Of a DNA stretch of 64,000 nt, positions 1 through 64,000 are shown in pieces. The notes under the pieces were generated by a model. The model was not told the DNA's origin. It made no database searches and was given only the letters and a program-made list of their open reading frames with translations. This stretch comes from Elusimicrobiota bacterium (GTDB lineage Bacteria > Elusimicrobiota > Elusimicrobia > UBA1565 > UBA9628). Location of the stretch: NCBI GenBank assembly GCA_035534315.1, contig DATLSD010000006.1, positions 10,839 through 74,838 of the forward strand, written 5' to 3'. The translations under genes and the position numbers were made by a program. Positions within the stretch are counted from its first letter, which is position 1; each line of letters opens with the position of its first letter.

Positions 1-911
1 CCGTCCGCCGGGTTGAAAATCTCGTAAACGCCGGGCTTTACCGGAAGAAGCGCGACGGGCGCGCCGGAAAAATCCTGCTCCGGCGAAGCGCCGGGGCTGG
101 GTGCGGCGTCCGCCGATGGCGCCGGCTCCTGTGCCTTCGGACCGGCCAGGTTCGCGAGAATGGCGCCGCAGTCGCTTTTCCACCAGTCGCCCCGCAGGGC
201 CACGCGGCGCGAACGCACGCGCGAGGCTTGGCAGACGGCGTCCACGTAGAAGCGGGGCGAGGGATAGGAAGCGCCGCCTGCCGGGTGGACGAACTCGATG
301 CCCGCGGCTTCGCCCACGGCCAGCAGCGCGGAAAACAAGGCGTTGGCGTCATGGACCTGCGCGAGGCGGGCCTTGGGCTCGATGATGCTGGCCAAGCGGG
401 TCAAGGCAGCCCGATAGGCGCGATCATCCGCGGCTTGCCGGCGCTTCAAGCGCTCGACATCGTCCGCATCCCCCTGCTCGATGAGGCGGGCAAGCTTCTC
501 CATCAAGCCGTCTTGCAAGCTTCGCACGCTTTCCAGCGTGGCTTCTTTCTCCTCGACCTTGACGTCGGCCGAGCCCGCGGGCGAGAGCGCGTCCGCGACG
601 GTCTGCAGGTAGAGTCTAAAATCCTCGGCCGCGCCCGTGCTCTTGGCGAAATCCTGCGCCGATTCGCGCCGCACGGCCGCGCCCAAGCGCCCCACCGCGA
701 GCAGCGAGAATCCATTGTACGCGGGAGCGCCCGAGAAAATGCCGCCCTGGGAAGCGGTGAAAAGATGTCGCCGCGGCCCCGCAGGAGCGCCGTCCTTGGC
801 GCGCACGGCGAAGACGTCGACCTGCCCGGCCTCGACCTTGTAAATCCAGCCCGCGTCATCCAAAAGAACCGGATGGTTGCCGGAGAGTTGCATCAGCGCT
901 TCCGGACTCAT
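1..911 (-). CDS. Partial N-terminal portion of a second NHLP-system ABC-type transporter, with a cyclic-nucleotide-binding-like domain; runs off the window start
   Basis: Hand-translated minus frame from ATG near 909-911 with GAGGAG RBS, 8 nt after the stop of the C39 ABC gene. Open to position 1, which explains its absence from the ORF track. N-terminus (HPVLLDDAGWIYKVEAGQVDVFAV...) is paralogous to ORF 10805..11509. NHLP loci typically carry a second, cNMP-domain ABC protein. Confidence 0.4.
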   Translation of the reverse strand, partial: MSPEALMQLSGNHPVLLDDAGWIYKVEAGQVDVFAVRAKDGAPAGPRRHLFTASQGGIFSGAPAYNGFSLLAVGRLGAAVRRESAQDFAKSTGAAEDFRLYLQTVADALSPAGSADVKVEEKEATLESVRSLQDGLMEKLARLIEQGDADDVERLKRRQAADDRAYRAALTRLASIIEPKARLAQVHDANALFSALLAVGEAAGIEFVHPAGGASYPSPRFYVDAVCQASRVRSRRVALRGDWWKSDCGAILANLAGPKAQEPAPSADAAPSPGASPEQDFSGAPVALLPVKPGVYEIFNPAD

Positions 912-918
912 CGGCTCC

Positions 919-3126
919 TCACTGCACCCCGGCCAGCCGCGCGTAGGCGCCGCCTTGCGCCTTTAACTCGTCGTGGGTGCCGCGCTCGACCGTCTTGCCG
1001 TCCTCGAGCACGATAATCTCATCGGCGTCGCGCACCGTGCTCAGACGGTGAGCGATAATGATGCAGGTGCATCCCCGGCGGCGCAGATTGTCGTCGATGA
1101 TTTTTTCCGTCACGGTATCCAAGGCGCTGGTGGCCTCGTCCAGGACCAGCACGCGCGGGTTCAAGACCAAAGCCCGCGCGATTTCCAGGCGCTGGCGCTG
1201 GCCGCCGCTCAAATTGGCGCCGCCCTCCTCCAAAACCGCGTCATAGCCGCCCGCGCGCGCGACGATGTCGTTATGGATGCAGGCATCCCGGGCAGCGGCG
1301 ACAATTTGATCCTCGGGCACGGTGTCATCCCAAAGGGTCAGGTTGTCGCGCACCGTGCCGGCAAAAAGCGCGATGTCCTGGTCCACGAAGGCCACCGAGT
1401 TGGCTAAAAGCGCGCGCGGCAGTTTCTCCCGCGGCACGCCGTCGAAAAGGATGTCGCCGCTCCAAGGCGGGTAAAGACCCGTGAGTATTTTTGAAATGGT
1501 GGATTTGCCGCAGCCGCTGGGCCCGACCAGCGCCACGCGGCTGCCGGGCTTAAGCGATAGGCTGAAGTCCTCAATGAGCGGCTCGGAAAGCCGTGAATAG
1601 CCGAAGGTCAGGCCGCGCAAGTCAACTTGACCCGAAAGTTTGGCCTGCGGCGGTTCGGCCTCAGAGCCTGTGGGCTCCGCCTCCGCCGAAGCCGCAGGAT
1701 CGGCCGGATAGGCCATGACGTCGTCCAGGCGGTTCATGTCGCCCTCGAATTCTTGGAACGTGCCCATGAGGTTGACGGTGCGATTGACCGGATCGATGAA
1801 GCTCGCCATGAGGCTCTGGAACGCGACCAAAAGGCCCAGCGTCATGTGCCCGCGCATGACGCTCAAGCCTCCGAAAGCCAGCACCGCGGCCGTGGCCAGG
1901 GCCTGCAAGAGCGGCGGAATCTGCAGGAAAGGCTGGGTGACCTCGTTCAACTGGAGAGTGTAGCTCACCAGCTTGGCCTGATAGCCGGCCCAGGTGGAGA
2001 AAAAATCCGACTCCCCCCCGGTCGCCTTCAGGGTCTCGATGGCCTGCAGGCCGCCCATGGAAACGCCCATGAGCTTGCCCTGCTCGCGCACCAGGCGCCG
2101 GTTTCCATCGACGCGCTTTCTTTGGATAGCGCGCGCGGCGGCGTAGTTGGCGCCCAAGGCTCCGATGGCGATCAATGTCAAAAGCGGGTTGATGGCGAAC
2201 ATCAGGGCCGCATAGAAGACGACCATGACCAGGTCAACCGCGGCCCCGGCCATGTCGGAGGCCATGATGTGGGCCAGGCGCTTGTTGATGGCCACGCGGT
2301 TGGCGATGTCGCCGCAGAAGCGCTGCGCGTAGAAGTCCACGGGCAGGCGCAGCACGTGCCAGAGAAATTTTCCGGAGCCCGAGACCGAGAGCTTGGTCTC
2401 CAGGCGGTTCAAGTAGTATTTCTGCAGCCAGGTAAGCGCCCCGCGCATGACGGCGGTGATGAGCATTCCCAGCAAGAGGGGCTTGATCCAGTCCGTCATC
2501 TGGAGCACGAGGTAATCGTCCACGAAGATGCGGATGAAGGTGGGGATGACCAGGCCCGGCACGACCAGGGCCAGGCCGGCGATGATGATGTAGGAAAGCG
2601 CCTCCTTGGAGGATTCCATGCGCTGGCGCAAGCCCGGCCACATGGATGGTTTCACGCCGCCCTTCTTGAACTCAGGGCCCGGCTTGAAGGCCAGCGTCAC
2701 GCCGGTGAAGGACTCGTCGAATTCCTCGTCTGAAACCGCGCGCGGGCCGACCGCCGGATCGGCGAGATGGACTACGCCCTTGCCGAAGCCCTCGACCACC
2801 AAGAAGTGGTTGAAGTTCCAGAACACGATGACCGGCAGGGCCATCTGCCGCAGTTCCTGCGGTTCTTTGCGGTAGCCCGTCGCTTCAAGCCCGTAGGCGC
2901 GCGCCGCGCGAAGGACGTTGCGGGCGTTGCTGCCGTCGCGGGAGACGCCGCAGGCCTTGCGCAGTTCCTCCAAGGGAACGTAGCGCCCGTAATAACCCAG
3001 CACCATGGCCAGGGACGCCGCCCCGCACTCGACCGCCTCCATCTGCAGGACGGTCGGCACGCGGGCCCGGCTCGGCCGCCCGAAAATCCGCGCGACCGGC
3101 TCAAGCAGGGATTTAGGAAGAGGCAC
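919..3126 (-). CDS. Bacteriocin/NHLP-type ABC transporter with N-terminal C39 peptidase domain, permease and ATPase
   Basis: 735 aa. C39 Cys motif (ECGAASLAMVLGYYG) sits at the N-terminus, a TM region in the middle, and Walker A GPSGCGKST plus LSGGQRQRLEIARAL at the C-terminus. Confidence 0.9.
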   Translation of the reverse strand: MPLPKSLLEPVARIFGRPSRARVPTVLQMEAVECGAASLAMVLGYYGRYVPLEELRKACGVSRDGSNARNVLRAARAYGLEATGYRKEPQELRQMALPVIVFWNFNHFLVVEGFGKGVVHLADPAVGPRAVSDEEFDESFTGVTLAFKPGPEFKKGGVKPSMWPGLRQRMESSKEALSYIIIAGLALVVPGLVIPTFIRIFVDDYLVLQMTDWIKPLLLGMLITAVMRGALTWLQKYYLNRLETKLSVSGSGKFLWHVLRLPVDFYAQRFCGDIANRVAINKRLAHIMASDMAGAAVDLVMVVFYAALMFAINPLLTLIAIGALGANYAAARAIQRKRVDGNRRLVREQGKLMGVSMGGLQAIETLKATGGESDFFSTWAGYQAKLVSYTLQLNEVTQPFLQIPPLLQALATAAVLAFGGLSVMRGHMTLGLLVAFQSLMASFIDPVNRTVNLMGTFQEFEGDMNRLDDVMAYPADPAASAEAEPTGSEAEPPQAKLSGQVDLRGLTFGYSRLSEPLIEDFSLSLKPGSRVALVGPSGCGKSTISKILTGLYPPWSGDILFDGVPREKLPRALLANSVAFVDQDIALFAGTVRDNLTLWDDTVPEDQIVAAARDACIHNDIVARAGGYDAVLEEGGANLSGGQRQRLEIARALVLNPRVLVLDEATSALDTVTEKIIDDNLRRRGCTCIIIAHRLSTVRDADEIIVLEDGKTVERGTHDELKAQGGAYARLAGVQ

Positions 3127-3133
3127 GTTGGGA

Positions 3134-4210
3134 TCAGAGCCCGAGCAGCGACTTCATCGCCGGGATGACCAAGGTGATGGGCCGGCGCTTCTTGACGATA
3201 ATGCGCACGTCGCACATCATGCCGGCCTTGATCTTCAGTTGGGGCCCCTCCGAGGAAGACCAGCGGTAGCCGCTGAAGTTGTTGGAATCCTTGTCCAGCG
3301 ATATCCTTAAAATGTAGGGAGCGCCGCCCGAAGTGAGCTCCTGGTCTAGAATGTTGTTGCGCGTAAGCTCGAAAATCATCTGTTCGCGCGCGGGAAATTC
3401 GGAGACGTAGTAGACTTGGCCCGTGAGATAGCCGTACTCTTCCTTCTTAATGATGCGCGGCGAAACCTCGGCGGCCATCCCGGGCTTGGCCTGGTTGCCC
3501 ACGCTGGGGATGAACGCGATGGCGTTGAGACTTTGCCCCTCATCGACGTAGGTCATAAGGAAGGCGCCCTTCTGGATGAGCGTTCCGGGCGAGGTCATGA
3601 CCTCGACGATGCGCCCGCTCTTGGGGGCAATGACATCGGTGGCCTCTTTAAGCTCCATGCCGTTTAGGGCCAGCTGGTTTTGCAGGGACTTGAGGCTGGT
3701 TTGCGCCCGGGCCAAGTTCTGCTTCGCGGTCTCAAGCACGTCGGGCGCGATGAGGCCGTCCTTGAGCGCCACCTGCATCGCGCGCACCTGCCGGTCCAGG
3801 CTGCGGATATGCTCCTGGGTCGCCGCGATGCTTTGGTTTATTTCGCCCGCGGAGCGCGCGCCCTTTTGCGCCATGCTGCTTTGATCCAAAGTCGCCACGA
3901 CCTCGTCCTTGGTGACCAAGTCCCCCTCGGCGACGAAAATCTGCTTGACGATGCCGGTCCCGGGCGAGTAGATATTGTCGACGCCTCGCGGCGGCATGAT
4001 GATGGCCGGACCCGAGATGGTGGTGGGGATGCTTCCCAGCACGGACCAAATGAGCGCCAAAACGATGAGGGCGCACAGCGTCCACAAGGCGTACCAGCCC
4101 TTGGGCGTGGTCACCTGCATCAGGTAGTCGAGCTGCTCGGGCGTGGAGAGCCGCTCCAAGGAAGCCTTTCGGAATATCTCTTGCTCGGCCATGGGGTTGA
4201 ATCTTAACAC
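3134..4210 (-). CDS. HlyD-family secretion adaptor of the bacteriocin export system
   Basis: 358 aa with an N-terminal TM and a long coiled-coil; 8 nt upstream of the ABC exporter. Confidence 0.8.
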   Translation of the reverse strand: MLRFNPMAEQEIFRKASLERLSTPEQLDYLMQVTTPKGWYALWTLCALIVLALIWSVLGSIPTTISGPAIIMPPRGVDNIYSPGTGIVKQIFVAEGDLVTKDEVVATLDQSSMAQKGARSAGEINQSIAATQEHIRSLDRQVRAMQVALKDGLIAPDVLETAKQNLARAQTSLKSLQNQLALNGMELKEATDVIAPKSGRIVEVMTSPGTLIQKGAFLMTYVDEGQSLNAIAFIPSVGNQAKPGMAAEVSPRIIKKEEYGYLTGQVYYVSEFPAREQMIFELTRNNILDQELTSGGAPYILRISLDKDSNNFSGYRWSSSEGPQLKIKAGMMCDVRIIVKKRRPITLVIPAMKSLLGL

Positions 4211-4226
4211 TCAATACGATGGGTAT

Positions 4227-7200
4227 TCAAGCGAACGCCTCGACTTCCGGCAGATCGTCAAGCAGGAACCGCGCGGCCGCGTAGCCGACGCCCGCCTGGC
4301 CCTGGAAAAAGCCGGGATTGGGCGGCCCCCCGTCAAAACCCAGGCGCAGCGCCCCGCGCCGGGCCCGGGAAACAACGCGCGCAATTTTATGCCGTGCTTG
4401 CCGCGTCAAAGCCTCGTCGCTCAGCGCCCGCGCGGCGCGCGCGAGGAAGAGAGCGGCTCCCGCCTCGCCGCAGCAGAGATGATCCACGGCAGGTTCGTCC
4501 GCGTAGCGCTCCACGGCCGCGGCGGCCCAGCGCGCGGCCCGCGAAAAATCGAGCCCCAAAATCCGGCCCGTTTCCAGCAAGCCGAGGCCGACGCCCGCCG
4601 CGCCGCCGCACCAGCTCAAGACAAAGCGCGGCTTGTCCCCCTGCCCGAAATCGCGCCAGTCCGGCCAGTTGCCCGCCTCGGCGTCGTAGCTCGAGGCGCA
4701 GAGCTCGGCCAGATCGCGGGAAATCTCCGCCCAAGGCCCGCCGCGCTTGCTCATCCGCGCGCAGACATAGGCCGCGCCCGCCGCGCCGTGGGCGAAACCC
4801 AACTCCGGCCGTTGCGCCCGGCCCGAGGCGATATCGTTGAACAGGCTCCGGCTCGCGGCGAGAAATTCATTTCCGATCTCTTCACGCCGCCTATCCAACT
4901 CCCCGGCCAAATCGGTCGGCGGGGCGCCGGGCAGCGCGTCGAGCGCCAAAAGCGCGCCGGGAATTCCTCCCAGCAAATCCGTCCGGCGCGCATCCTCCGA
5001 AGACAGATATTTGGGCGAAAGCGCCGCGGCCAACTGGGCCGCTTCCGCGATGAGTGATTCTTCTCCCAGGATTCGTCCGATGGCCGAAAGACCGTAGGAC
5101 AAGGACGCCGCTCCCGTGCCGATGCCCAGGCCCATGCCGCGCGTCAGCCGCTCCATGCCGTAGCGGCGCGAGTCCCGCGCGACCAGGCGCGCCGTGGCCA
5201 ACGCGACGCCGCGGGTCCGGGGATTTTTCCCCAGCTTATGGGCCGCGGCCAGAAAAAGCGCGATGCCCAGCGCGCCGTCGAAAAGCCGGCCGCCGACCGG
5301 GCCGTACTGCCAGTTGCGGGAACGCTCGTCGTAGCACATGGAGAGCCACCACGCCTCATCGCCCGCGGTCGTCAAGGCGCTTTCAAGCAAGTCGTCGGCC
5401 AGATTGAGAACAAAATCCTGCATGACGTCCGGATTAAAATCCTCCGCCGCCCCGGCTTCACCGCCTGGGACAAGCTTCGCCGGCGCCGCTTTCGGCGTGA
5501 AAAAGCTCGCGCGCAAAAACCGGCTCTGCCGGGCCAAGTCCGCCTCGTCAAGAGCGGCCAGGCGCTTGCGGACCAAATCAAGCGGCGCCTCGTTCATCAC
5601 CAGAATCCGCCGCCCGCCGCAAGACGCGTAATCATGGCCTGGCGCGGTTTTAAACACCGGGACATCTCGGCAAGACAGCGCCCGGATTTCCTCGACCGCG
5701 CTCAAGCCCAGGCTTTGCCGCTCCTTCTCGTCTTCCACGCCCGAAAGCGCGCGCCAGAGCGGCTCGAACACGAAGCCTTGGGCCGCGCCATCCTTGAGCG
5801 CGGCGGGCTCCAGCGATTTTTGCAGCATGTGCGCGTAAACGCGGGTGTTGCGCAGGATAAAGCGCGTCGGCAGGTTCTCAAGGGACTCAAGCGCGGCGGA
5901 AACGGCTCGGCGGAACTCCGGGCGAAGAGCCTGGCGGTAGGCCGCGGCGAAGCCCGATTCGATGTCGTCGAGGAAATCAGCCGCGGCGACGGGCCGGCCG
6001 TTTAAAAGCGGCTTGTTGGCGCTCGACTCGATCCTCACTCGGACCTTCGCCACGCGCATGCGGTCACGGTTAGCGAACTCCCATCGCAGAGCCTCCCCAG
6101 ATTCCTCCGCGCTTCCCCCCGCTAAGCCGCTCGACTCCAAAATCCGGCCGCCTCCCAAAAACTCGTAGCGCGGCAGAAGCGCCGTGCGCACCACCGATTC
6201 AAAGAAGAAGCGGTGCTGGGCCAAATTGGCCGCGTCGAAGGCGCCCTCTCCCAGGCGCGGCCGCGGGCAGCAGAGAGTCTCCAAATCAATCGGATAAGGG
6301 CCGGCTGCCGTCGCGACGATGTTTTCGTGGTGCAAATCCGAGGCGCCCAGCAGGTACATATGAAAAAGCAGCTCGCCCCCGGACCTGAAGTATTTCCGCA
6401 CTTGAGCCTCTTCCGTAAAATCAGCCCGGCGGGCGAACGCGCAATAACCGTAGCCGCCGCGGTCGAGCACGCGCAGACGGCCCAAGCCGGAGACAAAGCC
6501 CGCCGCGTCAAGCCTGTCCAAGTAGGCGCAAAACCACGCTTCGGCCGCCAAGGGCTTGGGCTTATAAAGGAAGCGTCCGCCGCCGTCCAATTCCAGCAGG
6601 GCCACGGTCTTGCCGCCCTCGTGCGGATCCGAAACGCCGAATTCAGCGCGCGAGATGCGCCTAAACATGTCACTTGCCGCGAAAATCTTGGCCAGTTCCG
6701 GCCAATCCTCGGCGAGACGGGAGACGAACAGGGCCGCGTTCCTGCGCCAATTTTCGAGCAGGACGGCCATGACGCGAAGGAGCGCCGGATATTCTTCGAA
6801 GAACGCGCGGAAGTCCTCCGCGAGGAATCGATGGACGAACGCGCGGAAAGCCGCGTCAGAGTCGGGATCGAAGCCGGAGAGTTCCGCGCCTTCGAGGCCG
6901 CGGAAGACGGCGAACTCGGCCGCCAGGCAATAAGCCGAAGCCCCGCAAAGGTTCCTGAGCAGATCGCGCCCGATATCTCTCCAAGCTTGCGGCGCCAGCG
7001 GTGCCTCCGGAACAGCCGCAGCGCAAGCGCCCTTGAGGCGTGCGAGCTCGTGCTCGGTTAGCGCCGACCAGACAGGGCCAAAAGGAATGTCCGCGCCGGG
7101 CAGGGCGGCCGCGTCTTGTTCCGCGTCCCTTTGCGGCTTTTCCCGACCGCACGAGAGAAAGTCGATAATGTCGACCGCGGCGGGAACCCAGCTCTCATCC

Positions 7201-7391
7201 GCGGGAGAAAAATCGCGAAACGTCTTGCGAAGCTCCAAAAGGCCGGGCGCCAGCGGATCGATGGCCGCGCGCCAAGCCTCTTCGTCAGCGCCGCTCGAGC
7301 CGCCGACGGAGAGCCGCTCGGACAAGGAGCGCGCCTTGGGCACGAGCGCCTGGACGAAGACCTCCGGCGGGGCCGCGGACGCCGTGCTCAC
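4227..7391 (-). CDS. Class II lanthipeptide synthetase (LanM; dehydratase plus LanC-like cyclase)
   Basis: 1054 aa. N-domain carries YKPKP and DLHHEN motifs. C-domain carries GFAHGAAG, SWCGGAAG (WCxG) and HLCCGEAG, a CCG motif rather than CHG, as in ProcM. Confidence 0.85.
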   Translation of the reverse strand: MSTASAAPPEVFVQALVPKARSLSERLSVGGSSGADEEAWRAAIDPLAPGLLELRKTFRDFSPADESWVPAAVDIIDFLSCGREKPQRDAEQDAAALPGADIPFGPVWSALTEHELARLKGACAAAVPEAPLAPQAWRDIGRDLLRNLCGASAYCLAAEFAVFRGLEGAELSGFDPDSDAAFRAFVHRFLAEDFRAFFEEYPALLRVMAVLLENWRRNAALFVSRLAEDWPELAKIFAASDMFRRISRAEFGVSDPHEGGKTVALLELDGGGRFLYKPKPLAAEAWFCAYLDRLDAAGFVSGLGRLRVLDRGGYGYCAFARRADFTEEAQVRKYFRSGGELLFHMYLLGASDLHHENIVATAAGPYPIDLETLCCPRPRLGEGAFDAANLAQHRFFFESVVRTALLPRYEFLGGGRILESSGLAGGSAEESGEALRWEFANRDRMRVAKVRVRIESSANKPLLNGRPVAAADFLDDIESGFAAAYRQALRPEFRRAVSAALESLENLPTRFILRNTRVYAHMLQKSLEPAALKDGAAQGFVFEPLWRALSGVEDEKERQSLGLSAVEEIRALSCRDVPVFKTAPGHDYASCGGRRILVMNEAPLDLVRKRLAALDEADLARQSRFLRASFFTPKAAPAKLVPGGEAGAAEDFNPDVMQDFVLNLADDLLESALTTAGDEAWWLSMCYDERSRNWQYGPVGGRLFDGALGIALFLAAAHKLGKNPRTRGVALATARLVARDSRRYGMERLTRGMGLGIGTGAASLSYGLSAIGRILGEESLIAEAAQLAAALSPKYLSSEDARRTDLLGGIPGALLALDALPGAPPTDLAGELDRRREEIGNEFLAASRSLFNDIASGRAQRPELGFAHGAAGAAYVCARMSKRGGPWAEISRDLAELCASSYDAEAGNWPDWRDFGQGDKPRFVLSWCGGAAGVGLGLLETGRILGLDFSRAARWAAAAVERYADEPAVDHLCCGEAGAALFLARAARALSDEALTRQARHKIARVVSRARRGALRLGFDGGPPNPGFFQGQAGVGYAAARFLLDDLPEVEAFA

Positions 7392-8119
7392 GGCCCTTCC
7401 CGCCGCAGCCGCCAGGCCTCGGGATCGCGCGCGATAGCGTCCAAAAAGGCGAGATGGTTCGTGTGGTTGACGAAATTAAAGCTCAGGGTGACGGAGGGTT
7501 CTAGGCTCTGCGCCGAGTGCACGCGGCCGGCGGGGATCAAGAGCACGTCGCCGGGCTCGAGTTCCACGTCTTCGCTTGCGGCCAGGCCCTCCGCTCCGGC
7601 CAGACCGCGCAGGCTCACGCGCTTGCGGCCGACGAGCTGCGCCAGCCAGGCGTGCGTGGAGAACAAATCCGCGTGCGGCAGGGTTTCGGTGCCCGCCGGG
7701 CCGATGAAAAGCCAGCCGAATTTGCGCAGGTACCAGCTCTTCTGCGCGGGCGCGCGGAAGTCGAGCAGCGTGCGGCAGAACTCGGGAAACGCGAAGTCTT
7801 TAAGAAGCTCGGGATGATCCGCGAAGGGAGAATACTGCAGGGTGTACCACCGAGGCTCCTCAGCCGGGCCGGCTCCGCTTAAAATCCAATCGATGAATTC
7901 GGCCAAGCGCATCTTCTTGCCGCGCTTGGTCGCGCCGATTTTATCGCCCACGACCACCTCGTCTTGTCCCAACCTTTCGCGCAGAAACTTCCAGTTCCAG
8001 CGCTCGAACGCCCTCCAGCGCTTGGCGTAGCCCTTGAAGAGCGCCGGAATGCCCGGCGCGGAGAGCAGAGAGCGCTCGGCTTCCTCGGCGGAAATTTCCT
8101 CGCTGAATATCCGGATCAT
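7388..8119 (-). CDS. JmjC/cupin-like Fe(II)/2-oxoglutarate-type oxygenase, a candidate peptide hydroxylase
   Basis: 243 aa. HxD (LPHAD) followed by a distal His (RVHSAQ) in a cupin-sized protein; 4-nt overlap with the lanM start. Confidence 0.55.
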   Translation of the reverse strand: MIRIFSEEISAEEAERSLLSAPGIPALFKGYAKRWRAFERWNWKFLRERLGQDEVVVGDKIGATKRGKKMRLAEFIDWILSGAGPAEEPRWYTLQYSPFADHPELLKDFAFPEFCRTLLDFRAPAQKSWYLRKFGWLFIGPAGTETLPHADLFSTHAWLAQLVGRKRVSLRGLAGAEGLAASEDVELEPGDVLLIPAGRVHSAQSLEPSVTLSFNFVNHTNHLAFLDAIARDPEAWRLRREGP

Positions 8120-9018
8120 GACGGCGCGCCGGAAGCGAAAGCCGAGCGGCGGCGGATGTCCGCGCTAAAGCGCTCCTTCAAGATGCCTGAAAGCCTTTCC
8201 AGCAGCCGATCGCAGAGGTCGCGCGGGGTATAACCGGAAATCCGCGAGAGGCTCACGCCGATGAACCGGCAGTCCATCTCCGTGTCCTTAAGCCACGCGC
8301 CGAAGCGCTCCATCCGGGCGAAGGCTTCCTCATCGGTGGCGGTGCGGCCCTCGCCGCGCCCGTCCGAGCGGCCGAAGACCAGCAAATGCTTGTTCTCCGG
8401 CGTGACGGAAGGGCTTACGGGAGCGCCGGGCGAAATGCGCAGAAGATGATACGGATTGTTCTTAAAGCGCTCGTACTCTTCCGCAGTGACCTCAAGAGCG
8501 ACGGGATCTCGCTCCGGAGTCAGATTGCAGGAGAAATAGTCCAAGCAGATATCGAGCGCTACGGGGTATTGCGGCCGGATGTCTGAAAGGTTCTTCACCC
8601 GCGCGAAGCGCGCCTGGGCGGCGTCGGGCTTGCCCTGGAGATCGGGCGGCAGCGGCCCCCTGGCCCAGACCATGGCCCGGCGCTGGGCGTCGGTGGTGAA
8701 AATGCAGACCGAGCCGTCGTAAGGCAGGGTGGCCTCGTGCTCGCGGTGCCACCACACCTCGCTGAAAAACCCGTGAAGCACGGCGGGCCAGATAAAATTC
8801 GCGATGTTGAGTTCCTTCAGGATGAAGGCGCGGGTTTCTTCGAGACCGGCGCCCGGTTCCAGCATCGGGCCCTGCAGCGTCGGGAGATCCATGTCCGAGT
8901 GCTCGTCGATATGGACCAGCGAACTGCCGCGGGCGGGAAGAACGCCCTTGGCCGCGGCTTCCTTCCAAAAATAAAACGCCTCGTGGTGTTCCTCAAAAAC
9001 GACGCAGGGGACGGGCAT
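8116..9018 (-). CDS. Hypothetical tailoring protein, possibly UPF0489-like (arginase/deacetylase-related fold)
   Basis: 300 aa. The N-terminal PVPCVVFEEHHEAFYFW motif is reminiscent of the UPF0489 family, from memory only. Translationally coupled on both sides. Confidence 0.3.
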   Translation of the reverse strand: MPVPCVVFEEHHEAFYFWKEAAAKGVLPARGSSLVHIDEHSDMDLPTLQGPMLEPGAGLEETRAFILKELNIANFIWPAVLHGFFSEVWWHREHEATLPYDGSVCIFTTDAQRRAMVWARGPLPPDLQGKPDAAQARFARVKNLSDIRPQYPVALDICLDYFSCNLTPERDPVALEVTAEEYERFKNNPYHLLRISPGAPVSPSVTPENKHLLVFGRSDGRGEGRTATDEEAFARMERFGAWLKDTEMDCRFIGVSLSRISGYTPRDLCDRLLERLSGILKERFSADIRRRSAFASGAPS

Positions 9019-9953
9019 CAGCTCCGCGCGGAGGCCAGCGGAACTTCAAGCCCGCGCAAGGTCCAGGTCTTGTCCAGACAGGGCACCAGGTGCTTGTTTA
9101 ATGAGCGCAGCCACTCCGGATACTCCAAGGGGACGTCGAACTCCGCGCAGCTGGGCGCGCCTTCCTTCAGAAACATCTCGTAGTGCGCGTTCATGGCCGC
9201 GCGCAACAGCAGGACCGCGGCGGCGCGGTGGCGCGCGGCGAAGGCCGGATCGACCCAGAACTTGGTGTAGTAAAGAGTATCGGGCTTCTCAGCGAAGCGA
9301 TGGGTCGCGAACCAGCCCTTAGCCTCGCCCCCCGAGAACAGCATCTGGCTCGTCGACCAGTCGATTTCATTCTCACGAAAGCGCACGCTTAGATGCGCGG
9401 GCGCCCCGGCGCGCGAACCCCGCTCGATGGGGTCGAGCCCCTCGGCGCGGGCCTTGGTCCAGGAAATCACGCGCCAATCGGCGGCCGCGGACTCGCCGGC
9501 GCCCTTGGCCCAGCGCGGAATATTCGCGATGCGGCTCTGGCCGAAGAAAATGCGCGTAAAGGGCGTCCCGCAGCCGGCGCGAACGATGGTTTTTTCGACG
9601 GCCTCAAGCCCCGAAATGCGGCTGCCATAATTGACGGAGAGGCGCTCGAGTCCTGGCCGGCGCGAAAGCTCTTCTATTAGGCGGCGCAAAAGCGCGGCGC
9701 CAAGCCCTTGCCGCCGCCGCCCGGGCAGGACATAGACCGAGAGCAGCTCGGCCTTGCGCTCCGCGGGTTCGAGCCTCGCCAGCGCGAGCCCCTCCGGCTC
9801 CCCGCCCAATCCGAGCGCGGCCGCGGCCAGCCAAGAAAATTCCTTCCTTGCGACGCCCTGGGCGAAAGAAGGGTAGGTGAAACCGGCCCAAGGCGAAAAA
9901 TCCGTCCCGGGCCCCAAGGTGGAAAGCTGTCCGGAATTTAAAATGGCGGTCAT
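9018..9953 (-). CDS. GNAT-family N-acetyltransferase
   Basis: 311 aa with GNAT motif A (RRRQGLGAALLRRLIEE); 1-nt overlap with the next gene. Confidence 0.6.
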   Translation of the reverse strand: MTAILNSGQLSTLGPGTDFSPWAGFTYPSFAQGVARKEFSWLAAAALGLGGEPEGLALARLEPAERKAELLSVYVLPGRRRQGLGAALLRRLIEELSRRPGLERLSVNYGSRISGLEAVEKTIVRAGCGTPFTRIFFGQSRIANIPRWAKGAGESAAADWRVISWTKARAEGLDPIERGSRAGAPAHLSVRFRENEIDWSTSQMLFSGGEAKGWFATHRFAEKPDTLYYTKFWVDPAFAARHRAAAVLLLRAAMNAHYEMFLKEGAPSCAEFDVPLEYPEWLRSLNKHLVPCLDKTWTLRGLEVPLASARS

Positions 9954-10048
9954 AACGTGGCGTTGGATTTAAGAACCCTAAGCTTCGGGGCACGGGAGAA
10001 TGGCCCCGCGCCCCGAAGCGATGCCGTCGTGGATTTGGTCGGCCGAAA

Positions 10049-10366
10049 CTACATGCTCATCATGACGCAGGCCGAGGAGCCGCCGCAGGTCGCGCCGCAG
10101 CGTCCGCCGCCGGCGACTTTCTCGAGCTCGCTGTCGGAAAGCTCGCCGCCCGTCTTGACCAGATCGGGCACCACGACCACCAAGTCGGCGCCGTTGCGCG
10201 CCACGGCCTTGATGTTGAAGCCTTGAGGAAGGTCCTTGCCGGAGACCTCCTTGACCGCCTTGACCGGATCCTTGAGCGCCAGCTCGCGGAACTTCGCGTC
10301 CGTCGAAGCCTTGCGCGAAAATGCCTCCAAGGCCTTTTTCTGCTCGTCTTGTGTCCAGGGTTTCAT
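10049..10366 (-). CDS. NHLP-leader lanthipeptide precursor A (core GRCGATCGGSSACVMMSM)
   Basis: 105 aa. The leader matches the nitrile-hydratase-leader pattern (FRELALKDP...ELSDSELEKVAGG). The core has 3 Cys and several Ser/Thr, and an AGGAGA RBS is present. Confidence 0.85.
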   Translation of the reverse strand: MKPWTQDEQKKALEAFSRKASTDAKFRELALKDPVKAVKEVSGKDLPQGFNIKAVARNGADLVVVVPDLVKTGGELSDSELEKVAGGGRCGATCGGSSACVMMSM

Positions 10367-10431
10367 CGTTTTCTCCTTGAATAATCTAAACGGCTCTTCG
10401 TCTTCGTTTAATTGATGCGAGAGCGCGCCCT

Positions 10432-10794
10432 TTAGACGCAGGCGCCGCCCACGCCCGGCACGTACGTTGGTCCCGGAGGCACCGTGGACGAAACTAGGCA
10501 GACCTGGCTGATGCCGCAGCTTCCCGCGCAGCGGCCGCCCGCGACCTTCTCAAGCTCGCTGTCGGAAAGCTCGCCGCCCGTCTTGACCAGATCGGGAACC
10601 ACGAGCACCATGTCCACGCCGTCCCGCGCCACGGCAGCAAGCTTGAAGTCCGGCGGCAGCTCCTTGCCGGAGACTTCCTTGACCGCCTTGGCCGGGTCCT
10701 TAAGCGCCAGTTCCCGGAACTTCGCGTCCGTCGAGGCCTTGCGCGCGAACGCCTCCAAGGCCTTTTTCTTCTCGTCCTGAGTCCAAGGTTTCAT
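10432..10794 (-). CDS. NHLP-leader lanthipeptide precursor B (core RCAGSCGISQVCLVSSTVPPGPTYVPGVGGACV)
   Basis: An internal start (MKPWTQDEKKK) lies inside the 249-aa track ORF, giving 120 aa. The leader is about 90% identical to precursor A, and a GGAG RBS sits upstream of the ATG at 10794. Confidence 0.85.
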   Translation of the reverse strand: MKPWTQDEKKKALEAFARKASTDAKFRELALKDPAKAVKEVSGKELPPDFKLAAVARDGVDMVLVVPDLVKTGGELSDSELEKVAGGRCAGSCGISQVCLVSSTVPPGPTYVPGVGGACV

Positions 10795-10804
10795 TGATTT
10801 CTCC

Positions 10805-11509
10805 TTAATCCAAGCGCAGCTTAAAATTGTCCGGCAGGCTCCGGCCCAGCACCTCGGCGGCCGCCGCCCGCGGATTCGACATGAATTTCTCGCGAAAACC
10901 GGGTTGGGAGGCGGCGCGCTTGGCGACGGCGCGGCGGAGGCACGCCAGTTCAAACTCGCTTGGAAGCGGCGCGGCGGGGAATGCCTCCCCCTCGCCAAAT
11001 CGCGCGACGCGTTCGGCCAGAATTTCGCGCCAGAACTCGCGCGCGGACTGGAGATTATCGGCGAAACTTTGGGAAAAAGCCGGGGCCGGAATTTTTTCGG
11101 CGCCTTCGCCCAACAGCGAGTTGAAATGGGCAAGCCCTTCTCGAAGCCTTTTCGATTCCGCCGCGTCCGCCCGCCCGTCAAGCCTTCTCGCGTCGAAAGC
11201 GGCGCACCGGGCTTGGGCTCCGGGCGTGAAAATGGGAGTAAAGCGTCCGCGCGCGGCGGAAATTTCCATCAAGTCGAACAGGAATTCTCCGCTTGAAACG
11301 CGCAAAAGTCGGTGGCGCCGGATAAAGACGCCGCTGTCGGCGTCGCGGCGCGCTAAAAATAGGTCGAGCCGGCCCTCAAGAACCAGCCACGCCCGGCCTT
11401 CGGATCCGCACTGCACGTAGGGGACGCCGGCGGGAAGTTCCTGTCCGATGTCCTCGATTCTCGACGGCGTGGCCTCGGACGCTCCAATCATCGGAGGGGA
11501 TGTTATCAT
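10805..11509 (-). CDS. Hypothetical protein: cNMP-binding-like N-domain fused to a C-terminal NHLP-leader-like segment with no core
   Basis: 234 aa. The N-terminus (VQCGSEGRAWLVLEGRLDLFLA) resembles the N-terminus of the partial gene at 1..911. The C-terminus (FREKFMSNPRAAAAEVLGRSLPDNFKL) aligns with the precursor leaders. Confidence 0.5.
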   Translation of the reverse strand: MITSPPMIGASEATPSRIEDIGQELPAGVPYVQCGSEGRAWLVLEGRLDLFLARRDADSGVFIRRHRLLRVSSGEFLFDLMEISAARGRFTPIFTPGAQARCAAFDARRLDGRADAAESKRLREGLAHFNSLLGEGAEKIPAPAFSQSFADNLQSAREFWREILAERVARFGEGEAFPAAPLPSEFELACLRRAVAKRAASQPGFREKFMSNPRAAAAEVLGRSLPDNFKLRLD

Positions 11510-11525
11510 ATTCCTAAAATAAGAT

Positions 11526-12554
11526 TTAGCGGCCGAAAAAGGCCCAGGCCGCGGCCGCGTTGCACAGCAAATAGGCCGCCGGATAAAGCGCGCGGGAGAA
11601 GGACCGGATGCGCGCCGCGGCTTTCGCGGAGCGACCGTCCGCGACGCGGTGAACGATGACGATTTCCACGATAGTAACGGCGGAAAAGACGAAGCCGATG
11701 AGGAAAAAAGCGTCGATATAGGTCAAGTACGGCAGGTGCGGCAGGCTGCCTGAAATCACGAAGAGAAAGGCGATCATGGTCAGGGCGGCGCTCAGGGCCA
11801 CGGAGAACTGGGCGGCCGTGTCGGTTTCCTTAATCCAAAGAGCGCAATAAGAAACGATGACCATGATAAAGAGCGGCAGAAAGACTTTCCAGATGTAGTA
11901 GCCGTAGCGCCGCTTGATGACCATGTTGAAGTCGATTTCCGGGATGCTGCCGCCCTTGCCGCCCAAGACTGACTCGGCCGGCACGGCCCGCATTCCCAAC
12001 ATTTTCCATTGCGCCAAGAGGGCCCAGGGCTGGCTGTTGATGCCGGTCTGTCCCGCATCAGGGACAAGCGCAACCGCATCCCGCTCATCCAAGAACGGTT
12101 GAAGCACCACGGGCAGGACCTGCTCGTCAAATGGAAAACGGTGGAAGGTCATCTGCATGGTCAGGTCGTCCTCGAAATCTTCCCAGAAAACAACCGTGCC
12201 GTCGGGATGCCGGCGGATGTTGGTTCCCAGCTTGAAGAGCCCGTTGACCGCGTTAGCCATGACGATGTTGGGCGTCCAAATTTTTTCCGGGTCGCACAGC
12301 CGGTCCGTGTCCTTGGCGCCGCGCGGCGCATACTTAAGACGGGAATCTTTCCATTGTTCGTAGAGATAGCCGCGGACGCGGAAGGTTTCCCCGACCTCGT
12401 CCACGCCGACCAAGTCGGTCACGTAGACGCCCACCTTGACCGGCACCCGCCCGTTTCTGCCCGGCGGCGGCGCGATAGAGGCGGCCGAGGAAGGCCGCAG
12501 GCTCAGGCCCAAGGATAAAATCAGGAACAACGCCGGGATTCTCGCGCGCCTCAT
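11526..12554 (-). CDS. Prokaryotic pentameric ligand-gated ion channel (Cys-loop receptor family homolog)
   Basis: A signal peptide from internal Met MRRARIPALF precedes the ligand-binding-domain pattern VKVGVYVTDLVGVDEVGETFRVRGYLYEQWKDSRLKY. There are four C-terminal TM helices. The track ORF (to 12806) carries an implausible N-extension. Confidence 0.7.
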   Translation of the reverse strand: MRRARIPALFLILSLGLSLRPSSAASIAPPPGRNGRVPVKVGVYVTDLVGVDEVGETFRVRGYLYEQWKDSRLKYAPRGAKDTDRLCDPEKIWTPNIVMANAVNGLFKLGTNIRRHPDGTVVFWEDFEDDLTMQMTFHRFPFDEQVLPVVLQPFLDERDAVALVPDAGQTGINSQPWALLAQWKMLGMRAVPAESVLGGKGGSIPEIDFNMVIKRRYGYYIWKVFLPLFIMVIVSYCALWIKETDTAAQFSVALSAALTMIAFLFVISGSLPHLPYLTYIDAFFLIGFVFSAVTIVEIVIVHRVADGRSAKAAARIRSFSRALYPAAYLLCNAAAAWAFFGR

Positions 12555-12776
12555 CAAGCGGAGATTATATCCTAAAAATGCTATCGTGATCGTGATGTTC
12601 GTCCTTTTGTTGCACCGGAGCCGCCCATGAAAAAGCAGTGCGTCGCGATGACGTCCGTCACCACCTACTCCGCCGCCCACCGGTGTCTCAAGGGCGCCGA
12701 CGCCCCCAAAAGCGGCCGTCGCCGGCTCTGCGCCCATCACCGCGCCCAAGCCGTCCGCGCCGGAAGCAGGTAAGTT

Positions 12777-13688
12777 TTGGCCAAACGGGAACTGCCCCGC
12801 TGGCAAGCCTTTCCGCTTGTCGCCCTGCTAAGCGCCCTTGGGCTCTTCGCTTCGGCCCTGCCGCGGCGCCTTGAAGTTTCCCTGGCCCGCACCCTGGGCC
12901 GGCTGGTGTTCCAGGCCCGGCTTTTCAAGCGCCGGGTGGTGGAATCCAACGTCAAGCGCTGCCTGCCGAAACTCAGCTTCGCCGAACGCCGCAGGCTCAT
13001 TCGGAACAACTACGAGCACTACGGGCTTCTCCTCTTCGAGTACATGCATTTTTTCTCCCCCTTCAAGGGCCACTGGCGTCGCTACGTTCCCACCGTCGCG
13101 CGCATGGAAGGCTTCGAACATTGGGAAAAGGCCCACGCGCGCGGCCGCGGCGTGATTTTCTTCTGCTCGCACCTGGGCTCCTGGGAAGCGGGAGCGGCCT
13201 CCATCGCCTTAAGCGGCGTCGAGGCCACCATCGTGACCACGGTCTTGACCCCGCGCTGGCTGCACGACAAGATCACGGCCTGCCGCGATTCGGTGGGCAT
13301 GAAGGCGGCTTATCACCCGGGCTCCATGCCCGCGGTGCTCAAAACCCTGCGCCGCGGCGGCTCGGTCGCCTTCATGAACGATCAGTACGCCGCGCCGCCC
13401 ATGGGCCTGCCGGCGGTTTTCTTCGGAACCAGCGTGGATACCTTAGCGGTCGTCGGGCCCCTGGCGCGACGGACCGGCGCGGCCGTGCTGCCGCTGCACA
13501 CCTTCCGCGCCGCCGACGGCATGACCACGGCCGTCATCGAGCCTGAATTAGAATTGGGCGACGCCTTGGACGACGCCTCGGCCGCGACCCAGCGCGTGGC
13601 CAGCCGTGTGGAATCCTGGGTGCGCGCCAACCCGGAACATTGGCTCTGGATGCACCGCCGGTTCAAGAACGTCGCGCCCGCGGCCTAA
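12777..13688 (+). CDS. Lipid A biosynthesis (LpxL/HtrB-like) lysophospholipid acyltransferase
   Basis: 303 aa with an N-terminal TM and the general LpxL-family layout. Confidence 0.65.
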   Translation: MAKRELPRWQAFPLVALLSALGLFASALPRRLEVSLARTLGRLVFQARLFKRRVVESNVKRCLPKLSFAERRRLIRNNYEHYGLLLFEYMHFFSPFKGHWRRYVPTVARMEGFEHWEKAHARGRGVIFFCSHLGSWEAGAASIALSGVEATIVTTVLTPRWLHDKITACRDSVGMKAAYHPGSMPAVLKTLRRGGSVAFMNDQYAAPPMGLPAVFFGTSVDTLAVVGPLARRTGAAVLPLHTFRAADGMTTAVIEPELELGDALDDASAATQRVASRVESWVRANPEHWLWMHRRFKNVAPAA

Positions 13689-13706
13689 AAGTCCTCAGCC
13701 TGCCCT

Positions 13707-14391
<685 letters not shown>

Positions 14392-14402
<11 letters not shown>

Positions 14403-17064
14403 CCGGCTCTCCCAGCGGCAGCGAAAATTTAAAAGAAGCGCCGCCTCCTTCGCGGCTCTCGGCCCAGATGCGCCCGCCGTGCGCGTTCAAGACCGCCCGG
14501 CAGATCGCCAGGCCCAAGCCGGCGCCCTTCGAGCCCTTGGCGTGATAGAATTTTTCAAAAACTTTTTCGAGGTCCTCGGGCGGGACGCCCGGCCCGCGGT
14601 CGGCCACCTCGACGATCAAGCGATCTTTTTCGGCCCGCGCGGTGACGGCGATGGGTGTTCCCTCGGGGGTGTGCCGCGCCGCGTTCTCCAGGAGGTTCAT
14701 GAAAACCTGCTCGATGAGCACGCCGTCCATCGGAACCAGCGGCAGGTCGGGAGGCACGCTGGTCGTTATCTCCCGGCGCGCGAGCATCGCCTCAAGGCGC
14801 CCCAGGGCCGAGCCGGCGATCTCCTCGATGGAGCCGGGCTCCTTGCGCAGCGCCACCGCGCCCGTTTCAAGGCGCGTGGTCTCGATGAGATTGGCGACCA
14901 AACGCGCCAGCCACTGGCCCTCCTCGATGACATTCTCCACGAGCTCGCGAGCCTTGTGCGTCAGCGGAGCGCCCGCATCCTGAAGCAGGCTCGTGGCCGA
15001 GCCGATGATGGCGGCTAAAGGCGTGCGCAAATCATGCGAAACTGACGAGAGCAGGGAACTGCGCAATCGCTCGGTCTCGGCGTCGATTTGCGACTGGCGC
15101 GCGCTTTCCTGGAGACGATCGACCTCGAGTGCCAGGCCGATTTGATGAGCGAAGGATTCCAGGAGCAGCATCTGATCGGGAATCAAAAGACGCTCCCGCG
15201 AGTGCGGCTGGACGCGGAGCACGCCCACGGGCCCCTCCGCGCCGGTCAAGGGCGCGTAGAGCGCGTTGACCACGGGCAGGGTCTGCGTGCCCAGTCCGGC
15301 CGACTGCCCCAGATCAAACACCCACTGCGCGACGCTGCGCTCCTTTTCATCGAGTTCCCGCTTGGCGCCCGAGGCGCTGCGGACTTCCAGAGCCCCCCGT
15401 TCCCCTTGCATGAGCGCGATGATGTCGCTGTCGAAAACCTCCGCGACATGGCGCGCCGCCACATCCAAAATAGCCTGCACGCCGCGCGTGCCGGCGAGCT
15501 CGCGGCTCAGGGAGTGCATCGCGGCCGTACGCATCTCTCCCAGGCGCGCCGACTCGGCCTGGGCTTGGATGCGCACGGTCAGCCCCGAGATGAAGAGCGC
15601 CACCGCCGCCATGACGACGAAGGTCACCAGGTAATCCCCGCTGCTCACGCTGAATGTAAAGCGCGGAGGCACGAAGAAGAAGTCGAAGCAGAGCACGGCC
15701 AGGATGGAGTAGAGCGCCGCGGGGCGGCGATGCCCGCGGGAAGCCACCAGCACGGCGCCGGCCAGGTAGAGCATGATGAGATCGGTCAGCGCCAAGTACG
15801 GGGAGACGAGAAAATCCAAGAGAGTGACCGCGGCCGCGGCGCCCGCCGCGACTACGTATTCCCACGGCGGCGTTTCCGGCTTCTTGGCCAATGCGGACGG
15901 AGCCGGTTCGGCGGCCGGGCCCTCTCCGCGGATGACGTAGACGTCGATGTCTCCGCTTTTCTGCACCAATTGATCGACGATGCTGCCGCGCAAGATCTCC
16001 TTCCAGCGCTGCCGCGCGCTCTTTCCTACCACGAGCTTGGTGACGTTGCGCTGCCGGGCCAAATCCAGCATGCCCTCGACCACGTCGCGTGTCGTCAGCG
16101 TGAGGGTCTGGGCGCCTAATTGTCCGGCCAAGCGCAGATTGTCGATGGCGCTGCTGCGCGCCGTCTCGGAGAGCCGCTGGGCCTGGGAATCAACGAAGAC
16201 GGCCAGCCACTCGGCGTGAAGGCCCGCGGCCATGCGCCGGGTTGCGCGGACGAGCTTCGCGGAACTGGGCCCGGGACCGACCGCGACCAGAAGCCGTTCG
16301 CGCGTGGGCCAGATGGCCTCGGGGGCTTGGCGGCGGCGGTAGGATTCCACCACAGCGGCCACGCCCTCGGCCGTGGCGCGCAGGGAGAGCTCGCGCAGCG
16401 CGGACAAATTGGACATCTTGAAGAAGCTCTGCACCGCGCGTTCGGCCATGTCGGGGACGTAGACCTTGCCCTCCTTCAAGCGATCCAAAAGCTCCTCGGG
16501 CGGCAAGTCGACCAGCTCGACGTCGGCGCGCTCCAAGACGGAGTCCGGCACGGTCTCGCGCACGATGACGCCCGTAATGCGCGCGACGATGTCGTTCAAG
16601 GTCTCCAAATGCTGGATGTTGAGAGTCGTGTAGACGTCGATGCCGCGATCCAGAAGCTCCAACACGTCTTGCCAGCGTTTGGAATGGCGGCTTCCCGGAG
16701 CGTTGGTATGCGCGAGTTCATCGACGAGAAGAAGCCCGGGCCTGCGCGCCAGGGCCGCGTCGATGTCGAAATCGTAGAGCTTGATGCCCCGGTGTTCGCC
16801 GACGCGGCGGGGTAGGACTTCCAGACCGTCGAGCAGTTCCCGGGTCTCGCGGCGGCCATGGGTCTCCGCCAGGCCCACGGCCACGTCCTCGCCATCGTTT
16901 TTCTTGATGCGCGCCGCCTGGAGCATGGCGTAGGTCTTGCCCACGCCGGGCGCGGCGCCGAGGAAAATCTTAAGCCTGCCGCCGACGCCGCGGGTCTCGT
17001 CCTGGCGCGCCTCGGGCAGGAAGGCTTCGGGTTCCGGGCGTTTTCGCTCTCTGGGCATTTTCAT
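14392..17064 (-). CDS. kdpD: Sensor histidine kinase KdpD
   Basis: 890 aa. An N-terminal KdpD/P-loop domain (GAAPGVGKTYAML) is followed by USP and TM regions, a GAF domain, the HisKA motif (SHDLRTPL) and an HATPase domain. Confidence 0.9.
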
Positions 17065-17114
17065 CTACTTAAATAACATGTTTGCGCCACCGACGCAATG
17101 AGACGGGGGCGAGA

Positions 17115-17732
17115 TCATCTTCCTCGGGCCCGGCGGGAAGATCGGATCATCCGCCGCAAGCTTTCGTTGAGCATCAGGACGTTGACCCGCGGTTCTCCGA
17201 AAATTCCCAGCGCGCGGCCTTGAACGCGCTTGAGAACGAGGGCGCGCACGGCCGCTTCGGAGATTCCATAGCGCCGGACGGCGGCCGCCACGCGCGGCAG
17301 CTGCCAGAGGGCCGCGGCCGGGCTGATGTCGGGATCAAGCCCGCTGCCCGAGGCGGTCACGAGCTCCGGCGGAATGGGCGCCGCGTTACCGGGCTCGGAG
17401 GCGCGCAGGGCGCCGACACGGGCTTGGACGCTTTGAAGCAGCGCGGGGTTGGTCGGACCGAGATTCGAGCCCGAGGAAGACGCCGCGTTGTAGGGAAACG
17501 GCGTCGTCGCCGAGGGGCGGCTCCAGAAGTACATGGGACTTGAGAACGACTGGCCGATAAGCTCCGAGCCCGCGACCTTGCCGTCTTGGACGATGAGGCT
17601 GCCGTTGGCCTGCCAAGGAAACAGGAACTGGGCCAGGCCGGTCACCAGAGCCGGATAAGCGAGTCCGGTCAGGATGGAGAAGGCCGCGAACATCAGCGCC
17701 GCCGGCCGGAGTTGGCTGAGAAGTGTTTTCAT
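17115..17732 (-). CDS. kdpC: Potassium-transporting ATPase subunit C
   Basis: 205 aa with a single N-terminal TM; sits between kdpB and kdpD. Confidence 0.9.
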   Translation of the reverse strand: MKTLLSQLRPAALMFAAFSILTGLAYPALVTGLAQFLFPWQANGSLIVQDGKVAGSELIGQSFSSPMYFWSRPSATTPFPYNAASSSGSNLGPTNPALLQSVQARVGALRASEPGNAAPIPPELVTASGSGLDPDISPAAALWQLPRVAAAVRRYGISEAAVRALVLKRVQGRALGIFGEPRVNVLMLNESLRRMIRSSRRARGR

Positions 17733-17744
17733 GTCGATTCCTCG

Positions 17745-19817
<2,073 letters not shown>

Positions 19818-19818
19818 T

Positions 19819-21585
19819 TTAGCGCGCCCCCATCATCATGAGATGCTCGGCGATCGGCCCAAGGGCCAGAGCGGGCACGAAGGTCAAGGCGCCGACGATG
19901 AGCACCACCGAGATCAGCAGCAGGACGAAGAGCGGCGTATGCGTCGGGAGCGTGCCCTCGCCCGCGGGCACGATCTTCTTGCGGGCAAGCGAGCCCGCGA
20001 TGGCCAGCGTCGGCACCATGATCCAAAAGCGGCCCATGAGCATGACGAAGCCGCCCAGGACATCGTAGAACGGCACGGCGGCGTTTAAGCCCGCGAAGGC
20101 GCTGCCGTTGTTGTTGGCCATGGAGGAGAACGCGTAGAGGATTTCGGAGAAACCGTGCGCGCCGGGGTTGGCCAAGGACGCCTTGGCCGCGGCGCTCACG
20201 ACGGCGATGGCCGTGGGCACGAGGACGATGATGGGCATAATGAGGATGACGACGGAGGCCATCTTCATCTCGTAGGCCCCGATTTTCTTGCCTAGGTATT
20301 CCGGCGTGCGGCCGACCATCAGCCCCGCGACAAAGACCGCGACCAAGACGAAGACGAGCATGCCGTAGAGCCCGCAGCCTATGCCTCCGAAAATGACCTC
20401 GCCAAGCTCGATGAGGAAGAGCGGCACCATCCCGCCCAAGGGCGTGAACGAATCGTGCATCGAGTTGACCGAGCCGTTGGAAGCCGCGGTCGTGGCCGCG
20501 GCCCACAGCGCGGAGTCCGTGACGCCGAAGCGCGCCTCCTTACCCTCCATGTTGCCTCCGGGCGAGGCGGCCAAGCCTTCCTGCGCGGCCGTGCTCACGC
20601 CCATCTTGGCGATGAGCGGATTGCCCTTCTGTTCGCTCACGGTGCACAGGACCAGCAAGGGAATCAGGATAAGCGTCATGGCGGCCATGATCGCCCAGCC
20701 CTGTCTGCGGTCTTCGACCATGACGCCGAACATCACGCAGCAAGCGGCGCCTAAGGCCAGGATGGCCCAGAGTTCTGCAAAGTCCGAGAGCGGCGTGGGG
20801 TTCTCGAAAGGATGCGCCGAGTTCACGTTGTAGTAGCCGCCGCCGTTGGTGCCGAGCTGTTTAATGGCGATCTGCGAGGCCACGGGACCAAGCGGCAGGC
20901 TCTGCTCCGCGGCCGTCGCGGTTTTTCCGTTGTCCTGATAAGAGACGGGCTCCATCATTGTCGCCTGGGCTGAGGGTCCGAAAGTCTGCGGCACGCCCTG
21001 CCAAACAAGGAACAGGGCCATGATGAATGAGAGCGGCAGCAGGATGTAGAGCGTCGAGCGCGTTAGGTCGGCCCAGAAGCTGCCCAGGTTCTCGGATTCC
21101 TTCCGGCGCAGAGCGCGGATGAAGGCGGCTAGCACGGCCATCGCGGTCGCCACCGACAGGAAGTTTTGCACGGTCAGGCCCAGCATCTGGGTCAGGTAGC
21201 TCATGGTGGTTTCGCCGCCGTAGTCCTGCCAATTGGTGTTGGTGGCGAAGCTCACCGCCGTGTTGAACGCGCTGTGCGGGATAACGGCTGCGAGCGCCAA
21301 GGGATTGAGAGGCAAGAATCCCTGCAGGCGCTCGAGCGCGTAGACCGCGAGCACGCCTAAGAAGTTAAAGGCGAGCGCCGCGGCAGCGTAGGTTTTCCAG
21401 CCCATGGCCTCGTCCGGATCGACGCCCGTCAAGCGGTAGAGCGCGCGCTCCACGGGGCCCAACACGCGGCCCAGCCAGCCCGGCTTGCCCTCATAGACGC
21501 GGGCCATATAGGGCCCGTAGATTGCCCCGAAGCCGATGACGGCGGCGAAATAGAGAACGTCCTGCGCTATGGCGTTTGTAGTCAT
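19819..21585 (-). CDS. kdpA: Potassium-transporting ATPase subunit A
   Basis: 588 aa polytopic membrane protein in the kdpFABC order. Confidence 0.95.
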
Positions 21586-21592
21586 GGTATCC

Positions 21593-21682
21593 TCAGAAGA
21601 GTTCCGGCTTGAACAAGGCGATGAATAGGTAGACGCACAACCCGCACGACAAGGCGAGCGCGACCCAATAAAGCACGGTCAT
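21593..21682 (-). CDS. kdpF: Potassium-transporting ATPase subunit F (29-aa micropeptide)
   Basis: Hand translation gives MTVLYWVALALSCGLCVYLFIALFKPELF, a single TM of KdpF-like length and ending, 7 nt upstream of kdpA. It is below the ORF-track size cutoff. Confidence 0.6.
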   Translation of the reverse strand: MTVLYWVALALSCGLCVYLFIALFKPELF

Positions 21683-21777
21683 GATGGACCTCCGGAAAGG
21701 CGATCGAAAAGCTCGACCATGATCCAAGTGACCGCGAAGAAGGCGGCGGTCAAGCCCAAGTACATGAGATCGTCCAT
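21679..21777 (-). CDS. Additional 32-aa hydrophobic micropeptide translationally coupled (ATGA) to kdpF
   Basis: Hand translation gives MDDLMYLGLTAAFFAVTWIMVELFDRLSGGPS. A strong AAGGAGAAAAAAC-ATG RBS precedes it. Confidence 0.35.
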   Translation of the reverse strand: MDDLMYLGLTAAFFAVTWIMVELFDRLSGGPS

Positions 21778-21799
21778 GTTTTTTCTCCTTAACAAGCTC

Positions 21800-22990
21800 T
21801 TAGAAGGTCAATCCCAATGATGTCGCAATATATCCATCGGTTCTCGTCAACCCGTGGACCGCGGGGAAAACGGCGTTTTCCGCCCAGTACTCGCGCAGTT
21901 CGTTGCGCCACACGAGCTGTTTTTGCAGCTGCACGTCGACGTTGACCGAGGCCGCGTTCGTCTTGAACGCCCCGGCGCCCGTCTGCACGACGACTTGATC
22001 CGGATCAGCGAAGCGCTCGACGCGCGCGGCCATCGCCACGCGCTGGGTGAGTTGGTAGCGGCCGATGAGCGAGCCTCCATACCACGACGAAAAATCGCCC
22101 TTCCCCGCGGGCTTATGCTGGATGCCGTAGTCCGCGGAGGCCTCGAACTGCCATTTGCCCCAGGCAGGAGTTTTGAAGATGAAGTCGTTCAGGAAACGTC
22201 CTTGGTTTCCGACTTTCTGGCCCCAAAACGTGTTGTAAGTCGCCGACCAGCCGCCTTCCGGCGCGTAGGAGATCTGGGTTCCCAGGGCCTTGTTCTGGTT
22301 GTTCTCCGAGATGTTCTGCCAGCCGTTGATGAGATGCAGTTGTCCCGACCAATCGTCGTTGAACTGATAGGCCGCCCAGACGCCGGATTGGTAGGTCGGC
22401 GAGAACTCGCCCATCATGGACCTGGTGTAGGTCCAGTTGTCCTTCGAAATGAAGCTTTCCATGCCGATGTGCGAGAAATAGATGCCGCCGTTGATCCAGA
22501 GCTTGTCCGTGACGCGGTATCCCGCCCACGCCTCCTGGATGAACTGCGAGACGCTGGGCCCGCTGACCTTGCCGACCGTCGGCTCGCCGGCGTAGGTTGC
22601 CTGCACGGAGTTGCCGGTTTGCAGGGCGAAGCGGCCATGCACGCGATCGGAATTGACGACGGCGTCCATATAGGCGAGATTGACGTTGAACTCGTTGGCC
22701 CGGGCGGCTTGGGCGGTGTAGGCCCGATCGAAATTCGGCGGCTGATCGAAATCGTAGGCGTAGTAGGTGTCGATGAAGCCGCCGAACTTGACCGGCAAGT
22801 CCGACGCCCAGGAGGAAGCCGCGGGCGGGGGCGATAGGCGCGTCTCCAACTCCAAAAGCCGCTTATTTAAGTCGTTGACTTGCCGGCTTAATGACTGGAT
22901 ATCCGAAGAGGATGCCTGTTGAGCCCGTGCCAACCGCGGAGCTAACGGGAATACAAAGGCAAGGAGCATCATCAAACGTCGCTGCGTCAT
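21800..22990 (-). CDS. Outer-membrane beta-barrel porin (OprO/OprP-like) upstream of the kdp operon
   Basis: Signal peptide (MTQRRLMMLLAFVFPLAPRLARAQ), an N-terminal coiled-coil, a Tyr/Gly-rich barrel and a C-terminal Phe. Architecture is similar to 47797..49092. Confidence 0.5.
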   Translation of the reverse strand: MTQRRLMMLLAFVFPLAPRLARAQQASSSDIQSLSRQVNDLNKRLLELETRLSPPPAASSWASDLPVKFGGFIDTYYAYDFDQPPNFDRAYTAQAARANEFNVNLAYMDAVVNSDRVHGRFALQTGNSVQATYAGEPTVGKVSGPSVSQFIQEAWAGYRVTDKLWINGGIYFSHIGMESFISKDNWTYTRSMMGEFSPTYQSGVWAAYQFNDDWSGQLHLINGWQNISENNQNKALGTQISYAPEGGWSATYNTFWGQKVGNQGRFLNDFIFKTPAWGKWQFEASADYGIQHKPAGKGDFSSWYGGSLIGRYQLTQRVAMAARVERFADPDQVVVQTGAGAFKTNAASVNVDVQLQKQLVWRNELREYWAENAVFPAVHGLTRTDGYIATSLGLTF

Positions 22991-23043
22991 GGAAGGTATC
23001 CTATAAATCACTTTAATTCTCGCAACAAAATGGCTGCGAGCGC

Positions 23044-23493
23044 TCATAAAGGGACGCCTGCCAGCAAGCCGTGCAAGTCTTCTCGTGTCCGAGCTTCGGA
23101 TAAGGCGCGGAGCAACCCTTTGCGTCCGGAGATCTGGCTGAGCGCCGATAAGGGGTAGAGATGGCCGGAGATGTTCTCCCGCGACACTGCGAGCAAGAAG
23201 GCAAAGCCCGTAGTTTTCTTTTCCCGGCCGGCGGCATTATTCGGCGGCGCCAGCCGCGCTATCGCCAGCGCCGGCCCGGAGATGCCGTCCGCTGAGCCGC
23301 AGAGCAAAGCCGAGCCGTGATCCGTCCTTTTATAAACCCCGGATTTCGGGGCAAGGGCGGAGCGCGCGATTTCCTCGCGGCAGGACTCCGGGACGGGCAA
23401 AGCCTTCGCCAGGGCTTGAACGATTTCCGCTGCGTCGCGCGCCTCCAGAGATTCCAAGATCGACTCGGGGCGCAGGATATTTCCGAGCGTCAT
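23044..23493 (-). CDS. PTS EIIA type-2 (PtsN-like) domain protein, divergent
   Basis: 149 aa, PtsN-length and paralogous to the adjacent EIIA-Ntr. The canonical AIPH motif is not evident. Confidence 0.45.
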   Translation of the reverse strand: MTLGNILRPESILESLEARDAAEIVQALAKALPVPESCREEIARSALAPKSGVYKRTDHGSALLCGSADGISGPALAIARLAPPNNAAGREKKTTGFAFLLAVSRENISGHLYPLSALSQISGRKGLLRALSEARTREDLHGLLAGVPL

Positions 23494-23562
23494 GAAGATT
23501 AGAGTACGTCTGCGGAGCGTTAGAAAGCCATTGTCGGGGCGTTGGCGCGGCGTTAGCGCGGG

Positions 23563-24030
23563 CTAAAGGGAAACAGCGGCGAGCAGACCCAGAAACTCCG
23601 GAGCGGAGGTCGCGCGGTTGAGCGACTTCAAGAGCTTCGCGTCCGCGGCCAAGCGGCTGAGCGCCGCCAAGACTTGCAGGTGGGAGCGGGGATCCGATTC
23701 CGGGACCGCCAAAAGGAAAATCAACGATACGGGCTTGGCATCGGCCGCGGCGAACTCGATGGGCTTGGCCAAGCGGCCCGCCGCCAGCAGCGGTTTGCCG
23801 AGCCTGGGCGTGCGCGCGTGCGGAATGGCGACGCCTCTGCCGATTCCCGTGGAACCGGCTTTTTCCCGGGCCAGGACGGCTTCGCGCAGCAAGTTCCTGT
23901 CGTCCTGAGTCCCCGGCAATTCCAGGGCGCCCACAAGCAGGGAAATCGCCGCTTCGCGATCGGCGGCCTGAAGCGGGACGATGATGGACTCGGGCCGAAC
24001 GATGTCCGACAGGAGCATGATGCCGATCAT
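23563..24030 (-). CDS. ptsN: Nitrogen-related PTS EIIA (EIIA-Ntr)
   Basis: 155 aa with the GRGVAIPHAR active-site His motif and the PTS EIIA type-2 fold pattern. Confidence 0.7.
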   Translation of the reverse strand: MIGIMLLSDIVRPESIIVPLQAADREAAISLLVGALELPGTQDDRNLLREAVLAREKAGSTGIGRGVAIPHARTPRLGKPLLAAGRLAKPIEFAAADAKPVSLIFLLAVPESDPRSHLQVLAALSRLAADAKLLKSLNRATSAPEFLGLLAAVSL

Positions 24031-24068
24031 AGCTTATCCCGCGTTAGAAGTCCGTTAGAACAGGAGCC

Positions 24069-24083
24069 TGGCACGTTCATTGC
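24069..24083 (+). promoter_or_regulatory. Candidate sigma-54 (-24/-12) promoter TGGCACG-N4-TTGC
   Basis: The sequence tggcacgttcattgc matches the RpoN consensus; it lies 14 nt upstream of the ATG at 24097. Confidence 0.4.
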
Positions 24084-24096
24084 GGACTATTTTGCC

Positions 24097-24693
24097 ATGA
24101 ACACGAAAATCGCCGGTCTCGCCGCTAAAATCGCCGATCTGGAGCGCGAGCTAGAAGAGGAGCTTGAGGAAGAACTCGAACGCACGCGAACCAAATTCCA
24201 CTACAGCATTGAGAAGGGCCTCGCCGCCTTCTCGCGCGAGACCCGCGCGCTTCACGACACGCTGCGCCAAAGCGTCCCCGCGTTCCTTTGGCAGACGCCG
24301 GTGAAAAGCCTTTTGGTCGCGCCCGTGATCTACTCCCTCATCATTCCTCTGGTCCTGATCGATCTCTGGGTGCGGCTTTATCAAGCGGTCTGCTTCCCGG
24401 TCTACCGCATCGCCAAGGTGGAGCGCGCCCGCTACGTCATTCTCGATCGCGGGCGCCTTCCCTATCTCAACTGGATTGAGCGAATCAACTGCGACTACTG
24501 CGGCTACGCCAACGGCCTCGTCGCCTACGTCCGCGAGGTGGCCTCGCGCACAGAACAGTACTTCTGTCCCATTAAACACGCGCGCCATCTTGCCGGAGCT
24601 CATGCGCGTTACCAGGACTTTCTAGACTTCGGCGACGCCCAGGGCTATAAGAATGAGTTGCGCCAGCTACGCTCGGATCTGCGCGGCGAATAA
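24097..24693 (+). CDS. Hypothetical membrane protein with coiled-coil N-terminus and a CxxC...C...H cluster
   Basis: Internal start MNTKIAGLAAKIADLERELEEE, one TM (LLVAPVIYSLIIPLVLIDLWVRLY) and CDYCGYANG...CPIKH. The longer track ORF overlaps ptsN. Confidence 0.45.
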   Translation: MNTKIAGLAAKIADLERELEEELEEELERTRTKFHYSIEKGLAAFSRETRALHDTLRQSVPAFLWQTPVKSLLVAPVIYSLIIPLVLIDLWVRLYQAVCFPVYRIAKVERARYVILDRGRLPYLNWIERINCDYCGYANGLVAYVREVASRTEQYFCPIKHARHLAGAHARYQDFLDFGDAQGYKNELRQLRSDLRGE

Positions 24694-24740
24694 AGAAATA
24701 TTGAGTAAAACAAATAATATTTTTAATAAGGCATATTTGT

Positions 24741-24749
24741 TGCTATAAT
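24741..24749 (+). promoter_or_regulatory. Extended -10 promoter element (TGcTATAAT) in an AT-rich island
   Basis: The only strongly AT-rich stretch nearby (24700..24757). The TGnTATAAT ends 9 nt before the GTG start at 24759, which implies a leaderless mRNA. Confidence 0.4.
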
Positions 24750-24758
24750 CGTTCATTC

Positions 24759-25325
24759 GTGAAAATATATAACAGCGCCTTCGAGAGCGGCCGTTGGGCT
24801 CCCGGAGCGGTGGCGGCTGTCGGGAAGTTCGACGGCATCCACTTGGGCCACCAAAAAATCATCCGTTTGGCCGTCGCCCGGGCCAAAAAACTCAAAGTTC
24901 GCTGCTTGGTCGTGACCTTTGATCCCCTGCCGGACCAATTCCTGCTCCTTTATTCCTACCGGCCGCTCCTCTCCGAGGCGGAAAAAATGGAGATTCTGGG
25001 CCGAATGGGCGTAGACGCCGTGGTGATCATGCCCTTCGATAAGGAACTCGCCTGCCTCTCGCCCGAAGCCTTCGCGGTCACCGTCTTAAAAGAGCAGTTG
25101 AAGGCGCGCGAAATCGTCGTGGGCGAGGATTTTTGCTTCGGGAAGGACCGCGCCGGAACCGCGGAGGCTCTCATAGAGTTCGGCCGGGCCATGGGCTTTA
25201 AGGTCCACGCCGTTCCCCTGGTCCGCGCCGCCGGCCAAAAAATCAGCGCTTCTCGAATACGCGAGCTCATCGAGTCCGGGAACCGGGCGGGAGCCGAGAA
25301 ACTGCTCGGCCGCGCGCCGGCCTAG
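24759..25325 (+). CDS. FMN adenylyltransferase (FAD synthetase, RibF N-terminal domain only)
   Basis: 188 aa with the GKFDGIHLGHQ nucleotidyltransferase motif; no riboflavin-kinase domain. Confidence 0.7.
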   Translation: MKIYNSAFESGRWAPGAVAAVGKFDGIHLGHQKIIRLAVARAKKLKVRCLVVTFDPLPDQFLLLYSYRPLLSEAEKMEILGRMGVDAVVIMPFDKELACLSPEAFAVTVLKEQLKAREIVVGEDFCFGKDRAGTAEALIEFGRAMGFKVHAVPLVRAAGQKISASRIRELIESGNRAGAEKLLGRAPA

Positions 25326-25347
25326 GGAGCCTCCCATTTCAAAAGCC

Positions 25348-28260
25348 ATGGACGGCGCCGCCCCGGACGCCCGGTTAAAGGGCGTCATCGAGCGCCTGGC
25401 CGAACTCCTGCCGGCGCAGGGGCCCATCGGCATTTTCATCCACCATAACACTCTCCACGCGTTCGAATCCCAAGATTTCGAGCAGGCCGTCGTTTCGGCG
25501 GGCGAAAAGCTGTCCTGCGAGCCTTTTCTACCGGAAGAGGAGTACCGCCGCGAATTTCAAAGCGGCCGCATTCTGGAGCAGGACCTCCGCTGGGCCCTGG
25601 GCGATGAACTCGGCCCGGACGCCGCGCGCGCGGTTTTCGACGATCTCACGCGCCTGGAGTTGCGGATCCGCATCGCCCGGTACGGAATCCCGAAGGCCGC
25701 CGGAGCGTCCTTGGCGTGGCTGTTGCAAGAAACCCCGGTTCTGCGGCGCTTCCGGGAGGACATCCCCAACGACGCGCGCCAAGCGCTGCGAAACGGGAGC
25801 AGCGCCCGCGATCTGTGGCGGGCTTGCCTCGCCGCGGCGCGGAAAACCCCGGCGGCGCCTTTTGTTCCCCCCGCTCCCCCCGCGCGCCACCGCGATCTTT
25901 TGCTGGCGGCGGCCGGAACGGACACCGACGCGTGGGTCAATCCCGTGCTCATCAGGCTCCTGGGCGCCTTCCTTGATCAAGGCTTGGCGCGCTGGAGCCT
26001 GCCGGAAGCCTCGCGCGGCCTTTACGCCTGCTTTCTCCATCTCTACGCGAACAGCTGGGCGTCCCTTTGCGGCCGGTGGGCGGCGCGCCTTCCCGATCTT
26101 ATTCGGGAGGAACGCCGCTTGGGCTTGAGCCCCTCGGCGTCGCTTGAGCGCTCGCTGGAGGTCTTGGGCGTCGGCGGCGAAGAAGCCGCCGGCTTTCTGG
26201 AGGCGACCGCCCTGGCCCTGCGCGGCTGGGCCGGGATGATCCGGCAGCTTGAAGAGCGCCCCGACCGGGTCCCGGCGCGCTCGCGGCCCGCGGCGGTCAT
26301 GGAATACCTGGCGGTCCGGCTGCTTTTGGAGCGCGCGGCGCTCTCCTACGCGGCGAGCCGCTTGCCCGGCTTCGGCGCGACGCTCTCGGAGCTTCGCGCG
26401 CATTTGCGCGGCCTGCTTGAGCCGCCGCCTCTTGCCTCGGATGAGGAGCGCGCCTGGCAGATCTTCCACGCGGCCCAACTCTGCGGATTGACCGCGGCGC
26501 GGATAGGCGGGCTCTCCGCCGCGCAGGCCGCGGCGCTCGAGGCCGAGCTCGCCGGGTTTGACGAAACCAGCCGGCGGCGCGTCCTGCAGTCGGCCTATGA
26601 CCGCCATCTGCGCGGCCGCTTGTGCGACGCCTTGAGCGCGCGCGTGCCCGCCCCAACGCCGAGCCCCGCCGCCTACCAGGCGATTTTTTGCCTGGACGAG
26701 CGCGAGGAGTCCTTCCGCCGGCACCTCGAGGAAACCGCGCCCGATTGCGAAACCTTCGGGGCCGCGGGATTCTTCGGCGTGGCCATGTACTACCAAGGAG
26801 CGACCGACGCCCATCCGCGCCCCCTGTGCCCCATCGCCGTCAAGCCGCGGCACTACGTCGGGGAGATGAAAATCGATCCCTCGGCCGCGCTGGCGCGCTG
26901 GCGGCGCGTGCGCCGGCGGCAGTCCGGCCGGCTGGGCCAGCTTCTCCACCGGTTCAACGGAACTTTTCTCGGCGGCTACCTCATCACGACGGTCGCGGGC
27001 CCGCTTTCGATTCTGCCGCTGGTTCTGCGCGTGGTTTTCCCCGGCTTGGCCCGGCGCTGGTCCCTGGCCCTGCCCTTTTCCAAAACCCCGGCGACGAGGC
27101 TGCTGCTTGACCGCCGGCCGGAGGCTCCCCCCATCGGCGCGCATTACGGCTACACGAAAGAGGAAATGGCCGCCATCGTGGGAAATCTTCTGCGCGGCGC
27201 CGCAATCGCCGGGCGCCTGGCCCCCGTCGTCGTGGTGGCGGGGCACGGCTCCACCAGCCTCAACAACCCCCACGAATCCGCGCACGACTGCGGCGCCTGC
27301 GGCGGCGGGCGCGGCGGCCCCAACGCCCGCGCCTTCGCGCAGATGGCCAACGATCCGGCGGTGCGCGCGCTTCTCGCCCAAGACGGCCTGCGCGTCCCCG
27401 AGCAAACGCGGTTCATCGGCGCCCTGCGCAACACCTGCGACAACTCGGTCGAGTTTTTCGATTTGGATCTGCTGCCCCGGGAGCACGAAAAGCGCTTTGG
27501 CCGCATCGCGGCCGATTTCGCGCGCACGCGCCGCAAGGAGGCGCACGAGCGCTGCCGCCGGTTCGAGAATTTTCCGCTCTCCGGAGGCCACGGCGCGGCC
27601 CTGGCCCACGTGGAGGAGCGCGCGCACGATTTGGCCCAGCCGCGGCCGGAGTACGGCCACGCCTCGAACGCCTTTTGCGTCGTGGGCCGGCGCAGCCGCA
27701 CGCGCGGGCTTTTCCTGGACCGCCGCGCGTTTTTAACCTCCTACGATCCGACGCAGGACGAAGACGGCTCCATCTTGGAGAGCACGCTCGCCGCGGTGAC
27801 CCCGGTCGTGGCGGGAATTTCCCTCGAATACTACTTCAGCCGGGTCGACCCCTCCGGCTACGGCTGCGCGACCAAGCTCCCCCACAACGTCGCGAGCCTC
27901 CTGGGCGTCATGAACGGCACGCAAAGCGATCTGCGCACGGGCCTGCCCTGGCAGATGGTGGAGATTCACGAACCGGTCCGGCTTTTCCTGGTCGTCGAGT
28001 GCGCGCCCGAACGCTTCGAGAGCGTGCTCGAGCGCCTGCCGACCGTGCGCCGGCTTCTCGACGGGCGCTGGATATTCGCCGCCTGCCTCGACCCGAACTC
28101 GCGGGCTCTGCGGCTGCGTGGAACTGACGGCTACCGGCCTTGGACGGCCCAGGCGCCCCTGCCTTCCGTCGTAGGCGATTCCGCGTCCTGGTACCGGGGC
28201 AGGCGCGATCACCTGCCCATCGCCGAAATAATCCCGCCCCCCGAGGCGGCGCTTCCATGA
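25348..28260 (+). CDS. dabA: DUF2309/UPF0753 protein DabA (putative CO2-hydrating subunit of a DAB inorganic-carbon uptake complex)
   Basis: 970 aa with FIHHNTLHAFE and HESAHDCGACGG Cys/His clusters. Immediately followed by NuoL-like membrane subunits with ATGA overlap. Confidence 0.7.
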   Translation: MDGAAPDARLKGVIERLAELLPAQGPIGIFIHHNTLHAFESQDFEQAVVSAGEKLSCEPFLPEEEYRREFQSGRILEQDLRWALGDELGPDAARAVFDDLTRLELRIRIARYGIPKAAGASLAWLLQETPVLRRFREDIPNDARQALRNGSSARDLWRACLAAARKTPAAPFVPPAPPARHRDLLLAAAGTDTDAWVNPVLIRLLGAFLDQGLARWSLPEASRGLYACFLHLYANSWASLCGRWAARLPDLIREERRLGLSPSASLERSLEVLGVGGEEAAGFLEATALALRGWAGMIRQLEERPDRVPARSRPAAVMEYLAVRLLLERAALSYAASRLPGFGATLSELRAHLRGLLEPPPLASDEERAWQIFHAAQLCGLTAARIGGLSAAQAAALEAELAGFDETSRRRVLQSAYDRHLRGRLCDALSARVPAPTPSPAAYQAIFCLDEREESFRRHLEETAPDCETFGAAGFFGVAMYYQGATDAHPRPLCPIAVKPRHYVGEMKIDPSAALARWRRVRRRQSGRLGQLLHRFNGTFLGGYLITTVAGPLSILPLVLRVVFPGLARRWSLALPFSKTPATRLLLDRRPEAPPIGAHYGYTKEEMAAIVGNLLRGAAIAGRLAPVVVVAGHGSTSLNNPHESAHDCGACGGGRGGPNARAFAQMANDPAVRALLAQDGLRVPEQTRFIGALRNTCDNSVEFFDLDLLPREHEKRFGRIAADFARTRRKEAHERCRRFENFPLSGGHGAALAHVEERAHDLAQPRPEYGHASNAFCVVGRRSRTRGLFLDRRAFLTSYDPTQDEDGSILESTLAAVTPVVAGISLEYYFSRVDPSGYGCATKLPHNVASLLGVMNGTQSDLRTGLPWQMVEIHEPVRLFLVVECAPERFESVLERLPTVRRLLDGRWIFAACLDPNSRALRLRGTDGYRPWTAQAPLPSVVGDSASWYRGRRDHLPIAEIIPPPEAALP

Positions 28261-29579
28261 TCGCGCTGATTTTGCGCGGCGGCGTTCTCCTGGCTCTAGC
28301 GGCGCCGGCGCTGCTCTTGGCGGTCCTGGCTCTGCCGGGCTTTTTGGGCCGGCCGTGGAGCGAAAGCCGCGTGGGCCTCCTGACGCAGGCGGCTTTCCTC
28401 GCGTCCTTCGGGGCCGTCGCCGCGGCGGGCCTGGCCTACGCGGCGGGCGCGCGCGTCCCGCTCGTCATCCATCTGGGCGGCTGGTTCTCAAAGGACGGGG
28501 GCTTCTCCTTCGATCTGCTCGTGGACGGCTGGTCGCTCGGCTTCGCGGCGCTCTCGGTCGGCATCTGCGGGGTCGTCTCCTCATTTTCCTTCCGCTACCT
28601 CCACCGCGAGCCGGGATTTCAGCGCTACTTTATCCTGCTCGTCTGTTTCGTGGGCGGCCTGCTGCTCGTCGCCCTGGCCGGCTCGGTCGAAGTCTTGTTC
28701 GCCGGCTGGGAGCTCCTGGGCCTGAGCTCGGCGCTGCTTGTCGCCTTCTTCCACGAGCGCCCGGCGCCCGTCGACAACGGCTTTCGCGTGCTGGCCTTCT
28801 ACCGCATCGGCGACGCCTGCATGCTCTCCGCGGCCGTCCTGCTCCACCATTGGGCGGGCAGCGACAGCCTCTCTCTGCTCTTCTCGGGCGGCGCCGGCCA
28901 TCTCTCCCGCCTGGGCGCCGATCACGTCGTGACCATCGCGGTCCTTCTTATCGCCGCGGCCGCGGCCAAAAGCGCGCTGCTCCCCTTCTCCACCTGGCTG
29001 CCGCGCGCCATGGAGGGGCCCACGCCCTCAAGCGCGGTCTATTACGGCGCGCTCTCCATCCACGCTGGCTGCTTTCTCCTGCTGCGCGCCTCCTCCCTGG
29101 TCCAGTACTCGGCGGCCACGCGGATTTTGACCGCCGCGGCGGGATTGGCCACGGCGGGCTACGCCGCGCTATCGGGGCGCGCGCAGACCGACGTCAAGTC
29201 GAAGCTCTGCTTCGCGTCCCTCGCCCAAGTCGGCATCATCGTGGTCGAAATTTCCCTGGGCTTGAACACCTTGGCCTTCCTGCACATGTCCGGGAACATC
29301 TGCCTGCGGCTGCTGCAGTTCCTGAGCGCCCCCAACATCCTCCACGATCTTCATCAGTTGGAAAACGATCTGGGCGCGAGCCTGGCCGCGGCCGAGGAGC
29401 CGCCCGCGGCTTGGGGCGGCGCGCTTTATCTCTTCGCGCTCGAGCGCGGCTTTTTGGACGGCCTCATGGACCGCTGGCTGGCCGAGCCCCTGGAGCGGCT
29501 GGCGGCCGCGCTGGAGAGCCTCGATCGGCGGCTGTGCCGGATTCCGGCGGCCTTCTTCGGAGGCGGCGATGGCGCTTAG
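28258..29579 (+). CDS. dabB: NuoL/MrpA-like proton-conducting membrane subunit (DabB-like 1)
   Basis: PF00361-type motifs GWELLGLSSALLVAFF and WLPRAMEGPTPSSA; polytopic membrane protein. Confidence 0.7.
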
Positions 29580-30930
29580 CCGGCTTCTTTGGCTGGCCGC
29601 GCTCGCGGCCCTCCCGGGCGCGGTTTTGGCGGCCTACGCCTTGGGAACGCGCGGGCGGCGGCTTTATGCCCTCGCGGCGGCATGCGCCGCCGTCTTGACC
29701 GCCGTCGCGGCAATCCCCCTGGCGCTGGAATTTTTTGGGCCGCTGAGCTCCGGTTCGGCGCCCTTGGCGCTTCTTTCCACCGTGCTTGTTCCCTTCGCGG
29801 CGCTGCTCTGGCTGATGGCGGTCGTCACGACGCCGAGCGCCCGCATGGACGACGCGGGACTCGCCCGCACGGCCGCGGCGTGCCTGCTGGGAATGGCGGC
29901 GTTTTTGACCGCCGCGCCCGCGGCCCTGGTCCTGATTTGGATTGCGACCGCCGCGATTTTGGCGGCCGGCCACCGGGGTGCGCGCTTCAAGGCGGCGCGG
30001 CGCGTCATCTTCTCGCACTTGGGCCTCTCGGCTATTTTTCTCGCGGCGGGCGCGGCCTTGGCGGCCTGGGCGCGCGGCCGCGGCGACGCGGCCTTGGAGC
30101 AATGGGGCGTGGCCTTGATTCTCTCGGCCGTCGTGCTGCGCAAGGGAATATTCCCGTTCCACGCGTGGATCCCCGAAGTCTTCGACCAAGGCCGCATCGG
30201 GCCCGCGGCTCTTTTCAACGCGCCGCAGCTGGGCACCTACGCGGCGCTGGTCCTGGCGGTCCCCTATGCGTGCCCGACGCTTTTGAGAACAGCCGCCGGG
30301 CTGGCCCTCATCACCGCGGTTTACGGATCCTTCATGGCGCTCTACCAGGCGGACGCGCGCCGGGCCTGCGGATACCTCTTCGTGAGCCAGTCGGCGCTGG
30401 TCATCGCGGGCTTGGAGCTTCCCGGCCGCGGAGCCTTGGTCGGCGCGCTGCTCCTGTGGGTGTGCTCCGGCGTGGCCCTGGCCGGGCTCTCGCGCGCGGT
30501 CCTGGCTCTTGAAGCGCGCCGCGGGCGCCTGCGCCTGGACGTGCGCCACGGTGGCTACGAGCGCATGCCGCTTCTGGCCGTGAGCTTCCTCATCATGGGG
30601 CTGGCCGTCGCGAATTTCCCCGGCACGCTCGGCTTTATCGGCGGGGAGATGTTGGTGCGGGGCGCGGTGGATTCCTTTCCCGGCTTGGGGCTCTTCGCGG
30701 TGGCGGCCGTGGCGATGAGCGGCTTGGCGGCCATCCGGATGTATTTCTCCCTTTTCTGCGGCCGGAAAGATTCCGGCGCGCATTTGAAGATGGGCCGCGT
30801 GGAAAGCCTGGGCTTCGCCGCGGCGGCGCTGATCCTGCTGGGCTTCGGCCTGGCGCCCGGAGGCCTGACGCGCGTTCTCTCGCGCGCCAGCGCGGCGGTC
30901 ATGGCCTCAAGGCAAAGCCCAAACCGCTAG
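29569..30930 (+). CDS. Second NuoN/MrpD-like proton-conducting membrane subunit (DabB-like 2)
   Basis: 453 aa polytopic protein with its own FHAWIPEVFDQGRIGPAALF motif; overlaps the previous gene by 11 nt. Confidence 0.6.
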   Translation: MALSRLLWLAALAALPGAVLAAYALGTRGRRLYALAAACAAVLTAVAAIPLALEFFGPLSSGSAPLALLSTVLVPFAALLWLMAVVTTPSARMDDAGLARTAAACLLGMAAFLTAAPAALVLIWIATAAILAAGHRGARFKAARRVIFSHLGLSAIFLAAGAALAAWARGRGDAALEQWGVALILSAVVLRKGIFPFHAWIPEVFDQGRIGPAALFNAPQLGTYAALVLAVPYACPTLLRTAAGLALITAVYGSFMALYQADARRACGYLFVSQSALVIAGLELPGRGALVGALLLWVCSGVALAGLSRAVLALEARRGRLRLDVRHGGYERMPLLAVSFLIMGLAVANFPGTLGFIGGEMLVRGAVDSFPGLGLFAVAAVAMSGLAAIRMYFSLFCGRKDSGAHLKMGRVESLGFAAAALILLGFGLAPGGLTRVLSRASAAVMASRQSPNR

Positions 30931-30938
30931 AATAGCGC

Positions 30939-31157
30939 ATGCTTCTAAAGCTCAAGGTCCACCCCGCCTCGAAGAAGGCGGCCGTCAGCCGCAAGGGGCC
31001 CGACGCGTACGATGTCTGGGTGCGCGCCGAGGCCCGCGACGGCTTGGCCAATGACGAAGCGCTGGCCGCCTTGGCCCGGGAGCTCGGCGTGGGCCGCGAA
31101 AAACTGCGGCTTGTCAAAGGCTCCCGGACTCCGTCTAAAATCGTCCAGGTTTATTAA
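30939..31157 (+). CDS. DUF167 (YggU-like) small protein
   Basis: 72 aa with an LKLKVHPASKKAAV...LRLVKG pattern. Confidence 0.5.
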   Translation: MLLKLKVHPASKKAAVSRKGPDAYDVWVRAEARDGLANDEALAALARELGVGREKLRLVKGSRTPSKIVQVY

Positions 31158-31352
31158 AAAAACGAGGGCGGGATGGACCGATGTCCGTCCCGTCCTGTTC
31201 GCCGGTGCGGCGTTGCTTAAGTTCGCTATGAACTTCGCGTCGGCCTCCGGCTTTCTGGCCTCTCATATGGAGGCTCTTTTCATGGGCTTCGGGGTTTCCC
31301 CCTGCCCCTCGATTTTCAATGGTGCAACGTTTCGGCTACCCCGTAAAATTGA

Positions 31353-32669
31353 TTGGGAAACAAGCAGAAAAGTAGAATAAAACCCATGGTCGTGCTCAGC
31401 GCGCTTCTCCTGGCCCTTTGCCCCTGCGCCCGCGCCGCGAACAACGCACGGGAGCTTTCCGCCCTCTTCGCGAAAGAGAGCTTCAAGCGGGAAATCGTCA
31501 AGCCCCCGCTGGGCCTCTTGCGGCACGAGTACATCGTGCCTGACGGGCCCTACTTCCAGCTTTTCGACTGGGACATGTATTTTATGGGAACGGCCTTGAG
31601 CTACGACAAGGTCTCCAAGCCCGTCATGGGCTCGGTCGAGGACTTCCTGGACTTTGTGGACGAGTTCGCCGCCTGGACGGGCTACGCGCCGCGCGAAATC
31701 GCGCCCGACGCGCTCTGGGCCTTGCCCGAGATGTGCAAGCCCTTCCTGGCCCAGGCGGCGCTGCGGGCCTCGCTCACTTCAGGGAATTTCACTTGGCTTC
31801 TGGGCTCGGACTCGCCGCCGTCTAAATCCCTCGACTATCTCAAGCTCCAGCATTACGAGCGCCCGGACGAGGGCCCGCGCATTTCCTTCTACCAAAAACT
31901 CAAGGACACGCTTTCCTTTTGGGAGAACAACCGCCGCGCGAAAGACGGGCTCTTCGTCTGGTACAACGGGGTGGAAAGCGGCGCGGACAACAACCCCGCG
32001 GTCTCGGACGAGCCCTCGCAGATTACCGAGGGCGTCGACTTGCAGTGCTACATCTACCGCGAGTACCTGGCCCTGGCATTTCTGGCGCACAAGCTCGGAC
32101 GCGCGCAGGATGCCGCGCTCTACCGGCACAAAGCTCAGGCGCTCAGGGCGCTTATCCAAAAGCGCATGTGGTCCGAAAAGGACGGGACCTTCTGGAACAT
32201 CGACAGCCGGACCGGCGCCTTCGTCAAGATCAAGACCTGGACCAATTTCGTCCCGCTCTGGGCCAAGGTCGCGACGCCCGCCCAGGCCAAACGCATGATC
32301 AAAGAGCATCTCTTGAATCCGGCCGAGTTCTGGTCACCCAACGGCATCAGGAGCCTGGCCAAGGACGAGGCGCTCTACGACGCGCGCGCGGGCTACTGGC
32401 AAGGCCCGGTGTGGATTCTCGCCAACTACCTCATGATGCACGGCCTTTTAAACTACGGCTACGACTCCCAAGCTCGGCAGCTCGCGCGCAAGACCCAGCG
32501 GCTGCTGGTCGCGGACATCAAGGCCAGCGGCGGGATGAACGAGAACTACGACCCGGAGACCGGCGCGCCCGACGCCAGCGGGCACTTCGTGAGCTGGAAC
32601 CTGCTGGCCCAGCACATGGCGCAGGAAGCCGCCTCGGGCCAAGACCCGACCGCGATTCCCGCCTGGTAG
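31353..32669 (+). CDS. Secreted six-hairpin glycoside hydrolase, trehalase (GH37)-like
   Basis: FQLFDWDMYFMG and YWQGPVWILANYL resemble trehalase signatures. A signal peptide follows a likely internal start at about 31386 (MVVLSALLLALCPCARA). Confidence 0.5.
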   Translation: MGNKQKSRIKPMVVLSALLLALCPCARAANNARELSALFAKESFKREIVKPPLGLLRHEYIVPDGPYFQLFDWDMYFMGTALSYDKVSKPVMGSVEDFLDFVDEFAAWTGYAPREIAPDALWALPEMCKPFLAQAALRASLTSGNFTWLLGSDSPPSKSLDYLKLQHYERPDEGPRISFYQKLKDTLSFWENNRRAKDGLFVWYNGVESGADNNPAVSDEPSQITEGVDLQCYIYREYLALAFLAHKLGRAQDAALYRHKAQALRALIQKRMWSEKDGTFWNIDSRTGAFVKIKTWTNFVPLWAKVATPAQAKRMIKEHLLNPAEFWSPNGIRSLAKDEALYDARAGYWQGPVWILANYLMMHGLLNYGYDSQARQLARKTQRLLVADIKASGGMNENYDPETGAPDASGHFVSWNLLAQHMAQEAASGQDPTAIPAW

Positions 32670-32732
32670 CCGCCCGGCCGCAAAATAAGTTAAATTCACA
32701 GGCAGTCAGTTCGTCACCCAAGGAGACTTCGC

Positions 32733-32897
32733 ATGGCTATCGTGGAATTCGGAGAGTTCAAAGGCAACAAGATGATCGTCCTCAAGCGCACCGAGGAGGA
32801 CAAGTACCCCTTTCAGTTCGGCCTCGGCAAGGCCTCGCTCATCCTCGAGCACATCGAGGACATCCGCAAGTTCGTCGCGGACAACCAGAAAGCCTAA
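32733..32897 (+). CDS. PC4/p15-like ssDNA-binding small protein (54 aa)
   Basis: Hand translation gives MAIVEFGEFKGNKMIVLKRTEEDKYPFQFGLGKASLILEHIEDIRKFVADNQKA. An AAGGAG RBS precedes it. The FKG...DIR...GLGKASL pattern resembles the bacterial PC4 fold. Below the ORF-track cutoff. Confidence 0.4.
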   Translation: MAIVEFGEFKGNKMIVLKRTEEDKYPFQFGLGKASLILEHIEDIRKFVADNQKA

Positions 32898-35059
32898 AAG
32901 CGCAGCCGGACGCCGCCGCCCCCGCCGTAGGCCGAGTCCCATTGGCCGACGAGCGAGACGTCCTGGCTCGCCGCAAACGCCAGGCCGAGGCGGTTCTCCC
33001 ACCGATCGTGGGTGTCGTATTCGGCTTCCCCGAAAGCGGAGAGCCGCGGCGTGAGTTGGAAGGATTTCTTCAGATTAGCCCTGGCCCCGCCGTCCGAATC
33101 CAGCCATAGGCGGGACTCGATCAAGAACGGAAGCAGGCAGCGGACGCCCGCCACCCCCCGCGCGACGGACGCCTCGTTCCTGCTTTTTTCCGCGTCCGCC
33201 CCGGCAAAGACGGTGAAGAAGGCGTTGATGTAGCGGTTATAAGTGGGCACGACCTCCCAGCGGCGCGACGCGGAGGGCAGCCATCCCGCCTCCCAGTCGG
33301 TCCTGAAAATATTCCTGGTGTCCGCCAAGAAGACCGAGCCCTGGGTCATGTCGCTCAGCGCGTCCGCGCGCCCGTAGAAATAGAACGGATCGCGGTAGAG
33401 CTTCGGGCGGACCGCGGCCAGCGCCGGAGAAAGCCGGTAGCCCGCGTAGTGGACGACCCGGGCCATGCCGCTTTCCATGTGATAGAGGATGTGGCAGTGG
33501 AAAAACCAGTCGCCCTTGGCGTCGGGCAGGAACTCGATGACGACCGTGGACATGGGCGGCACGTCCACCGTGTGCTTGAGCGGCGAGTAGCGCCCCTGGC
33601 CGTTCAAGACCCGGAAAAAGTGGCCGTGCAGATGCATGGGATGGCTCATCATGGTCCGGTTGATGAGGATAAAGCGCGTCACTTCTCCCTCGCGCACGCG
33701 GATGGACCGGCTCTCCGCCAAAACTTTGCCGTTGATCATCCAGACGTAGCGGCGCATGTCGCCGTCGAGCGTAAGGCGGTAGGTACGCGCGGGCCCCGCG
33801 GGAAACGCCGTCGGCCGGACGGATTTAAGCCGCGCGTAGGGAGGGCCCGGGCGCGCGTCCGCGCCCATGCTTCCCGTGTTCATGCCCGACATAGTCATCC
33901 CCGACATGCCGCCCTTATCCATGCCCGCCGTCATGGTCGGCTTGTCGAACTGGCCCTCGGCCACGGCTTTGTCGCTCATGCCCATCGCGCCCGCGGGCGT
34001 CAACGCGAACACGCGCGCGAAAGAAATTTTTCCCGGCATCATCTTGTAGAGATCGGGCTTGGGAACCTCGGGCGCCGGATGCGGAGGGCCTTGGCCGAGC
34101 CAAATGGAGGCATGGCCCGAGCCGTCCTGGGCGGTGGCCCTGAGCTCGTAGCTGCCGCCGGGCGGAACCTTGACGAGCACGTCGTAGGTCTCGGCAATTG
34201 CGATCAGGAAGCGGTTTTCCTTATCCGGCTCGACGTCCTGCCCGTCCGCCGCGATGATGGTCATCGGCCCGCCGGCGAACTGGAGGAAAAAAAATGTGGA
34301 CGCGGACGCGTCGATGAGGCGCAGGCGGACCAAGTCGCCGGTCTTGGCCGCGACGCGGATTTGCGGAGCGCCGTTGGCGAGAAACAGGTTGTAGTAGACG
34401 TCCGAAACGTCCATGGGCGGCATGCGCAGCAGTTCGCGCTTAAGATAATCGGAAAGCTCGCCTCTTTTGAGCGCGCCCCAAAGGCTCTGGGCGTTTTTCT
34501 TCCGGATGGAAAACCAATCGCTGCCGCGCTTAAGCGCGCTGAGGATTTTCCTGGGATTTTCGTCCGTCCAGTCGGAAAGCACGACGGCCTTGTCCACGTC
34601 GGGGTGGTAGCGCGGCTTCGCGCCCGGCCCCGGCGCTATCACGATGGCGCCGTAGAGTCCGCGCTGCTCCTGAAACCCGCTGTGCGAATGGTAAAAATAC
34701 GTGCCCGACTGCTTGACGTTAAAGGTGTAGACAAACGTCGCGCCCGGCTTGATGGGAGCGTAGGTCACGTAGGGAACGCCGTCCATGGCATTGGGGACGA
34801 GCATCCCGTGCCAATGCAGGGAGGTAGGCGCGGGCAAATCGTTATGGACGCGGATAACGGCCGTGTCGCCTTCCTGAAAATAGAGCGTGGGGCCCGGAAT
34901 CGTCCCGTTGATCGCCAAGGCGGCGGCCGTTTTGCCGGTGAAATCGACTTTTTTCCCGCCGATGCTGAGATCGTAGGTCACGGTCTTGGCGCGCAGCGGG
35001 ACGCCGGGCGCGAAAAGGCAGGCAAGAACGCCCCACAAAAACGCCCGTTTTATCTTCAT
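32894..35059 (-). CDS. copA: Multicopper oxidase (CopA-like) with Met-rich segment and a C-terminal CopB-like outer-membrane barrel extension
   Basis: 721 aa with HWHG, HSHS and HCHILYH copper sites. A Met-rich run (GMSGMTMSGMNTGSMG) precedes a ~250-aa C-terminal extension ending ...GGGVRLRF. Confidence 0.75.
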   Translation of the reverse strand: MKIKRAFLWGVLACLFAPGVPLRAKTVTYDLSIGGKKVDFTGKTAAALAINGTIPGPTLYFQEGDTAVIRVHNDLPAPTSLHWHGMLVPNAMDGVPYVTYAPIKPGATFVYTFNVKQSGTYFYHSHSGFQEQRGLYGAIVIAPGPGAKPRYHPDVDKAVVLSDWTDENPRKILSALKRGSDWFSIRKKNAQSLWGALKRGELSDYLKRELLRMPPMDVSDVYYNLFLANGAPQIRVAAKTGDLVRLRLIDASASTFFFLQFAGGPMTIIAADGQDVEPDKENRFLIAIAETYDVLVKVPPGGSYELRATAQDGSGHASIWLGQGPPHPAPEVPKPDLYKMMPGKISFARVFALTPAGAMGMSDKAVAEGQFDKPTMTAGMDKGGMSGMTMSGMNTGSMGADARPGPPYARLKSVRPTAFPAGPARTYRLTLDGDMRRYVWMINGKVLAESRSIRVREGEVTRFILINRTMMSHPMHLHGHFFRVLNGQGRYSPLKHTVDVPPMSTVVIEFLPDAKGDWFFHCHILYHMESGMARVVHYAGYRLSPALAAVRPKLYRDPFYFYGRADALSDMTQGSVFLADTRNIFRTDWEAGWLPSASRRWEVVPTYNRYINAFFTVFAGADAEKSRNEASVARGVAGVRCLLPFLIESRLWLDSDGGARANLKKSFQLTPRLSAFGEAEYDTHDRWENRLGLAFAASQDVSLVGQWDSAYGGGGGVRLRF

Positions 35060-35093
35060 CGCTTGCCGGCCGAGCCGGCGGGCCCGGAATGAA

Positions 35094-36587
35094 ATGATAT
35101 CATGGGCCGTGCCTTCCTATATATTGGCCTTGGACCAGGGCACCACGGGCAGCGCCGCGGCGGTGATGGACGATGCCGGAGCGGTGCGCGCCCACGCCAA
35201 GCGCGAGTTCCGGCAGATTTTCCCCAAGCCCGGCTGGGTGGAGCACGACCCCGCAGACATCTGGCGCTCGACGCTTGAAGCCGCCGCGCGCGCCCTGGCC
35301 GCGGCCAAGGTTTCCCCGGCGCGCCTGGCCGCCATCGGCATCGCCAACCAGCGCGAAACCACGCTGCTCTGGAACAGGCGCACGGGCGCGCCCGTCCACA
35401 ACGCGATCGTCTGGCAGGACCGGCGCACGGCGGAATTCTGCGCCAAGCTCAAAAAAGCCGGCCATGAGGCGCGCGTGCGCTCGCGCAGCGGCCTGGTCAT
35501 CGACCCCTATTTTTCCGGAACTAAAATCCGCTGGCTCCTGGACCACGTCCCGGGCCTGCGCGCGCGGGCCAAGTCCGGCGCGCTCGCCTTCGGCACGGTT
35601 GATTCCTATCTTCTCTGGCGCCTGACCGGCGGGGCGCTGCACGCCACCGACGCCACCAACGCGTCGCGCACGATGCTCATGAATTTAAAGACCCTCGCGT
35701 GGGACGATGAGCTCTGCGATATTTTGGGCGTGCCGCGCGCGCTGCTGCCGGAGATTTGTCCGACCATCGGGATTTTGGGCCGCACCAAAGGCGTGCCCGG
35801 CCTGCCCGACGGCATCCCCATCGCGGCCATGGCGGGCGATCAGCAGGCCGCGCTCTTTGGCCAGGCGTGCTTTGAGCCCGGCTCGGCCAAATGCACTTTC
35901 GGCACGGGCAGCTTTCTTTTGATGAACGCCGGGGCAAAAGTTCCCCCCGCCATCCCCGGCTGCGTCGCAACCGTGGCCTGGCTCTGGAAGGAGCAGACGA
36001 CGTATGCCCTTGAGGGCTCGGCTTTTATCTGCGGCGCGGCGGTCCAGTGGCTGCGCGACGGCCTGGGCGTCATCGCCTCAAGCGCCGAGGTGGAAGCCTT
36101 GGCCCGCGGCGTGCCGGACGCGGGCGGCGTGCAGTTCGTCCCGGCGCTCACGGGGCTTGGCGCGCCGCACTGGCGGCCCGAGGCGCGCGGGCTCATCACG
36201 GGACTGACGCGGGGCTCGACCAAGGCGCACCTGGCCCGCGCCGTCTTAGAAGGCATGGCCCTGCAGAACGCGGAACTGCTTTCGGCCATGGAAAAGGGCT
36301 TGAAGCGCCGGGTCCGCTCGCTCAAGGTCGACGGCGGCGCCGCGACCGACGATCTGCTGATGCAACTCCAGGCCGACTACTCCGGCGCGCGCTGCGTTCG
36401 GCCCCGCGTCACCGAGACCACCGCCGCGGGGGCGGCCTTCATGGCGGGCCTGGGCGTCGGGCTCTGGAAGACCACCGCCGACATCGAGACGGTTTGGAAA
36501 AAAGATCGGGAATTTGTCCCATCCTGCTCGAAGCCCGAGCGAATCCGGCGCCTGCGTCGCTGGCAGGACGCCGTGGCCAAAGCTTAG
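35094..36587 (+). CDS. glpK: Glycerol kinase
   Basis: ILALDQGTTGS start, FGTGSFLLMN and the FGGY-family layout. The track ORF has an N-terminal extension. Confidence 0.9.
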   Translation: MISWAVPSYILALDQGTTGSAAAVMDDAGAVRAHAKREFRQIFPKPGWVEHDPADIWRSTLEAAARALAAAKVSPARLAAIGIANQRETTLLWNRRTGAPVHNAIVWQDRRTAEFCAKLKKAGHEARVRSRSGLVIDPYFSGTKIRWLLDHVPGLRARAKSGALAFGTVDSYLLWRLTGGALHATDATNASRTMLMNLKTLAWDDELCDILGVPRALLPEICPTIGILGRTKGVPGLPDGIPIAAMAGDQQAALFGQACFEPGSAKCTFGTGSFLLMNAGAKVPPAIPGCVATVAWLWKEQTTYALEGSAFICGAAVQWLRDGLGVIASSAEVEALARGVPDAGGVQFVPALTGLGAPHWRPEARGLITGLTRGSTKAHLARAVLEGMALQNAELLSAMEKGLKRRVRSLKVDGGAATDDLLMQLQADYSGARCVRPRVTETTAAGAAFMAGLGVGLWKTTADIETVWKKDREFVPSCSKPERIRRLRRWQDAVAKA

Positions 36588-36598
36588 CGGACCCGCCC

Positions 36599-38341
36599 TC
36601 AGCGCCCGGACGTTTTAAAGCCCGCGGCCTTCATTGCCCTGATAATTTCGGGGTTCTTCATGAAGGACTCCCACACGTCGCCGCCGGCCAGGTTGGCGGC
36701 CGACAAGAGCGTGATTCCCGCGTCGATGCCGAGCACGTCATTGTTGACGCGGCCGGTCGCGGGGTGAAACGAGTCCGCGAAGCCGTAGCGGCCGTACGTC
36801 TTGGGGTAGCGTTTGCGCATCGCGCGCAGTGCCGCCGAAGATTCTTTTGGCGTGAACATCAGAGACCCCCCCGGCGCCGACGGAACGACCGTGCCGTCGA
36901 TGGGGCCTTCGAGCGGAGGCGCGCCCCACGCCGCGTAGCCGCCCTTGCCGTCGTCGGACGACGTGAGCCCCCATATGTCCTTGGACCATCCCGCGTATTT
37001 TCCCGACGGATCTTGGCCCAATTCGCTCATGACCCGCCTCTGCGCCAGCGTCGCCTTGACCGAATTCTCGAAGTAGTCCAGGCCGCGGCGGTCTTTCTTG
37101 CCGCGGAAATCCACGTAGGCGTGCGAATATTGGTGGATGAACAGGGGCGCTGTTCCCGCGATGAAAGCTTGCCCTCCGGCCCTGACCTCCGGCCTCGCCC
37201 AAGCGTCCCACGCCGAAGCGGGGATGGGCCGCGTGGGAGAGCCCATCGCGAGCAGGCAGAGGACCATGTGCTCGCTGTAGGTGTCCCAGCGCGCGGGGAT
37301 AAAGCCCTGCTCCGGCGTCCATCCCATCGACAAGAGGTTGGGCGAGCCGTTGAGCATCCAGGGGAAATCGACGCGGGCGTAGATCTCGTCGGCCAGCCGG
37401 GAAATCTCGGCGTCGCCGAAGAACTGCTTGGCGGTCATGGCGCCGGCCAGGAGAAGAGCGGTGTCGATGGAGGAGACCTCGCTGTTCCAGGCCCGCGCCC
37501 CGGTCCGAGCGTCGAGAAAATGATAGAACCAGCCGCGCTCCTGGGCGGCATTGGCCGCGAGGAACTTGAGCGTCTTTCTAGCCCGCGCGAGCGCTTTTCG
37601 GCGCGGAATCCAGCCCCGCTTGGCGCCCACGCTCAAAGCGCTGAGGCCAAAGCCGGTCGCCGCGACGCTGGCGGCGCGCCCGGATTTTTTCCGGAGGCCA
37701 AGCCCGCCCGCTCTCGGCGCGCGATCGGCCACGAGGCCGGTTTTTTTGTCCGCCTGCTCCAGAAAATAGCGAAAGCTGCGGCGCGACACATCCTCCAAAA
37801 ATCGCCGGTCGTCCGGCGCCAAGGGCGCGTCGAATTCCGCGGCCGATTGGGCCGCGAGGCTGTCGCCCGAGGCTCCGGGCTTAAGCCACCCGGAAATCCG
37901 CCCCGAGATTTTTCCAAGCCTCCCCAACTCCGCCGCGCGCGGGCCCGCGGGGCGCAAGGACTCCGTCCTCTCCGCCTCCGCCGACACGGCGGAGGCGGCA
38001 TAGGCGGCGGGGACGGCCGCCGCTTCGCTTTGCGCGGGAACGCCGGCGGCTTCGCGCGGATTCTCGGCGGCCGCCGGCGCGGGAATTTGAGGAAGATCGC
38101 GCAAGGGCGCGGCGACTGGAGAGGCAAGGACATTGGGAAAGGCGTCCGTCGGGCCGGTAAAATTCAAGGCCGGCCCCAAATATATTGGCCGCACTTGCAC
38201 GGCTTCCTCGGCAACTCCGAGCGCGTCTTCCGCGGCCGCACGGCAGGGCAAGCGCGAGGCCAGGAGAAATACGCCGGCGGCCGGCAAAGCCGCGGCCACT
38301 CCGCGCAGGGCGCGTCTATCCATCTTTCTCGTCGAGGGCAT
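36599..38341 (-). CDS. Secreted glycoside hydrolase, DUF3131/GH144-like (beta-1,2-glucanase-type fold)
   Basis: 580 aa with a signal peptide and an Ala/Pro-rich linker. The C-terminal 400 aa (WFYHFLDARTGA...SSIDTALLLAG) is reminiscent of DUF3131. Confidence 0.4.
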   Translation of the reverse strand: MPSTRKMDRRALRGVAAALPAAGVFLLASRLPCRAAAEDALGVAEEAVQVRPIYLGPALNFTGPTDAFPNVLASPVAAPLRDLPQIPAPAAAENPREAAGVPAQSEAAAVPAAYAASAVSAEAERTESLRPAGPRAAELGRLGKISGRISGWLKPGASGDSLAAQSAAEFDAPLAPDDRRFLEDVSRRSFRYFLEQADKKTGLVADRAPRAGGLGLRKKSGRAASVAATGFGLSALSVGAKRGWIPRRKALARARKTLKFLAANAAQERGWFYHFLDARTGARAWNSEVSSIDTALLLAGAMTAKQFFGDAEISRLADEIYARVDFPWMLNGSPNLLSMGWTPEQGFIPARWDTYSEHMVLCLLAMGSPTRPIPASAWDAWARPEVRAGGQAFIAGTAPLFIHQYSHAYVDFRGKKDRRGLDYFENSVKATLAQRRVMSELGQDPSGKYAGWSKDIWGLTSSDDGKGGYAAWGAPPLEGPIDGTVVPSAPGGSLMFTPKESSAALRAMRKRYPKTYGRYGFADSFHPATGRVNNDVLGIDAGITLLSAANLAGGDVWESFMKNPEIIRAMKAAGFKTSGR

Positions 38342-38381
38342 CCTTCAGAATGATCATAGCCGGGACGCGGCGGACCAACGG

Positions 38382-39497
38382 CTAAAATCCATCGAAGGCG
38401 TCGGGGCGGATGAGGCCCAGGGCCCGGGCGCCGCCAGCCGAAATATTCCGAGCGGGCGGGCCCGCGACGTCTTGGCCGCCCCGCCAGCGCTTGAAATAGT
38501 TTTCCAAGAGTTTCTCCGCGGGCTTGCCGCGCACTCCTTGGCCCTTGTCTTGCGGCCCCATGGACCGCGAATCAGCCTCCCAGTCCCACAGCCAAAATCC
38601 CGCGCACCACTTGTCCCGGCCGAAGGTGTCCAAGAACGCCTGCAGGTAGGCCTTCTGCACCTGGAGATCCAGCGGGCCGAAATCGCCGAAGTTCCAGGGC
38701 CGGAGATTGGCGCCCTTCTGGCTGGAGATGCCGACTTCGGTGAAGAGCACGGGCTTGCCGTAGGCGGCGCTCATGGCCGCGATCACGGGCTTGTAGGCCT
38801 CCCAGCCCAGGCGCAAAAGCGTCTCGTTGTCGCCGCCCGGCATTGGAAAATAGCCGTCGATGCCGATGTAGTCGAGCTTGTCCCAGAAGGAGACGCGGAT
38901 GAAATTGTAGCTGTTGGCGGCGTAGGTGAGCGGCCCGGGATAGACCGCGCGCACTTCGGCGATGAGGCGCTTCCAGTCGCCGCGGTGGGCGGGGCCGTCC
39001 ACGTGCAGGAGCTCGGTGCCCACCACGAACATGTCCGCGTGGCCTTGGGCGGCCAGCCGCGCGTAGTGCAGAATCATGGCGCGGTAATTGACGAACCAAG
39101 CCGGCGCGTCCTTGGGGTCGATGTCGGAGCGGGGATGCCCGTTTTCCAAATCCACGTGGGGCTTTAGCGCCACCAAGAGCCCCAGGGCCTTGGCCCGGCG
39201 CATCGCGGCGACGACGGACTCATCCGACGGCGAGGCGCGGGTCGGCCCCAGCTTGGAGTCCTTGGCCGAGCCCATGTACCACGTGGGGATGACCGCGGCC
39301 CAGCGCGCGCCGGTTTGGGCCAGGGCCTGCAGGCTTTGTCCGGCAGACGCGCTTTGGTAGCAGTCCGTCTGCCAGCAGGGAAAGTTGAAGCCGTAAATGG
39401 CGGGATGGGACCAGGCCGCGCGCGGCAGGAGCAGGAACAAGGCCGCCGCCATCCCGGCCAGCCATGGCGTTTGCCGGCGCTTCTGCGTTGAATTCAT
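38382..39497 (-). CDS. Secreted TIM-barrel glycoside hydrolase (clan GH-A, GH113/GH5-like)
   Basis: Signal peptide from MNSTQKRRQTPWLAGMAAALFLLL. VLFTEVG is a putative catalytic Glu. Confidence 0.45.
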   Translation of the reverse strand: MNSTQKRRQTPWLAGMAAALFLLLPRAAWSHPAIYGFNFPCWQTDCYQSASAGQSLQALAQTGARWAAVIPTWYMGSAKDSKLGPTRASPSDESVVAAMRRAKALGLLVALKPHVDLENGHPRSDIDPKDAPAWFVNYRAMILHYARLAAQGHADMFVVGTELLHVDGPAHRGDWKRLIAEVRAVYPGPLTYAANSYNFIRVSFWDKLDYIGIDGYFPMPGGDNETLLRLGWEAYKPVIAAMSAAYGKPVLFTEVGISSQKGANLRPWNFGDFGPLDLQVQKAYLQAFLDTFGRDKWCAGFWLWDWEADSRSMGPQDKGQGVRGKPAEKLLENYFKRWRGGQDVAGPPARNISAGGARALGLIRPDAFDGF

Positions 39498-39639
39498 CGC
39501 GCGCTTTTTCCCGCGTCTTCCATCATGTCTCACCATGATCATGGAGCTTTCGGCGGAAGTTGTTATGGGCTTGCCAGGCGCCGCCGCCCAGTCTTTGGGC
39601 CCAGCCGTTTTCAGGCCCTTGGACCCACCGCGAATACGC

Positions 39640-40641
<1,002 letters not shown>

Positions 40642-40801
40642 CTATGCCTTCTTATTATAGACCCTCTTGATGGTAAAGTCGCTCGTCCACACGTAAGCCG
40701 CGGGAAGCTCCGTCTCCCGCGCGGCCGTTTCCGGCGTCGCGTCGTTCATAACCCCTCCTCGATTAAATCACCAGCGCTTCGACGACAAACAATTCGCGCG
40801 C

Positions 40802-41545
40802 TCAGTTCTTGCCGCCCGCCGCGCGGATGACGTGCCCCGTCACCCAGCGCGCGTCGTCCGAAGCCAAAAACGCCACCGCGTCGGCGATGTCCTCCGGCTG
40901 CCCGATGCGCCCAAGCGGCGTGGCCGCGACGATGGCCTTGCGCGACTCCTCGCCGAGAATGGGCCTGGCCATCTCGGTGTCGGTGGCGCCGGGCGCGACC
41001 GCGTTGACCCTCACGCCTCGGGGCCCCAGCTCCGCGGCCCAGACGCGGGTCAGGGCTTCCACCGCGGCCTTGGTGGCCGAGTAGACCGACATCGACGGAT
41101 AGGACGAGTTCGCGGCGACGGAGCTGATGTTGATGACGCTCCCGCCGTCCTTGGAAAAGCGCAGCGCGGCGGCCTGCGTCGCGAAGACGGGCCCGCCGAC
41201 GTTCAAGTCGAACTGCGCCTTCACGTGCTTCTCGTCCACCGCCTCCAGGGGCGCGAACTCCGCGCGGCCCGCGTTGTTGACCAGGATGTCGAGGCGCCCG
41301 AACTCCTTGAACGCGGCCTCGACCGCGGCGCGCGCCTGCGCGGCGTCGCTCATGTCCCCCTTGACCGCGACCGCGCGGCCGCCTTCCTTAATAATGCCCG
41401 CCGCGACCGCCTGGGCCTCCTTGGCCGACTTGGAATAGTTGACCGCCACCGCGGCGCCGTCCTTGGCCAGCCGCCGCGCGATGGCCGCTCCGATGCCGCG
41501 CGCTCCGCCCGTCACCAGCGCCGCCTTGCCTTCGAGTTTCTTCAT
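40802..41545 (-). CDS. Short-chain dehydrogenase/reductase (FabG-like)
   Basis: ALVTGGARGIGAAIA, NNAG and YSATKAA motifs. Confidence 0.85.
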   Translation of the reverse strand: MKKLEGKAALVTGGARGIGAAIARRLAKDGAAVAVNYSKSAKEAQAVAAGIIKEGGRAVAVKGDMSDAAQARAAVEAAFKEFGRLDILVNNAGRAEFAPLEAVDEKHVKAQFDLNVGGPVFATQAAALRFSKDGGSVINISSVAANSSYPSMSVYSATKAAVEALTRVWAAELGPRGVRVNAVAPGATDTEMARPILGEESRKAIVAATPLGRIGQPEDIADAVAFLASDDARWVTGHVIRAAGGKN

Positions 41546-41599
41546 TTTAAGTTCTCCTTGTCTGATACCGAGTTTGTTACAGTTTAGTCCAAAAAAAAT

Positions 41600-42012
41600 T
41601 CAAGCGACCTCCGCCAGCAAATCCTTCACGCTGACTTTCTTTAACTGGGCCTGCGCCGCCCGCTCCGCGCTGGCAAAGGCCTTGCCCAGCGTTTCCTTCA
41701 TGCGGCAGCTGATCGCGCACTTGGGGTTGGGCGGATTCTTATGGACGGCGAAGAGATGCTCCTCGCCCAAAGCCACGGACAAATCCCACAGCGTGATGTC
41801 CTCCGGGCACTTGACCAGCTTGGACCCCCCCGCCTTGCCTTCGTGCGAGACCACGATGCCCGCGCGCGTCAAGGCGGCCAGGATGTGGCGGATGACCACG
41901 GGGTTGGTGTTGACGCTGCCGGCGATGGCCTGGGAAGAAACGAACTCGTCGCACTTCGCGGCCAGCACGGAGACGATGTGCGCGGCGACGGCGACCCGGC
42001 TATTGGCTGCCA
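41600..42012 (-). CDS. Rrf2-family transcriptional regulator
   Basis: wHTH N-terminus (VAVAAHIVSVLA), SSQAIAGSVNTNPVVIRHIL and C-terminal Cys residues (CAISC). Start chosen at the internal Met. Confidence 0.6.
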
Positions 42013-42032
42013 TATCTGTAACTATTGTAGTA

Positions 42033-43409
42033 TCAGTTAGGCGATTTGTCAAGAGGCGCGTCCGCCAGACTTTCGGCAGGCCCCCTCTCGCCAGACACGC
42101 GAAGCAGTCGCGCGGCCAAGTCCTGAGCTTGGCCGCGCAACTCCGGCACCGCCACGCTCTCCCAGAGCCGGCCCTTGAGCCAAGTGCCCAACGTGAAAAT
42201 CCTTTTGTCTACGCGCCCGTCGCCGCGAACGAGCGCCCCATCCTCATCCGCGTCAAAGCCCAGGCTGAGCGCATCCGGCCGCGCTAGGCCGCGCGCCAGG
42301 AGGTTGACGATGAGTGGATCTCGGCTTCTGGCGGGGTTCGATTCGGGCCCGGCACAGTTGACGATCCAGTTGGCCTCCAAGGTCTTAATGCCCGTGCCGC
42401 CGCGCAGGCGCAGGTTTGTCCGTATGTCCGCACCCGCGGGCGTCAAGGAGTCGATTCTTCCCGCGAAGGTCCGCAGCTGCCCGCTCTTCAAGAGCGCCGC
42501 AAGAGCCGCGTGCGCCTGCGGCGGCAACCGGTGCCGGTGCGAGTCCCAGTAGGGCCGGGCGTGCCTAAGAAAGCGGCGGCGCTCCGCGGGCGAAAGCGAA
42601 AACCAAAGTTCTTGAACCCGAGGCCTCAGCGCGTCCATGGCGCCGCGCCAATTGTCCTGCCGACGAATCCAGCGCAGAACGCCGCGCGCCGTGCGGCCCG
42701 CGGCTTCCGCGGGTGGAAACGAATCGACCGCGCGCCCCTCCCCGTGCGGCTGGGGCAGAAGCCCGCGGCGGGAGAAGGCGAACATCGGCCCGCGATGCCC
42801 GCGCCGCGAAAGCGCGATGGCCACGTCGACCATGGTCAGCCCCGTGCCGATGAGCATCACCGCGGCATCCGGCTCGATGCCGGAGAGCCGCCCGCCGTCC
42901 CACGGATCGGCGATGAAGCGCGCGCCCAAATCCGCCAGCGCGGGGTAGGGCGGGCTGGGCGCCGCGTTTCCCAGCGCGAGAACGATTTGCTTGGCCGGCA
43001 GCTCGCCGCCCGAGCGCAGCACGACTCGCAGGCCTTCGCCCTCGGGGCGGACGTCTACCGCCTCGTCCTTGAGCGCGCGGAACGTGACGCCCGGCGCGGC
43101 GCCGTCTTGGGCGTCTTTCAAAATGGAAAGGATGTAATCGCCGAAGCGGCCGCGCGAGATAAAATCCCCACCCTGGGCGTCGCCCAGCCAGCGCAGAAAA
43201 TGGTTGGGATCGTCCGGAAACGCGCTCATGCCTTGGGCCGGGACGTTGAGCAGGTGGGCGGGATCCTTGGTGCTGTAGGCAGCGCCGCGGCCGACGGCGG
43301 CTTTTTCAACCAACGTCACGTCCAGCGGAGCCGCGGCCCTTTTAAGCAGATGCGAAGCGACTAGGCAGCCCGAAAATCCGCCCCCGATAATGACAATTTT
43401 TTGAGCCAT
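42033..43409 (-). CDS. FAD-dependent oxidoreductase (FAD/NAD(P)-binding family)
   Basis: KIVIIGGGFSGC Rossmann motif in a 458-aa protein. Confidence 0.6.
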   Translation of the reverse strand: MAQKIVIIGGGFSGCLVASHLLKRAAAPLDVTLVEKAAVGRGAAYSTKDPAHLLNVPAQGMSAFPDDPNHFLRWLGDAQGGDFISRGRFGDYILSILKDAQDGAAPGVTFRALKDEAVDVRPEGEGLRVVLRSGGELPAKQIVLALGNAAPSPPYPALADLGARFIADPWDGGRLSGIEPDAAVMLIGTGLTMVDVAIALSRRGHRGPMFAFSRRGLLPQPHGEGRAVDSFPPAEAAGRTARGVLRWIRRQDNWRGAMDALRPRVQELWFSLSPAERRRFLRHARPYWDSHRHRLPPQAHAALAALLKSGQLRTFAGRIDSLTPAGADIRTNLRLRGGTGIKTLEANWIVNCAGPESNPARSRDPLIVNLLARGLARPDALSLGFDADEDGALVRGDGRVDKRIFTLGTWLKGRLWESVAVPELRGQAQDLAARLLRVSGERGPAESLADAPLDKSPN

Positions 43410-43463
43410 GCCCGGCTATCAACCCCCTGTCTAGGCCTACCTAGGCCTGCAAGTAGCCCCCGT

Positions 43464-44249
43464 CTACCGGGTCTGGCCCAGCATGAGGTCCACGGGCCCG
43501 CTCATCTGCTTCAAGATGAAGCCGGGCGCCAGACGGCTCATGAATTTAAGTTGGTTGGACTGGCCGGGGCGGATTTCCAGCTTGTCCGCGGCCAACCCGG
43601 CAATCGAGGCCGCGACCATGTCCTGGACCTTCATGACCGAGACGCCCTTCATGGCCTCGCGGTTCTTCATGGCGTCCGCGAGAAGATCGGTTTCCGTGGC
43701 CGGGGGCGCGACTTCAAAGACCTTCACCTGCGTGTTTTTGAGCTGCACGCGCAGGGAGAGCGTGAAGGAATGCAGGCCGGCCTTGGTCGCGCAGTAGACC
43801 GGCGAGGTGGGCAGCGGCGTGAAGGCCAGGCCCGAGGAGACGTTCACGATGGCGGCCGAGTCCTGCTTTTTGAGGTGCGGCAAAAACGTCTTGGCCATGC
43901 GCATGGGGCCCTTCAAGTTGATGTCGATTTCGCGGGTAAGCTCGTCGAGCGAGACCCCGTCCTCGTGCAGGTTGATGGTGCGCATGATGCCCGCGTTGTT
44001 GACGAGCACGTTTAAGGCCGGGAACTCGGAGAGCACGACGTCGCGCAGGGACGCGATGGCCGCGGCGTCGCTCACGTCGCTCTTGATGACGTGGAGCTCG
44101 GGCAGCTGGGATTTGGCTTTCTTGAGCTTCTCCTCGTCGCGCCCGGTGGCGATGACCGTGTTGCCCAGGGCGACGAGCTGCTTGGCGAACTCAAATCCGA
44201 TGCCACTTGATCCGCCGGTGACGAGGACGATGTTTCCGCTGGTTTTCAT
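43464..44249 (-). CDS. Short-chain dehydrogenase/reductase
   Basis: VLVTGGSSGIGFE, NNAG and YCATKAG motifs. Confidence 0.8.
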   Translation of the reverse strand: MKTSGNIVLVTGGSSGIGFEFAKQLVALGNTVIATGRDEEKLKKAKSQLPELHVIKSDVSDAAAIASLRDVVLSEFPALNVLVNNAGIMRTINLHEDGVSLDELTREIDINLKGPMRMAKTFLPHLKKQDSAAIVNVSSGLAFTPLPTSPVYCATKAGLHSFTLSLRVQLKNTQVKVFEVAPPATETDLLADAMKNREAMKGVSVMKVQDMVAASIAGLAADKLEIRPGQSNQLKFMSRLAPGFILKQMSGPVDLMLGQTR

Positions 44250-44304
44250 GGGGTCTCCGTGCGACGCTGGGTGACGGTTAAATCTCTTGCAGGATTATAG
44301 CTGT

Positions 44305-44943
44305 TTAGGATTTTAACTGGACGCCTTTGATTATTTCCCACAACTGCGGGCCGTCGATCATCCGAATCGGTTTGCCTCGCGCGAAAGCGTGCGCATCCCT
44401 GGTGAATTTTCCTGAAGTCACGACAATCCCCGCGTCGGCCTTCTCCGCCGCCATCACGCCGTAGAGTTCACGAACAACACTAGCCCCTACGGACCAAACT
44501 TTCCAGTGCTTGCATTGGACGAGCGTCTTCTTCCCCTCTTTGCGCAAAACCAAATCGACGCCGCCATCGGCTCCGCCGCTAATCGATTCTTCAGTCGCGT
44601 AGCCCTGCCTCTTGAACGCCTCGCCCACCAGCCACTCAAACTGCTGCCACGTTAAATTTTGGATGGACGCAGGGCCGCTCTGACTATCAACAACTTTTTT
44701 CCTAAACATTCCGAAAATTGCCGCCAACAAAGCCGCCAACAAAAAACCCCCAGCAGCGATAGGAGCAAGCATTCGCGACGAAGCCGCGAATGCTGCGAGA
44801 ATTCCTTGTCGGAAAATAAACGCGGGCAAAACCCATCGCAATCCGATATAAGCGATGGGCGCCAATACCACGGAAAACCACCATGGCATCAAGATCAACT
44901 GCTCGAGCTCGGAAGGATTACGGCGACTCACAACCTTCCTCAA
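44305..44943 (-). CDS. Membrane-anchored Mrr-cat (restriction endonuclease-like) domain protein
   Basis: Two N-terminal TM helices precede the GGVDLVLRK...QCKHW Mrr catalytic motif. Local GC is visibly lower than the surroundings. Confidence 0.5.
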   Translation of the reverse strand: MRKVVSRRNPSELEQLILMPWWFSVVLAPIAYIGLRWVLPAFIFRQGILAAFAASSRMLAPIAAGGFLLAALLAAIFGMFRKKVVDSQSGPASIQNLTWQQFEWLVGEAFKRQGYATEESISGGADGGVDLVLRKEGKKTLVQCKHWKVWSVGASVVRELYGVMAAEKADAGIVVTSGKFTRDAHAFARGKPIRMIDGPQLWEIIKGVQLKS

Positions 44944-46388
44944 TACGTCGGCACGGTGGGGTCGATGCGCTCGGACCAGGCGGTGATGCCGCCGGCCACG
45001 TTGACCGCCTTGGTAAATCCCGCGTCGTGCAGGAACTTGACCGCCTTGGCGGAGCGCCCCCCCATCTTGCAGTGCACCAGGATTTCATCCGCGGAGTTAA
45101 GCTCGCTCACGCGCTCGGGCAGTTGGCCCAACGGAATGAGCTTTGAGCCGGGCAGGCGGCAGATGTCGTACTCCTCCTGCTCGCGCACGTCCAGGATAAA
45201 AATCTCCTCGCCGCGGTCCATCTTGGCCTTTAACTCCTCCACGCTGACCTCGGGGACGCCGGCCGCGGCCGCCTTTTTCTCCTCGCCGCGAATACCGCAA
45301 AACTCCTCGTAGTCGATGAGCGTCTTGATGCTGGGCTTGGTCCCGCAGACCGGGCAACCGGGGTCCTTGCGGAGAGCCAACTTTCTCCAGTTCATCTTCA
45401 AGGCATCAAAGAGCACGAGCTTGCCGATCAAGGGCTCGCCGATGCCCACGATGAGCTTGATGGTCTCGGTCGCCTGCAGCGCGCCCACCACGCCCGGCAA
45501 AACGCCCAGCACGCCGCCCTCGGCGCAGGACGGCACCAGGCCCGGCGGCGGCGGCTCCGCGTAGACGCAGCGGTAGCACGGCCCGCGCTCGGCCCAGAAC
45601 ACCGAGACCTGGCCCTCGAAGCGGAAGATGCTGCCGTAGACGTTGGGCTTGCCCAAGAGCGCGCAGGCGTCGTTGACCAGGTAGCGCGTGGCGAAGTTGT
45701 CCGTGCCGTCGACCACGATGTCGTAGCCCTTGATGATGTCCAAGGCGTTTTGCGAGGTGAGCCTGGTCTCGTGGGTTTGGATTTTGATAGCCGGGTTGAC
45801 GCCCAAGAGCCGCGCGCGCGCCGATTCGATTTTGGGCTTGCCCACCGCGTCGGTGGAATGGATGATTTGGCGCTGCAAGTTGGAAAGCTCGACCACGTCG
45901 AAGTCCACGATGCCGATCGTGCCCACGCCGGCCGCGGCCAAATACAGGCTCAGCGGCGAGCCAAGCCCGCCCGCGCCGATGGTCAGCACCTTGGCTTCTT
46001 TAAGTTTTTTCTGCCCCGCCATGCCCACCTCGGGCATGATGAGGTGCCGGCTGTAGCGCTTGATTTCCTCGGCGCTAAACGTGGTCTCCTCTTGGGCCGC
46101 AGCCCGGGCCGCGTTGCCGCCCGCAATTGAGGGCACGATGAGCAGCACGTCGCCGTCCTTGACCGGGGTCTTGGCGCCCTGCAAATGCCGGATGTCCGCG
46201 TCGTTGAGGAACACGTTGACGAAATGGCGCAGCTGGCCGTCGTCGCCGACCAAATGTTTTTTGAGCGCGGCGTATTTGCCCGTCAAAGCGTCCAACACCG
46301 CCCCCACGGTCGCGCCTTCGAGCTCGACCACTTCTTTTTTCTCGACGTACTGCCGCAGCGCCGTCGGCACGTGAACTTGAACTTTCAT
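44940..46388 (-). CDS. moeZ: CysO(MoaD/ThiS-like, ends GG)-MoeZ fusion: sulfur-carrier protein joined in-frame to E1-like adenylyltransferase with C-terminal rhodanese
   Basis: MKVQ...SIAGG (91 aa) continues without a stop into EEIKRYSRHLIMPEVG...GAGGLGSP...CxxC...HCKMGGRSAKA. The MoeZ part is near-identical in pattern to mycobacterial MoeZ. Start ATG overlaps the mec stop (TGATG). Confidence 0.85.
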   Translation of the reverse strand: MKVQVHVPTALRQYVEKKEVVELEGATVGAVLDALTGKYAALKKHLVGDDGQLRHFVNVFLNDADIRHLQGAKTPVKDGDVLLIVPSIAGGNAARAAAQEETTFSAEEIKRYSRHLIMPEVGMAGQKKLKEAKVLTIGAGGLGSPLSLYLAAAGVGTIGIVDFDVVELSNLQRQIIHSTDAVGKPKIESARARLLGVNPAIKIQTHETRLTSQNALDIIKGYDIVVDGTDNFATRYLVNDACALLGKPNVYGSIFRFEGQVSVFWAERGPCYRCVYAEPPPPGLVPSCAEGGVLGVLPGVVGALQATETIKLIVGIGEPLIGKLVLFDALKMNWRKLALRKDPGCPVCGTKPSIKTLIDYEEFCGIRGEEKKAAAAGVPEVSVEELKAKMDRGEEIFILDVREQEEYDICRLPGSKLIPLGQLPERVSELNSADEILVHCKMGGRSAKAVKFLHDAGFTKAVNVAGGITAWSERIDPTVPTY

Positions 46389-46804
46389 CAAAGAACCTCC
46401 GTTTTTCCCTCGATAAAGCTGCGCCCGTCCTCGGACCGCCGCCACACCCGCGCGTCCCCGGCGCCCGCCTCCGTGGTCGCGACGATCAAATAAGCGTAGG
46501 CGGGCCAGGCGCGCTGCAGGTCAAAGGGCGAGGGCCACGCCGGGGCGTTGGGGTGCGAGTGGTAAATGCCCACGATGCCCTGGGGCTTTCCCGAAAATTC
46601 CTTCTCGACGGCCGCCCAGGCCTGCGGATCCATCTCGTAGCGGTCGTTCTTTCTTTGCGGGTTGGCCATGTTTTTGAGCGGCCTAAAATCCGAGGCGCGC
46701 ACGTCCGAGTCCGGCTCGCCGAAGTCGGCCGGAATGTCGCCGATTAAAAGCCCGCAGCCTTCCTCGGGATAGGCCCGGCGCACGTGATCCTGGATGCCCT
46801 GCAT
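46388..46804 (-). CDS. mec: JAMM/MPN+ metalloprotease Mec+ (CysO-cysteine peptidase)
   Basis: 138 aa with EEGCGLL and the HSHP JAMM motif. The true gene lies within a larger spurious track ORF (46388..47644). Confidence 0.8.
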   Translation of the reverse strand: MQGIQDHVRRAYPEEGCGLLIGDIPADFGEPDSDVRASDFRPLKNMANPQRKNDRYEMDPQAWAAVEKEFSGKPQGIVGIYHSHPNAPAWPSPFDLQRAWPAYAYLIVATTEAGAGDARVWRRSEDGRSFIEGKTEVL

Positions 46805-46827
46805 GACTTCGCGCGCGATCAGGAGCG

Positions 46828-47766
46828 TCACCGCGCCGCCTCCCAGAAGCGCTCGCTCAAGTAGCGCTCGCCGCCGTCCGGCAGAACCGTGACCAAGAGC
46901 GCGTCCTGCCCCGCCTGGGAAAGCTTTTGTCCGACCTTGAAGCACGCGGCCAAATTCGCCCCGCCTGAAATGCCGATGAGCACGCCCTCGTCCTTGGCCG
47001 CGCGCAAGACCCAGTCGTAGGCCTCTTCCGTCGCGATTTCCAAATTTTGGTCCGCCTGGCGCGGGTCGTAGATGCCGGGGACGATGGCGCTCTCCATGTG
47101 CTTCAAGCCTTCCAAGCCGTGCAGCGGCGAATCGGGCTGGACGGAAATAAGCGTCACGCCGGGGTTGAGCTCCTTGAGCCTGGCTCCCGCGCCGCGAAAC
47201 GTGCCGCTGGTGCCCAGGCCCGCGACAAAATGCGTGACCCGGCCTTGGGTCTGCTCCCAGATTTCCGGGCCGGTGGTCTCGTAGTGCGCCTTCCAATTCT
47301 CCGGATTGTTGTACTGGTCGGGGTAAAAATAAAGTTTTGGGTTTTCCGCGTTGAGCGCGCGCGCCTTGCGAATCGCGCCGTCGGGGCCTTCCAGGGGATC
47401 GGTGAGGATCAACTCCGCGCCGTAGGCCAGAAGAATTTTCTTTCGCTCCGCGTTGATGTTGGCGGGCACGGCCAGGCGCACCTGGTAGCCCAGCTTCGCG
47501 CCCATCCAGGCGTAGGCGATGCCCGTGTTGCCCGAGGTGGCGTCCATGATGATTTTGCCGGGCGCCAAGCGCCCGTCGCGCTGGGCCTCCCGCAGCATGC
47601 GCAGGGCCGGACGGTCCTTCACCGAGCCGCCGGGGTTGCGCCATTCCGCCTTGGCGGCGATTTGCACGCGGCCACCCAAAGAACGCGCGAGCTTGGGGAA
47701 ATAAATGAGCGGGGTGTTCCCCACCCCCAAGTCTTGCTCTTCCGTCGGATGCGTCGGCGCGCGCAT
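46828..47766 (-). CDS. cysM: Cysteine synthase B-type (CysM, CysO-thiocarboxylate/O-phosphoserine dependent)
   Basis: PLP-fold with SVKDR and TSGNTG motifs; linked to mec and cysO-moeZ. Confidence 0.85.
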   Translation of the reverse strand: MRAPTHPTEEQDLGVGNTPLIYFPKLARSLGGRVQIAAKAEWRNPGGSVKDRPALRMLREAQRDGRLAPGKIIMDATSGNTGIAYAWMGAKLGYQVRLAVPANINAERKKILLAYGAELILTDPLEGPDGAIRKARALNAENPKLYFYPDQYNNPENWKAHYETTGPEIWEQTQGRVTHFVAGLGTSGTFRGAGARLKELNPGVTLISVQPDSPLHGLEGLKHMESAIVPGIYDPRQADQNLEIATEEAYDWVLRAAKDEGVLIGISGGANLAACFKVGQKLSQAGQDALLVTVLPDGGERYLSERFWEAAR

Positions 47767-47796
47767 CCTGTTATTATACGTGTTATGACGGGAACG

Positions 47797-49092
47797 TTAG
47801 AAGGCTAATTGCGCGCGCGTGCCCAGGACGCGCTCGATGGGGCGATTGCCCGCGCCGCCGCCGCCCTCGAACCAGGTCTGCTCGTAATCCGCGGCTAGCC
47901 GCACGAAATCGTTGAGATACCAGTTGAGCGCGAGCGTATAGGCGGTCGCGCGCGACGCCGAAACGGTCGGATCGGCGAAAACCGGGAAAGTCCTGGGATC
48001 AATCCAGAGCTGATGAAACCGCGCCGCCAGCTCCCACGCGCCCCACGTTCCCGCCTCGGGATCGAACGGCCTATTCGGGGAGACCCCTTTGTAGGAGGCA
48101 GTCCCGCCCGCCACCACCCAGAACGCCGCGGCCTGCCAGGCGCGATTGGTCAGGCGGGCCCGCGCGCCGCCGGCCAGAGCCGTCTGGCTGGTTTGCGCGT
48201 ACTCCGCGTACGCCCCCAGCGGCCCCAAGTAATAGGAAGCTTGCGGGATTAAATGGCTTTGCTCGCCGTCGAAGGCCACGTTGCTCCGGTAGCTCATGAA
48301 TTGATCTTGGCCTGTCGCGGTCCTAAAAACGGGGATGCCGGGGTTCGAGCCGGCATAGCTGCCCGCGACGCCGACGCCCAGGTTCTCCAGCGCGCGGCGG
48401 CCGAAATTCTTGAACGGCTGGACGAAGACCCGCGCGGCCAATTCCTTAGCGTTGGTGGCGGGGCCGTCGGGCGCGTGGGCGGCGTCGGCCGTGCCGTTGG
48501 TGAGGGAGGTTTGGTACTTAATCGCGCCGCCAAAGACGCCGCCGCGAAATTCTACTCCGGTGTCGCGCGACGGCATCAGGTCCGCCGTCAGGCCCCGTTC
48601 CATGAAGGTCAGGTCGCGGGCGGCGCGCAGCCGCTCCAGGCCCAAAGGCGGCTTGAACTTCCCGATTCTCAAGTTCGCGAAAGACCACGGCCGGACGTCA
48701 AAGTACGCGTCGTCAATCACCGCGGTATTTTCGCCGAAGTCCGGCTGAAACTTGAAATCATAAAACCCGAACATCGTGCCCTTGAGTTCGGGGCGCGCGC
48801 GCCTGAGCCAAAATCCGCTCGCCGCGGGATTAGCTCCGCTTCCCAGATAGAACCGGCCGTCGGTTTGGATGAGGCCCTTGAACTGGAGCTTTAAATCCCC
48901 GCCGGTGGGCTTGCGCGGCGCGGCTCCCAAATCGCGCTGCAGGGATTCCACCTGCGACTCAAGCCTATCCACCCGCTGCGCCAAAGTGTCCGTGGAGGCA
49001 AAAACCGCCGAGGGCGGCGCCTCTTGCGCGCGAAGCGGCCGGCCTATCGCGCAAAGCGCCAGCGCCGCCGCGATTGAAGCATGCTTGTTCAT
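47797..49092 (-). CDS. Outer-membrane porin, phosphate-selective porin O/P-like
   Basis: Signal peptide, N-terminal coiled-coil (LESQVESLQRDL), beta-barrel composition and a C-terminal Phe. Confidence 0.5.
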   Translation of the reverse strand: MNKHASIAAALALCAIGRPLRAQEAPPSAVFASTDTLAQRVDRLESQVESLQRDLGAAPRKPTGGDLKLQFKGLIQTDGRFYLGSGANPAASGFWLRRARPELKGTMFGFYDFKFQPDFGENTAVIDDAYFDVRPWSFANLRIGKFKPPLGLERLRAARDLTFMERGLTADLMPSRDTGVEFRGGVFGGAIKYQTSLTNGTADAAHAPDGPATNAKELAARVFVQPFKNFGRRALENLGVGVAGSYAGSNPGIPVFRTATGQDQFMSYRSNVAFDGEQSHLIPQASYYLGPLGAYAEYAQTSQTALAGGARARLTNRAWQAAAFWVVAGGTASYKGVSPNRPFDPEAGTWGAWELAARFHQLWIDPRTFPVFADPTVSASRATAYTLALNWYLNDFVRLAADYEQTWFEGGGGAGNRPIERVLGTRAQLAF

Positions 49093-49185
49093 CTTGGTCT
49101 GATATTCTTAGCAGGATTTTACGCAAACGGCAAGCGCCGGCGCCTCATGATTCACAAAAGCGGGGCAATCCGCTACAATGCGTCC

Positions 49186-50526
49186 ATGGCCAGCGCTCCC
49201 CGCCTGCCTCCGGCCCGCCTGCTCTTCGTCTCGATTACCGCGGTTGTCATCGGCGGCTTGATGGCTTTCGGAGCCAAGTTTATTCTCTGGCTCATCGCGG
49301 TCATCACCAACATTTCCTTCTACGGACGCTTCTCCAGCGTCCCCGTCACGGCCGCGCAAAATCATCTGGGGGCGTGGGTCATCCTGATTCCGGCCGTCGG
49401 AGCCGTCATCGTGGGCTTGATGGCCAGGTACGGCAACCGCGGCATCCAGGGCCACGGCATTCCGGAGGCCATGGAGCAGGTGCTCTTCAACGAGAGCAAG
49501 ATTGCCCCCGAGATTCTGGCCTTAAAGCCGCTCTCGACCGCGGTCGTCATCGGCACCGGCGGGCCCTTCGGCGCGGAAGGCGTGGTCATCGCGACCGGCG
49601 GCGCGTTGGGTTCCCTCTTCGGCCAATGGCTGGCGATTTCCCCGGTGGAAAGAAAGATTCTCCTGGCCGCGGGCGCGGCGGCCGGGCTCTCGGCGACGTT
49701 TTGCTCGCCCATCGCGGCGGTGCTCCTGGCCGTGGAGCTTCTCTTGTTCGAGTTTCACCCGCGCTCATTGATTCCCGTGTCTCTGGCCAGCGCCGCCGCC
49801 GCGGCCCTGCGCGAAAAAATCATCGGCCCGGGGCCTTTGTTCGCGATTTCTCCGGTCGCGGCCGCGACCGGCCCGGTTTTCCTCTCCTACGCCGCGCTCG
49901 GCCTGGCCATGGGCCTTCTGGCCGTCGTGGTGGTGCGCGCCGTCGCCCATGCCGAGGAGCTCTTCGAGAAGCTCCCCATCCACTGGATGTGGAAGCCGGC
50001 CCTCGGCGCTTTGGCCATCGGGCTCCTGGGCTATTGCGATCCGCGCGTCTTCGGCCCGGGCTACGACGTCATCGGCGGCATCTTGAGCGCGGCCTTGAGC
50101 CCCGCGGGCGCGGTCAAAATCGGGGGTTTGAAGCTCGCGGCCTGGATCGTGGGCGTGGCCAGCGCGACTTCCTCGGGAACCCTGGCGCCGCTTTTATTGA
50201 TCGGCGCGGGCGCCGGCGCGGGATTTTCGCGCGTCTTCGCCGCGGTCTTCCACAGCGCGGCGCTCGATCCGCGCTTGGCGGCGCTGGTGGGCTTGGCCGC
50301 CTTTTTCGGCGGCATGTCCGGCGCGTTCTTGGCCGCGATGATGCTCGTCATCGAGACGACCTGGCAGGTCCACGTTTTTGTCCCGCTCTTGACCGGCTGC
50401 GCGGCGTCCTACCTGGTCTGCCGGCTCTTGTCCAACGAGAACATCATGACGCAGAAATTCGCCAAGCAGGGAAGAGCGGTTCCGGCCGGCTACGCGGCCG
50501 ACGAGCCGGAAGCCCCCCGGCCGTGA
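49186..50526 (+). CDS. ClC-family chloride channel / H+-Cl- antiporter
   Basis: GHGIPE and GTGGPFGAEG motifs. Start moved to the internal Met to avoid overlap with the porin. Confidence 0.7.
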   Translation: MASAPRLPPARLLFVSITAVVIGGLMAFGAKFILWLIAVITNISFYGRFSSVPVTAAQNHLGAWVILIPAVGAVIVGLMARYGNRGIQGHGIPEAMEQVLFNESKIAPEILALKPLSTAVVIGTGGPFGAEGVVIATGGALGSLFGQWLAISPVERKILLAAGAAAGLSATFCSPIAAVLLAVELLLFEFHPRSLIPVSLASAAAAALREKIIGPGPLFAISPVAAATGPVFLSYAALGLAMGLLAVVVVRAVAHAEELFEKLPIHWMWKPALGALAIGLLGYCDPRVFGPGYDVIGGILSAALSPAGAVKIGGLKLAAWIVGVASATSSGTLAPLLLIGAGAGAGFSRVFAAVFHSAALDPRLAALVGLAAFFGGMSGAFLAAMMLVIETTWQVHVFVPLLTGCAASYLVCRLLSNENIMTQKFAKQGRAVPAGYAADEPEAPRP

Positions 50527-50550
50527 CCGGCCCGCTTTAGAATTCCGTCC

Positions 50551-51423
50551 TTAATAAGAGGCGAGAGCGGGCGAAACAGGGTAGTAAATTTTCAAGTTGC
50601 CGGCGGCGTCGCGGCTTAAGCCCACCGTGGTTTGGTCCGGGCTGTCGCTGCTGTTTCGCCGCTCCTTGGACGGCGTGGAAATGAGCATGCCGGCCCCCGT
50701 TCGCGGGATATCCTGCTCGATCACGTGGAATCCGCCGACTTTGTTACCGTTGAACGTCATGAAGACCAGCAAGTTGTCGCCGCTGTAGCGCTCGAAACTG
50801 TCGTTGCTTTCAATGAAGTTCCGGCTGTAGACCAGCCGGTAGGCCTTGCCCCCGATGTTCAGAGGAACGCCGGTTTGGTAGGCGTCGCGGACCAGGTCGG
50901 CGATGAGAAAGGTCGCCGCTTGCCCACGCCCGTCCGCGGGCTTGACCACCAGCCGGCTCCGCATCATGTCCGACACGCACAAATTGATGTAGACGCGGTA
51001 GGAGATATGGTTGAACTCCATGGTCAGCGCGCCGTTGAACAGGCTTAAGCCCAGAACCTTGATTGACGGAAGCTTGCTTCCCTTCACGAAGATCGGCTGC
51101 GCGGCGTTCTCCGGCCAGAACTCGATGAACCAGGACTTCTTGTTTTCGCTCTTAGTCCCGAACACGTGCACGGGAACGCTCCCGGCCATGAACATCGCCG
51201 AAGTCCGGCGATCGGCGTCCAAAATCGCAGGCAGGGCCACGGTATACATCGGCCGCGTGAGCGCGGGATTCATCATGCCGTTGACGGGAATATGAAGCGG
51301 CGCGAAATGCAGGGACCCGGCGCCGACGCCGGCCTCAAGTTCCAGGCTGCGCAGCGCCGACGGGCTTTGCGCCCGCGCGGGCAGGGCCAGGGCCGCGCCC
51401 AACAAGACGGCGGTGAGAATCAT
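50551..51423 (-). CDS. Hypothetical secreted protein
   Basis: Signal peptide MILTAVLLGAALALPARAQ and no recognisable domain. Confidence 0.4.
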   Translation of the reverse strand: MILTAVLLGAALALPARAQSPSALRSLELEAGVGAGSLHFAPLHIPVNGMMNPALTRPMYTVALPAILDADRRTSAMFMAGSVPVHVFGTKSENKKSWFIEFWPENAAQPIFVKGSKLPSIKVLGLSLFNGALTMEFNHISYRVYINLCVSDMMRSRLVVKPADGRGQAATFLIADLVRDAYQTGVPLNIGGKAYRLVYSRNFIESNDSFERYSGDNLLVFMTFNGNKVGGFHVIEQDIPRTGAGMLISTPSKERRNSSDSPDQTTVGLSRDAAGNLKIYYPVSPALASY

Positions 51424-51568
51424 CGCGCATAGAATACGGCCGGCAAAAGCGCGGCGCACGGGCCTTAAGGCCAAATAAAATGCAGCCAAAGGGCCTACTA
51501 TTTCCCCCGCGCTTTCGTATGATATATAGAGAATCAGCCGGGGACCCGGCTTATATAAGGAGGCACCT

Positions 51569-52000
51569 ATGCAACGCAAGGCATCGGCCGTCTGGCAGGG
51601 AGACTTGAAGTCGGGCAAGGGCAGCTTGTCCACGGAGACGGGCACGCTCAAGAGCGCACCCTATTCCTTTTCCACGCGCTTTGAAAACGGCGCCGGCACC
51701 AATCCCGAGGAGCTTCTGGCCGCGGCCCACGCCGGGTGCTTCACCATGGCGCTCTCGGCCCAGCTCGCCAGCCGGGGCATGACGGCCGCCAGGCTCGAGA
51801 CCTCCTGCACCATTACCTTGGAGAAAGTGGGCGACGCGTTTTCCATCACCAAGAGCCAGCTGGAGCTGACCGCGCACATTCCCAACGCCGACCAGGCCAA
51901 GTTCAACGACGCGGTCAAGGCCGCCGAGACGGGCTGCCCCGTGAGCAAGCTCTACAACGCCGCGATTTCCGTCAACGCGAGGCTGGTGACGGCGGTCTAG
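51569..52000 (+). CDS. OsmC/Ohr-family peroxiredoxin
   Basis: 143 aa with two Cys (HAGCFTMALS, ETGCPVS), as in OsmC. Confidence 0.8.
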   Translation: MQRKASAVWQGDLKSGKGSLSTETGTLKSAPYSFSTRFENGAGTNPEELLAAAHAGCFTMALSAQLASRGMTAARLETSCTITLEKVGDAFSITKSQLELTAHIPNADQAKFNDAVKAAETGCPVSKLYNAAISVNARLVTAV

Positions 52001-52725
52001 AAGGTCTTGACCAGCGCCACGGTCGTTCCCAGCCCGTAATAGCCGACGCCGTTCCTGTCGCCAATGGAGCGCAGGCCGTCCAAGGCGGCGTTGACGCGCC
52101 AGCTAGTGTTGGGAATCTGCCACTCGTAGCCCAGGCCCACGTCCCAGGCGGCGGAGGTTCCCACGATGGGCGAGGAAAAATCAGACCCGGGCGCGCCGGA
52201 GACCTGCGACGCGGCCAGGCCCAGGCGCAGGAGCACGTAGCGGGTCTGCGGCGTGGCCAGGGGAACCAGGGCGAGCTCGATTCCGGCGGGAACCGACCAG
52301 CGCATCAGCTCCGCGGTGCTTCCGTTCGTCCGGTTCTGGCGCAGGGACTCGGCCTCCAATCCCGCGTAGGCGCGCAGCCAGGGAGTCAGATGGCGCTCGT
52401 AAAGCGCCCGGGCGCCGAGAGTTCCGCGCGCCGTCGGCTCGCCGCCTTTTTCAGAGAACGGGAAAAGCGTCGTGGACGCCGGGCCCAGCTCCAGCGACCA
52501 CGCGGCATGCGATGACGTCGATCGGTTCTCGGTCAGATAGACCTGCCGCACCTGGCCGGCCGGCATCGGCTGACTGGAATTCAGGTAGCGGAGAAAAGTG
52601 GCCTTGTCCTGCCGCGTCCAGGCCCGCTGATCGGCCAAGGACGGCGCCGATTGGGCTCGGCACCGCGTCCACGGCGGCAAAACAATCGCGCACAAGAGCA
52701 GCCAGCGGGCGTTTCGAGGCCTCAT
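51997..52725 (-). CDS. Small outer-membrane beta-barrel protein (OmpA-barrel/OmpW-like)
   Basis: Signal peptide MRPRNARWLLLCAIVL, alternating amphipathic strands and a C-terminal ...LVKTF. Confidence 0.4.
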   Translation of the reverse strand: MRPRNARWLLLCAIVLPPWTRCRAQSAPSLADQRAWTRQDKATFLRYLNSSQPMPAGQVRQVYLTENRSTSSHAAWSLELGPASTTLFPFSEKGGEPTARGTLGARALYERHLTPWLRAYAGLEAESLRQNRTNGSTAELMRWSVPAGIELALVPLATPQTRYVLLRLGLAASQVSGAPGSDFSSPIVGTSAAWDVGLGYEWQIPNTSWRVNAALDGLRSIGDRNGVGYYGLGTTVALVKTF

Positions 52726-52730
52726 TCGGA

Positions 52731-52747
52731 AAGGTATTATATACCTT
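52731..52747. promoter_or_regulatory. Perfect 7-3-7 inverted repeat AAGGTAT-TAT-ATACCTT in a 27-bp divergent intergenic gap
   Basis: It lies between divergent starts at 52725 (-) and 52753 (+), is AT-rich and -10-like. Likely a shared operator/promoter. Confidence 0.35.
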
Positions 52748-52752
52748 TCACG

Positions 52753-53238
52753 ATGAAACCCCGGCTCTTTGCCTTCCGCGCCAAAGCGTCTCTCGGCCTG
52801 GCCCTCCTCGCGCTCGCTCTGGCGGCGGCGCCCTGCCGGGCCAAGGCCGTCGCCCAGGCGCGGCGGGAAATTCTCGTGCAGACCTTGCGCTATTTGAACG
52901 TTCCCTATCTCTGGGGCGGCGTGCACCCCGCGACGGGCCTGGACTGCTCGGCCTTCGTCCAGCTCGTCTACCGCCGCGCCGACTTGTCCCTGCCCCGGCT
53001 CTCGCGGGAGCAGTTCGCCGCCACGCGCTACGTCAAGCCCCAGAACGTTCTGCCCGGGGACCTGGTCTTTTTCGCCATGCGCCGCTCGCATCCGCATGAG
53101 GTCGATCACGTGGGGATTTACCTGGGCAAGGGCCTCTTCATCCACGCCTCGGTCTCGGACGGCGTGCACATCGAATCCATCGCGAAGCCCTACTACATGG
53201 AGCGGCTGGTGGCCATCCGCCGCTACGCGGGATTCTAG
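52753..53238 (+). CDS. NlpC/P60 (C40) cell-wall peptidase
   Basis: Signal peptide, then the LDCSAFVQLVY Cys and downstream HVGIY/H motifs. Confidence 0.75.
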   Translation: MKPRLFAFRAKASLGLALLALALAAAPCRAKAVAQARREILVQTLRYLNVPYLWGGVHPATGLDCSAFVQLVYRRADLSLPRLSREQFAATRYVKPQNVLPGDLVFFAMRRSHPHEVDHVGIYLGKGLFIHASVSDGVHIESIAKPYYMERLVAIRRYAGF

Positions 53239-54003
53239 ATGAGACTAGACCTCGCCATCCTGGGGCTCCTGGCGCTCTTTGGCCTCTTCGGCCTGTTCTC
53301 CGGCGCCATCCGGCAGCTGGCTCAGTTGGCGGGCCTGGTCCTGGCTTATCTGGCGGCGCCGCGCGCGGCCGCGGCCCTGCTGCCGCTGGCCCAGAAGCGC
53401 GTGCACTGGCCGCCCATGCTCATTGGCCTGGCCGTTTCCGCGGCCGCGTTCCTGCTGCTCGCAACCGCGGGAAGCATCCTGGCTCGCCTGGCCATCCTCC
53501 GGCTCTTCCGCGGCCATCCCAACAAAAAGATCGACCACGGCGCCGGCCTTGTCTTGGGCGCGGGCAAGGGCGCGGCCGTGGTCTTTGCCGCGCTTTCCAT
53601 CGTGCTCTTCGTCTTCAACCCTCAAACCGAACCCCCCGGCCCGATCACCAACCTGATGGCGGGCTCCAAGGCCGTCGCCTTCGTGCGGAAGCACAATTTG
53701 TTCTCTCTCGTGCGCGTCCCGGCGCTCGACAAAATCTCGAAGCTGCTTACCGCGGCGAAGAATCCCGAGACCGCCAAAGCCTTGGCCGACAATCCTGATT
53801 TCAAGGCCCTGGTGAATGATCCCCAATTCAAGGCCGCGCTCAGCCAAGTCCCCGCCGGGCAAACGCCCACCCTCAACAACGCCGCGGCCTTGATGGACAA
53901 CCCGCGCATCCGCCAATTGCTCCAGGACCCCGCGTTCGTCAAGCACCTGCTCAAGTTCGAGGCCGCGTTCGCGAACGGCGCCGGCGCCAATTCTTCCCGC
54001 TAG
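53239..54003 (+). CDS. cvpA: CvpA-family membrane protein (colicin V production protein-like)
   Basis: N-terminal LDLAILGLLALFGLFGLFSG, four TM helices, and C-terminal DPxFKA repeats. Confidence 0.6.
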   Translation: MRLDLAILGLLALFGLFGLFSGAIRQLAQLAGLVLAYLAAPRAAAALLPLAQKRVHWPPMLIGLAVSAAAFLLLATAGSILARLAILRLFRGHPNKKIDHGAGLVLGAGKGAAVVFAALSIVLFVFNPQTEPPGPITNLMAGSKAVAFVRKHNLFSLVRVPALDKISKLLTAAKNPETAKALADNPDFKALVNDPQFKAALSQVPAGQTPTLNNAAALMDNPRIRQLLQDPAFVKHLLKFEAAFANGAGANSSR

Positions 54004-55274
54004 AGCCGCAGGAGCGGCAGAAGCCCGGCCGCGGCCAAGCCCAGCAGAAGCAGCAGGCTCGAGATTCCCGCGCGGCGCTCGGCGAAGACGTAGGCGTAGA
54101 TTCCCTTGATGGCGTTGTTGCTCGCCGCCGCGACCACGACGGCTCCCGCGGCCAGGGCCAGCGGAGTGTTGACGCCCGCCGTCTGAGTCATGCCCAGGAT
54201 GAACGGATCGACGTCGGTCACGCCCATGAGCCCGGCCACGCCGTAGATTCCGGCGTGGCCCAGGTAGGCGACGGCGAGGTGGGTAATCACCAGGACGGCC
54301 ACGAAAACGGCGGCGAAGAGAAAGGCGGCGTCCAGCTCCAGCGGATTCTTGGACAAGATGCTCCCGGACTTCGCGGCCCCTTTTTTCTCCGGCCGCCTTG
54401 CCCACAAGGCGCCCGCCGCCAGGGCGGCCGCGCCCAAAGCAACGAACGACGGCGCCAGCGCGGTCATGAGCCCGCGGTTAAAGAGCCCCAGAAGCACGAT
54501 GAGGCGCAGGTACATGACGCCCGAGGCCATCAGGATGCCGCCGGCAAAAAGATGCGGGCTTTGGCTCTCGCGCGAGCGCTTGGCCAAGGTCACCGTGGTC
54601 ACGGTCGAGGAGTAGGCGCCCCCCAGCACGGCCGAGGCCAGCACGCCGCCCCGGTCCTTGAGCATCTTCTGCAGGAGATAGCTGCCGTAGGAAACGGCGC
54701 TCACGGCCACCACCACGAGCCAGGTCTTGTAGGGATTGATCTGAAAAGACGTAAAATCGCGATTGGGAACCGCGGGCAAAATGACCGCCGAGAGCAGCAG
54801 AAATTTCGTGAAGGCCAGGATTTCGTCGCCCGCGAAGCGCCGGGAGAGGCTCTCGAGCGTCGTTTTCAGCTGGAGCAGCAGCATGCTCAGAACCACCAGC
54901 GTCACGGCGACCCAGTCGTAGCCGCGCTGGACCAAGGCGCCCACCAGATAAGTGATGAGCGCCGAGACCTCGGTGGTCAAGCCCGCGCCGGTCCGGCTCT
55001 GCAGCTTGTGCCAAAAAGAAAGCGCCATCAAGCCGCCCACGACGGCCAGGCCAACGACGAGCGGCAGCAGGTCCGGACCGGAAAGCAGCGCGAGCGCGTA
55101 GCCCATCAAGCCCAGCATGGGGAACGTGCGCACGCCGCCGAACGAATAGGGCGCGTCGCTCTTGTGCTCTTCCCGCTCCAGGCCGATGAGGAAGCACAAA
55201 AACAGCGCGAGCAGGATCTTGACGCCTTCGGGCGGGACCAGCGCGACGAGTTGGGACATAATGGGAGCGCACAA
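54000..55274 (-). CDS. MgtC/SapB-family membrane protein with DUF4010 domain
   Basis: LALFLCFLIGLEREEH MgtC N-terminal motif in a polytopic 424-aa protein. Confidence 0.6.
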   Translation of the reverse strand: MCAPIMSQLVALVPPEGVKILLALFLCFLIGLEREEHKSDAPYSFGGVRTFPMLGLMGYALALLSGPDLLPLVVGLAVVGGLMALSFWHKLQSRTGAGLTTEVSALITYLVGALVQRGYDWVAVTLVVLSMLLLQLKTTLESLSRRFAGDEILAFTKFLLLSAVILPAVPNRDFTSFQINPYKTWLVVVAVSAVSYGSYLLQKMLKDRGGVLASAVLGGAYSSTVTTVTLAKRSRESQSPHLFAGGILMASGVMYLRLIVLLGLFNRGLMTALAPSFVALGAAALAAGALWARRPEKKGAAKSGSILSKNPLELDAAFLFAAVFVAVLVITHLAVAYLGHAGIYGVAGLMGVTDVDPFILGMTQTAGVNTPLALAAGAVVVAAASNNAIKGIYAYVFAERRAGISSLLLLLGLAAAGLLPLLRL

Positions 55275-55324
55275 GGAGTATAGCCGGGATGCCGGCGGGG
55301 GTCAATGACCCCAGATCAGCGGAT

Positions 55325-57022
55325 TCACGCGTACTTGGGGTACTCGGGCTTGTACTGCCTTGACTCAACGGCGGCCGCCAGGTCCCTAGGCCGCGGCTCG
55401 GCGGCTAAACCCCGCTGGTAGGCGATTTCCGCCGTCGCCGCCGCGATCAGCGCCGAGACTTCGCGAATCCGGCCGAGCGACGGATAGAGGCAGCCTTCCC
55501 GCAGCTCGTCGTCCGTGACGGAGCGCGCCAGGATGCGCGCAGCCTCCATAAACATCTCGTCGGTCATTCTCTTGGCGCCGGAGACGACCACGCCCATTCC
55601 CACGCCGGGGAAAATGTAGACGTTGTTCCCCTGGCCGGGCACCAAGCGCTTGCCCTCCCGCTCCACCGGCGCGAACGGGCTGCCGCCCGCGAAAAGAGCC
55701 TTGTCTCCCGACCAGCGATAGGCCTCTTCGGCGGTGCATTCGGAATTCGCGGTCGGATTTGAAAGCGCGAATATGACGGGTCTTTCGTTGATGCGGGACA
55801 TTTCCGCGACGACTTCACGGGTAAACTGCCCCGCCTTGCCCGACACGCCGATGAGGACGGTCGGCTCGAGTTCGCGGACGGCCGAGAGCAAATCCCCGAC
55901 GGGCTTATGCGCGTGGGCATAGGGCTTCTTGTAGTCGCCGAGATCCGCGCGCCCGCTTTCCACCAAGGCCTTCGAGTCCATGAACCAGCAGCGGGCCATC
56001 GCGTCCTTTTTTTCAAGGCCTTGGGCCGTCATGGCGGCGACGATGAGGTTGCCGATGCCGATGGCCGCTCCGCCCGCGCCATGGAACAATATCTTCTCGT
56101 CGCGCAGGCGCCGGCCGGTGATGCGCCCGGCCGAATAAAGCCCGGCCAGGGCGACCGCGGCGGTCCCTTGGATGTCGTCGTTGAAGCAGCAGACGCGGCC
56201 GCGGTAGCGCTCAAGAAGGCGAAGGGCGTTGCGATTGGCGAAATCCTCGAACTGAATCAGGGCTTTGGGGAACTCCTCTTGAACGGCCTGGATGAACTCA
56301 TCCGCCAGTTCGTCGTAATCCCCGCCCGTGCTTCGCCGCTCGCGCAGCCCGAGGTAGAGCGGATCGGCGAGCAGCGCCTCGTTGTTAGTGCCCACGTCGA
56401 GAACGACCGGCAGGGTTTGCTCGGGAGGAACTCCGCCGCAGGCCGTGTAGAGGGAAAGCTTGCCCACCGGAATGCCCATGCCGTTGCAGCCCAAATCGCC
56501 CAGGCCGAGGATGCGTTCGCCGTCCGTGACGACGATGACGCGGACGTCCCGGTGGGGCCAGTTGCGAAAAACCTCCCGGAACATTCCTTTTTCGCGCCGG
56601 CTCAGGAACACGCCGCGGGAACGGCGGAAGGCGTGGGCGTACTGCTGGCAGCCTTGGCCGACGGTCGGCGTGTAGATGATGGGCATCAACTCCTCGATGT
56701 TTTCGGTCACGACCTTGTAAAAAAGGGTCGTATTGCGATCGAGCAGGGAGAGCAAGTCGATGTATCTGTCGATGTCCGTCGGACGCCCGCGGACGTTCGC
56801 CATGACGCGCGTGGCCTGCTGCTCCGGACTCGAGACCGCCGGAGGCAGGAGCCCCAGGATGCCCAGACGCGCGCGCTCTTCGCGCGTGAACGCCGTTCCT
56901 TTATTAAGCAAGGGATCGTGGAGAAGATCGGCCCCGAACTTCTTCCGCGCGGGCTCCTGGCTGGGAACTTGCTTCTTATCTTCTTTTACCATAGAGAAAA
57001 CCGGACCCGGCCGACGCGCCAA
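55325..57022 (-). CDS. maeA: NAD-dependent malic enzyme
   Basis: LLNKGTAFT, FNDDIQGTAAVA and GAGGAAIGI motifs. Confidence 0.9.
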   Translation of the reverse strand: MARRPGPVFSMVKEDKKQVPSQEPARKKFGADLLHDPLLNKGTAFTREERARLGILGLLPPAVSSPEQQATRVMANVRGRPTDIDRYIDLLSLLDRNTTLFYKVVTENIEELMPIIYTPTVGQGCQQYAHAFRRSRGVFLSRREKGMFREVFRNWPHRDVRVIVVTDGERILGLGDLGCNGMGIPVGKLSLYTACGGVPPEQTLPVVLDVGTNNEALLADPLYLGLRERRSTGGDYDELADEFIQAVQEEFPKALIQFEDFANRNALRLLERYRGRVCCFNDDIQGTAAVALAGLYSAGRITGRRLRDEKILFHGAGGAAIGIGNLIVAAMTAQGLEKKDAMARCWFMDSKALVESGRADLGDYKKPYAHAHKPVGDLLSAVRELEPTVLIGVSGKAGQFTREVVAEMSRINERPVIFALSNPTANSECTAEEAYRWSGDKALFAGGSPFAPVEREGKRLVPGQGNNVYIFPGVGMGVVVSGAKRMTDEMFMEAARILARSVTDDELREGCLYPSLGRIREVSALIAAATAEIAYQRGLAAEPRPRDLAAAVESRQYKPEYPKYA

Positions 57023-57028
57023 CCGGCC

Positions 57029-58063
57029 CTAGCGGCCGTCGAAATCGCCGGCGGCGGACTTAAGGCGCCCGAGCGCCTTTTGGGTGGAAGCAACGTTCAC
57101 GCCAGGCCGAGACCGGGCGAACATCAAGCCGGACAAGGCCTTCAGGATAGGCCCCACCTCGGTCACGTCCTCTCCCGCGCAGTTGGAATTCGGCGCGAAG
57201 CCGGCGTCCGGGCATCGGGCGGTGGTGCGGCGGTAGAGACCAAAGGGCCGCAGCAGAATAAATCCGTGCTTGACGAAATCGGGCTCGCCCCGAACCAGGA
57301 AGCCCTCAACTAAGTCCGTGCGCGCGTCGAAGACCGGAGAGCCCGAGTTTCCGGCGGCGTCGTCCAAGTCGGCCGAAAAATAGCCCGAGGTAGAAAGGGA
57401 AACGATGCGCGCGTTCTCGGAGACCTTCGCGGGAAGCCCGGAAGGATAGCCGATCATGAAGAGGGGCTCCCCCACCCGCGGATGGGCGTCTTTATCAAGC
57501 GCCAGGGGCGGATGATTGGGCACCGGGCGGTCGAGCCGCACCAGGGACCAATCCTGCCCGTTGTCCGTGTATTTCCGGGCGATGAGGCCGGCGCAGCCGT
57601 AGACCTCGGAGGCGGGAACCGAAGACAAGCTGGAATCCGGGCGGCTGAGCGAAAAACCGAAGACAAACTCCGTGTCGCGGCAATCCTTCGCCGAAGTGAC
57701 GCAGTGGCCCGCGGTGGCGACCACGTCCGGGCTGATGAGGGCCCCGGAGCAAAACGCCCCGTCGGGCTCGCTGTAAAAACGCTCACGGCTCTCAAGCTTA
57801 TAGTCCTTGCCGTAAACGCCGTTTTTCAGATAGGCCGTTCCGCCTTTGATTGCGACGTCTTCCTTATAAAAGAGCGCGGGCGCCGAGCCGGCCAGGGCCT
57901 GGAGCCGCGCCTGAACCTGATAGAGATCATGGCGGTCGTCGCGGCCGTAAATCATGGGTTGGGGCACGGCCCCAAAACGCGGCGCGGCCCGCAGACGCGG
58001 CGCGGCGGCCAGGAAAAACCCGGCCGCCAGGAGAAGCGTCTTTCGCCTGCAAGTCATGCTCAT
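57029..58063 (-). CDS. Secreted trypsin-like (S1) serine protease
   Basis: Signal peptide; ATAGHCV (His) and GNSGSPVF (Ser) motifs. Confidence 0.75.
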   Translation of the reverse strand: MSMTCRRKTLLLAAGFFLAAAPRLRAAPRFGAVPQPMIYGRDDRHDLYQVQARLQALAGSAPALFYKEDVAIKGGTAYLKNGVYGKDYKLESRERFYSEPDGAFCSGALISPDVVATAGHCVTSAKDCRDTEFVFGFSLSRPDSSLSSVPASEVYGCAGLIARKYTDNGQDWSLVRLDRPVPNHPPLALDKDAHPRVGEPLFMIGYPSGLPAKVSENARIVSLSTSGYFSADLDDAAGNSGSPVFDARTDLVEGFLVRGEPDFVKHGFILLRPFGLYRRTTARCPDAGFAPNSNCAGEDVTEVGPILKALSGLMFARSRPGVNVASTQKALGRLKSAAGDFDGR

Positions 58064-58164
58064 TTAGGATAGACTCTCTCTCGCGTTGGATCATGGGTCC
58101 AAAGTCCCATGCCGCGCAATTAAGCTAAAATGAGTTTTCGCCGTTATCTTATGGATAGGAACTC

Positions 58165-58629
58165 ATGAGCCGGGCTTTTACCAAGGAAGACACGGGCGAT
58201 TTCGACGAGCTGCCCGACCGCTACCAGAGCGCGTCGCCCAACTACGTGACCCGCGAGGGCCTCGCGGCCCTGCGCCGCCGGCAAGAAGAACTGCGCCAAA
58301 GCCTCGCCTCCCTGCCGAAAGAAAGCCCGCAGGCGCGGGAAGCGCGCCGCGATCTGCGCTACGTCGCGGGCCGCATCGCCGGCGCCATCTTGGTCGAGCC
58401 GCAGGCTGGCCAGGCTCACGAGATCCGCTTCGGGGCCGCGGTTGATGTGCGCTTGAAGAACGGACGGGCGCGCCGCGTCATCATCGTGGGACAGGACGAG
58501 GCGGAAGGTTCCGCCGAGAAAATCGCCTGGGATTCGGTCCTGGCCACGGCGCTTATCGGCGCCAAGGAAGGCGACCGCGTCGAGACCGAGGAAGACGGCG
58601 TCTTAGTCGTCGAGAAAATCGGCTATTGA
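58165..58629 (+). CDS. GreA/GreB-family protein (Rnk-like, C-terminal FKBP-like domain)
   Basis: 154 aa with an N-terminal coiled-coil and the GreA-C pattern GAAVDVRLKNG...IGAKEGDRVE. Confidence 0.6.
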   Translation: MSRAFTKEDTGDFDELPDRYQSASPNYVTREGLAALRRRQEELRQSLASLPKESPQAREARRDLRYVAGRIAGAILVEPQAGQAHEIRFGAAVDVRLKNGRARRVIIVGQDEAEGSAEKIAWDSVLATALIGAKEGDRVETEEDGVLVVEKIGY

Positions 58630-58649
58630 CCTTGGGCCGCGGGGGTTAA

Positions 58650-59309
58650 ATGCCGGCGATTCTTTTTGATTTGGACGGAACCCTAGTGGACAGCCTCTCC
58701 GACATCGCCGGAGCGCTCAACCATATGCGCGGCCTCCATCGGCTTTCCCCATTGCCTCTCGAAACAGTCCGAAAATTCGTCGGCCGGGGCTTGGAGCATC
58801 TCGTTAAACAGGCTTTCCCGGAGCTCAGTTCGGAGCAATCCGACGAGCTCATCGAAAAATACCGGTCCTACTATCTTGAACACGCGTGCTCCACGGGAAC
58901 GCTCTACCCCGGAGTGCGCGAAACCCTCGAGGCCCTGCGCCAAAAACCCGGCCTGAAGCTGGGAATCGTGACCAACAAGCCGAGCCTAATCGCGGACAAA
59001 ACATTGGCGCATTATCTTCCCGGATTTCATTTCGACGCGGTCGCCGGGCCGGAGCGCGTCGCCGAGCGAAAACCGAGCCCACGCCATTTGCTCGATGTGC
59101 TCGCGCGGCTTGAGGTCGAGCCGGCCGACGCCTGGTATGTCGGCGACCATCCCGTGGACGAGCAATGCGCCCGGGCCGCGGGCGTGCGTTTTTTAGGCGC
59201 CGGCTATGGTTTCGGCGGAATCAAGATCGACGACGCCCGGATGATTCAATCGTTTCCGCAAATCCTCGTCAAAGCGCCGGCGCAGGACGTCATGGGAAGA
59301 CGGGGATAA
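58650..59309 (+). CDS. gph: HAD-superfamily hydrolase, phosphoglycolate phosphatase-like
   Basis: ILFDLDGTLVDS motif I, and VTNKP / GDHPVD motifs. Confidence 0.8.
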   Translation: MPAILFDLDGTLVDSLSDIAGALNHMRGLHRLSPLPLETVRKFVGRGLEHLVKQAFPELSSEQSDELIEKYRSYYLEHACSTGTLYPGVRETLEALRQKPGLKLGIVTNKPSLIADKTLAHYLPGFHFDAVAGPERVAERKPSPRHLLDVLARLEVEPADAWYVGDHPVDEQCARAAGVRFLGAGYGFGGIKIDDARMIQSFPQILVKAPAQDVMGRRG

Positions 59310-59451
59310 CGGACAAAGCGCGGGTCGCTCGCGGCCAGCCCGCATTGGAACACGGCGCTTCCCCCCTTGGTGGTCAGGCGCTTGGCATGGACGCAGCTGG
59401 CGCAGAGGCCCACGCGCGCCTCCGCCTCCCGGCGCGAGGCGCCCACCGACT

Positions 59452-60072
59452 CTAGGTCCGCGCCGCGCCGGGCAGCGCGTCCAGAAACTTTAGGACCGCG
59501 GCCTTGGCTCCCGCGAGAATCGGCTCGCCGTCTCCAGCCAAAAGCCGCTCGAAGCTAAGCGCGCGCAGCTTCTGCAGGGATTTTTCCAGCAGGTCCTGGT
59601 CCCGAATTTTTTCCCTGGGGAGAAACCGCAGCGCCCCCATGGGATCGCCGATGAGCGCGTCGCCCACGAGGAGCGTCCCGCCGTCGCCATCGATATGGAT
59701 TGCGATTTCGCCCTCGGTTTTTCCGGGCAGATGCACGATTTGGCAGCCGGCCCAGATATGGTCTCCATCCTTGAGCTTCCGGGACACCTCGAAGCCGTAC
59801 TCGTTTGTCTCGGTCTCATGCATGGCCAGGGGAATCTGATAGCGCTCCAGCCACCACTGGACGTCGCGAAGGTGGTGTTTGTTGGTCACGACGGCGAGCG
59901 TGGGTTTCTGCTTAAGTTTTTGGTCCAGGAACGCCTCGTCGCCGCCAGAGTGCGGCGGCGGGTCCACAACGATGACTTCGCCCGCGCCCACGATGAGCGT
60001 GCCGTTGAAGTTGAGCCCCTTTTCCTCGTTGAACTTGTTCCACGAATACGCGTTATCGGCTAATCGAATCAT
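59452..60072 (-). CDS. MBL-fold metallo-hydrolase-like protein
   Basis: 206 aa with VVDPPPHSGGD and HxH-like spacing (HIDGDGG). Confidence 0.5.
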   Translation of the reverse strand: MIRLADNAYSWNKFNEEKGLNFNGTLIVGAGEVIVVDPPPHSGGDEAFLDQKLKQKPTLAVVTNKHHLRDVQWWLERYQIPLAMHETETNEYGFEVSRKLKDGDHIWAGCQIVHLPGKTEGEIAIHIDGDGGTLLVGDALIGDPMGALRFLPREKIRDQDLLEKSLQKLRALSFERLLAGDGEPILAGAKAAVLKFLDALPGAART

Positions 60073-60096
60073 GAGAGCTTCGTTAGGGCTGAATAA

Positions 60097-60534
60097 TCAG
60101 CGCGGGCCCATTTTTTTCGCGGCACGGGACATTGCCTGCAAACGGCAGCCCTCCATGATCAGCAGCGTATGGCGCCTAATTTCGGCTTTCCGGCACTCAT
60201 AGTGCCGCCCGAACACGGTGAGTTGGCGGATGGCGGCATCCACGCCCGCGGGGATGACTCCGTTTTTGCCTTCCTTGCGCGCGGCGATGAATTTCTGGTC
60301 GATGACAGGGCCCAACTGCTTGTGCATTTGCGACAATTGCGAGCCGGGCCCCGCCGGAATCGTGATCGAAAAAGATTCAAGCTTGGCGCACAAAGTGTGG
60401 TGGACCGACGTGATTTCCAGGCCGCTGCAGCTCTCGGGCGCCGACGCCGGCGCTTGCGCGTAAACGGCCGCGCCGGATATGACGACCGCCGCAAGAACGA
60501 ACGATAGTCTCTTCAACATGAGATTCCTCCTCAA
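60097..60534 (-). CDS. Hypothetical secreted protein
   Basis: Signal peptide MLKRLSFVLAAVVISGAAVYAQA. Confidence 0.35.
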   Translation of the reverse strand: MRRNLMLKRLSFVLAAVVISGAAVYAQAPASAPESCSGLEITSVHHTLCAKLESFSITIPAGPGSQLSQMHKQLGPVIDQKFIAARKEGKNGVIPAGVDAAIRQLTVFGRHYECRKAEIRRHTLLIMEGCRLQAMSRAAKKMGPR

Positions 60535-60632
60535 TATTATTTTCGCAAGAAGCGCGAAAAGCCTCCGCTCCGAGTTTGATTATATAAAGAGGCCAATTTT
60601 GATGTCTATCTTGTTGATCCCGGCTTTGTCGC

Positions 60633-62408
60633 TTGATGGCCGATCTTGGTAAACTCAACGGGAAGGACCATCCCGTGCGATACGACCTAGCGCTCCTGCA
60701 TCCGCCAAGCGTCTACGACTTCCGGAAAATGAAGCAGTTCCGGGGGCCGATGAGCGACGTCATTCCCTCCAGCTCCATTTTCGACATGTACCCCGTGGGA
60801 TTTACCAGCATCGCGGGCTTCCTGGAGCGCTCGGCCCTGCGGGTCAAGATCGTCAACGTGGCGGCGCGGATGCTGCGCGACGCCAAGTTCGACGCCGAAA
60901 AGAAAATCCGCGGGCTCGACGCGCGCGCCTTCGGCGTGGGCCTGCATTGGCTGCCGCACGCCCAGGGCGCGCTCGAAATCGCCAAGCTGGTCAAGAAGCA
61001 TCACCCCGCCGCGCCGGTCATCTTCGGCGGCCTTTCCGCCACCTACTACCACCGCGAGCTCGCCGCTTATCCCTTCATCGATTTCGTCGTGCGCGGAGAT
61101 TCGACCGAAGAGCCCATGCTGCGGCTTATGGAGGAACTATGCTCCGGCCGCAAGAACTTTTCCGCCGTGCCCAGTTTGACCTGGAAGCGCGGCGGCGACA
61201 TCGTCGAGAACGCGATGGGAGAGGCGCCCGCGAATTTAAACGGCATCAACATCCCCGACTACCGCTACGCCGTGCGCTCGGTCATCAGGGACAAGAACCT
61301 CCTGGACGCGATGCCCTACCACGGCTGGCTCGATTACCCGGTCACGGCGCTTTTGACCGTGCGGGGCTGCACGCAAAACTGCTCCCTGTGCGGCGGCTCC
61401 CGTTCGGCCTACAAGCTCAACTGCGGCCGGCAGAAGCCCGCCATGCGCTCGCCGGAAAAGCTGGTTCAGGACATCGCGTTCATCCAGCGCTTCAGCCGCA
61501 CTCCCGTCTTCGTCATCGGGGACATCCGGCAAGGAGGAGAAGCTTACGTCGAGGAGTTTTTGACTCGCGTCGCCGCCTTGAAGCCCAAGAACGAGCTGGT
61601 CTTCGAGCTGTTCTGGAAGGCGGGCGACGAGTTCTTCTCGAAGATACAACGCCGCGTTCCCCGGTACAGCCTTGAGATCACGCTGGAAAGCGCGGACGAG
61701 GACATCCGCCGGGCCAACGGCAAGTTCGCCTGCTCCAATGAGGAATTCATCCGCTTGGCGCGCTCGGCCCTGGCGCACGGCTGCCGCAAGCTCGACGTCT
61801 TTTTCATGGTGGGCCTGCCGCGCCAGACCCGGGAAAGCGCCCTGAGAAACGTCGCCTTCTGCGAGGAAATCCACCGGGCCTGCGGCCTGGACCGGCGCCT
61901 CAACTATTTCATCGCGCCCCTGGCGCCCTTTTTAGATCCGGCCAGCCGCGCTTTCGAGCATCCCGAACAATTCGGCTACAAGCGCCTGGCGGCGAGCCTG
62001 GAGGATCATATCCGGCATTTCATGGCGCCCTCCTGGGAGTTCATCCTGAACTACGAGACCGACGCCATGAACCGCCGGCAGATCGTCGAGGCGATGTACG
62101 AGAGCTTCGAGAAATTAAACGACTTCAAGCTCGAGTGCGGCCTCATCGACGCCGAGACGCACCAAAAGCTTCTGGGCGAATCGCGCGCCTCGCTGGACCA
62201 TTTGGCGCGCGTGCGCGAGGCCGTGAACTCCGGCGCGGACTTGGAGCTTCTACCCGGCTTCTCGGACGCCGATTTGGAGACCACGCGCACGCATAAAGAG
62301 CTGCGCTGGAGAATCCGCCGCCGCTACGCCGGCGTTTTCTCGCTGGCGTGCTTGGGATTGGAAGTCTTTTTGGAGCAATGGCAGGCACGCACGCATGCAC
62401 GCTCGTAG
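60633..62408 (+). CDS. B12-binding domain radical SAM protein
   Basis: N-terminal B12-binding-like region followed by the CTQNCSLCGG CxxxCxxC radical SAM cluster. Confidence 0.75.
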   Translation: MMADLGKLNGKDHPVRYDLALLHPPSVYDFRKMKQFRGPMSDVIPSSSIFDMYPVGFTSIAGFLERSALRVKIVNVAARMLRDAKFDAEKKIRGLDARAFGVGLHWLPHAQGALEIAKLVKKHHPAAPVIFGGLSATYYHRELAAYPFIDFVVRGDSTEEPMLRLMEELCSGRKNFSAVPSLTWKRGGDIVENAMGEAPANLNGINIPDYRYAVRSVIRDKNLLDAMPYHGWLDYPVTALLTVRGCTQNCSLCGGSRSAYKLNCGRQKPAMRSPEKLVQDIAFIQRFSRTPVFVIGDIRQGGEAYVEEFLTRVAALKPKNELVFELFWKAGDEFFSKIQRRVPRYSLEITLESADEDIRRANGKFACSNEEFIRLARSALAHGCRKLDVFFMVGLPRQTRESALRNVAFCEEIHRACGLDRRLNYFIAPLAPFLDPASRAFEHPEQFGYKRLAASLEDHIRHFMAPSWEFILNYETDAMNRRQIVEAMYESFEKLNDFKLECGLIDAETHQKLLGESRASLDHLARVREAVNSGADLELLPGFSDADLETTRTHKELRWRIRRRYAGVFSLACLGLEVFLEQWQARTHARS

Positions 62409-63723
62409 ATTTTTGATGAGAAAACCCCCACTCTGGGCCCTTGTCGTCGCGGCGGGCCTAATGGGCGCTTTTGCTTACGGCCAAGGCTCCGGTTATCCCT
62501 CGCTCGATTTTAACGGCTACCAAACCTCGCTGATCAAAGACCCTTTTGGCGGTCGCGTCGCGGTGGGATACGCCGTAAGCTCCGACCACAAGGGCGATAT
62601 CCTGATCGGCGGGGCCTTCTCCGACGCCGCCGGCGTCTATCACATGGCGGTGCTGCGCCTGGAGCGCGACGGCACGCTGGATCCTTTATTCGGCTCCGGC
62701 GGCGGCGTCTATGCCGCGGCGGACCCGCCTGACTTGGGCACGGCCATGGCGGTCGACGGACGGGGGCGGGTGCTGGTCGCGGGCCTGCTGGGCGCCAGCT
62801 TCAATCAATCCGGCTTCGCGGTCCTGCGCCGATTCCTGCCTGACGGCAAACCGGACCCCTCTTTCGCCCGGGGCGCGCTGATCCGGGCCGCGGGCCCCTT
62901 CGGCGGCCACGCCGCGGCCTACGCCGTAGCCGTTCAAGGCCCGAGAATTCTTATCGCCGGAACGGTCAGCGGGCCCAAGGGGAGCGCCTGGGGCGCCGTC
63001 TGGCGCTTTTGGAACGGCGGACTGCCGGACGTCTCTTTCGGCCGCAATGGCGTCGTTCTTCTGCCCGCGCCTCCCGGCGCCCAAGCCCAAGTCCGCGCCC
63101 TGCTTCTCGGACCGGATCATTCCGTCTTGGCCGCCGGGAGCGTCGCCGGCCGGATGGCGCTGTGGAAAATTTCTGCGCAGGGGCACAGGGATAAGAGTTT
63201 CGGCATTAACGGCGTCGCGGTGGGCCTTCCGGGCCAAGCCCGAGGGCTGGCCGCGGACGCGAGCGGCGATTCTTGGCTGACTGGATTTCGGAATCAATAC
63301 AATCCCGTCGTTGCGGCGGTCGCGAGGCAATCCGCGGCCGTCGCCCTGTTCACGCCGAAGGGCGCCTCGGACGGAAATTTCTCCCGCTGGGGAACGGTCG
63401 CCTTGCCGACGCCCGAGCTCTTTTCCAACGCGCAGGCCTTCGCGATGGCGCCGGACCCTCACGGCGGCTTCTACGCCGCGGGCTACGCGCGCGGCCCCAG
63501 CAATCAAGCCTGCTTTTGGGCTTTCGATTCCAGCGGGCGCCTCATAACCGGCTTCGGCTCGAACGGCATCCTGGTCCTGCCCAACGCTCCAGGCGGCGTG
63601 GACGACCGCGCCTATGCCATCGCCTTTGATCGCAGCGGCAGGATTTTGGCGGCGGGATTAAGCCGTGACAAATCGGGCGAGATCCGACTGGCCCTTTGGC
63701 GCGTCCAGCCGGCGGGTTATTGA
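62395..63723 (+). CDS. Secreted delta-60 repeat (beta-propeller) protein
   Basis: Signal peptide plus at least 6 repeats of the ...G.LD.SFG.NG... type (e.g. DGTLDPLFGSGGGV, DGKPDPSFARGALI). Confidence 0.6.
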   Translation: MHARRFLMRKPPLWALVVAAGLMGAFAYGQGSGYPSLDFNGYQTSLIKDPFGGRVAVGYAVSSDHKGDILIGGAFSDAAGVYHMAVLRLERDGTLDPLFGSGGGVYAAADPPDLGTAMAVDGRGRVLVAGLLGASFNQSGFAVLRRFLPDGKPDPSFARGALIRAAGPFGGHAAAYAVAVQGPRILIAGTVSGPKGSAWGAVWRFWNGGLPDVSFGRNGVVLLPAPPGAQAQVRALLLGPDHSVLAAGSVAGRMALWKISAQGHRDKSFGINGVAVGLPGQARGLAADASGDSWLTGFRNQYNPVVAAVARQSAAVALFTPKGASDGNFSRWGTVALPTPELFSNAQAFAMAPDPHGGFYAAGYARGPSNQACFWAFDSSGRLITGFGSNGILVLPNAPGGVDDRAYAIAFDRSGRILAAGLSRDKSGEIRLALWRVQPAGY

Positions 63724-63832
63724 GGCTCGAGCCCAAACGCTTCCCCTCATAGCCAGGCGCTCTCCGATTCCATGCCCGCGTCGCCTGCAATCAGCGTCGC
63801 GCCCTCGTCTTCGATGTGGATTGCGCTCCGCT

Positions 63833-64000
63833 ACTCGCGCAGCCAGCGCCACGCCTCGGGGAGCTGCCCGCTTCGGAAGGTTTTAATCTCGCCGGAGATG
63901 AGCACGCCGGCAAGCTTGGCGCACAGGCGCTCCCAGGCCGGGCCGCCCACCATCGCGACCTTCTCGAAATCGCCCCGGTGCTTGACGTCCATGGCGGTAT
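63833..64000 (-). CDS. Partial CDS (C-terminal end), possibly a STAS/SpoIIAA-like domain protein
   Basis: Hand-translated C-terminus ...VKHRGDFEKVAMVGGPAWERLCAKLAGVLISGEIKTFRSGQLPEAWRWLRE, with a stop near 63833. The gene continues beyond the window. Confidence 0.25.

Follow-up and report, generated by a model that had tools for sequence, protein, structure and literature searches.

Gene content and organization of the locus

The window, that is, the whole stretch of 64 000 nucleotides of Elusimicrobiota DNA that was analysed, carries an unbroken row of genes on its minus strand, from position 12554 to position 1, as found by ORF listing and translation (Table 1). In 5' to 3' order, these encode a GLIC-like channel, a protein of 234 amino acids (P234), two precursor peptides with NHLP-type leaders (A2 and A1), a GNAT, a peptide arginase, a JmjC enzyme, a LanM, a HlyD-type protein, a C39-ABC exporter and a second ABC protein (ABC2). 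The original prediction had described this single-strand order, and its statement that the gaps are mostly 0–17 nt or overlapping is correct save for two exceptions of 65 and 95 nt. Counted from the channel, the intergenic gaps are 16, 10, 65, 95, −1, −4, −4, 16, 7 and 7 nt; start/stop overlaps (−1, −4 and −4 nt) join the genes of the GNAT, arginase, hydroxylase and LanM (N, R, I and M, respectively) and tie them together as one translational unit.

Table 1. Features of the minus-strand gene row, from the first gene to the last
Feature	Position	Strand	Profile or structure match
GLIC-like pentameric ligand-gated ion channel, 342 aa	11526..12554	(-)	PF02931 79.5 bits (Neur_chan_LBD); PF02932 38.4 bits (Neur_chan_memb)
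P234, accessory protein, 234 aa	10805..11509	(-)	TIGR03793 21 bits on residues 192-232
Precursor A2, 120 aa	10432..10794	(-)	TIGR03793 41.7 bits, E=8e-11, model positions 2-77 of 77
Precursor A1, 105 aa	10049..10366	(-)	TIGR03793 44.8 bits, E=8.5e-12
GC-rich RNA hairpin, 16 bp, 30 nt past the A1 stop and ahead of the GNAT gene	9982..10019	(-)	
Tandem-repeat GNAT, 311 aa	9018..9953	(-)	PF00583 45 bits, N-terminal half only
Peptide arginase, 300 aa	8116..9018	(-)	PF12640 62 bits; NF052474 178 bits; OspR structure 8BRP E=1e-33
JmjC/cupin Fe(II)-2-oxoglutarate hydroxylase, 243 aa	7388..8119	(-)	Cupin_8 PF13621 62.6 bits; JmjC_2 PF08007 29.6 bits
LanM, class II lanthipeptide synthetase, 1054 aa	4227..7391	(-)	TIGR03897 568 bits (cut-off 304); DUF4135 299; LANC_like 123
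HlyD-type membrane-fusion protein, NHLP export system	3134..4210	(-)	TIGR03794 267 bits (cut-off 156)
ABC exporter with N-terminal C39 double-glycine peptidase	919..3126	(-)	TIGR03796 1097.6 bits (cut-off 853); Peptidase_C39 126 bits
Second ABC (ABC2), peptidase-less, TIGR03797 type, N-terminal 303 codons	1..911	(-)	TIGR03797 47.6 bits on the fragment

The last three genes are adjacent and represent the NHLP-type three-gene exporter (TIGR03794/03796/03797). Two of the proteins score above their cut-offs here and the third was assigned via its full-length orthologue in the related locus L003, which reaches 883 bits to TIGR03797 (cut-off 709); relatives of this protein are 905–917 aa long. The HlyD-type protein probably starts at the ATG at 4192, giving 352 aa, the same length as the orthologue calls, and the C39-ABC protein is predicted to cut the leader after Gly-Gly and export the peptide. 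Because ABC2 runs off the left edge, the cluster is incomplete in the window; it had been described as complete, with a start coordinate of 919 that omits the fragment at 1–911. HMM matches did bear out an operon for a class II LanM acting on NHLP-leader precursors, with extra tailoring and the three-gene exporter. A host outside the cyanobacteria, to which attention had been drawn, is unremarkable because NHLP/Nif11 clusters have been reported from >20 phyla (PMC8784127).

Precursor peptides and the intergenic hairpin

Both precursors are preceded by an AAGGAG ribosome-binding site (7 nt before the ATG in A2) and have an NHLP-type leader ending in EKVAGG. In A2 this is followed by a 'long' core of 33 aa, RCAGSCGISQVCLVSSTVPPGPTYVPGVGGACV, with one Arg, four Cys and six Ser/Thr and with no Lys, Asp or Glu; in A1 it is followed by a 'short' core of 18 aa, GRCGATCGGSSACVMMSM, with one Arg, three Cys and four Ser/Thr. 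The original prediction had named TIGR03793, LanM/DUF4135 and TIGR03794/03796 as its profile checks, and all of them were matched, but the two leaders, while covering the whole TIGR03793 model, fall below its trusted cut-off of 50.9. Despite this missed curated threshold, their homology to NHLP leaders is clear from the E-values (Table 1) and the complete model coverage.

The sole basic residue of each core is an N-terminal Arg, at position 2 in A1 and position 1 in A2, and in both cores it is followed by C-x-x-S/T (in A1, R2 and C3-x-x-T6). The long core type is kept in L003, L083/87, L084, L005, L006/10 and L089, and the short type is kept beside it in the same loci. Clusters combining the same enzymes with RCxxSC cores were found in Caulobacteraceae MAGs, in Vicinamibacteria MAGs and in two metagenome contigs, one of which (L089) is without a JmjC gene. 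We count this co-occurrence of long and short 'RCxxSC' cores across several phyla as one of four unusual features, the others being the Cys in the metal site of the arginase and the presence, in each of the three Elusimicrobiota-clade loci with a known upstream side, of the GLIC-like channel and of the P234 fusion protein.

The intergenic region with the hairpin, between the A1 and GNAT genes, has a minimum free energy of −43.1 kcal/mol (z=−3.9), and none of 200 shuffled sequences folded equally well. Hairpins of different sequence occupy the equivalent place in L003 (z=−2.9) and L083 (z=−5.0); none was found there in L084 and L089, which are more distant. The stem is without a canonical U-tract and was not called by a terminator scan. 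It is likely an attenuator or an mRNA-stabilising stem that would set the ratio of precursor to enzyme transcripts.

LanM, hydroxylase and peptide arginase

The LanM has the motifs of both a dehydratase and a LanC-like cyclase (DLHHEN at 352, IDLE at 368, AHG at 867, WCGG at 927 and LCCG at 972) and stands beside precursors with 3–4 Cys and 4–6 Ser/Thr per core, as in class II lanthipeptide systems. It matches the LicM2 structure (6ST5, E=3e-57), the 'CHG' of LicM2 aligning with 'CCG' here, and its zinc site is a ProcM-like Cys-Cys-Gly motif. In the JmjC enzyme, a predicted ornithine C-hydroxylase ('I' enzyme), the Fe triad H149-x-D151...H201 is intact and aligns with the HxD...H of its best solved relatives, JMJD5 and JMJD6 (E about 1e-9). 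PhaI, the hydroxylase of the phaeornamide cluster pha of Pseudophaeobacter arcticus DSM 23566, a member of the selidamide family (Hubrich 2022, PMC8784127), belongs to PF08007 (PMC8784127), and the enzyme here is 41% identical to that of a Nisaea locus with the arrangement A-N-R-I-M.

The gene at 8116–9018 had been taken for a possible deacylase, but its profile and structure matches (Table 1) identify a peptide arginase, predicted to turn the single core Arg into ornithine. Two of its motifs, EEHHEAF and DEHSD, are intact and the third reads LDICLDYFSC instead of LDIDLDYFSC; Cys158 thereby stands at the position of Asp165 of OspR, a bridging Mn ligand (numbering as in PMC10028609), and five of the six metal ligands are kept. 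Because its Pfam score exceeds the PF12640 gathering threshold of 27, we regard the protein as a member of that family with a variant active site. Its NF052474 score is below the cut-off of 350 bits for the FlmR/OhkR subfamily, and the substrates of FlmR and OhkR are DD(I/V)LF-type precursors, another precursor class.

One reading of the Cys ligand is that the arginase is dead or repurposed, so that Arg stays and is itself hydroxylated by the JmjC enzyme (compare JMJD5 and YcfD), the GNAT taking another amine such as the new N-terminus. The ligand position itself speaks for it, as does the fact that the solved structures most closely related to the hydroxylase are those of arginyl and lysyl hydroxylases. 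Yet, apart from this residue, the three motifs are unchanged and five ligands are retained, translation of the gene is coupled to that of its neighbours, and the pha hydroxylation was observed only once ornithine had formed (PMC8784127). Moreover, Cys occupies the bridging-ligand column in 13 of 120 arginase family members, and three or more lineages (Elusimicrobiota, Caulobacteraceae and Nisaea), as well as L089, carry such variants, the clusters of these lineages being intact A-N-R-(I)-M sets; this recurrence favours a functional variant over decay. We consider a dead arginase very improbable, and an enzyme that would deliver ornithine to the hydroxylase and the GNAT is the reading retained below.

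The tandem GNAT and its acyl donor

We predict that the GNAT is the N-acyltransferase ('N' enzyme) acting on the side-chain amine of (hydroxy)ornithine. Its AF2 model, with a pLDDT of 94.4, shows a tandem GNAT fold whose top matches are MshD and MAB_4324, and the CoA-loop motif R80-x-x-G83 is kept. An exhaustive search gave a family of 524 representatives, the best 150 of which are mostly ~300 aa long. Relatives picked without reference to the arginase adjoin NHLP-type precursors, and in one case an arginase and a LanM are present as well.

The original prediction had envisaged hydroxylation and acetylation as free-standing modifications, and the product could indeed be a non-lipidated class II lanthipeptide, separately hydroxylated and N-acetylated by a GNAT using acetyl-CoA. 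Pfam labels the domain an acetyltransferase, and the solved structures nearest in fold (MshD, the clavulanate tandem GNAT and VipF) are of acetyl-CoA users, chain-length preference not being readable from the fold. Acetyl-CoA is also taken in vitro by NpuN (PMC13647313), and HMM searches of the proteins of the row found no fatty-acid activation gene. Against this, the three characterised ~300-aa RiPP GNATs, whose family appears to hold the only significant full-length relatives of the enzyme, all transfer C10–C16 acyl groups from primary metabolism, none with a dedicated lipid gene (PMC8784127, PMC13647313), and the arginase would provide a side-chain amine for the GNAT, as it does in ksp and pha. 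Acetylation is a reading that we hold to be unlikely; with an arginase present, the modifications make most sense as those of the phaeornamide pathway (PMC8784127), with a fatty-acylated ornithine. The calculated mass shifts are −42.022 Da for Arg to ornithine and +42.011 Da for acetylation, and acetyl-ornithine is thus nearly isobaric with Arg, so that the +42 Da readout suggested for acetylation is confounded.

The channel and P234 upstream of the precursors

The channel, the first gene of the row, has a signal peptide, four transmembrane helices and a short M3–M4 loop, and aligns end to end with the proton-gated GLIC of Gloeobacter (E=3e-43). The ligand-binding domain and the four-helix membrane domain of a prokaryotic pLGIC are both present, each above its Pfam threshold. 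P234, for which a Pfam search gave no match, consists of a beta-rich N-terminal domain, a helical linker and a C-terminal segment that resembles an NHLP leader and has no core peptide. A profile built from the N-terminal regions of 22 ABC2 proteins matches residues 39–131 (25 bits, E=1e-9 for two targets), and the best non-orthologous match of the C-terminal module is a free-standing coreless ORF of 75 aa in L089 (45 bits), compared with 30 bits or less for true precursors. The AF2 model of P234 is of low confidence (pLDDT 61.6), with weak matches to CRP/cNMP-domain folds. Only two relatives of P234 were found, at the same position in L003 (55–57% identity) and L088 (78%).

In all three Elusimicrobiota-clade loci for which the upstream side is available (the window, L001/L003 and L088), the channel lies directly upstream of the cluster and the P234 fusion protein is also present; the two genes appear to be co-transcribed and to travel with the cluster in this clade. 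Alternatively, the functional cluster begins at A2, the channel and P234 being passengers that are adjacent only through the close kinship of the three genomes. Related clusters in Caulobacteraceae, Vicinamibacteria, Nisaea and L002 have neither gene, and the literature searched held no link between pLGICs and RiPP clusters. Since the three carrier loci share 78–97% protein identity, the sample of carriers is also phylogenetically narrow. However, with gaps of 16 and 10 nt there is no space for a promoter ahead of the precursors, which are therefore probably co-transcribed with the channel and P234; the flank past the channel differs in L001/L003 (GreA, ThiF block), so that synteny breaks exactly at the channel; and P234 combines two modules of NHLP systems, the C-terminal one recurring as the separate ORF in L089. 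We give the passenger reading somewhat less than an even chance.

Sensing or immunity for the channel and leader mimicry for P234 are our guesses at their roles. It is doubtful that both are working parts of the pathway, the channel as sensor or immunity factor and P234 as a leader mimic tuning the maturases or the exporter, and that the long and short peptides act together as a two-component lipo-lanthipeptide produced by one LanM. Should this be true, it would be the first case of a RiPP pathway having its own dedicated pentameric ligand-gated channel as well as a naturally occurring leader-like protein that acts in trans.

Proposed pathway

The identities and order of the genes, their active-site motifs and the conservation of the cluster and its cores in relatives were established here. 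Arginase, Fe/2OG hydroxylase and LanM lie in adjacent overlapping genes with the GNAT, and NHLP leaders ending in VAGG precede cores with an Arg near the N-terminus, as in selidamide clusters of the pha subtype. The locus is probably a selidamide-type operon of the phaeornamide subtype, making ribosomal lipo-lanthipeptides in an uncultured Elusimicrobiota bacterium. Its predicted products are most likely two ring-containing peptides with a fatty-acylated hydroxy-ornithine.

For the order of reactions, the site of hydroxylation, the acyl chain and the ring pattern, we infer the following course by homology to ksp and pha. A1 and A2 would be translated from their strong ribosome-binding sites, and the arginase would hydrolyse the only Arg of each core to ornithine, which the JmjC Fe(II)/2-oxoglutarate enzyme would hydroxylate on carbon. 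The tandem GNAT would then acylate the ornithine delta-amine, most likely with a medium- or long-chain fatty acyl group from primary metabolism. In parallel, the ProcM-like LanM would dehydrate Ser/Thr and form up to three thioether rings in A1 and four in A2, probably including a small C-x-x-S/T ring beside the lipid anchor, as in phaeornamide. Finally, the C39-ABC/ABC2/HlyD machine would cleave after Gly-Gly and export the products.

Comparison with known systems

In landornamide biosynthesis (osp), OspR is of the same family as the arginase here (PF12640) and acts on an NHLP-type precursor; however, its ornithines are the end product and serve as no acylation handle, there is no GNAT, and OspR has the canonical Asp165. 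The ProcM prochlorosin systems share NHLP/Nif11 leaders, one promiscuous LanM with a CCG zinc motif that serves multiple precursors, and the TIGR03794/03796/03797 exporter (Haft 2010), but they are without arginase, hydroxylase or GNAT tailoring, whereas here just two precursors adjoin the enzymes.

Also close is the kamptornamide cluster ksp of Kamptonema sp. PCC 6506. The core RRRGGSSRVITNTPGVPGCN, with four Arg and a T11-C19-N20 pattern, marked the orthologous locus L013 as ksp. NHLP precursor, peptide arginase, ~300-aa GNAT and LanM are all present there, and BLASTP gave only 26% identity over 269 aa, almost the entire protein, for the GNAT (to the KspN orthologue, E=4e-21), 31% for the arginase (E=2e-45) and 28% for LanM (E=5e-95). 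Ksp acylates Orn1, and selidamide GNATs acylate the most N-terminal Orn or Lys (PMC13647313), a rule with which the single N-terminal Arg of each core here agrees. Unlike the locus described here, ksp is without hydroxylase and exporter, has several Arg per core and another gene order, and keeps Asp at the arginase ligand position, which is Cys here.

The extra modifications had suggested new lanthipeptides, but their combination is not new. The enzymes of the pha cluster are the same and follow the same order: its NHLP precursor has a Gly-Gly site, and there is a single operon of precursor, GNAT, arginase, Fe/2OG hydroxylase (PF08007) and LanM (phaANRIM), with an exporter bearing a peptidase domain, a likeness that rests on the published description, by which the Pha proteins were compared, and on the Nisaea locus. 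In pha, Arg is converted to Orn, then to 4-hydroxy-Orn by the hydroxylase and to N-delta-fatty-acyl-Orn by the GNAT; fatty acylation needed the arginase, and hydroxylation was seen on ornithine only (PMC8784127). The acylated residue of phaeornamide stems from an Arg at core position 2, and its hydroxy-Orn2 and Cys4-Thr7 ring (four residues) parallel R2 and C3-x-x-T6 of A1; an early Arg ahead of C-x-x-S/T, as in both cores here, is the arrangement described for its core. The differences are that two precursors of two conserved core types are present here versus one in pha, with more Cys and Ser/Thr and three to four possible rings versus one in phaeornamide; that the host belongs to the Elusimicrobiota and that of pha is an alphaproteobacterium; and that the GLIC-like channel and the fusion protein are added upstream. 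Because its enzyme set matches that of phaeornamide, the locus adds to a known family and is no new kind of system.

Gene content of the cluster

The genes of the cluster were identified by NCBIfam and Pfam profile searches. ORF listing and translation bore out the operon-like row of the original prediction, which runs uninterrupted from the pentameric ligand-gated ion channel (hereafter the channel) to a second, peptidase-less ABC subunit (ABC2), with successive spacings of 16, 10, 65, 95, -1, -4, -4, 16, 7 and 7 nt. The cluster had also been described as complete; it is not so in the window, because the window edge cuts off the last gene, a full-length orthologue of which scores 883 bits against TIGR03797. 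Matches to the LanM/DUF4135 and TIGR03794/03796 families were found as predicted, whereas the NHLP leader model TIGR03793 was matched over its whole length by the short-core (A1) and long-core (A2) precursors, at 44.8 and 41.7 bits (E about 1e-11), but below its trusted cut-off of 50.9 bits. A promoter and terminator scan of positions 9800-13000 gave nothing above chance.

Genes of the cluster in order of the row, with profile matches
Product	Position	Strand	Profile match
Pentameric ligand-gated ion channel	11526-12554	minus	Neur_chan_LBD + Neur_chan_memb (Pfam)
P234, 234-aa protein	10805-11509	minus	
Precursor A2	10432-10794	minus	TIGR03793
Precursor A1	10049-10366	minus	TIGR03793
GNAT	9018-9953	minus	Acetyltransf_1, N-terminal half only
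Predicted peptide arginase, 300 aa	8116-9018	minus	PF12640
JmjC/cupin protein	7388-8119	minus	Cupin_8 + JmjC_2
LanM	4227-7391	minus	TIGR03897, 568 bits (cut-off 304); DUF4135; LANC_like
HlyD-type protein	3134-4210	minus	TIGR03794, 267 bits (cut-off 156)
C39-ABC transporter	919-3126	minus	TIGR03796, 1097.6 bits (cut-off 853)
Second ABC transporter, first 303 codons	1-911	minus	TIGR03797; gene leaves window

A predicted selidamide-type pathway

The enzyme previously listed as hypothetical is, judged by its sequence, a peptide arginase, matching PF12640 (62 bits), NF052474 (FlmR/OhkR; 178 bits) and the crystal structure of the landornamide peptide arginase OspR (8BRP; E=1e-33). With it, the window matches the published phaeornamide (pha) cluster of Pseudophaeobacter arcticus in both enzyme set and gene order. 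That cluster directs the synthesis of a selidamide, a ribosomal lipopeptide, and consists of one operon, phaA-N-R-I-M, together with an exporter that contains a peptidase (Hubrich et al., PMC8784127). There, PhaR converts core Arg2 to ornithine (Orn), the GNAT PhaN transfers (S)-3-hydroxydecanoyl onto the delta-amine and PhaM forms a Cys4-Thr7 methyllanthionine (PMC8784127). We consider a pathway of this type probable here: a core Arg would become Orn, then hydroxy-Orn and N-acyl-hydroxy-Orn, thioether rings would be added besides, and the leader would be cut at Gly-Gly before export of the product. Our comparison relies on the description of pha, as P. arcticus was not among the best 80 of 112 loci from our arginase-alignment genome scan and a plasmid collection searched for Pha proteins gave no match.

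The arginase retains Glu10/His11, Asp38, His40, Asp42 and Asp160, but at the position of OspR Asp165, a ligand shared by the two Mn ions (PMC10028609), it has Cys158 (codon 8545-8547). Cys occupies this column in 13 of 120 family members (about 11%; LDICLDYF / LGVCLDFF in place of LDIDLDYF), in clusters of several lineages, among them the Caulobacteraceae, Nisaea and L089 loci described below, and is absent from the kamptornamide (ksp), Flm, Ohk and Vicinamibacteria arginases. An inactive arginase combined with direct hydroxylation of Arg is in our view very unlikely; in pha, acylation needed the arginase and hydroxylation was seen on ornithine only (PMC8784127). We read the Cys158 enzyme as a putative functional variant, of which we found no mention in the peptide-arginase literature examined.

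The hydroxylase has the triad H149-x-D151...H201, which aligns with JMJD5. LanM carries the kinase-like motifs DLHHEN and IDLE, and has CCG at the site of the LicM2 CHG, which we take to be a ProcM-like zinc site. A hydroxamate siderophore containing N5-hydroxy-N5-acetyl-ornithine was considered and rejected, since the row holds no flavin N-monooxygenase and JmjC/2OG enzymes hydroxylate carbon, the product of PhaI (PF08007) being 4-(S)-hydroxy-ornithine (PMC8784127).

The predicted structure of the GNAT (pLDDT 94.4) is a tandem GNAT, closest in the PDB to MshD and further proteins of that fold; at the sequence level, no solved structure is significantly related to it. Compared with the PDB, the model does not discriminate between acetyl and fatty acyl groups and does not reveal acyl-chain preference. 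We hold a merely acetylated lanthipeptide to be improbable and, by homology, a fatty acyl group the more likely substituent. By mass, an acetyl group (+42.011 Da) would almost cancel the change from Arg to Orn (-42.022 Da), so that acetyl-Orn is nearly isobaric with Arg. The enzyme shares 26% identity over 269 aa (E=4e-21) with the GNAT of locus L013, which we identified as the ksp locus from one precursor with the published four-Arg, T11-C19-N20 pattern. An exhaustive search was needed to reveal the GNAT family (524 representatives, the best 150 of which are mostly about 300 aa), a word-indexed search having given only 6 relatives. Both of two relatives picked independently of the arginase adjoin NHLP-type precursors, one of them in a precursor-GNAT-arginase-LanM cluster. 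An LpxL-type acyltransferase (12777-13688) was rejected as lipid supplier, being on the opposite strand to the cluster and not adjoining it in the closest related locus, L001/L003.

Precursors and core peptides

Each precursor gene is preceded by an AAGGAG ribosome-binding site, and each core has Arg as its sole basic residue, at position 2 in A1 (GRCGATC...) and position 1 in A2 (RCAGSC...), directly followed in both by C-x-x-T/S. Such a single N-terminal Arg fits the rule that, of the Orn/Lys residues, selidamide-type GNATs modify the one closest to the N-terminus (PMC13647313). Short, RC(G/A)x(S/T)C...C(V/A)M(M/T), and long, RC(A/P)xSC...SSTV...PGVGG.C., cores co-occur in all related loci except Nisaea. 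Downstream of the A1 stop codon lies a 16-bp GC hairpin (-43 kcal/mol, z=-3.9); hairpins of differing sequence follow A1 in loci L003 and L083, and none does so in more distant loci. We infer a probable role for the hairpin in tuning how much transcription continues into the enzyme genes. Separately, GNAT-associated NHLP precursors at L011:6089-6799 and L090:3993-4574 have cores with runs of 11-15 glycines.

Distribution of related clusters

In the closest other locus, L001/L003 ('Elusimicrobia bacterium clean11'), all eleven genes recur in unchanged order and encode proteins 55-92% identical to those of the window. The clade is extended by metagenome contigs L083, L087, L088 and L084, and the annotation of an Elusimicrobiota MAG includes an identical protein of 228 aa. 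Wider relatives were sought with the genome-wide arginase-alignment scan, which retained the best 80 of 112 loci, and with subsequent local profile searches. The full set of GNAT, arginase, JmjC protein, LanM and NHLP precursors was found in a Caulobacteraceae MAG (L005), two Vicinamibacteria MAGs (L006 and L010), a Nisaea MAG (L037) and an unassigned contig (L002), and without the hydroxylase in L089. The emphasis originally placed on a non-cyanobacterial host is not upheld, because NHLP/Nif11 clusters have been reported from >20 phyla (PMC8784127). A literature search on selidamides and peptide arginases returned no characterised member of this RC-core subgroup. To our knowledge, none has been characterised.

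The unassigned contig (L002:1-17231; Logan SRR31012008) carries a larger cluster with two adjoining GNATs, a luciferase-like monooxygenase, an S41 peptidase, pyruvyl-transferase-like and glycosyltransferase-like genes, a methyltransferase and a separate JmjC gene, which suggests more heavily decorated RC-core peptides.

The channel and P234

The channel is a GLIC homologue over its full length (E=3e-43) and is the leading gene in each of the three clade loci with a known upstream side. Channel, P234 and A2 are spaced by just 16 and 10 nt, so the precursors probably share a transcript with the first two. P234 has no Pfam match even up to E 10. Its only two relatives, one from a search of 5.8 billion proteins and one from a metagenome scan, both belong to this clade and lie at the corresponding place. 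A profile built from ABC2 N-terminal extensions hits the N-terminal region of P234 (25 bits), and its C-terminal 60 residues form a truncated NHLP leader with no core, so that P234 is a fusion of two NHLP-system modules. The best match of the C-terminal module outside P234 orthologues is a free-standing 75-aa ORF in L089. This coreless, leader-like ORF (L089:3176-3403; Logan SRR29243434) overlaps the ABC2 stop and precedes three RC-core precursors. A cNMP-like assignment of P234 was set aside, as the model (pLDDT 61.6) gave Foldseek CRP/cNMP matches at E 0.01 or worse, only a hint.

Neither gene was found in the related clusters of other phyla, and any role would therefore be clade-specific. 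That both are passengers is a serious possibility, if not the one we favour.

Beyond the channel, L001/L003 has a GreA/ThiF/porin block, the ThiF and porin genes of which lie about 32 kb from the channel in the window; synteny therefore breaks exactly at the channel, which points to a large insertion or rearrangement beside the cluster. The ThiS-ThiF-rhodanese fusion and phosphate-type porin (window 44940-49092; L001:2085-6411, directly beside the channel) are separated from it in the window by Kdp, Dab and glycoside-hydrolase genes. The channel ATG is preceded at 12 nt by an exact TATAAT hexamer (window 12555-12600) and has no Shine-Dalgarno sequence, which would imply a nearly leaderless transcript; a consensus scan of this segment called no promoter.

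The Kdp potassium-uptake genes (KdpE, KdpD, a P-type ATPase that is probably KdpB, and KdpA; 13707-21585, on the cluster's strand) are 94-95% identical to those of sister contig L088, the tailoring enzymes being less conserved (82-86%). At 25348-30930 (70% G+C; T-over-A skew -0.365), the gene for a DabA-type inorganic-carbon transporter subunit (764 bits) precedes two ORFs with overlapping ends, each with a partial Proton_antipo_M match; these may be either a pair of antiporter-like genes or a single gene with a frameshift. Near the right end of the window (60633-62408) lies a gene for a B12-binding radical SAM protein.

Comparison with known selidamide systems

Selidamides are a ribosomal counterpart to non-ribosomal lipopeptide drugs, with only three characterised pathways. 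The present locus would extend selidamide-type biosynthesis to Elusimicrobiota, a phylum from which hardly any natural products are on record. Together with its relatives it outlines a subgroup that spans phyla, conserves the RCxxSC cores and has one predicted acylation site; new scaffolds for lipo-lanthipeptides and new enzymes for site-specific lipidation of peptides would be expected from it. In its peptide arginase, Cys naturally replaces a metal-site Asp, and in its clade a RiPP operon is associated with both a GLIC-like channel and a leader-like protein that has no core.

The ksp locus (L013:11062-18356; Kamptonema MAG) has five NHLP precursors with cores starting RRR, whereas a single co-localised precursor, KspA, has been described. 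The biosynthetic logic of the window cluster is already known; its host, long/short core pair, Cys-variant arginase, and channel and leader-like accessory genes are worth noting and leave its biosynthetic category unchanged.

Follow-up and report, generated by a model that had tools for sequence, protein, structure and literature searches.

Fatty-acylated lipopeptides resembling daptomycin are known to be made ribosomally by one route only, that of the selidamides; three of these have been characterised, and of the three only phaeornamide has the full arginase–hydroxylase–GNAT relay. In co-expression of the phaeornamide (pha) genes, PhaR (PF12640) converts Arg to Orn, PhaI converts Orn to 4(S)-OH-Orn, and the GNAT PhaN attaches a 3-OH-decanoyl group at Ndelta; acylation depends strictly on the arginase, and hydroxylation is found only on Orn-containing species (PMC8784127, PMC9505594). 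PhaI carries a PF08007 annotation (PMC8784127), and a review gives three transporter genes for pha beside the A, N, R, I, and M genes (PMC9505594). The characterised selidamide GNATs work at position 1 or 2 of the core, and the filter of Hubrich et al. looks for a GNAT maturase near NHLP or Nif11 precursor(s) and a lanthionine synthetase, an arginase being optional (PMC8784127). NpuN of the nostolysamide system is a tandem GNAT with the P-loop modelled in its N-terminal domain, and accepts acetyl-CoA in vitro. The six metal ligands of peptide arginases are termed strictly conserved in the literature; in OspR, the binuclear-Mn ligands are His12, Asp39, His41, Asp43, Asp165, and Asp167, the latter two within the motif LDIDLDYFSC.

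The window, i.e., the whole stretch of 64,000 nucleotides analysed here, contains a cluster in which two precursor genes are followed by genes for a GNAT (N), an arginase (R), a hydroxylase (I), LanM (M), an HlyD-type adaptor, and two ABC exporters. It most likely adds a new member, as yet uncharacterised, to the selidamide family and is not a new kind of system or biochemistry. The source is an Elusimicrobiota MAG. The features, from the 5' end of the cluster, are:

10805..11509, minus strand: candidate accessory gene ORF234, 234 aa, with a weak NHLP-leader-like C-terminus
10432..10794, minus strand: precursor A1 ("long"), NHLP-type leader and core
10049..10366, minus strand: precursor A2 ("short"), NHLP-type leader and core
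9982..10019, minus strand: G+C-rich stem-loop of 16 bp in the spacer from the A2 gene to the GNAT gene
9018..9953, minus strand: N, tandem-GNAT acyltransferase, 311 aa (PF00583)
8116..9018, minus strand: R, peptide arginase, 300 aa (PF12640)
7388..8119, minus strand: I, JmjC/Cupin_8 Fe(II)/2-oxoglutarate hydroxylase, 243 aa (PF13621 and PF08007)
4227..7391, minus strand: M, class II lanthipeptide synthetase LanM, 1054 aa (TIGR03897, DUF4135 and LANC_like)
3134..4210, minus strand: HlyD-type NHLP bacteriocin secretion adaptor (TIGR03794)
919..3126, minus strand: C39 peptidase/ABC exporter (TIGR03796, Peptidase_C39)
3..935, minus strand: second NHLP-system ABC exporter, N-terminal 313 aa, cut by the window start (tblastn)

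The initial annotation had described the three enzyme genes and lanM as overlapping by 1–4 nt, and the minus-strand ORFs at 9018..9953, 8116..9018, 7388..8119, and 4227..7391 and their junction sequences agree with this: the GNAT and arginase genes share 1 nt at 9018 (TGATG), the arginase and JmjC genes 4 nt at 8116-8119 (ATGA), and the JmjC gene and lanM 4 nt at 7388-7391 (GTGA). Contig L001, the orthologous one from Elusimicrobia, has identical overlaps; in the Nisaea locus (L002), N overlaps R and R overlaps I. Gene overlaps of a few nucleotides are commonplace within operons; it is the recurring ordered adjacency of the GNAT, arginase, and JmjC genes, not the short overlaps themselves, that exceeds chance, since eight other loci, all distinct and representing no fewer than four phyla, have the three adjacent in this order.

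These further loci, all with NHLP precursors and NHLP-type exporters, belong to Elusimicrobia, Nisaea, Acidobacteriota/Vicinamibacteria, Opitutales, and Alteromonadaceae; the cassette recurs in Elusimicrobiota, Acidobacteriota, Verrucomicrobiota, and Proteobacteria. Related loci were sought by a contig scan with the JmjC alignment as query and the pattern D[LV][FLW]xTHAWLA; P. arcticus was absent from its results. A tblastn search of plasmids with the arginase gave nothing beyond a Clostridioides UPF0489 fragment, and a Kamptonema arginase match (P0059), considered as the kamptornamide (ksp) cluster, proved to be another locus, with Nif11, halogenase, arginase, and Cupin_8 genes.

Both precursors have an 87-aa NHLP-type leader that finishes in an ELSDxELExVAGG junction, and the boundary between leader and core was set at GG. 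The A1 leader ends in ELSDSELEKVAGG and is followed by the core RCAGSCGISQVCLVSSTVPPGPTYVPGVGGACV; the core of A2 is GRCGATCGGSSACVMMSM. The NHLP leader profile TIGR03793 matches A1 with E 8e-11 (41.7 bits) and A2 with E 8.5e-12 (44.8 bits), both under the 50.9 cutoff; A1 is 93% identical to its ortholog in L001. The A1 core has a single Arg, at position 1, and four Cys; the A2 core has a single Arg, at position 2, and three Cys; Lys, Asp, and Asn are absent from both. A potential Lys/Arg acyl acceptor near the core terminus, as expected of selidamides, is thereby present in each, and with one Arg and no Lys per core, no amine but that of the arginase product can serve as acceptor while the core is attached to its leader. 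Of 17 RC-type cores taken from related loci, 16 likewise have a single Arg near the start and no Lys, Arg being the sole invariant non-ring residue of the cores compared. The core start R-C-x-x-S/T-C occurs in all further N–R–I loci but Nisaea.

We consider it likely that the trio is the N–R–I cassette with which a selidamide (ribosomal lipopeptide) cluster of the phaeornamide type tailors its product, acting sequentially on one Arg. Observed at the locus are the homologies and folds, the catalytic motifs, the order of the genes, the conservation of the cassette, and the single invariant core Arg; with these in hand, we infer every chemical step, the order of the steps, the hydroxylation site, and the acyl chain as follows. 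Two NHLP-leader precursors would be produced; the peptide arginase would hydrolyse the one Arg of each core (position 1 or 2), leaving ornithine and releasing urea; the JmjC Fe(II)/2OG enzyme would then hydroxylate the ornithine side chain; and the tandem GNAT would then put an acyl group on the delta-amine. The donor is probably an acyl-CoA with a fatty chain of medium or long length. Independently, LanM would dehydrate Ser/Thr and form thioether rings, probably at the repeated C-x-x-S/T units, and the C39-ABC/HlyD/ABC2 system would cleave after GG and export the product. The three genes had been proposed to be coupled tailoring enzymes of a lanthipeptide cluster, and this holds; the separate decorations assumed for them are, by the phaANRIM precedent (PMC8784127), best read as one relay on a single Arg. 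A decorated product is still expected, but it would be less unusual than had been predicted, the chemistry being already published for selidamides.

The initial identification of the first and third genes as GNAT and JmjC proteins is borne out by Pfam. For the GNAT, the match is PF00583 (1.3e-11). Its AF2 model (pLDDT 93.9) consists of two GNAT-like halves, and the best PDB folds for it are all tandem GNATs: 7q3a, 1ozp (MshD), 2wpx, and VipF. The CoA P-loop RRQGLG lies at residues 80-85, in the N-terminal domain, so that the protein combines the tandem fold with an N-terminal P-loop (Q/R-x-x-G-x-G/A), as in NpuN-type enzymes. Its position also corresponds to the selidamide filter, with a PF00583 GNAT encoded right after two NHLP precursors and ahead of the arginase, JmjC, and LanM genes; homologs take the matching position in loci L005-L015. 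The protein itself is divergent: identity to GNATs of other N–R–I loci is 26–31% (best tblastn segments), and the family search gave E-values below 1e-30 in only 2 of 524 representatives. Annotations of the top relatives are generic "GNAT family" labels, linking none of them to KspN or NpuN. An LpxL-like acyltransferase at 12777-13688 was considered as acyl supplier and rejected, because its gene lies on the other strand and has no counterpart in the orthologous Elusimicrobia locus.

The predicted acceptor of the GNAT is the delta-amine of (hydroxy)ornithine. If the enzyme instead transferred acetyl or another short acyl within the same relay, the product would be an N-delta-acetyl-(hydroxy)ornithine lanthipeptide and no lipopeptide, and the modification might serve, e.g., in charge neutralisation or self-protection. 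Pfam indeed places the GNAT among acetyltransferase families; its closest tandem-GNAT folds (MshD, VipF, the clavulanate GNAT) are acetyl-CoA users; and NpuN takes acetyl-CoA in vitro, with nostolysamide activity unchanged by acylation. However, all three characterised RiPP side-chain GNATs, from NHLP/Nif11-LanM clusters, add C10-C16 chains selectively in vivo, and we regard the short-acyl product as unlikely. By analogy with these enzymes, the acyl group on ornithine is probably fatty rather than short, and the acetylation of peptide N initially suggested for the GNAT gives way to acylation of a side chain, as the characterised RiPP members of the tandem-GNAT type put C10-C16 fatty acyl there.

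The JmjC enzyme matches Cupin_8 (PF13621, 7.2e-17, 62.6 bits vs 27.4) and JmjC_2 (PF08007, 5.4e-7, 29.6 bits vs 22). In an alignment, the iron triad H149-x-D151...H201 together with K166 and T155 is invariant in 11 homologs; the Pfam matches, the HxD/E...H triad, and the 2OG-binding Lys together mark an Fe(II)/2OG hydroxylase. Among solved structures, JMJD5, JMJD6, and the L16 Arg hydroxylase are closest, each a hydroxylase of basic side chains, and in the related loci examined the JmjC gene is always immediately downstream of the arginase gene. Asp, Asn, and Lys had been named as possible targets; the cores have none of these, and, judging from the pha system, ornithine is most likely the side chain modified. 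The gene's place after the arginase gene and the precedent of PhaI would fit hydroxylation of peptidyl ornithine at C4. To our knowledge, the JmjC family hydroxylates carbon and never nitrogen; a hydroxamate-type product (N-hydroxy, N-acetyl-Orn) was therefore dismissed.

A target other than ornithine, e.g., C3 of Arg before arginase action (giving 3-hydroxy-Orn), or another core residue such as Pro or Val, has about the same low probability as the short-acyl product; the enzymes would then be only partly sequential, which is nearer to the separate decorations first assumed. JMJD5, the nearest relative with a solved structure, hydroxylates arginine at C3; at the C-terminus, JmjC_2 matches the L16 Arg hydroxylase; the long core has several Pro; and the likeness to PhaI is one of family. 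Yet hydroxylation in pha is restricted to Orn-containing species, the JmjC gene always directly follows that of the arginase, the short cores are Pro-free, and Arg is the only invariant non-ring residue. Ornithine remains the preferred target.

The middle protein had been called UPF0489-like, with an arginase-like fold to be checked, and both points are upheld. It matches UPF0489/PF12640 (1.1e-16, 62 bits vs the 27 cutoff) and, by sequence, OspR (PDB 8BRP, E 1e-33); its AlphaFold model (pLDDT 94.8) has 8BRP as the best Foldseek match (TM 0.81, E 7e-26), followed by agmatinase. The peptide arginase profile NF052474 (FlmR/OhkR subfamily) gives 2.3e-52 and 178 bits, under the 350 cutoff, which places the protein outside that subfamily. 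Both peptide-arginase motifs, EEH(N/H)EAF and DXHXD, are present, as EEHHEAF (9-15) and DEHSD (38-42); the third motif reads LDICLDYFSC (155-164). In the protein as a whole, five of the six OspR ligands are identical and Glu10 is intact, while Cys158 stands in place of the bridging Asp165. Cys at this position is found in 13 of 120 homologs, including those of the Nisaea and Alteromonadaceae N–R–I loci. As Cys158 replaces a bridging Mn ligand, it may alter arginase activity or metal use. That the arginase is impaired or repurposed by this change (e.g., as a leader-binding scaffold, or with another metal or chemistry), depriving the GNAT and the JmjC enzyme of ornithine substrate, is still less probable than the other alternatives: Cys158 does align with the Asp that bridges both Mn ions in OspR, and the OspR study mutated other ligands to probe metal dependence, but the five other ligands and Glu10 are retained, Cys is able to ligate metals, the cores offer the GNAT no other amine, and conservation of the Cys in three independent N–R–I lineages (Elusimicrobia, Nisaea, Alteromonadaceae) argues for selection rather than decay.

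The remaining genes of the cluster combine a class II LanM with NHLP leaders and NHLP-type export. LanM matches TIGR03897 with 568 bits (cutoff 304), as well as DUF4135 and LANC_like in Pfam, and has the Cys motifs Cys927 and Cys973-Cys974, the latter in "CCG". The HlyD-type adaptor scores 267 bits with TIGR03794 (cutoff 156); the C39/ABC exporter scores 1098 bits with TIGR03796 (cutoff 853) and matches Peptidase_C39 at 9e-37. The fragment of the second ABC exporter is 66% identical over residues 4-315 to the L005 ortholog used as tblastn query, which itself matches TIGR03797 (883 bits, cutoff 709). Membership of ORF234 is uncertain: TIGR03793 matches at 2.2e-4 over residues 192-232, the Pfam search found no domain, the N-terminus shows no significant similarity to the N-terminal domain of the second ABC exporter (E 0.77), and, among the related loci compared, an ortholog (55% identical) occurs only in the Elusimicrobia locus.

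The 97-nt spacer upstream of the GNAT gene folds with −43.1 kcal/mol (z −3.5). Locus L005 has a hairpin in the same place, with paired changes (GCTTCGG/CCGAAGC vs GCTCCGG/CCGGAGC); inspection of the spacer sequence found no clear U-tract at the stem-loop. The stem-loop may act as an attenuator or as a site of processing and in this way set the ratio of precursor to enzyme.

In all complete RC-type loci examined, whatever the phylum, one short and one long precursor occur together. Short cores, all without Pro, have about 18–21 aa and the pattern x-R-C-G-x-S-C..., and long cores about 30 aa and the pattern x-R-C-A-x-S-C-x-x-S-C-x-V-T-S-T...G-x-P-G-V-G-x-x-G-C. As a tentative and still doubtful extension, the loci could form a horizontally spread family of two-peptide lipolanthipeptides, in which one LanM makes a short and a long peptide, each with three consecutive Cys-first C-x-x-S/T rings and headed by a single acyl-hydroxyornithine beside ring 1, with a Cys-for-Asp arginase in some lineages. 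If so, the two peptides may cooperate like two-component lantibiotics. As this locus and its relatives show, the complete relay is a portable cassette; among its carriers are phyla with few cultured members (Elusimicrobiota, Acidobacteriota, Verrucomicrobiota), and the core scaffold that goes with it is new and conserved. The loci are targets for heterologous production and a source of new GNATs with possibly different acyl selectivity, and the natural Asp-to-Cys arginase variant is a probe for metal use in peptide arginases.

Among the known systems, nostolysamides (npu) are similar in that a tandem GNAT, NpuN, uses acyl-CoA donors to acylate a class II lanthipeptide on the side chain of its first core residue, but npu has a Nif11 leader and a Lys acceptor and lacks an arginase and a hydroxylase. 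Landornamide (osp) shares the NHLP precursor, LanM, and peptide arginase; unlike the cluster here, it has a radical-SAM epimerase and no GNAT or hydroxylase, and OspR keeps all six canonical Asp/His ligands. Kamptornamide (ksp, Kamptonema sp. PCC 6506) has an NHLP precursor, GNAT, peptide arginase, and LanM, and its acylated Orn is core position 1; it differs by four converted Arg in the core and by the absence of a hydroxylase and of a dedicated exporter. The phaeornamide cluster of Pseudophaeobacter arcticus DSM 23566 (Hubrich et al. 2022, PMC8784127) differs in host phylum, in having one precursor instead of a short and a long one, and in having one ring, whereas multiple rings are predicted here from 3–4 Cys per core; the Cys at the Asp165 position of the arginase also sets the present locus apart. 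Shared with pha are the A-N-R-I-M order, as implied by the construct name phaANRIM (PMC8784127); a GNAT, a PF12640 arginase, a PF08007-type Fe/2OG hydroxylase, and LanM, likened by family and not by enzyme sequence; an NHLP precursor with a GG junction; three transporters, matched here by HlyD and the two ABC exporters; an Arg target at core position 2 in pha and 1 or 2 here; and a Cys-N-terminal C-x-x-T ring (Cys4-Thr7), of which the C-x-x-S/T units are repeated counterparts here.

The gene order of the cluster is A, A, N, R, I, M, T1–T3, with A for precursor, N for GNAT, R for arginase, I for JmjC, and M for LanM:

Upstream of the GNAT gene: two precursor genes, each encoding an NHLP-type leader of 87 aa
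9953–9018, minus strand: GNAT ORF, 311 aa (Pfam PF00583, 1.3e-11)
9018–8116, minus strand: UPF0489/arginase ORF, 300 aa (Pfam PF12640, 1.1e-16)
8119–7388, minus strand: JmjC ORF, 243 aa (Pfam Cupin_8, 7.2e-17, and JmjC_2, 5.4e-7)
7391–4227, minus strand: LanM ORF, 1054 aa (NCBIfam TIGR03897, 568 bits)
Downstream of LanM: NHLP-system HlyD (TIGR03794)
Downstream of LanM: C39-ABC exporter (TIGR03796)
After the C39-ABC exporter: second ABC exporter, first 313 aa only, truncated by the window start

The operon structure is seen at the junctions of the trio–LanM series, which read TGATG, ATGA, and GTGA in the sequence (1-, 4-, and 4-nt overlaps) and bear out the overlaps of 1–4 nt between the trio and lanM described in the initial annotation.

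The spacer separating the GNAT gene from the last precursor gene holds a G+C-rich hairpin with a perfect stem of 16 bp (9982–10019, minus strand); the Elusimicrobia relative (locus L005) has a hairpin at the equivalent place (approximately 8095–8140) with paired base changes, and the window hairpin may be an attenuator or an RNA-processing site. Directly upstream of the precursors, a 234-aa ORF (10805–11509, minus strand) has no Pfam domain; its C-terminal approximately 40 aa are similar to the NHLP leader start (TIGR03793, 2e-4), and it is kept, at 55% identity, in the Elusimicrobia relative only. The cluster is adjoined by a homolog of prokaryotic pentameric ligand-gated ion channels (11526–12806, minus strand; Neur_chan_LBD and Neur_chan_memb), with synteny limited to the same relative. 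Also flanking the cluster, at 12777–17064, are genes for a lipid A acyltransferase of the LpxL/HtrB type on the plus strand and, on the minus strand, for a KdpE/KdpD two-component pair; they probably have housekeeping roles unrelated to the cluster and mark its boundary. Positions 26000–30000 show G+C content up to about 70%, vs. about 0.61–0.68 in the rest of the window, and strongly negative AT skew (−0.12 to −0.37).

One genome scan using the JmjC alignment yielded 13 loci and was followed by tblastn with the window proteins. GNAT, arginase, and JmjC genes are adjacent and in the same order in eight loci, which also carry two to three NHLP precursors and NHLP exporters: Elusimicrobia (L005), Nisaea (L006), Acidobacteriota (L007), Vicinamibacteria (L008, L009), Opitutales (L011, L012), and Alteromonadaceae (L015). 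A Logan contig (SRR31012008, 767–13984) contains a related RC-type cluster, i.e., with the core starting around Arg-Cys, in which genes for LanM and an arginase are joined by two for tandem GNATs; with its further genes for a luciferase-like oxidoreductase, S41 peptidase, pyruvyl transferase, glycosyltransferase, methyltransferase, and a separate JmjC protein, this variant seems to have more extensive tailoring.

Both window leaders, whose NHLP matches score under the curated cutoff, end in ...ELSDSELEKVAGG, and are followed by the cores RCAGSCGISQVCLVSSTVPPGPTYVPGVGGACV and GRCGATCGGSSACVMMSM. Neither core contains Lys; in both, a single Arg, at position 1 or 2, stands directly before the C-x-x-S/T units. 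The cores of related loci are very similar to one another, the short ones reading (x)n-R-C-G-x-S-C-x-x-S-C... and the long ones x-R-C-A-x-S-C-x-x-S-C-x-V-T-S-T-V-S-x-G-x-P-G-V-G-A-V-G-G-C-[VI]. Among RC-type cores, a single Arg is seen in 16/17 and Lys in 0/17, while 48 of the 62 Cys have Ser or Thr at +3. The "long" precursor of the Alteromonadaceae MAG (6698–7060) begins with ICLISC... and lacks Arg; in that pair, the short peptide alone could carry an acylated ornithine.

The strongest in-sequence argument for the trio converging on one residue is the combination of the invariant Arg of the RC-type cores with Arg-requiring enzymes. By analogy with the published selidamide clusters pha (phaeornamide), ksp (kamptornamide), and npu (nostolysamides), the arginase would convert Arg1 or Arg2 to Orn and urea; the JmjC protein would hydroxylate Orn, with the C4 site assumed from PhaI; and the GNAT would acylate the delta-amine from acyl-CoA (NpuN works with acyl-CoAs in vitro). 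LanM, which carries Cys927 and the Cys973–Cys974 CCG motif, would form the rings, and the C39 exporter would cleave after GG. All pre-export steps would occur on the leader-attached peptide, so that the free N-terminus would be no acceptor.

By sequence, even the best match of the GNAT among solved structures is remote (E-value 0.016). The model of the protein (pLDDT 93.9) has the tandem-GNAT architecture, with MAB_4324, MshD, the clavulanate tandem GNAT, and VipF as top structural matches, and with the CoA P-loop RRQGLG in the N-terminal half; NpuN, a characterised selidamide acyltransferase, is likewise described as a tandem GNAT with an N-terminal P-loop. An exhaustive HMMER search gave 524 family representatives of approximately 300 aa, and because just two score below 1e-30, the window GNAT is, judged by sequence, a divergent family member; the deposited HVC08387.1 (Elusimicrobiota MAG) is identical to it. 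The nearest tandem-GNAT folds are acetyl-CoA users, and acetyl-CoA is tolerated by NpuN; hence, the enzyme might acetylate instead of lipidating, although lipidation is the likelier activity.

The JmjC protein retains H149-x-D151...H201, K166, and T155, invariant across 11 homologs. Its nearest solved relatives, JMJD5, JMJD6, and the ribosomal L16 arginine hydroxylase, each hydroxylate basic protein side chains. The target might be Arg, as for a JMJD5-like enzyme, or another residue, which is less likely than Orn; in the pha system, hydroxylation was observed on Orn-containing species only (PMC8784127). A Kamptonema sp. MAG contig (DATGYA010000688.1, 3951–8443) encodes a Nif11 precursor, Trp halogenase, peptide arginase, and Cupin_8/JmjC protein, and may represent a different hydroxyornithine-containing RiPP class; as it keeps the arginase–Cupin_8 pair without GNAT or LanM, it supports the arginase and hydroxylase being a functional couple.

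The middle protein matches the NCBIfam peptide arginase model NF052474 (2.3e-52, 178 bits, under the 350-bit subfamily cutoff) and, by sequence, the crystallized peptide arginase OspR (8BRP, E 1e-33). The AlphaFold check of 8116–9018 for an arginase/HDAC-like fold, proposed earlier, was positive: the AlphaFold2 model (pLDDT 94.8) fits 8BRP with TM 0.81 (E 7e-26), the runner-up being agmatinase. The family motifs EEH(N/H)EAF and DXHXD appear as EEHHEAF and DEHSD, and the third reads LDICLDYFSC vs. LDIDLDYFSC. The resulting Cys158 (codon 8545–8547, minus strand) maps onto OspR Asp165, one of two ligands bridging both Mn ions; the six metal ligands of peptide arginases are called strictly conserved in the literature. 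The enzyme might be impaired, but this is less likely, and Cys158 looks like a selected variant, since it recurs in 13/120 homologs, including the Nisaea and Alteromonadaceae cassette arginases (it is absent from the Vicinamibacteria ones).

The pha cluster of Pseudophaeobacter arcticus, reconstituted by Hubrich et al. and written phaANRIM, comprises an NHLP precursor, the GNAT PhaN, the PF12640 arginase PhaR, the PF08007 Fe/2OG hydroxylase PhaI, and the LanM PhaM (PMC8784127), besides three transporter genes listed in a review. Co-expression gave the order Arg, Orn, 4(S)-hydroxy-Orn, and Ndelta-(3S-hydroxydecanoyl) product, with acylation absolutely dependent on the arginase and lanthionine formation proceeding independently of them; the modification falls on core residue 2, with a Cys4–Thr7 ring after it (PMC8784127). 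In the literature searched, hydroxyornithine, lanthipeptide, and arginase together led to the pha system only, and Elusimicrobia combined with lanthipeptide or NHLP to nothing. By analogy, with its GNAT and JmjC protein set beside the characterised enzymes by description, we regard the window locus as a phaeornamide-type selidamide cluster. Of the unusually decorated lanthipeptide proposed initially, the tailoring trio in a lanthipeptide cluster stands, whereas the decoration now predicted is of the published pha type; the cluster is of use for genome mining and enzyme discovery, and would not surprise a RiPP specialist. Gene content is shared with pha, and the window order agrees with the A-N-R-I-M implied by the phaANRIM name; the window differs from pha in phylum, in pairing a short with a long multi-Cys precursor, in its Cys158 arginase variant, and in the divergence of its GNAT.

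Follow-up and report, generated by a model that had tools for sequence, protein, structure and literature searches.

A pha-like gene cluster with a short and a long lanthipeptide precursor in an uncultured member of the Elusimicrobia

What is made by a locus in which two adjacent precursor genes, with closely similar leaders and different core peptides, are served by a single lanthipeptide synthetase? The preliminary description of this DNA recognized lanthipeptide precursors and a LanM, which was correct, and proposed either a prochlorosin-like, substrate-tolerant system or a two-peptide product; it missed the acyltransferase, arginase, and hydroxylase genes that accompany them. In this study, we analyzed a 64-kb stretch of genomic DNA from an uncultured member of the Elusimicrobia (here called the window), together with related loci, and we conclude that the two genes, A and B, probably encode the substrates of a pha-type selidamide cluster, that is, one directing the synthesis of side-chain fatty-acylated lanthipeptides. 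The features of the cluster are listed in Table 1.

Table 1. Features of the cluster in the window, with model scores and curated cut-offs where these apply
Feature	Position	Strand	Details
ABC2 (NHLM ABC2), N-terminal part	1..911	-	TIGR03797, partial match, E 9e-13; gene crosses the window start
ABC1 exporter with N-terminal C39 peptidase	919..3126	-	TIGR03796, 1098 bits (cut-off, 853 bits)
HlyD-type secretion adaptor, NHLP bacteriocin system	3134..4210	-	TIGR03794, 267 bits (cut-off, 156 bits)
LanM, class II lanthipeptide synthetase	4227..7391	-	TIGR03897, 568 bits (cut-off, 304 bits)
JmjC/cupin Fe(II)/2-oxoglutarate hydroxylase, PhaI-like	7388..8119	-	PF13621 and PF08007
Peptide arginase (predicted, Arg to ornithine within a peptide)	8116..9018	-	PF12640
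GNAT-family N-acyltransferase	9018..9953	-	~300 aa, two domains; PF00583, 45 bits
Stem-loop	9982..10019	-	16 bp, G+C-rich, no U-tract; between A and the GNAT gene
Precursor A, short type	10049..10366	-	105 aa; 87-aa leader and 18-aa core GRCGATCGGSSACVMMSM
Precursor B, long type	10432..10794	-	120 aa; 87-aa NHLP-type leader and 33-aa core RCAGSCGISQVCLVSSTVPPGPTYVPGVGGACV
ORF234	10805..11509	-	Conserved, directly upstream of B; dN/dS 0.25-0.3 against the L009 and L006 orthologues

Precursor genes and their cores

The open reading frames and their translations bore out the coordinates and peptide sequences previously given for A and B. Each gene is preceded by an AAGGAG ribosome-binding site, at 10373-10378 for A and at 10801-10806 for B; the latter lies 6 nt 5' of the ATG start codon and shares bases with the stop codon of the preceding ORF. 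Comparison with two orthologues per gene (dS 0.3-0.9) gave dN/dS values of 0.09-0.16 for A and 0.07-0.15 for B; A and B are real, related precursor genes under purifying selection, and pseudogene status for either one was ruled out by these values together with their conservation. Apart from the leader-like tail of ORF234, tblastn found no further precursors in the 64-kb window.

The leaders are highly alike, as had been noted, at an identity of 74/87 residues (85%) rather than about 90%, with 225/261 identical nucleotides (86%). The similarity of the leaders is well beyond chance; tblastn searches of the window gave E values of 3e-46 and 5e-39. Both leaders end in ELSDSELEKVAGG and both have a VAGG junction, in agreement with the Gly-Gly cleavage site that had been assigned to the C39 domain, whose catalytic residues are present in the exporter. 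The NHLP leader model TIGR03793 was matched end to end by A (E 8.5e-12) and B (E 8e-11), at scores (44.8 and 41.7 bits) that fall below the NCBI curated cut-off of 50.9 bits; given these full-length matches and the exporter proteins that pass the NHLM equivalog cut-offs, we regard the leaders as divergent NHLP-type leaders. Among related loci, the identity between the short and long leaders within one locus ranges from 41% to 87%, and near-identical leaders are therefore no requirement of the family. In the lineage of the window, the leaders may have been homogenized to 85%, most likely by gene conversion, against 41-57% elsewhere.

The cores had been described as unrelated, a view that did not hold, since their first 12 to 13 residues align in frame (RCGATCGGSSACV in one and RCAGSCGISQVCL in the other). 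This shared head, RCxx[S/T]CGxSxxC[V/L], is identical at 8/13 residues and 24/36 nucleotides; thus, the DNA alignment that had been suggested as a check does show a conserved leader, but the divergence of the cores is incomplete. Beyond the head, B carries a 20-residue tail that bears a fourth Cys. The possibility that the B core is a frameshifted copy of A was considered and rejected; when its three-frame translation was aligned to A, similarity was seen solely in frame, over the first 12 codons. No similarity of either core to lantibiotic alpha or beta peptides was found; A and B share one head instead.

In all 18 aligned family members, the Arg, three Cys residues, and one Ser of the head are invariant, and the Ser or Thr before the second Cys is also kept. 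A and B each have exactly one Arg in the core and no Lys; this Arg lies at core position 2 in A and position 1 in B and is the invariant residue of the alignment (18/18). The family head consensus consists of three consecutive Cys-x-x-Ser/Thr units. The third unit in the window departs from it, with two extra residues before the third Cys in both A and B and, in A, a following Ser at +4 (CVMMS) rather than +3. By analogy with the Cys4-to-Thr7 ring of phaeornamide, the head would form three small rings, most likely with the Cys N-terminal to the dehydro residue, and B may have a large C-terminal ring closed onto Cys32.

Maturation and transport genes

The genes lie on the same strand in the order ORF234, B, A, stem-loop, GNAT, peptide arginase, JmjC hydroxylase, LanM, HlyD, ABC1 (C39), and ABC2. 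ORF234 probably belongs to the operon; over its last 40 residues it is similar to the N-terminal half of an NHLP leader, and an AlphaFold2 prediction made without an alignment (mean pLDDT, 45.6) was too poor for a fold search. The region from 9940 to 10060 folds at -46.3 kcal/mol (z = -2.9). The related loci L006 and L009 have a hairpin at the same place, in whose main stem two base pairs show compensatory changes. No intrinsic terminator was called at the stem-loop, and a scan of 9800-13000 for intrinsic terminators and promoters gave matches no commoner than those in shuffled sequences. We infer that the hairpin is probably an attenuator or an mRNA-stabilizing element that raises precursor levels over enzyme levels.

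Selidamides are RiPPs that are fatty-acylated on a Lys or Orn side chain by a GNAT "N enzyme." In the window, the GNAT gene is directly downstream of A, and both precursors combine a leader of the NHLP/Nif11 kind (here NHLP-type), a Gly-Gly site, and an Arg at the start of the core as the predicted acyl acceptor; the arginase, the PF08007 hydroxylase, a LanM with PF13575 and PF05147 domains, and the C39 exporter that mark the pha type are also present. Hubrich et al. (2022) named five Pfam families for the pha cluster (PF00583, PF12640, PF08007, PF13575, and PF05147; PMC8784127), and all five occur here, contiguous and co-oriented, with three transport genes. It is the presence of the GNAT, peptide arginase, and JmjC hydroxylase genes between the precursors and the LanM gene that leads us to the pha-type assignment; with it, the cluster is an uncharacterized member of a selidamide type that is already known.

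The individual proteins are consistent with these roles. The GNAT has an intact CoA-binding motif (RRQGLGAAL), shares 26% identity over 269 aa (E 1e-22), in an alignment spanning its full length, with the KspN-like GNAT that neighbors a KspA-like precursor in a metagenome-assembled genome (MAG) of Kamptonema, and aligns with arginase-adjacent GNATs in at least 10 other loci; an exhaustive search returned 524 relatives, mostly of ~300 aa. We regard it as a candidate selidamide N enzyme, with the side chain of ornithine as the predicted site of acylation. The arginase matches the solved peptide arginase 8brp (PDB) with an E value of 1e-33, and an alignment of the family shows no variation in its HxDxHxD motif or at D160. 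Its match to NF052474 (E 2e-52) scores 178 bits, below the 350-bit curated cut-off, which places it by sequence in the broader PF12640 peptide-arginase family and outside the narrow FlmR/OhkR "exception" model. The hydroxylase, a candidate ornithine hydroxylase, belongs to the family cited for PhaI (PF08007; PMC8784127), counts the JMJD5/JMJD6 arginyl and lysyl hydroxylases among its relatives (E 1e-9), and has an HxD...H triad formed by H149-x-D151 and the distal His in IPAGRVHS.

The LanM motifs are intact (DLHHEN352, GFAHG865, WCGG927, and HLCCGEA971). Its zinc site, HLCCGEA at 971-977, is of the ProcM type, defined by Cys (CCG) instead of His (CHG) as the third zinc ligand, a motif whose significance has been discussed elsewhere (PMC8524650), and the LanMs of related loci have the same motif. 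In the C39 domain of ABC1, the catalytic residues Gln28, Cys34, and His107 are intact. The ABC2 gene is truncated by the window edge; the full-length orthologue in locus L014 matches TIGR03797 with 883 bits, above the 709-bit cut-off.

A maturation route can be proposed after the phaeornamide pathway. The NHLP-type leaders would present both peptides to the same enzymes; the arginase would convert the single core Arg to ornithine, the JmjC enzyme would hydroxylate that ornithine, and the GNAT would transfer a fatty acyl group to its delta-amine. The single CCG-type LanM would dehydrate Ser and Thr residues and then add Cys thiols to form lanthionine rings, and the C39 domain of ABC1 would cleave the peptides behind VAGG as they are exported through HlyD, ABC1, and ABC2. 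Two lipopeptides would result, sharing a lipidated head with rings and differing in their tails; the length of the acyl chain, the site of hydroxylation, and the ring connectivity are modeled on phaeornamide.

Conservation of the pair and alternative readings

A genome scan with the peptide-arginase alignment as the query was used to find related loci. At least one short and at least one long core were encoded together in every distinct locus with this head for which DNA was fetched (14/14 complete loci, the window included), and a 15th pair was inferred from P0007 and P0008, the longest contig of each being the same 1086-nt Logan contig. These loci come from MAGs labeled Elusimicrobia, Caulobacteraceae, and Vicinamibacteria; the remainder are metagenome contigs. 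The conservation of the pair across phyla, with sequence specific to each type, suggests that selection maintains the two products. Among the relatives, those from Vicinamibacteria have the LanM gene outside the precursor operon, ~8 kb upstream on the other strand, and in the short contigs L012 and L096 no LanM gene was seen up to the contig end; lanthionine formation on the head is therefore not guaranteed across the family. A radical SAM enzyme in the Vicinamibacteria was considered as a cross-linker replacing LanM and was rejected; it is a B12-dependent C-methyltransferase (TIGR03975), no thioether synthase, and the LanM gene is present upstream.

The conserved short-plus-long pairing makes the idea of a two-peptide product more credible, and we regard such a product as plausible, with about even odds that the products of A and B act together. 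The classical features of a two-component lantibiotic, two LanMs and a mersacidin-like alpha peptide, are absent; no second LanM was found in the 64-kb window, as the earlier account of one LanM for two precursors had it. More broadly, and only tentatively, we suggest that the RCxx[S/T]CxxS(xx)C family constitutes a "two-component selidamide," in which short and long peptides carry the same acyl-(hydroxy)ornithine multi-ring head, are made by one enzyme set, and act jointly, with the type spread among uncultured Gram-negative bacteria and its leaders homogenized in the window.

The two modified peptides might instead be independent products with separate or redundant roles that merely share enzymes, a possibility that we take seriously while rating it below an even chance. 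The number of short and long genes varies between loci, with short:long ratios of 1:1, 2:1, 3:1, and 1:2, a dosage that fits poorly with a strict 1:1 two-component agent. Furthermore, a single LanM, a single GNAT, and a single arginase accompany five distinct KspA-like cores in the Kamptonema MAG, and thus multi-substrate selidamide clusters without known synergy exist; CCG-type LanMs have also been linked to substrate tolerance (PMC8524650). However, the retention of both core types in 14/14 loci from distant lineages, each with type-specific tails, would not be expected from mere redundancy, and the common head hints at a shared target or a mutual interaction.

Whether the products act jointly or separately, a pha-type cluster is by far a better account than an ordinary two-component class II lantibiotic for which LanM is the sole maturase and the GNAT, arginase, and cupin genes just happen to lie nearby, or in which the GNAT acetylates the product or confers immunity. 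Acetyl transfer is common among GNATs and the arginase falls under the NF052474 curated cut-off, and yet this reading is very unlikely: the three genes are wedged between the precursors and LanM, with neighboring frames that abut or overlap by 1-4 nt; the same gene block lies beside RC-type precursors in every relative, even where there is no adjacent LanM; the sole core Arg is invariant; and the GNAT has the ~300-aa, two-domain architecture of RiPP-associated N enzymes.

It is similarly improbable that the locus is a prochlorosin-like diversifying system in which a promiscuous LanM acts on hypervariable, unrelated cores and the pair has no significance. The NHLP-type leaders, the Gly-Gly site, and the single LanM with a ProcM-type CCG motif would all suit such a system; nevertheless, the A and B cores are related, only two precursors occur in 64 kb, and distant lineages keep orthologues of these two core types, at dN/dS values of 0.07-0.16. 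Finally, the idea that one ORF is degenerating after duplication, has arisen by a frameshift, or goes unexpressed found no supporting point and is exceedingly improbable, given that each ORF is intact and preceded by a ribosome-binding site, that dN/dS is 0.07-0.16 against two orthologues per gene, that both types are kept across phyla, and that the B core is homologous to the A core in frame, with no match in the other frames.

Significance and comparison with known systems

To our knowledge, three selidamide pathways have been characterized, none with reported bioactivity or a paired-precursor logic. The pha-like set described here is compact and is associated with two different cores per set, with leaders that in relatives are only 41-50% identical, and its substrate breadth would be useful for lipopeptide engineering. 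Beside the lipidation site, three small Cys-x-x-Ser/Thr rings in a row, an unusual arrangement, are predicted from the family consensus. Because the pairing is conserved across phyla, the concept of ribosomal lipopeptides as two-component agents can now be tested directly. For annotation, such precursors should be read jointly with the arginase, GNAT, and hydroxylase genes and not as a plain lantibiotic.

The prochlorosin systems (ProcM and SyncM) resemble the window in having a LanM with the CCG motif, NHLP/Nif11-type leaders with Gly-Gly, and several cores per enzyme. Unlike the numerous, hypervariable prochlorosin cores, the window has two core types, which are orthologous between loci, in addition to extra tailoring enzymes.

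Two-component lantibiotics had been taken usually to have two LanMs; however, two-peptide lantibiotics with a single LanM are already known, namely, roseocin, cytolysin, carnolysin, and bicereucin (PMC10027976 and PMC4550811). Likewise, one LanM in these systems processes two precursors whose leader is conserved (and of the NHLP type in the roseocin family) and whose cores differ, and cytolysin has a long and a short subunit, as does the window pair. In contrast, their LanMs are CHG-type rather than CCG-type, they come from Gram-positive bacteria (Actinobacteria in the case of roseocin, otherwise Firmicutes), and neither an arginase nor a hydroxylase nor lipidation by a GNAT is involved; synergy has been demonstrated for them.

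Kamptornamide (ksp) from Kamptonema is a selidamide whose cluster, like that of the window, pairs an NHLP precursor with a CCG-type LanM, a GNAT, and a peptide arginase. It is acylated at Orn1, the same site that is predicted for B, and the KspA-like core RRRGGSSRVITNTPGVPGCN of the Kamptonema MAG agrees with the published Thr11, Cys19, and Asn20 features of KspA. Unlike the window cluster, ksp is without a hydroxylase and without an adjacent exporter, its ring runs forward from Thr11 to Cys19 whereas the window rings are predicted to have the Cys first, and several of its Arg residues become Orn, compared with a single Arg in each window core.

The closest likeness is to phaeornamide (pha) from Pseudophaeobacter arcticus (PMC8784127), which has the same maturases, a GNAT (N), an arginase (R), a PF08007 hydroxylase (I), and a LanM (M), and likewise three transport genes and an NHLP precursor that carries a Gly-Gly site; the likeness to PhaN, PhaR, and PhaA is drawn from the published description. 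The pha locus of P. arcticus did not appear in the 80 loci returned, and a tblastn search of plasmids with an alphaproteobacterial arginase gave no match. The acceptor Arg lies at the start of the core, at position 2 in both PhaA and A; in phaeornamide, the acyl group is on hydroxy-Orn at core position 2 and is followed by the Cys4-to-Thr7 ring, and A has Arg2 followed by Cys3-x-x-Thr6. The pha host is an alphaproteobacterium and the window host an uncultured member of the Elusimicrobia. Phaeornamide has one ring, whereas the window cores have three or four Cys residues and a consensus of three CxxS/T units, and where pha has one precursor, the window cluster has a conserved pair, one short and one long.

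The short and long precursor pair

The A and B peptides of the preliminary description are matched exactly by the translated open reading frames of the short-type precursor gene A and the long-type precursor gene B, each of which has an AAGGAG ribosome-binding site 6 nt ahead of its ATG. Their similarity is unambiguous (tblastn E values of 3e-46 and 5e-39), and tblastn revealed no third precursor in the window, the sole other weak match (2e-5) being the C-terminal tail of ORF234, the gene just upstream of B. The leaders, previously put at about 90% identity, agree at 74 of 87 residues (85%) and 225 of 261 nucleotides (86%), the differing codons comprising 18 synonymous and 13 nonsynonymous changes. 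The cores had been said to differ completely; however, their first 12 codons align in frame (RCGATCGGSSAC versus RCAGSCGISQVC, with 24 of 36 nucleotides identical), and a check of whether the B core is a frameshifted copy of A found no such relationship. Beyond this shared head, the B core has a 20-residue tail, VSSTVPPGPTYVPGVGGACV, which bears its fourth Cys. Each core contains one Arg (position 2 in A and 1 in B) and no Lys; the Arg is followed directly by a Cys, which has a Thr or Ser at its +3 position.

There are few precursor homologues, all from metagenomes or metagenome-assembled genomes (MAGs); the closest genome, an Elusimicrobia-labelled MAG (DAIDHS010000014.1), shares the gene order and encodes an arginase that is 84% identical. 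All relatives have the RC-type head R-C-x-x-[S/T]-C-x-x-S-(x-x)-C, whose R, three Cys, and one Ser do not vary among 18 aligned sequences, all of which also retain the S/T; the majority form of the head is three C-x-x-S/T units in succession. Short cores (15 to 17 residues from the invariant Arg) consist of the head and approximately 4 to 5 hydrophobic residues, and long cores (29 to 33 residues) run from the head through SSTV and PGVG to G-x-C-x. At least one short and at least one long core were present in all 14 distinct RC-type loci of the fetched DNA, the window counted, including MAGs labelled Caulobacteraceae (L016) and Vicinamibacteria (L017 and L021); the only loci with one type alone, L007 and L008, are both interrupted by a contig end. 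A 15th pair is inferred from two precursor proteins, P0007 and P0008, that have the same 1,086-nt Logan contig as their longest contig. The counts per locus vary, some loci having two or three short cores and one long core, others one short and two long. Purifying selection is strong (dN/dS of 0.09 to 0.16 for A and 0.07 to 0.15 for B, with dS of 0.3 to 0.9; two orthologues each). Because the core types are conserved and under purifying selection, the repertoire is a conserved pair, the opposite of a hypervariable, prochlorosin-type library.

Short and long leaders within a locus are 83 to 87% identical in the window lineage, 41 to 57% in most other lineages, and 56 to 69% in L016. In a comparison that included the window, L012, L017, and L096, leader sequences from the Acidobacteria-like loci group according to core type, but those of the window lineage and of the L016/L102 group do so according to lineage. 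The window paralogues differ at a dS of 0.47, below the 0.57 to 0.74 between orthologues in the window and L009, even though the duplication is the older event. These patterns, which rest on short sequences, suggest that leaders in the window lineage have been homogenized, probably by gene conversion. Near-identical leaders are not mechanistically required, since elsewhere one enzyme set handles quite different leaders.

The gene string and its neighbors

The precursor genes head a string of co-directional genes, and the single LanM previously described was confirmed as the only one within the 64 kb.

Features of the precursor locus and adjoining DNA (window coordinates)
Feature	Position	Strand	Details
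ABC2, second ABC subunit	1-911, continues beyond window	minus	TIGR03797
ABC1, C39-ABC exporter	919-3126	minus	TIGR03796, 1098 bits
HlyD	3134-4210	minus	TIGR03794
LanM	4227-7391	minus	TIGR03897, 568 bits
JmjC/cupin hydroxylase	7388-8119	minus	PF13621, PF08007
Peptide arginase	8116-9018	minus	PF12640; NF052474, E 2e-52
GNAT	9018-9953	minus	PF00583
Stem-loop	9982-10019		16 bp, without U-tract; between A and GNAT gene
Precursor A	10049-10366	minus	ORF, 105 aa
Precursor B	10432-10794	minus	ORF, 120 aa
ORF234	10805-11509	minus	Directly upstream of B; stop codon overlaps B ribosome-binding site
LGIC, pentameric ligand-gated ion channel homologue	11526-12806	minus	PF02931 + PF02932; directly upstream of ORF234
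Lipid A-type acyltransferase	within 12777-21585	plus	PF03279; adjoins cluster
Complete kdp operon (KdpE, KdpD, KdpC, KdpB, KdpA)	within 12777-21585		Adjoins cluster

The arginase matches the solved peptide arginase 8brp (E value of 1e-33), and the hydroxylase, kin to the JMJD5/6 arginyl and lysyl hydroxylases, retains the HxD...H triad. LanM has a DLHHEN catalytic loop and a Cys-Cys-Cys zinc site (WCGG927 and HLCCGEA971), the "CCG" signature of ProcM-like LanM enzymes (PMC8524650); Gln28, Cys34, and His107 are all present in the C39 domain of ABC1. A hairpin occupies the stem-loop site in two orthologous loci, its main stem showing two compensatory changes, and this position would be the usual one for hairpins that set the precursor-to-enzyme ratio.

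ORF234, which is restricted to the window lineage, is a real gene, as judged from its dN/dS of 0.25 to 0.3. It had no Pfam match, and an AlphaFold2 model built without an alignment was uninformative (pLDDT of 46). Residues 192 to 233 are similar to the first half of an NHLP leader (E values of 2e-4 to 2e-5), and residues ~29 to 100 weakly resemble the N-terminal nontransporter domain of NHLM ABC2 subunits (1e-6 to one relative and 0.14 to the window's own ABC2). ORF234 may be a leader mimic, a regulator, or a chaperone. The LGIC-ORF234-B-A linkage is retained in the Elusimicrobia-labelled MAG (L006), where genes further upstream differ, and more distant RC-type loci lack LGIC; this gene may be a cluster member, with a role in, for example, immunity or sensing. 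Farther along positions 12777 to 21585 lie DabA with a proton-antiporter-like partner, a multicopper oxidase, a ThiS-ThiF-rhodanese fusion, and malic enzyme. The genes of this region look like ordinary chromosomal context, and no additional RiPP genes were found there.

Proposed maturation and family variants

By analogy with the characterized phaeornamide (pha) and kamptornamide (ksp) pathways, and given the intact motifs in the window, maturation would proceed through leader presentation, conversion of Arg to ornithine by the arginase, hydroxylation by the JmjC enzyme, GNAT-dependent acylation, ring formation by LanM, and C39 cleavage with export. Three small rings, each with the Cys N-terminal to the dehydro residue as in the Cys4-to-Thr7 ring of phaeornamide, are predicted, and the long peptide may possess an extra large ring onto its penultimate Cys. 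The third unit of both window cores deviates from the consensus of the family, with two extra residues ahead of the third Cys, and in core A the next Ser after that Cys is at +4 (CVMMS), not +3. Two soil metagenome contigs (L095 and L099) encode long cores that end ...TIGIPTVGSIVSI, without the C-terminal Cys that every other long core has, so a C-terminal macrocycle cannot be a feature of the whole family.

GNAT and arginase are the enzymes universally linked to RC-type precursors, which matches the invariant Arg. No LanM was found before the contig ends in two short contigs (L012 and L096). In the Vicinamibacteria loci, the hydroxylase is followed in the operon by a B12-radical-SAM C-methyltransferase (TIGR03975) and DUF7005, and LanM is encoded on the other strand, ~8 kb upstream, next to a second GNAT. 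L017, L021, and a metagenome contig (L098) represent a more heavily tailored family variant, in which short and long precursors, GNAT, arginase, and cupin precede the methyltransferase (542 bits), DUF7005, an outer-membrane factor, HlyD, and an ABC exporter. All three also have, upstream and on the opposite strand, a second rSAM paralogue, which is followed by the second GNAT and LanM in L017 and L021, the only two that extend far enough upstream.

Possible cooperation of the products and comparison with known selidamides

We consider the chances that the A and B products cooperate to be roughly even. Cooperation is favored by the conserved co-occurrence of short and long cores and by their common head, and there is precedent in two-peptide lantibiotics made with a single LanM: roseocin combines diverse cores with conserved leaders of the NHLP type, and further cases are cytolysin, carnolysin, and bicereucin (PMC10027976, PMC4550811). 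However, the variable gene dosage speaks against a strict 1:1 agent, as do multiprecursor selidamide clusters without known synergy, such as that of a five-core Kamptonema MAG (L024). The more novel reading of the RC-type pair as a two-component selidamide seems to us somewhat less likely than not.

Full-text literature searches, whose coverage ended short of the supplementary tables of Hubrich et al. with their further putative clusters, acidobacterial ones among them (PMC8784127), returned no description of the core family or of paired-precursor selidamides. The Kamptonema locus (DATGYA010000223.1, ~11095-19402) is ksp-like, with one LanM, one arginase, one GNAT, and five different NHLP precursors whose cores start RRR; one core, RRRGGSSRVITNTPGVPGCN, has the features reported for KspA (four Arg, Thr11, Cys19, and Asn20). 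The published ksp cluster is described as having a single colocalized precursor (PMC8784127). The window GNAT aligns with the GNAT of this locus over 269 residues (26% identity; E value of 1e-22), and an exhaustive search for this two-domain family of about 300 aa gave 524 matches. An alphaproteobacterial Nisaea sp. MAG (L049, ~7894-20748) encodes two NHLP precursors, GNAT, arginase, cupin, LanM, and exporters; its architecture is pha-like, as in the window, but its cores (FLDRGRREHCNQGSSVEV and FLDRGKREECNQGSRAEF) are unrelated, making it another candidate two-precursor selidamide, as yet uncharacterized.

The pha cluster comprises an NHLP precursor, the GNAT PhaN, the arginase PhaR (PF12640), the Fe/2OG hydroxylase PhaI (PF08007), the LanM PhaM (PF05147 and PF13575), and three transporter genes; core Arg2 is converted to ornithine, gamma-hydroxylated, and acylated with 3-hydroxydecanoate, a small methyllanthionine ring joins Cys4 and Thr7, and the leader is cleaved after Gly-Gly (PMC8784127). 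The homology of the window GNAT to PhaN is indirect, the P. arcticus locus being compared by its published description. The window gene set is that of the published pha cluster, and both cores fit the pha Arg/Cys/Thr template; this kind of system is already known, both from pha-type selidamides and from single-LanM multiprecursor clusters.

Follow-up and report, generated by a model that had tools for sequence, protein, structure and literature searches.

We analyzed a 64,000-nucleotide stretch of Elusimicrobiota DNA (the window), focusing on a gene that was the first of a co-directional cluster of 10 genes on the minus strand, running down to an ABC transporter gene (ABC2) at positions 1–911. 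The genes of the cluster, together with the segments of the gene under study, were the following:

10805..11509, minus strand: gene under study, 234 aa, ATG start (ORF list of the window)
11171..11464, minus strand: residues ~16–113 of its product, barrel of the CRP/cNMP-binding type (AlphaFold2, Foldseek, homology to the transporter P0007)
10970..11170, minus strand: residues ~114–180, helical linker region (AlphaFold2 secondary structure, alignment gaps)
10808..10969, minus strand: residues ~181–234, pseudo-leader with the NHLP three-helix bundle and beta-strand 1
10805–10807, minus strand: stop codon of the gene under study
10432..10794, minus strand: precursor A, 120 aa, with NHLP leader, GG and core RCAGSCGISQVCLVSSTVPPGPTYVPGVGGACV (TIGR03793, E 8e-11)
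10049..10366, minus strand: precursor B, 105 aa, with NHLP leader, GG and core (G)RCGATCGGSSACVMMSM (TIGR03793, E 8.5e-12)
9018..9953, minus strand: GNAT, PhaN-like candidate fatty-acyl transferase (Acetyltransf_1, E 1.3e-11; analogy to PMC8784127)
8116..9018, minus strand: peptide arginase-like gene (FlmR/OhkR, UPF0489; NF052474, E 2.3e-52, a match below the curated cut-off; PF12640, E 1e-16)
7388..8119, minus strand: Cupin_8/JmjC-type hydroxylase, PhaI-like (Pfam)
4227..7391, minus strand: class II lanthipeptide synthetase LanM (TIGR03897, 568 bits)
3134..4210, minus strand: HlyD-type adaptor of the NHLP system (TIGR03794)
919..3126, minus strand: ABC1, a C39 peptidase/permease/ATPase (TIGR03796, 1097.6 bits)
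1..911, minus strand: ABC2, TIGR03797 type, truncated on its 5' side where the window ends

In both precursors an Arg-Cys core came after the GG. Between the stop codon of the gene under study and the ATG of precursor A lay 10 nt, a gap that held the GGAG Shine-Dalgarno sequence of precursor A. A promoter and terminator scan gave nothing usable. The gene set equals that of the pha (phaeornamide) selidamide cluster of Hubrich et al., in which an NHLP precursor is accompanied by PhaN (GNAT), PhaR (arginase), PhaI (hydroxylase) and PhaM (LanM) (PMC8784127). Judged by its genes, the cluster is of the phaeornamide/selidamide-like lipolanthipeptide type.

The NCBI version of the protein is 228 aa long, starts at Met7 and is listed for an Elusimicrobiota MAG under the name "hypothetical protein". 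Three ORFs overlapping the gene, an extended frame at 10432..11181 and two antisense frames at 10827..11420 and 10904..11296, were rejected as high-GC artefacts because the homologues conserve only the 234-aa frame. The product was a soluble two-domain protein made of a barrel, a helical linker and a core-less NHLP-like domain; reading the sequence by eye, we found no signal peptide, lipobox or transmembrane segment. It had no match in Pfam at E ≤ 1, and searches of PADLOC and PHROGs were also empty. An AlphaFold2 model built on five family sequences reached a pLDDT of 85.3 and a pTM of 0.81, with four of the five models confident. The pTM of this model indicates a defined, predicted two-domain assembly. 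An earlier model built from two sequences was set aside (pLDDT 61.7). In the linker region, a helix at residues 116–134 was predicted to occupy the position of the CRP C-helix and was followed by a variable linker with a second helix (149–170); alignment gaps showed this variable helical linker to be mostly deleted in the family member P0005. More than 50 columns were invariant in the family, and they clustered in both folded domains.

Over its last ~50 residues the protein is a homologue of the folded NHLP leader nucleus. BLASTP aligned residues ~184–232 to the two adjacent precursors at E 4e-7 (42% identity over 38 aa) and E 3e-6. Residues 192–232 also matched positions 6–45 of the 77-position profile TIGR03793 (leader_NHLP) at E 2.2e-4, a sub-threshold match at 21 bits against a curated cut-off of 50.9, and all homologues likewise matched this profile below threshold. 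When profiles were compared by hhalign, the C-domain family aligned to NHLP leaders over leader columns 4–66 with 98.9% probability (E 1.4e-17), and the family profile matched DprE2 (9cjx_A), an NHLP leader of solved structure, at E 7e-7. These sequence comparisons confirm that the resemblance is far above chance. A reading of the DNA made earlier from sequence alone (the sequence-only reading) had described the last ~40 aa as a core-less, leader-like tail, and both the significant similarity to the precursors and the end of the chain before any core bore this out.

The predicted structure agreed with the alignments. Helices at residues 185–201, 203–211 and 213–221 of the AlphaFold2 model kept the three-helix NHLP nucleus. 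Glu187 and Arg223, the counterparts of the Glu8-Lys44 salt bridge of DprE2, were invariant in the family, as were Leu191, Phe205 and Pro213, which correspond to Val12, Phe26 and Pro34 of its hydrophobic core, and Ala217, which corresponds to Val38 (DprE2 structure, PMC12537861). The domain thus shares with known NHLP leaders (TIGR03793; 9CJX and MprE, 8TB1) the same nucleus in sequence and predicted fold, the hydrophobic-core positions, the Glu-Lys/Arg pair and a location beside a LanM and an NHLP exporter. It differs in placement, being C-terminal in a 234-aa protein, whereas known leaders are N-terminal in peptides of ~100 aa. It also differs in what follows the nucleus. The chain stops in or after beta-strand 1, at ...PDNFKLRLD, which corresponds to leader column ~53, and beta-strand 2, the disordered acidic tail, the Gly-Gly (or Gly-Ala) site and the core were all absent. 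Across the family, none of the homologues had a ELSDSELEKVAGG-type tail, a GG site or a core. No residues were present beyond the leader-like domain in the window protein, in its homologue at locus L008 or in P0003, and the other members ended after beta-strand 2. This strand was lost or degraded in the window, L008 and L001, so that the clade of the window is truncated past beta-strand 1, whereas the more distant members P0004, P0020 and P0005 retained the whole beta-hairpin. With tail, GG site and core missing from every member, the domain counts as a pseudo-leader rather than a precursor.

The known biochemistry of NHLP leaders bears on what such a domain could still do. The leader is a folded three-helix bundle with a beta-hairpin, followed by a disordered tail that leads to the GG site; when the LanM enzyme DprM docks, it contacts the helical nucleus as well as acidic tail residues, and hydrophobic docking of class II LanMs needs the three-helix nucleus (PMC12537861). 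A folded leader nucleus is also recognized by a YcaO in another system. The domain studied here retained the LanM-docking part only, and it lacked the tail, on which the peptidase and other enzymes rely. In DprE2, beta-strand 2 supplies one residue to the hydrophobic nucleus (PMC12537861). As this strand was lost or degraded and the conserved leader Trp4 was replaced, docking on LanM may not be preserved.

The barrel was compared with the N-terminal domain of the ABC2 subunit (residues ~9–112, nt ~576–887 of the window), of which the sequence-only reading had called it a paralog. The direct comparison was weak, with a BLASTP E-value of 0.14 and hhalign E-values of 0.012 and 0.0036 at 9% probability. 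A HMMER search of 1.84 billion representative proteins, however, found the 983-aa protein P0007 at E 7.5e-15, with its residues 19–134 matching the barrel and the first helix after it. Aligned directly, the family profile scored 86 bits over residues 21–130 of P0007. This protein is a bona fide ABC2 of the TIGR03797 type (768.9 bits against a cut-off of 709.4), and its N-terminus aligned weakly but collinearly, in three segments, with that of the window's ABC2. By sequence, therefore, the homology between the barrel and the N-terminus of P0007, a TIGR03797 transporter, is beyond doubt. The two fall into one small clade, the exporter domain being cytoplasmic. The proposed paralogy was right in kind and was demonstrated only via P0007, because the barrel and the window's own ABC2 N-terminus are only weakly similar. 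The barrel and the next helix are also found in the same pathway context as P0007. Only this N-terminal accessory domain is shared with TIGR03797 transporters. The protein is stand-alone and soluble, and it is without the C39-like domain, the membrane domain and the ATPase; ABC_membrane and ABC_tran had no match in its 234 residues in Pfam or NCBIfam.

The family is tiny. Word-indexed protein searches returned close relatives only, and a barrel-only alignment query added none. A scan of genome contigs gave only a contig already known, and a metagenome scan added one locus (L008). Two proteins from the exhaustive search, P0006 (3038 aa) and P0008 (1447 aa), were discarded as repeat artefacts in which many matches of ~2 bits had been summed. 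The fused form, barrel plus pseudo-leader, was present at six loci: the window, L008, L001/L004, a JGI contig (P0004), L003 (P0020) and L002 (P0005). The reading frame was intact at each, so the gene proved to be conserved in related clusters. Identities to the window protein were 78% (L008, same synteny), 57% (L001/L004, complete synteny including ABC1 and ABC2), 45% and 44–48%. At all six loci a precursor gene of the same NHLP lanthipeptide type followed directly on its 3' side. Its upstream neighbor varied and was a pLGIC homologue, a nucleotidyl-transferase or an ORF that looked, by eye, DNA-glycosylase-like.

In a related cluster (L007) the same two domains were found on separate proteins. 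The genes followed one another in the order 3' end of ABC1, ABC2 (P0007), P0009, three precursors, GNAT, arginase and LanM. P0009 is a 75-aa core-less NHLP protein, 52% identical to the C-terminal domain of the window protein. Its GTG start overlapped the stop of ABC2 (a GTGA stop/start overlap) and was preceded by a GGAGG Shine-Dalgarno sequence, pointing to translational coupling. Two short contigs from independent samples (L005 and L006) covered only the 3' end of ABC2, the small core-less gene and the first precursor, and the precursors followed the small gene in all three of these contigs. As barrel and pseudo-leader are fused in one lineage and split between the exporter and a small protein in another, a classical Rosetta-stone argument points to joint action of the two, and of both with the exporter.

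On these grounds the protein probably acts as a built-in leader mimic. We tentatively propose, with somewhat less than even confidence, that it is a non-catalytic accessory of the lipolanthipeptide pathway, a receptor/pseudo-substrate module that would gate or organize the access of precursors to the maturation-export complex. Barrel and pseudo-leader would form a receptor/pseudo-substrate pair and be functionally part of that complex. The pseudo-leader would sit wherever the folded NHLP nucleus is recognized, on the docking helix of LanM and/or on the barrel domain of the exporter; it appears suited to this because it is uncleavable and unexportable, with only the surface of the nucleus kept. 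Its occupancy would gate or organize the entry of true precursors, and such gating would couple export and cleavage to the completion of tailoring. Through its barrel the protein would dock on or dimerize with ABC2, and the barrel might also sense a small ligand. Binding events, competition with true leaders and any ligand of the protein are what we infer from the anatomy. The sequence-only reading had suggested a leader-recognition, decoy or regulatory module. That suggestion is the best-supported one given the fusion at six loci and the split in a related cluster; its mechanistic part stands as a proposal drawn from sequence. A partial parallel is offered by the stand-alone RRE (PqqD-like) proteins, which are also small, non-catalytic accessories of RiPP clusters and are likewise expected in leader recognition. 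The folds are unrelated, and an RRE binds a leader whereas the present protein contains a copy of one. PqqD and RRE families were absent from the Pfam and NCBIfam results for the protein and its homologues, and the Foldseek matches were of the CRP type.

The same anatomical evidence would serve for a trans-acting leader or assembly scaffold, a possibility that we consider rather unlikely. Here the pseudo-leader would dock on LanM, and perhaps on the GNAT, the arginase and the hydroxylase, and would activate them allosterically or tether them via the barrel to ABC2, resulting in a membrane-associated maturation-export complex. Adding a leader in trans, or fusing one to the enzyme, can activate lanthipeptide synthetases. 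In addition, LanMs whose substrates are NHLP precursors require the folded nucleus (PMC12537861). However, each precursor already carries a complete leader, and the need for a trans-activator is not obvious. The missing beta-strand 2 and the replaced Trp4 count against docking here too, and activation and competition are not told apart by the evidence at hand.

The CRP likeness of the barrel raised a different possibility. The barrel strands spanned residues 39–106 of the AlphaFold2 model at a pLDDT of ~90; the domain carries the family motif QELPxGxPxVQCGxxGRxW, and its Cys34 and Cys102 are invariant. A Foldseek search of the model against the PDB gave 85 matches at E ≤ 1e-3. The best 50 of these 85 were all CRP/CAP, Vfr, CLP, mycobacterial CRP or the PKA regulatory subunit, and the best matches (CRP, Vfr, CLP, PKA regulatory subunit) had E-values of ~3e-5 and a probability of 1.0. 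The predicted fold is therefore an eight-stranded, cNMP-binding-like beta-barrel with a C-helix, at the level of fold only, and nucleotide binding is putative. The cNMP-binding-like domain named by the sequence-only reading accordingly held for the fold and had no counterpart in sequence families. PF00027 (cNMP_binding) had no Pfam match at E ≤ 1 for the window ORF or at E ≤ 10 for four fused homologues, and the same was found for HTH_Crp_2. Searching PDB sequences with the barrel matched no chain, NCBIfam was also empty for the barrel, and hhalign against E. coli CRP (an approximate query sequence) gave no barrel alignment.

Could the protein then be a divergent, pathway-specific transcription factor of the CRP/FNR type? 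In such a regulator the barrel would sense a ligand, the C-helix would dimerize and the three-helix C-domain would bind DNA, with the similarity to NHLP leaders explained as domain recruitment. The best Foldseek matches were CRP-family regulators, some of the alignments spanning ~200 columns. The length of ~230 aa, the order of barrel, helix at the C-helix position and small helical domain, and the place of the gene at the head of its cluster also fit this picture. Nevertheless, we regard it as very unlikely. Barrel-only alignments had an rmsd of 5–7 Å, whereas full-length alignments had an rmsd of 13–16 Å and a TM-score of ~0.3, and the sequence-level matches expected of a CRP-type factor were missing from Pfam and hhalign as described above. 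The C-domain shows significant homology to NHLP leaders and has their fold rather than a helix-turn-helix. At L007, moreover, the barrel resides in a membrane transporter and the C-domain in a separate small protein, which ill fits a DNA-binding regulator made of one chain. The regions upstream of the homologues shared no operator-like palindrome, which is a weak test.

Ligand control of the barrel is a separate matter, for which HetC offers a plausible model. In this PCAT of Nostoc, an N-terminal cNMP-type domain binds ppGpp and is needed in vivo (PMC10986499). Both cases tie a CRP-like barrel to a double-glycine peptide exporter, and by analogy the present barrel might be under ligand control. 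The HetC domain, however, matches sequence models and is built into the chain of its transporter, whereas the barrel studied here shows no detectable ligand-binding signature. By eye, the position of the phosphate-binding-cassette Arg typical of cNMP binders was not conserved across the family, and ligand sensing is speculative for this reason.

Rates of substitution addressed whether the gene is a by-product of rearrangement. Between the window and L008, dN/dS was 0.27 for the whole gene (0.15 for the barrel, 0.38 for the linker and 0.25 for the C-domain), compared with 0.11–0.18 for the neighboring genes. Between the window and L001, where dS was ~1.1 and thus near saturation, the values were 0.32 for the gene (barrel 0.20, linker 0.39, C-domain 0.35) and 0.07–0.26 for the neighbors. 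Amino acid identity between the window and L001 was 57% for the gene product and 73–94% for those of the neighboring genes. The gene was the fastest-evolving and least constrained of the cluster, and the linker was its fastest-evolving segment. It is nonetheless a real, conserved and functional gene under purifying selection, composed of two constrained domains and a free linker.

Were the gene a by-product of evolution that now does little or nothing, an internal deletion would have fused the ABC2 N-terminal domain to the core-less NHLP gene downstream, starting from an ancestral order of ABC2, small NHLP gene and precursors. The gene order at L007 makes such a deletion geometrically simple, and the poorly conserved linker and the faster evolution of the gene relative to its neighbors point the same way. 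We give this explanation little credence, because the reading frame has stayed intact at six loci that are 44–78% identical, the dN/dS of both domains is well under 1 and more than 50 columns are invariant in the folded domains. Taken as a decaying relic, the remnant of domain shuffling suggested by the sequence-only reading is disfavored by the same observations. A deletion origin may hold without loss of function. Finally, it is highly improbable that the protein confers self-immunity or is a true precursor extended unusually at its N-terminus: location in a bacteriocin-type cluster is the sole point in favor, nothing else supported the immunity role raised by the sequence-only reading, by eye the protein had no signal peptide, lipobox or transmembrane segment, it bore no likeness to LanI or LanFEG, and with neither a GG site nor a Cys/Ser/Thr-rich core it cannot be a LanM substrate.

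The preferred reading, a receptor/pseudo-substrate module of the lipolanthipeptide pathway, concerns an architecture that the sequence-only reading did not recognize as described, and we likewise found nothing corresponding to it in Pfam, NCBIfam, PADLOC, PHROGs or the literature searched. Core-less or decoy NHLP proteins, or their fusion to an exporter-type barrel, had no description in the papers covered and no family model. The CRP-like barrel and the NHLP fold are each already known; their core-less fusion is new as far as we found.

Leaders of the NHLP and Nif11 types stand out by their unusual size and by being folded and "protein-like". We know of no account of how the dedicated two-subunit exporter recognizes NHLP leaders, nor of what the additional N-terminal domain does in ABC2, the subunit without a peptidase. 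Work on the recognition of folded leaders is at an early stage, with papers of 2024–2025 on LanM, a YcaO and a brominase. The fused protein and its split version predict a concrete physical interaction between two small soluble proteins. More broadly, it is conceivable, if improbable on present evidence, that the protein represents a natural pseudo-leader acting in trans, as a post-translational, possibly ligand-gated switch over RiPP maturation and export that mimics the folded NHLP leader, and that the CRP-like N-terminal domain of ABC2 is a receptor for the folded nucleus. If the pseudo-leader competes with true leaders for the tailoring enzymes or activates these enzymes, it would be the first case of natural leader mimicry controlling RiPP biosynthesis, and, if true, a component of use to those who engineer lipolanthipeptide (selidamide) pathways. 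The family thereby offers a testable hypothesis on the function of the ABC2 N-terminal domain and on leader mimicry in RiPP pathways.

The minus-strand genes at positions 1-11509 of this Elusimicrobiota MAG are a phaeornamide-type selidamide (lipolanthipeptide) biosynthetic gene cluster. It encodes two NHLP precursors, a GNAT, a peptide arginase-like protein, a JmjC/cupin hydroxylase, a LanM and a three-gene NHLP exporter. In both precursors the GG site is directly followed by a core that begins Arg-Cys (GG/R-C). The peptide arginase-like protein scored 178 bits against the NCBIfam cut-off of 350 bits and is thus a sub-threshold match. The features that accompany the cluster and its fused barrel-NHLP gene (10805-11509, minus) in the window are as follows:

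10432-11181, minus: long other-frame ORF across the fused gene and precursor A
10827-11420, plus: long other-frame ORF
10904-11296, plus: long other-frame ORF
~11204-11206: codon of barrel Cys102
~11408-11410: codon of barrel Cys34
11526-12806, minus: prokaryotic pentameric ligand-gated ion-channel homologue (Neur_chan_LBD and Neur_chan_memb)
13707-21727: complete Kdp potassium-uptake locus
25348-30930: 970-aa DUF2309/DabA-like protein, then NuoL/DabB-like polytopic membrane proteins

The Kdp locus was assigned from the translations alone, as were its members (KdpE-like response regulator, KdpD-like sensor kinase, KdpC, KdpB, KdpA and a small KdpF-like ORF). The DabA/DabB-like genes were recognized by eye; their region has a GC content of ~0.70 and a strong negative AT skew, which seem to reflect the coding content rather than foreign DNA. 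The ion-channel homologue lies 16-37 bp upstream of the fused gene in three Elusimicrobia-type loci, namely the window and the syntenic loci L001 (8935-9963) and L008 (3985-5013). In L002 and L003, which also carry the fused gene, no such homologue was found upstream of it. Since its homologues are 342 aa long, the window's long, TTG-started ion-channel ORF probably begins later. The three other-frame ORFs were rejected as genes, being typical high-GC artefacts, and none was conserved as protein in the homologous loci.

Within the fused protein, Cys34 and Cys102 of the barrel are invariant across all fused family members. The related barrel borne by the ABC2 exporter P0007 has Ala and Tyr at the counterpart positions. 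The homologous cluster that contains P0007 also holds a 75-aa stand-alone core-less NHLP-like gene, P0009 (L007 3176-3403; L005/L006 358-585), whose start overlaps the ABC2 stop (GTGA) and which is followed by three precursors. P0009 was intact in all three independent metagenome contigs, with two amino acid differences among the copies.

Six precursors (P0010, P0012-P0015 and P0018) were observed to carry two tandem NHLP leader domains followed by a single GG/core; the first copy is effectively core-less. These tandem leaders show that the NHLP nucleus serves as a repeatable module elsewhere.
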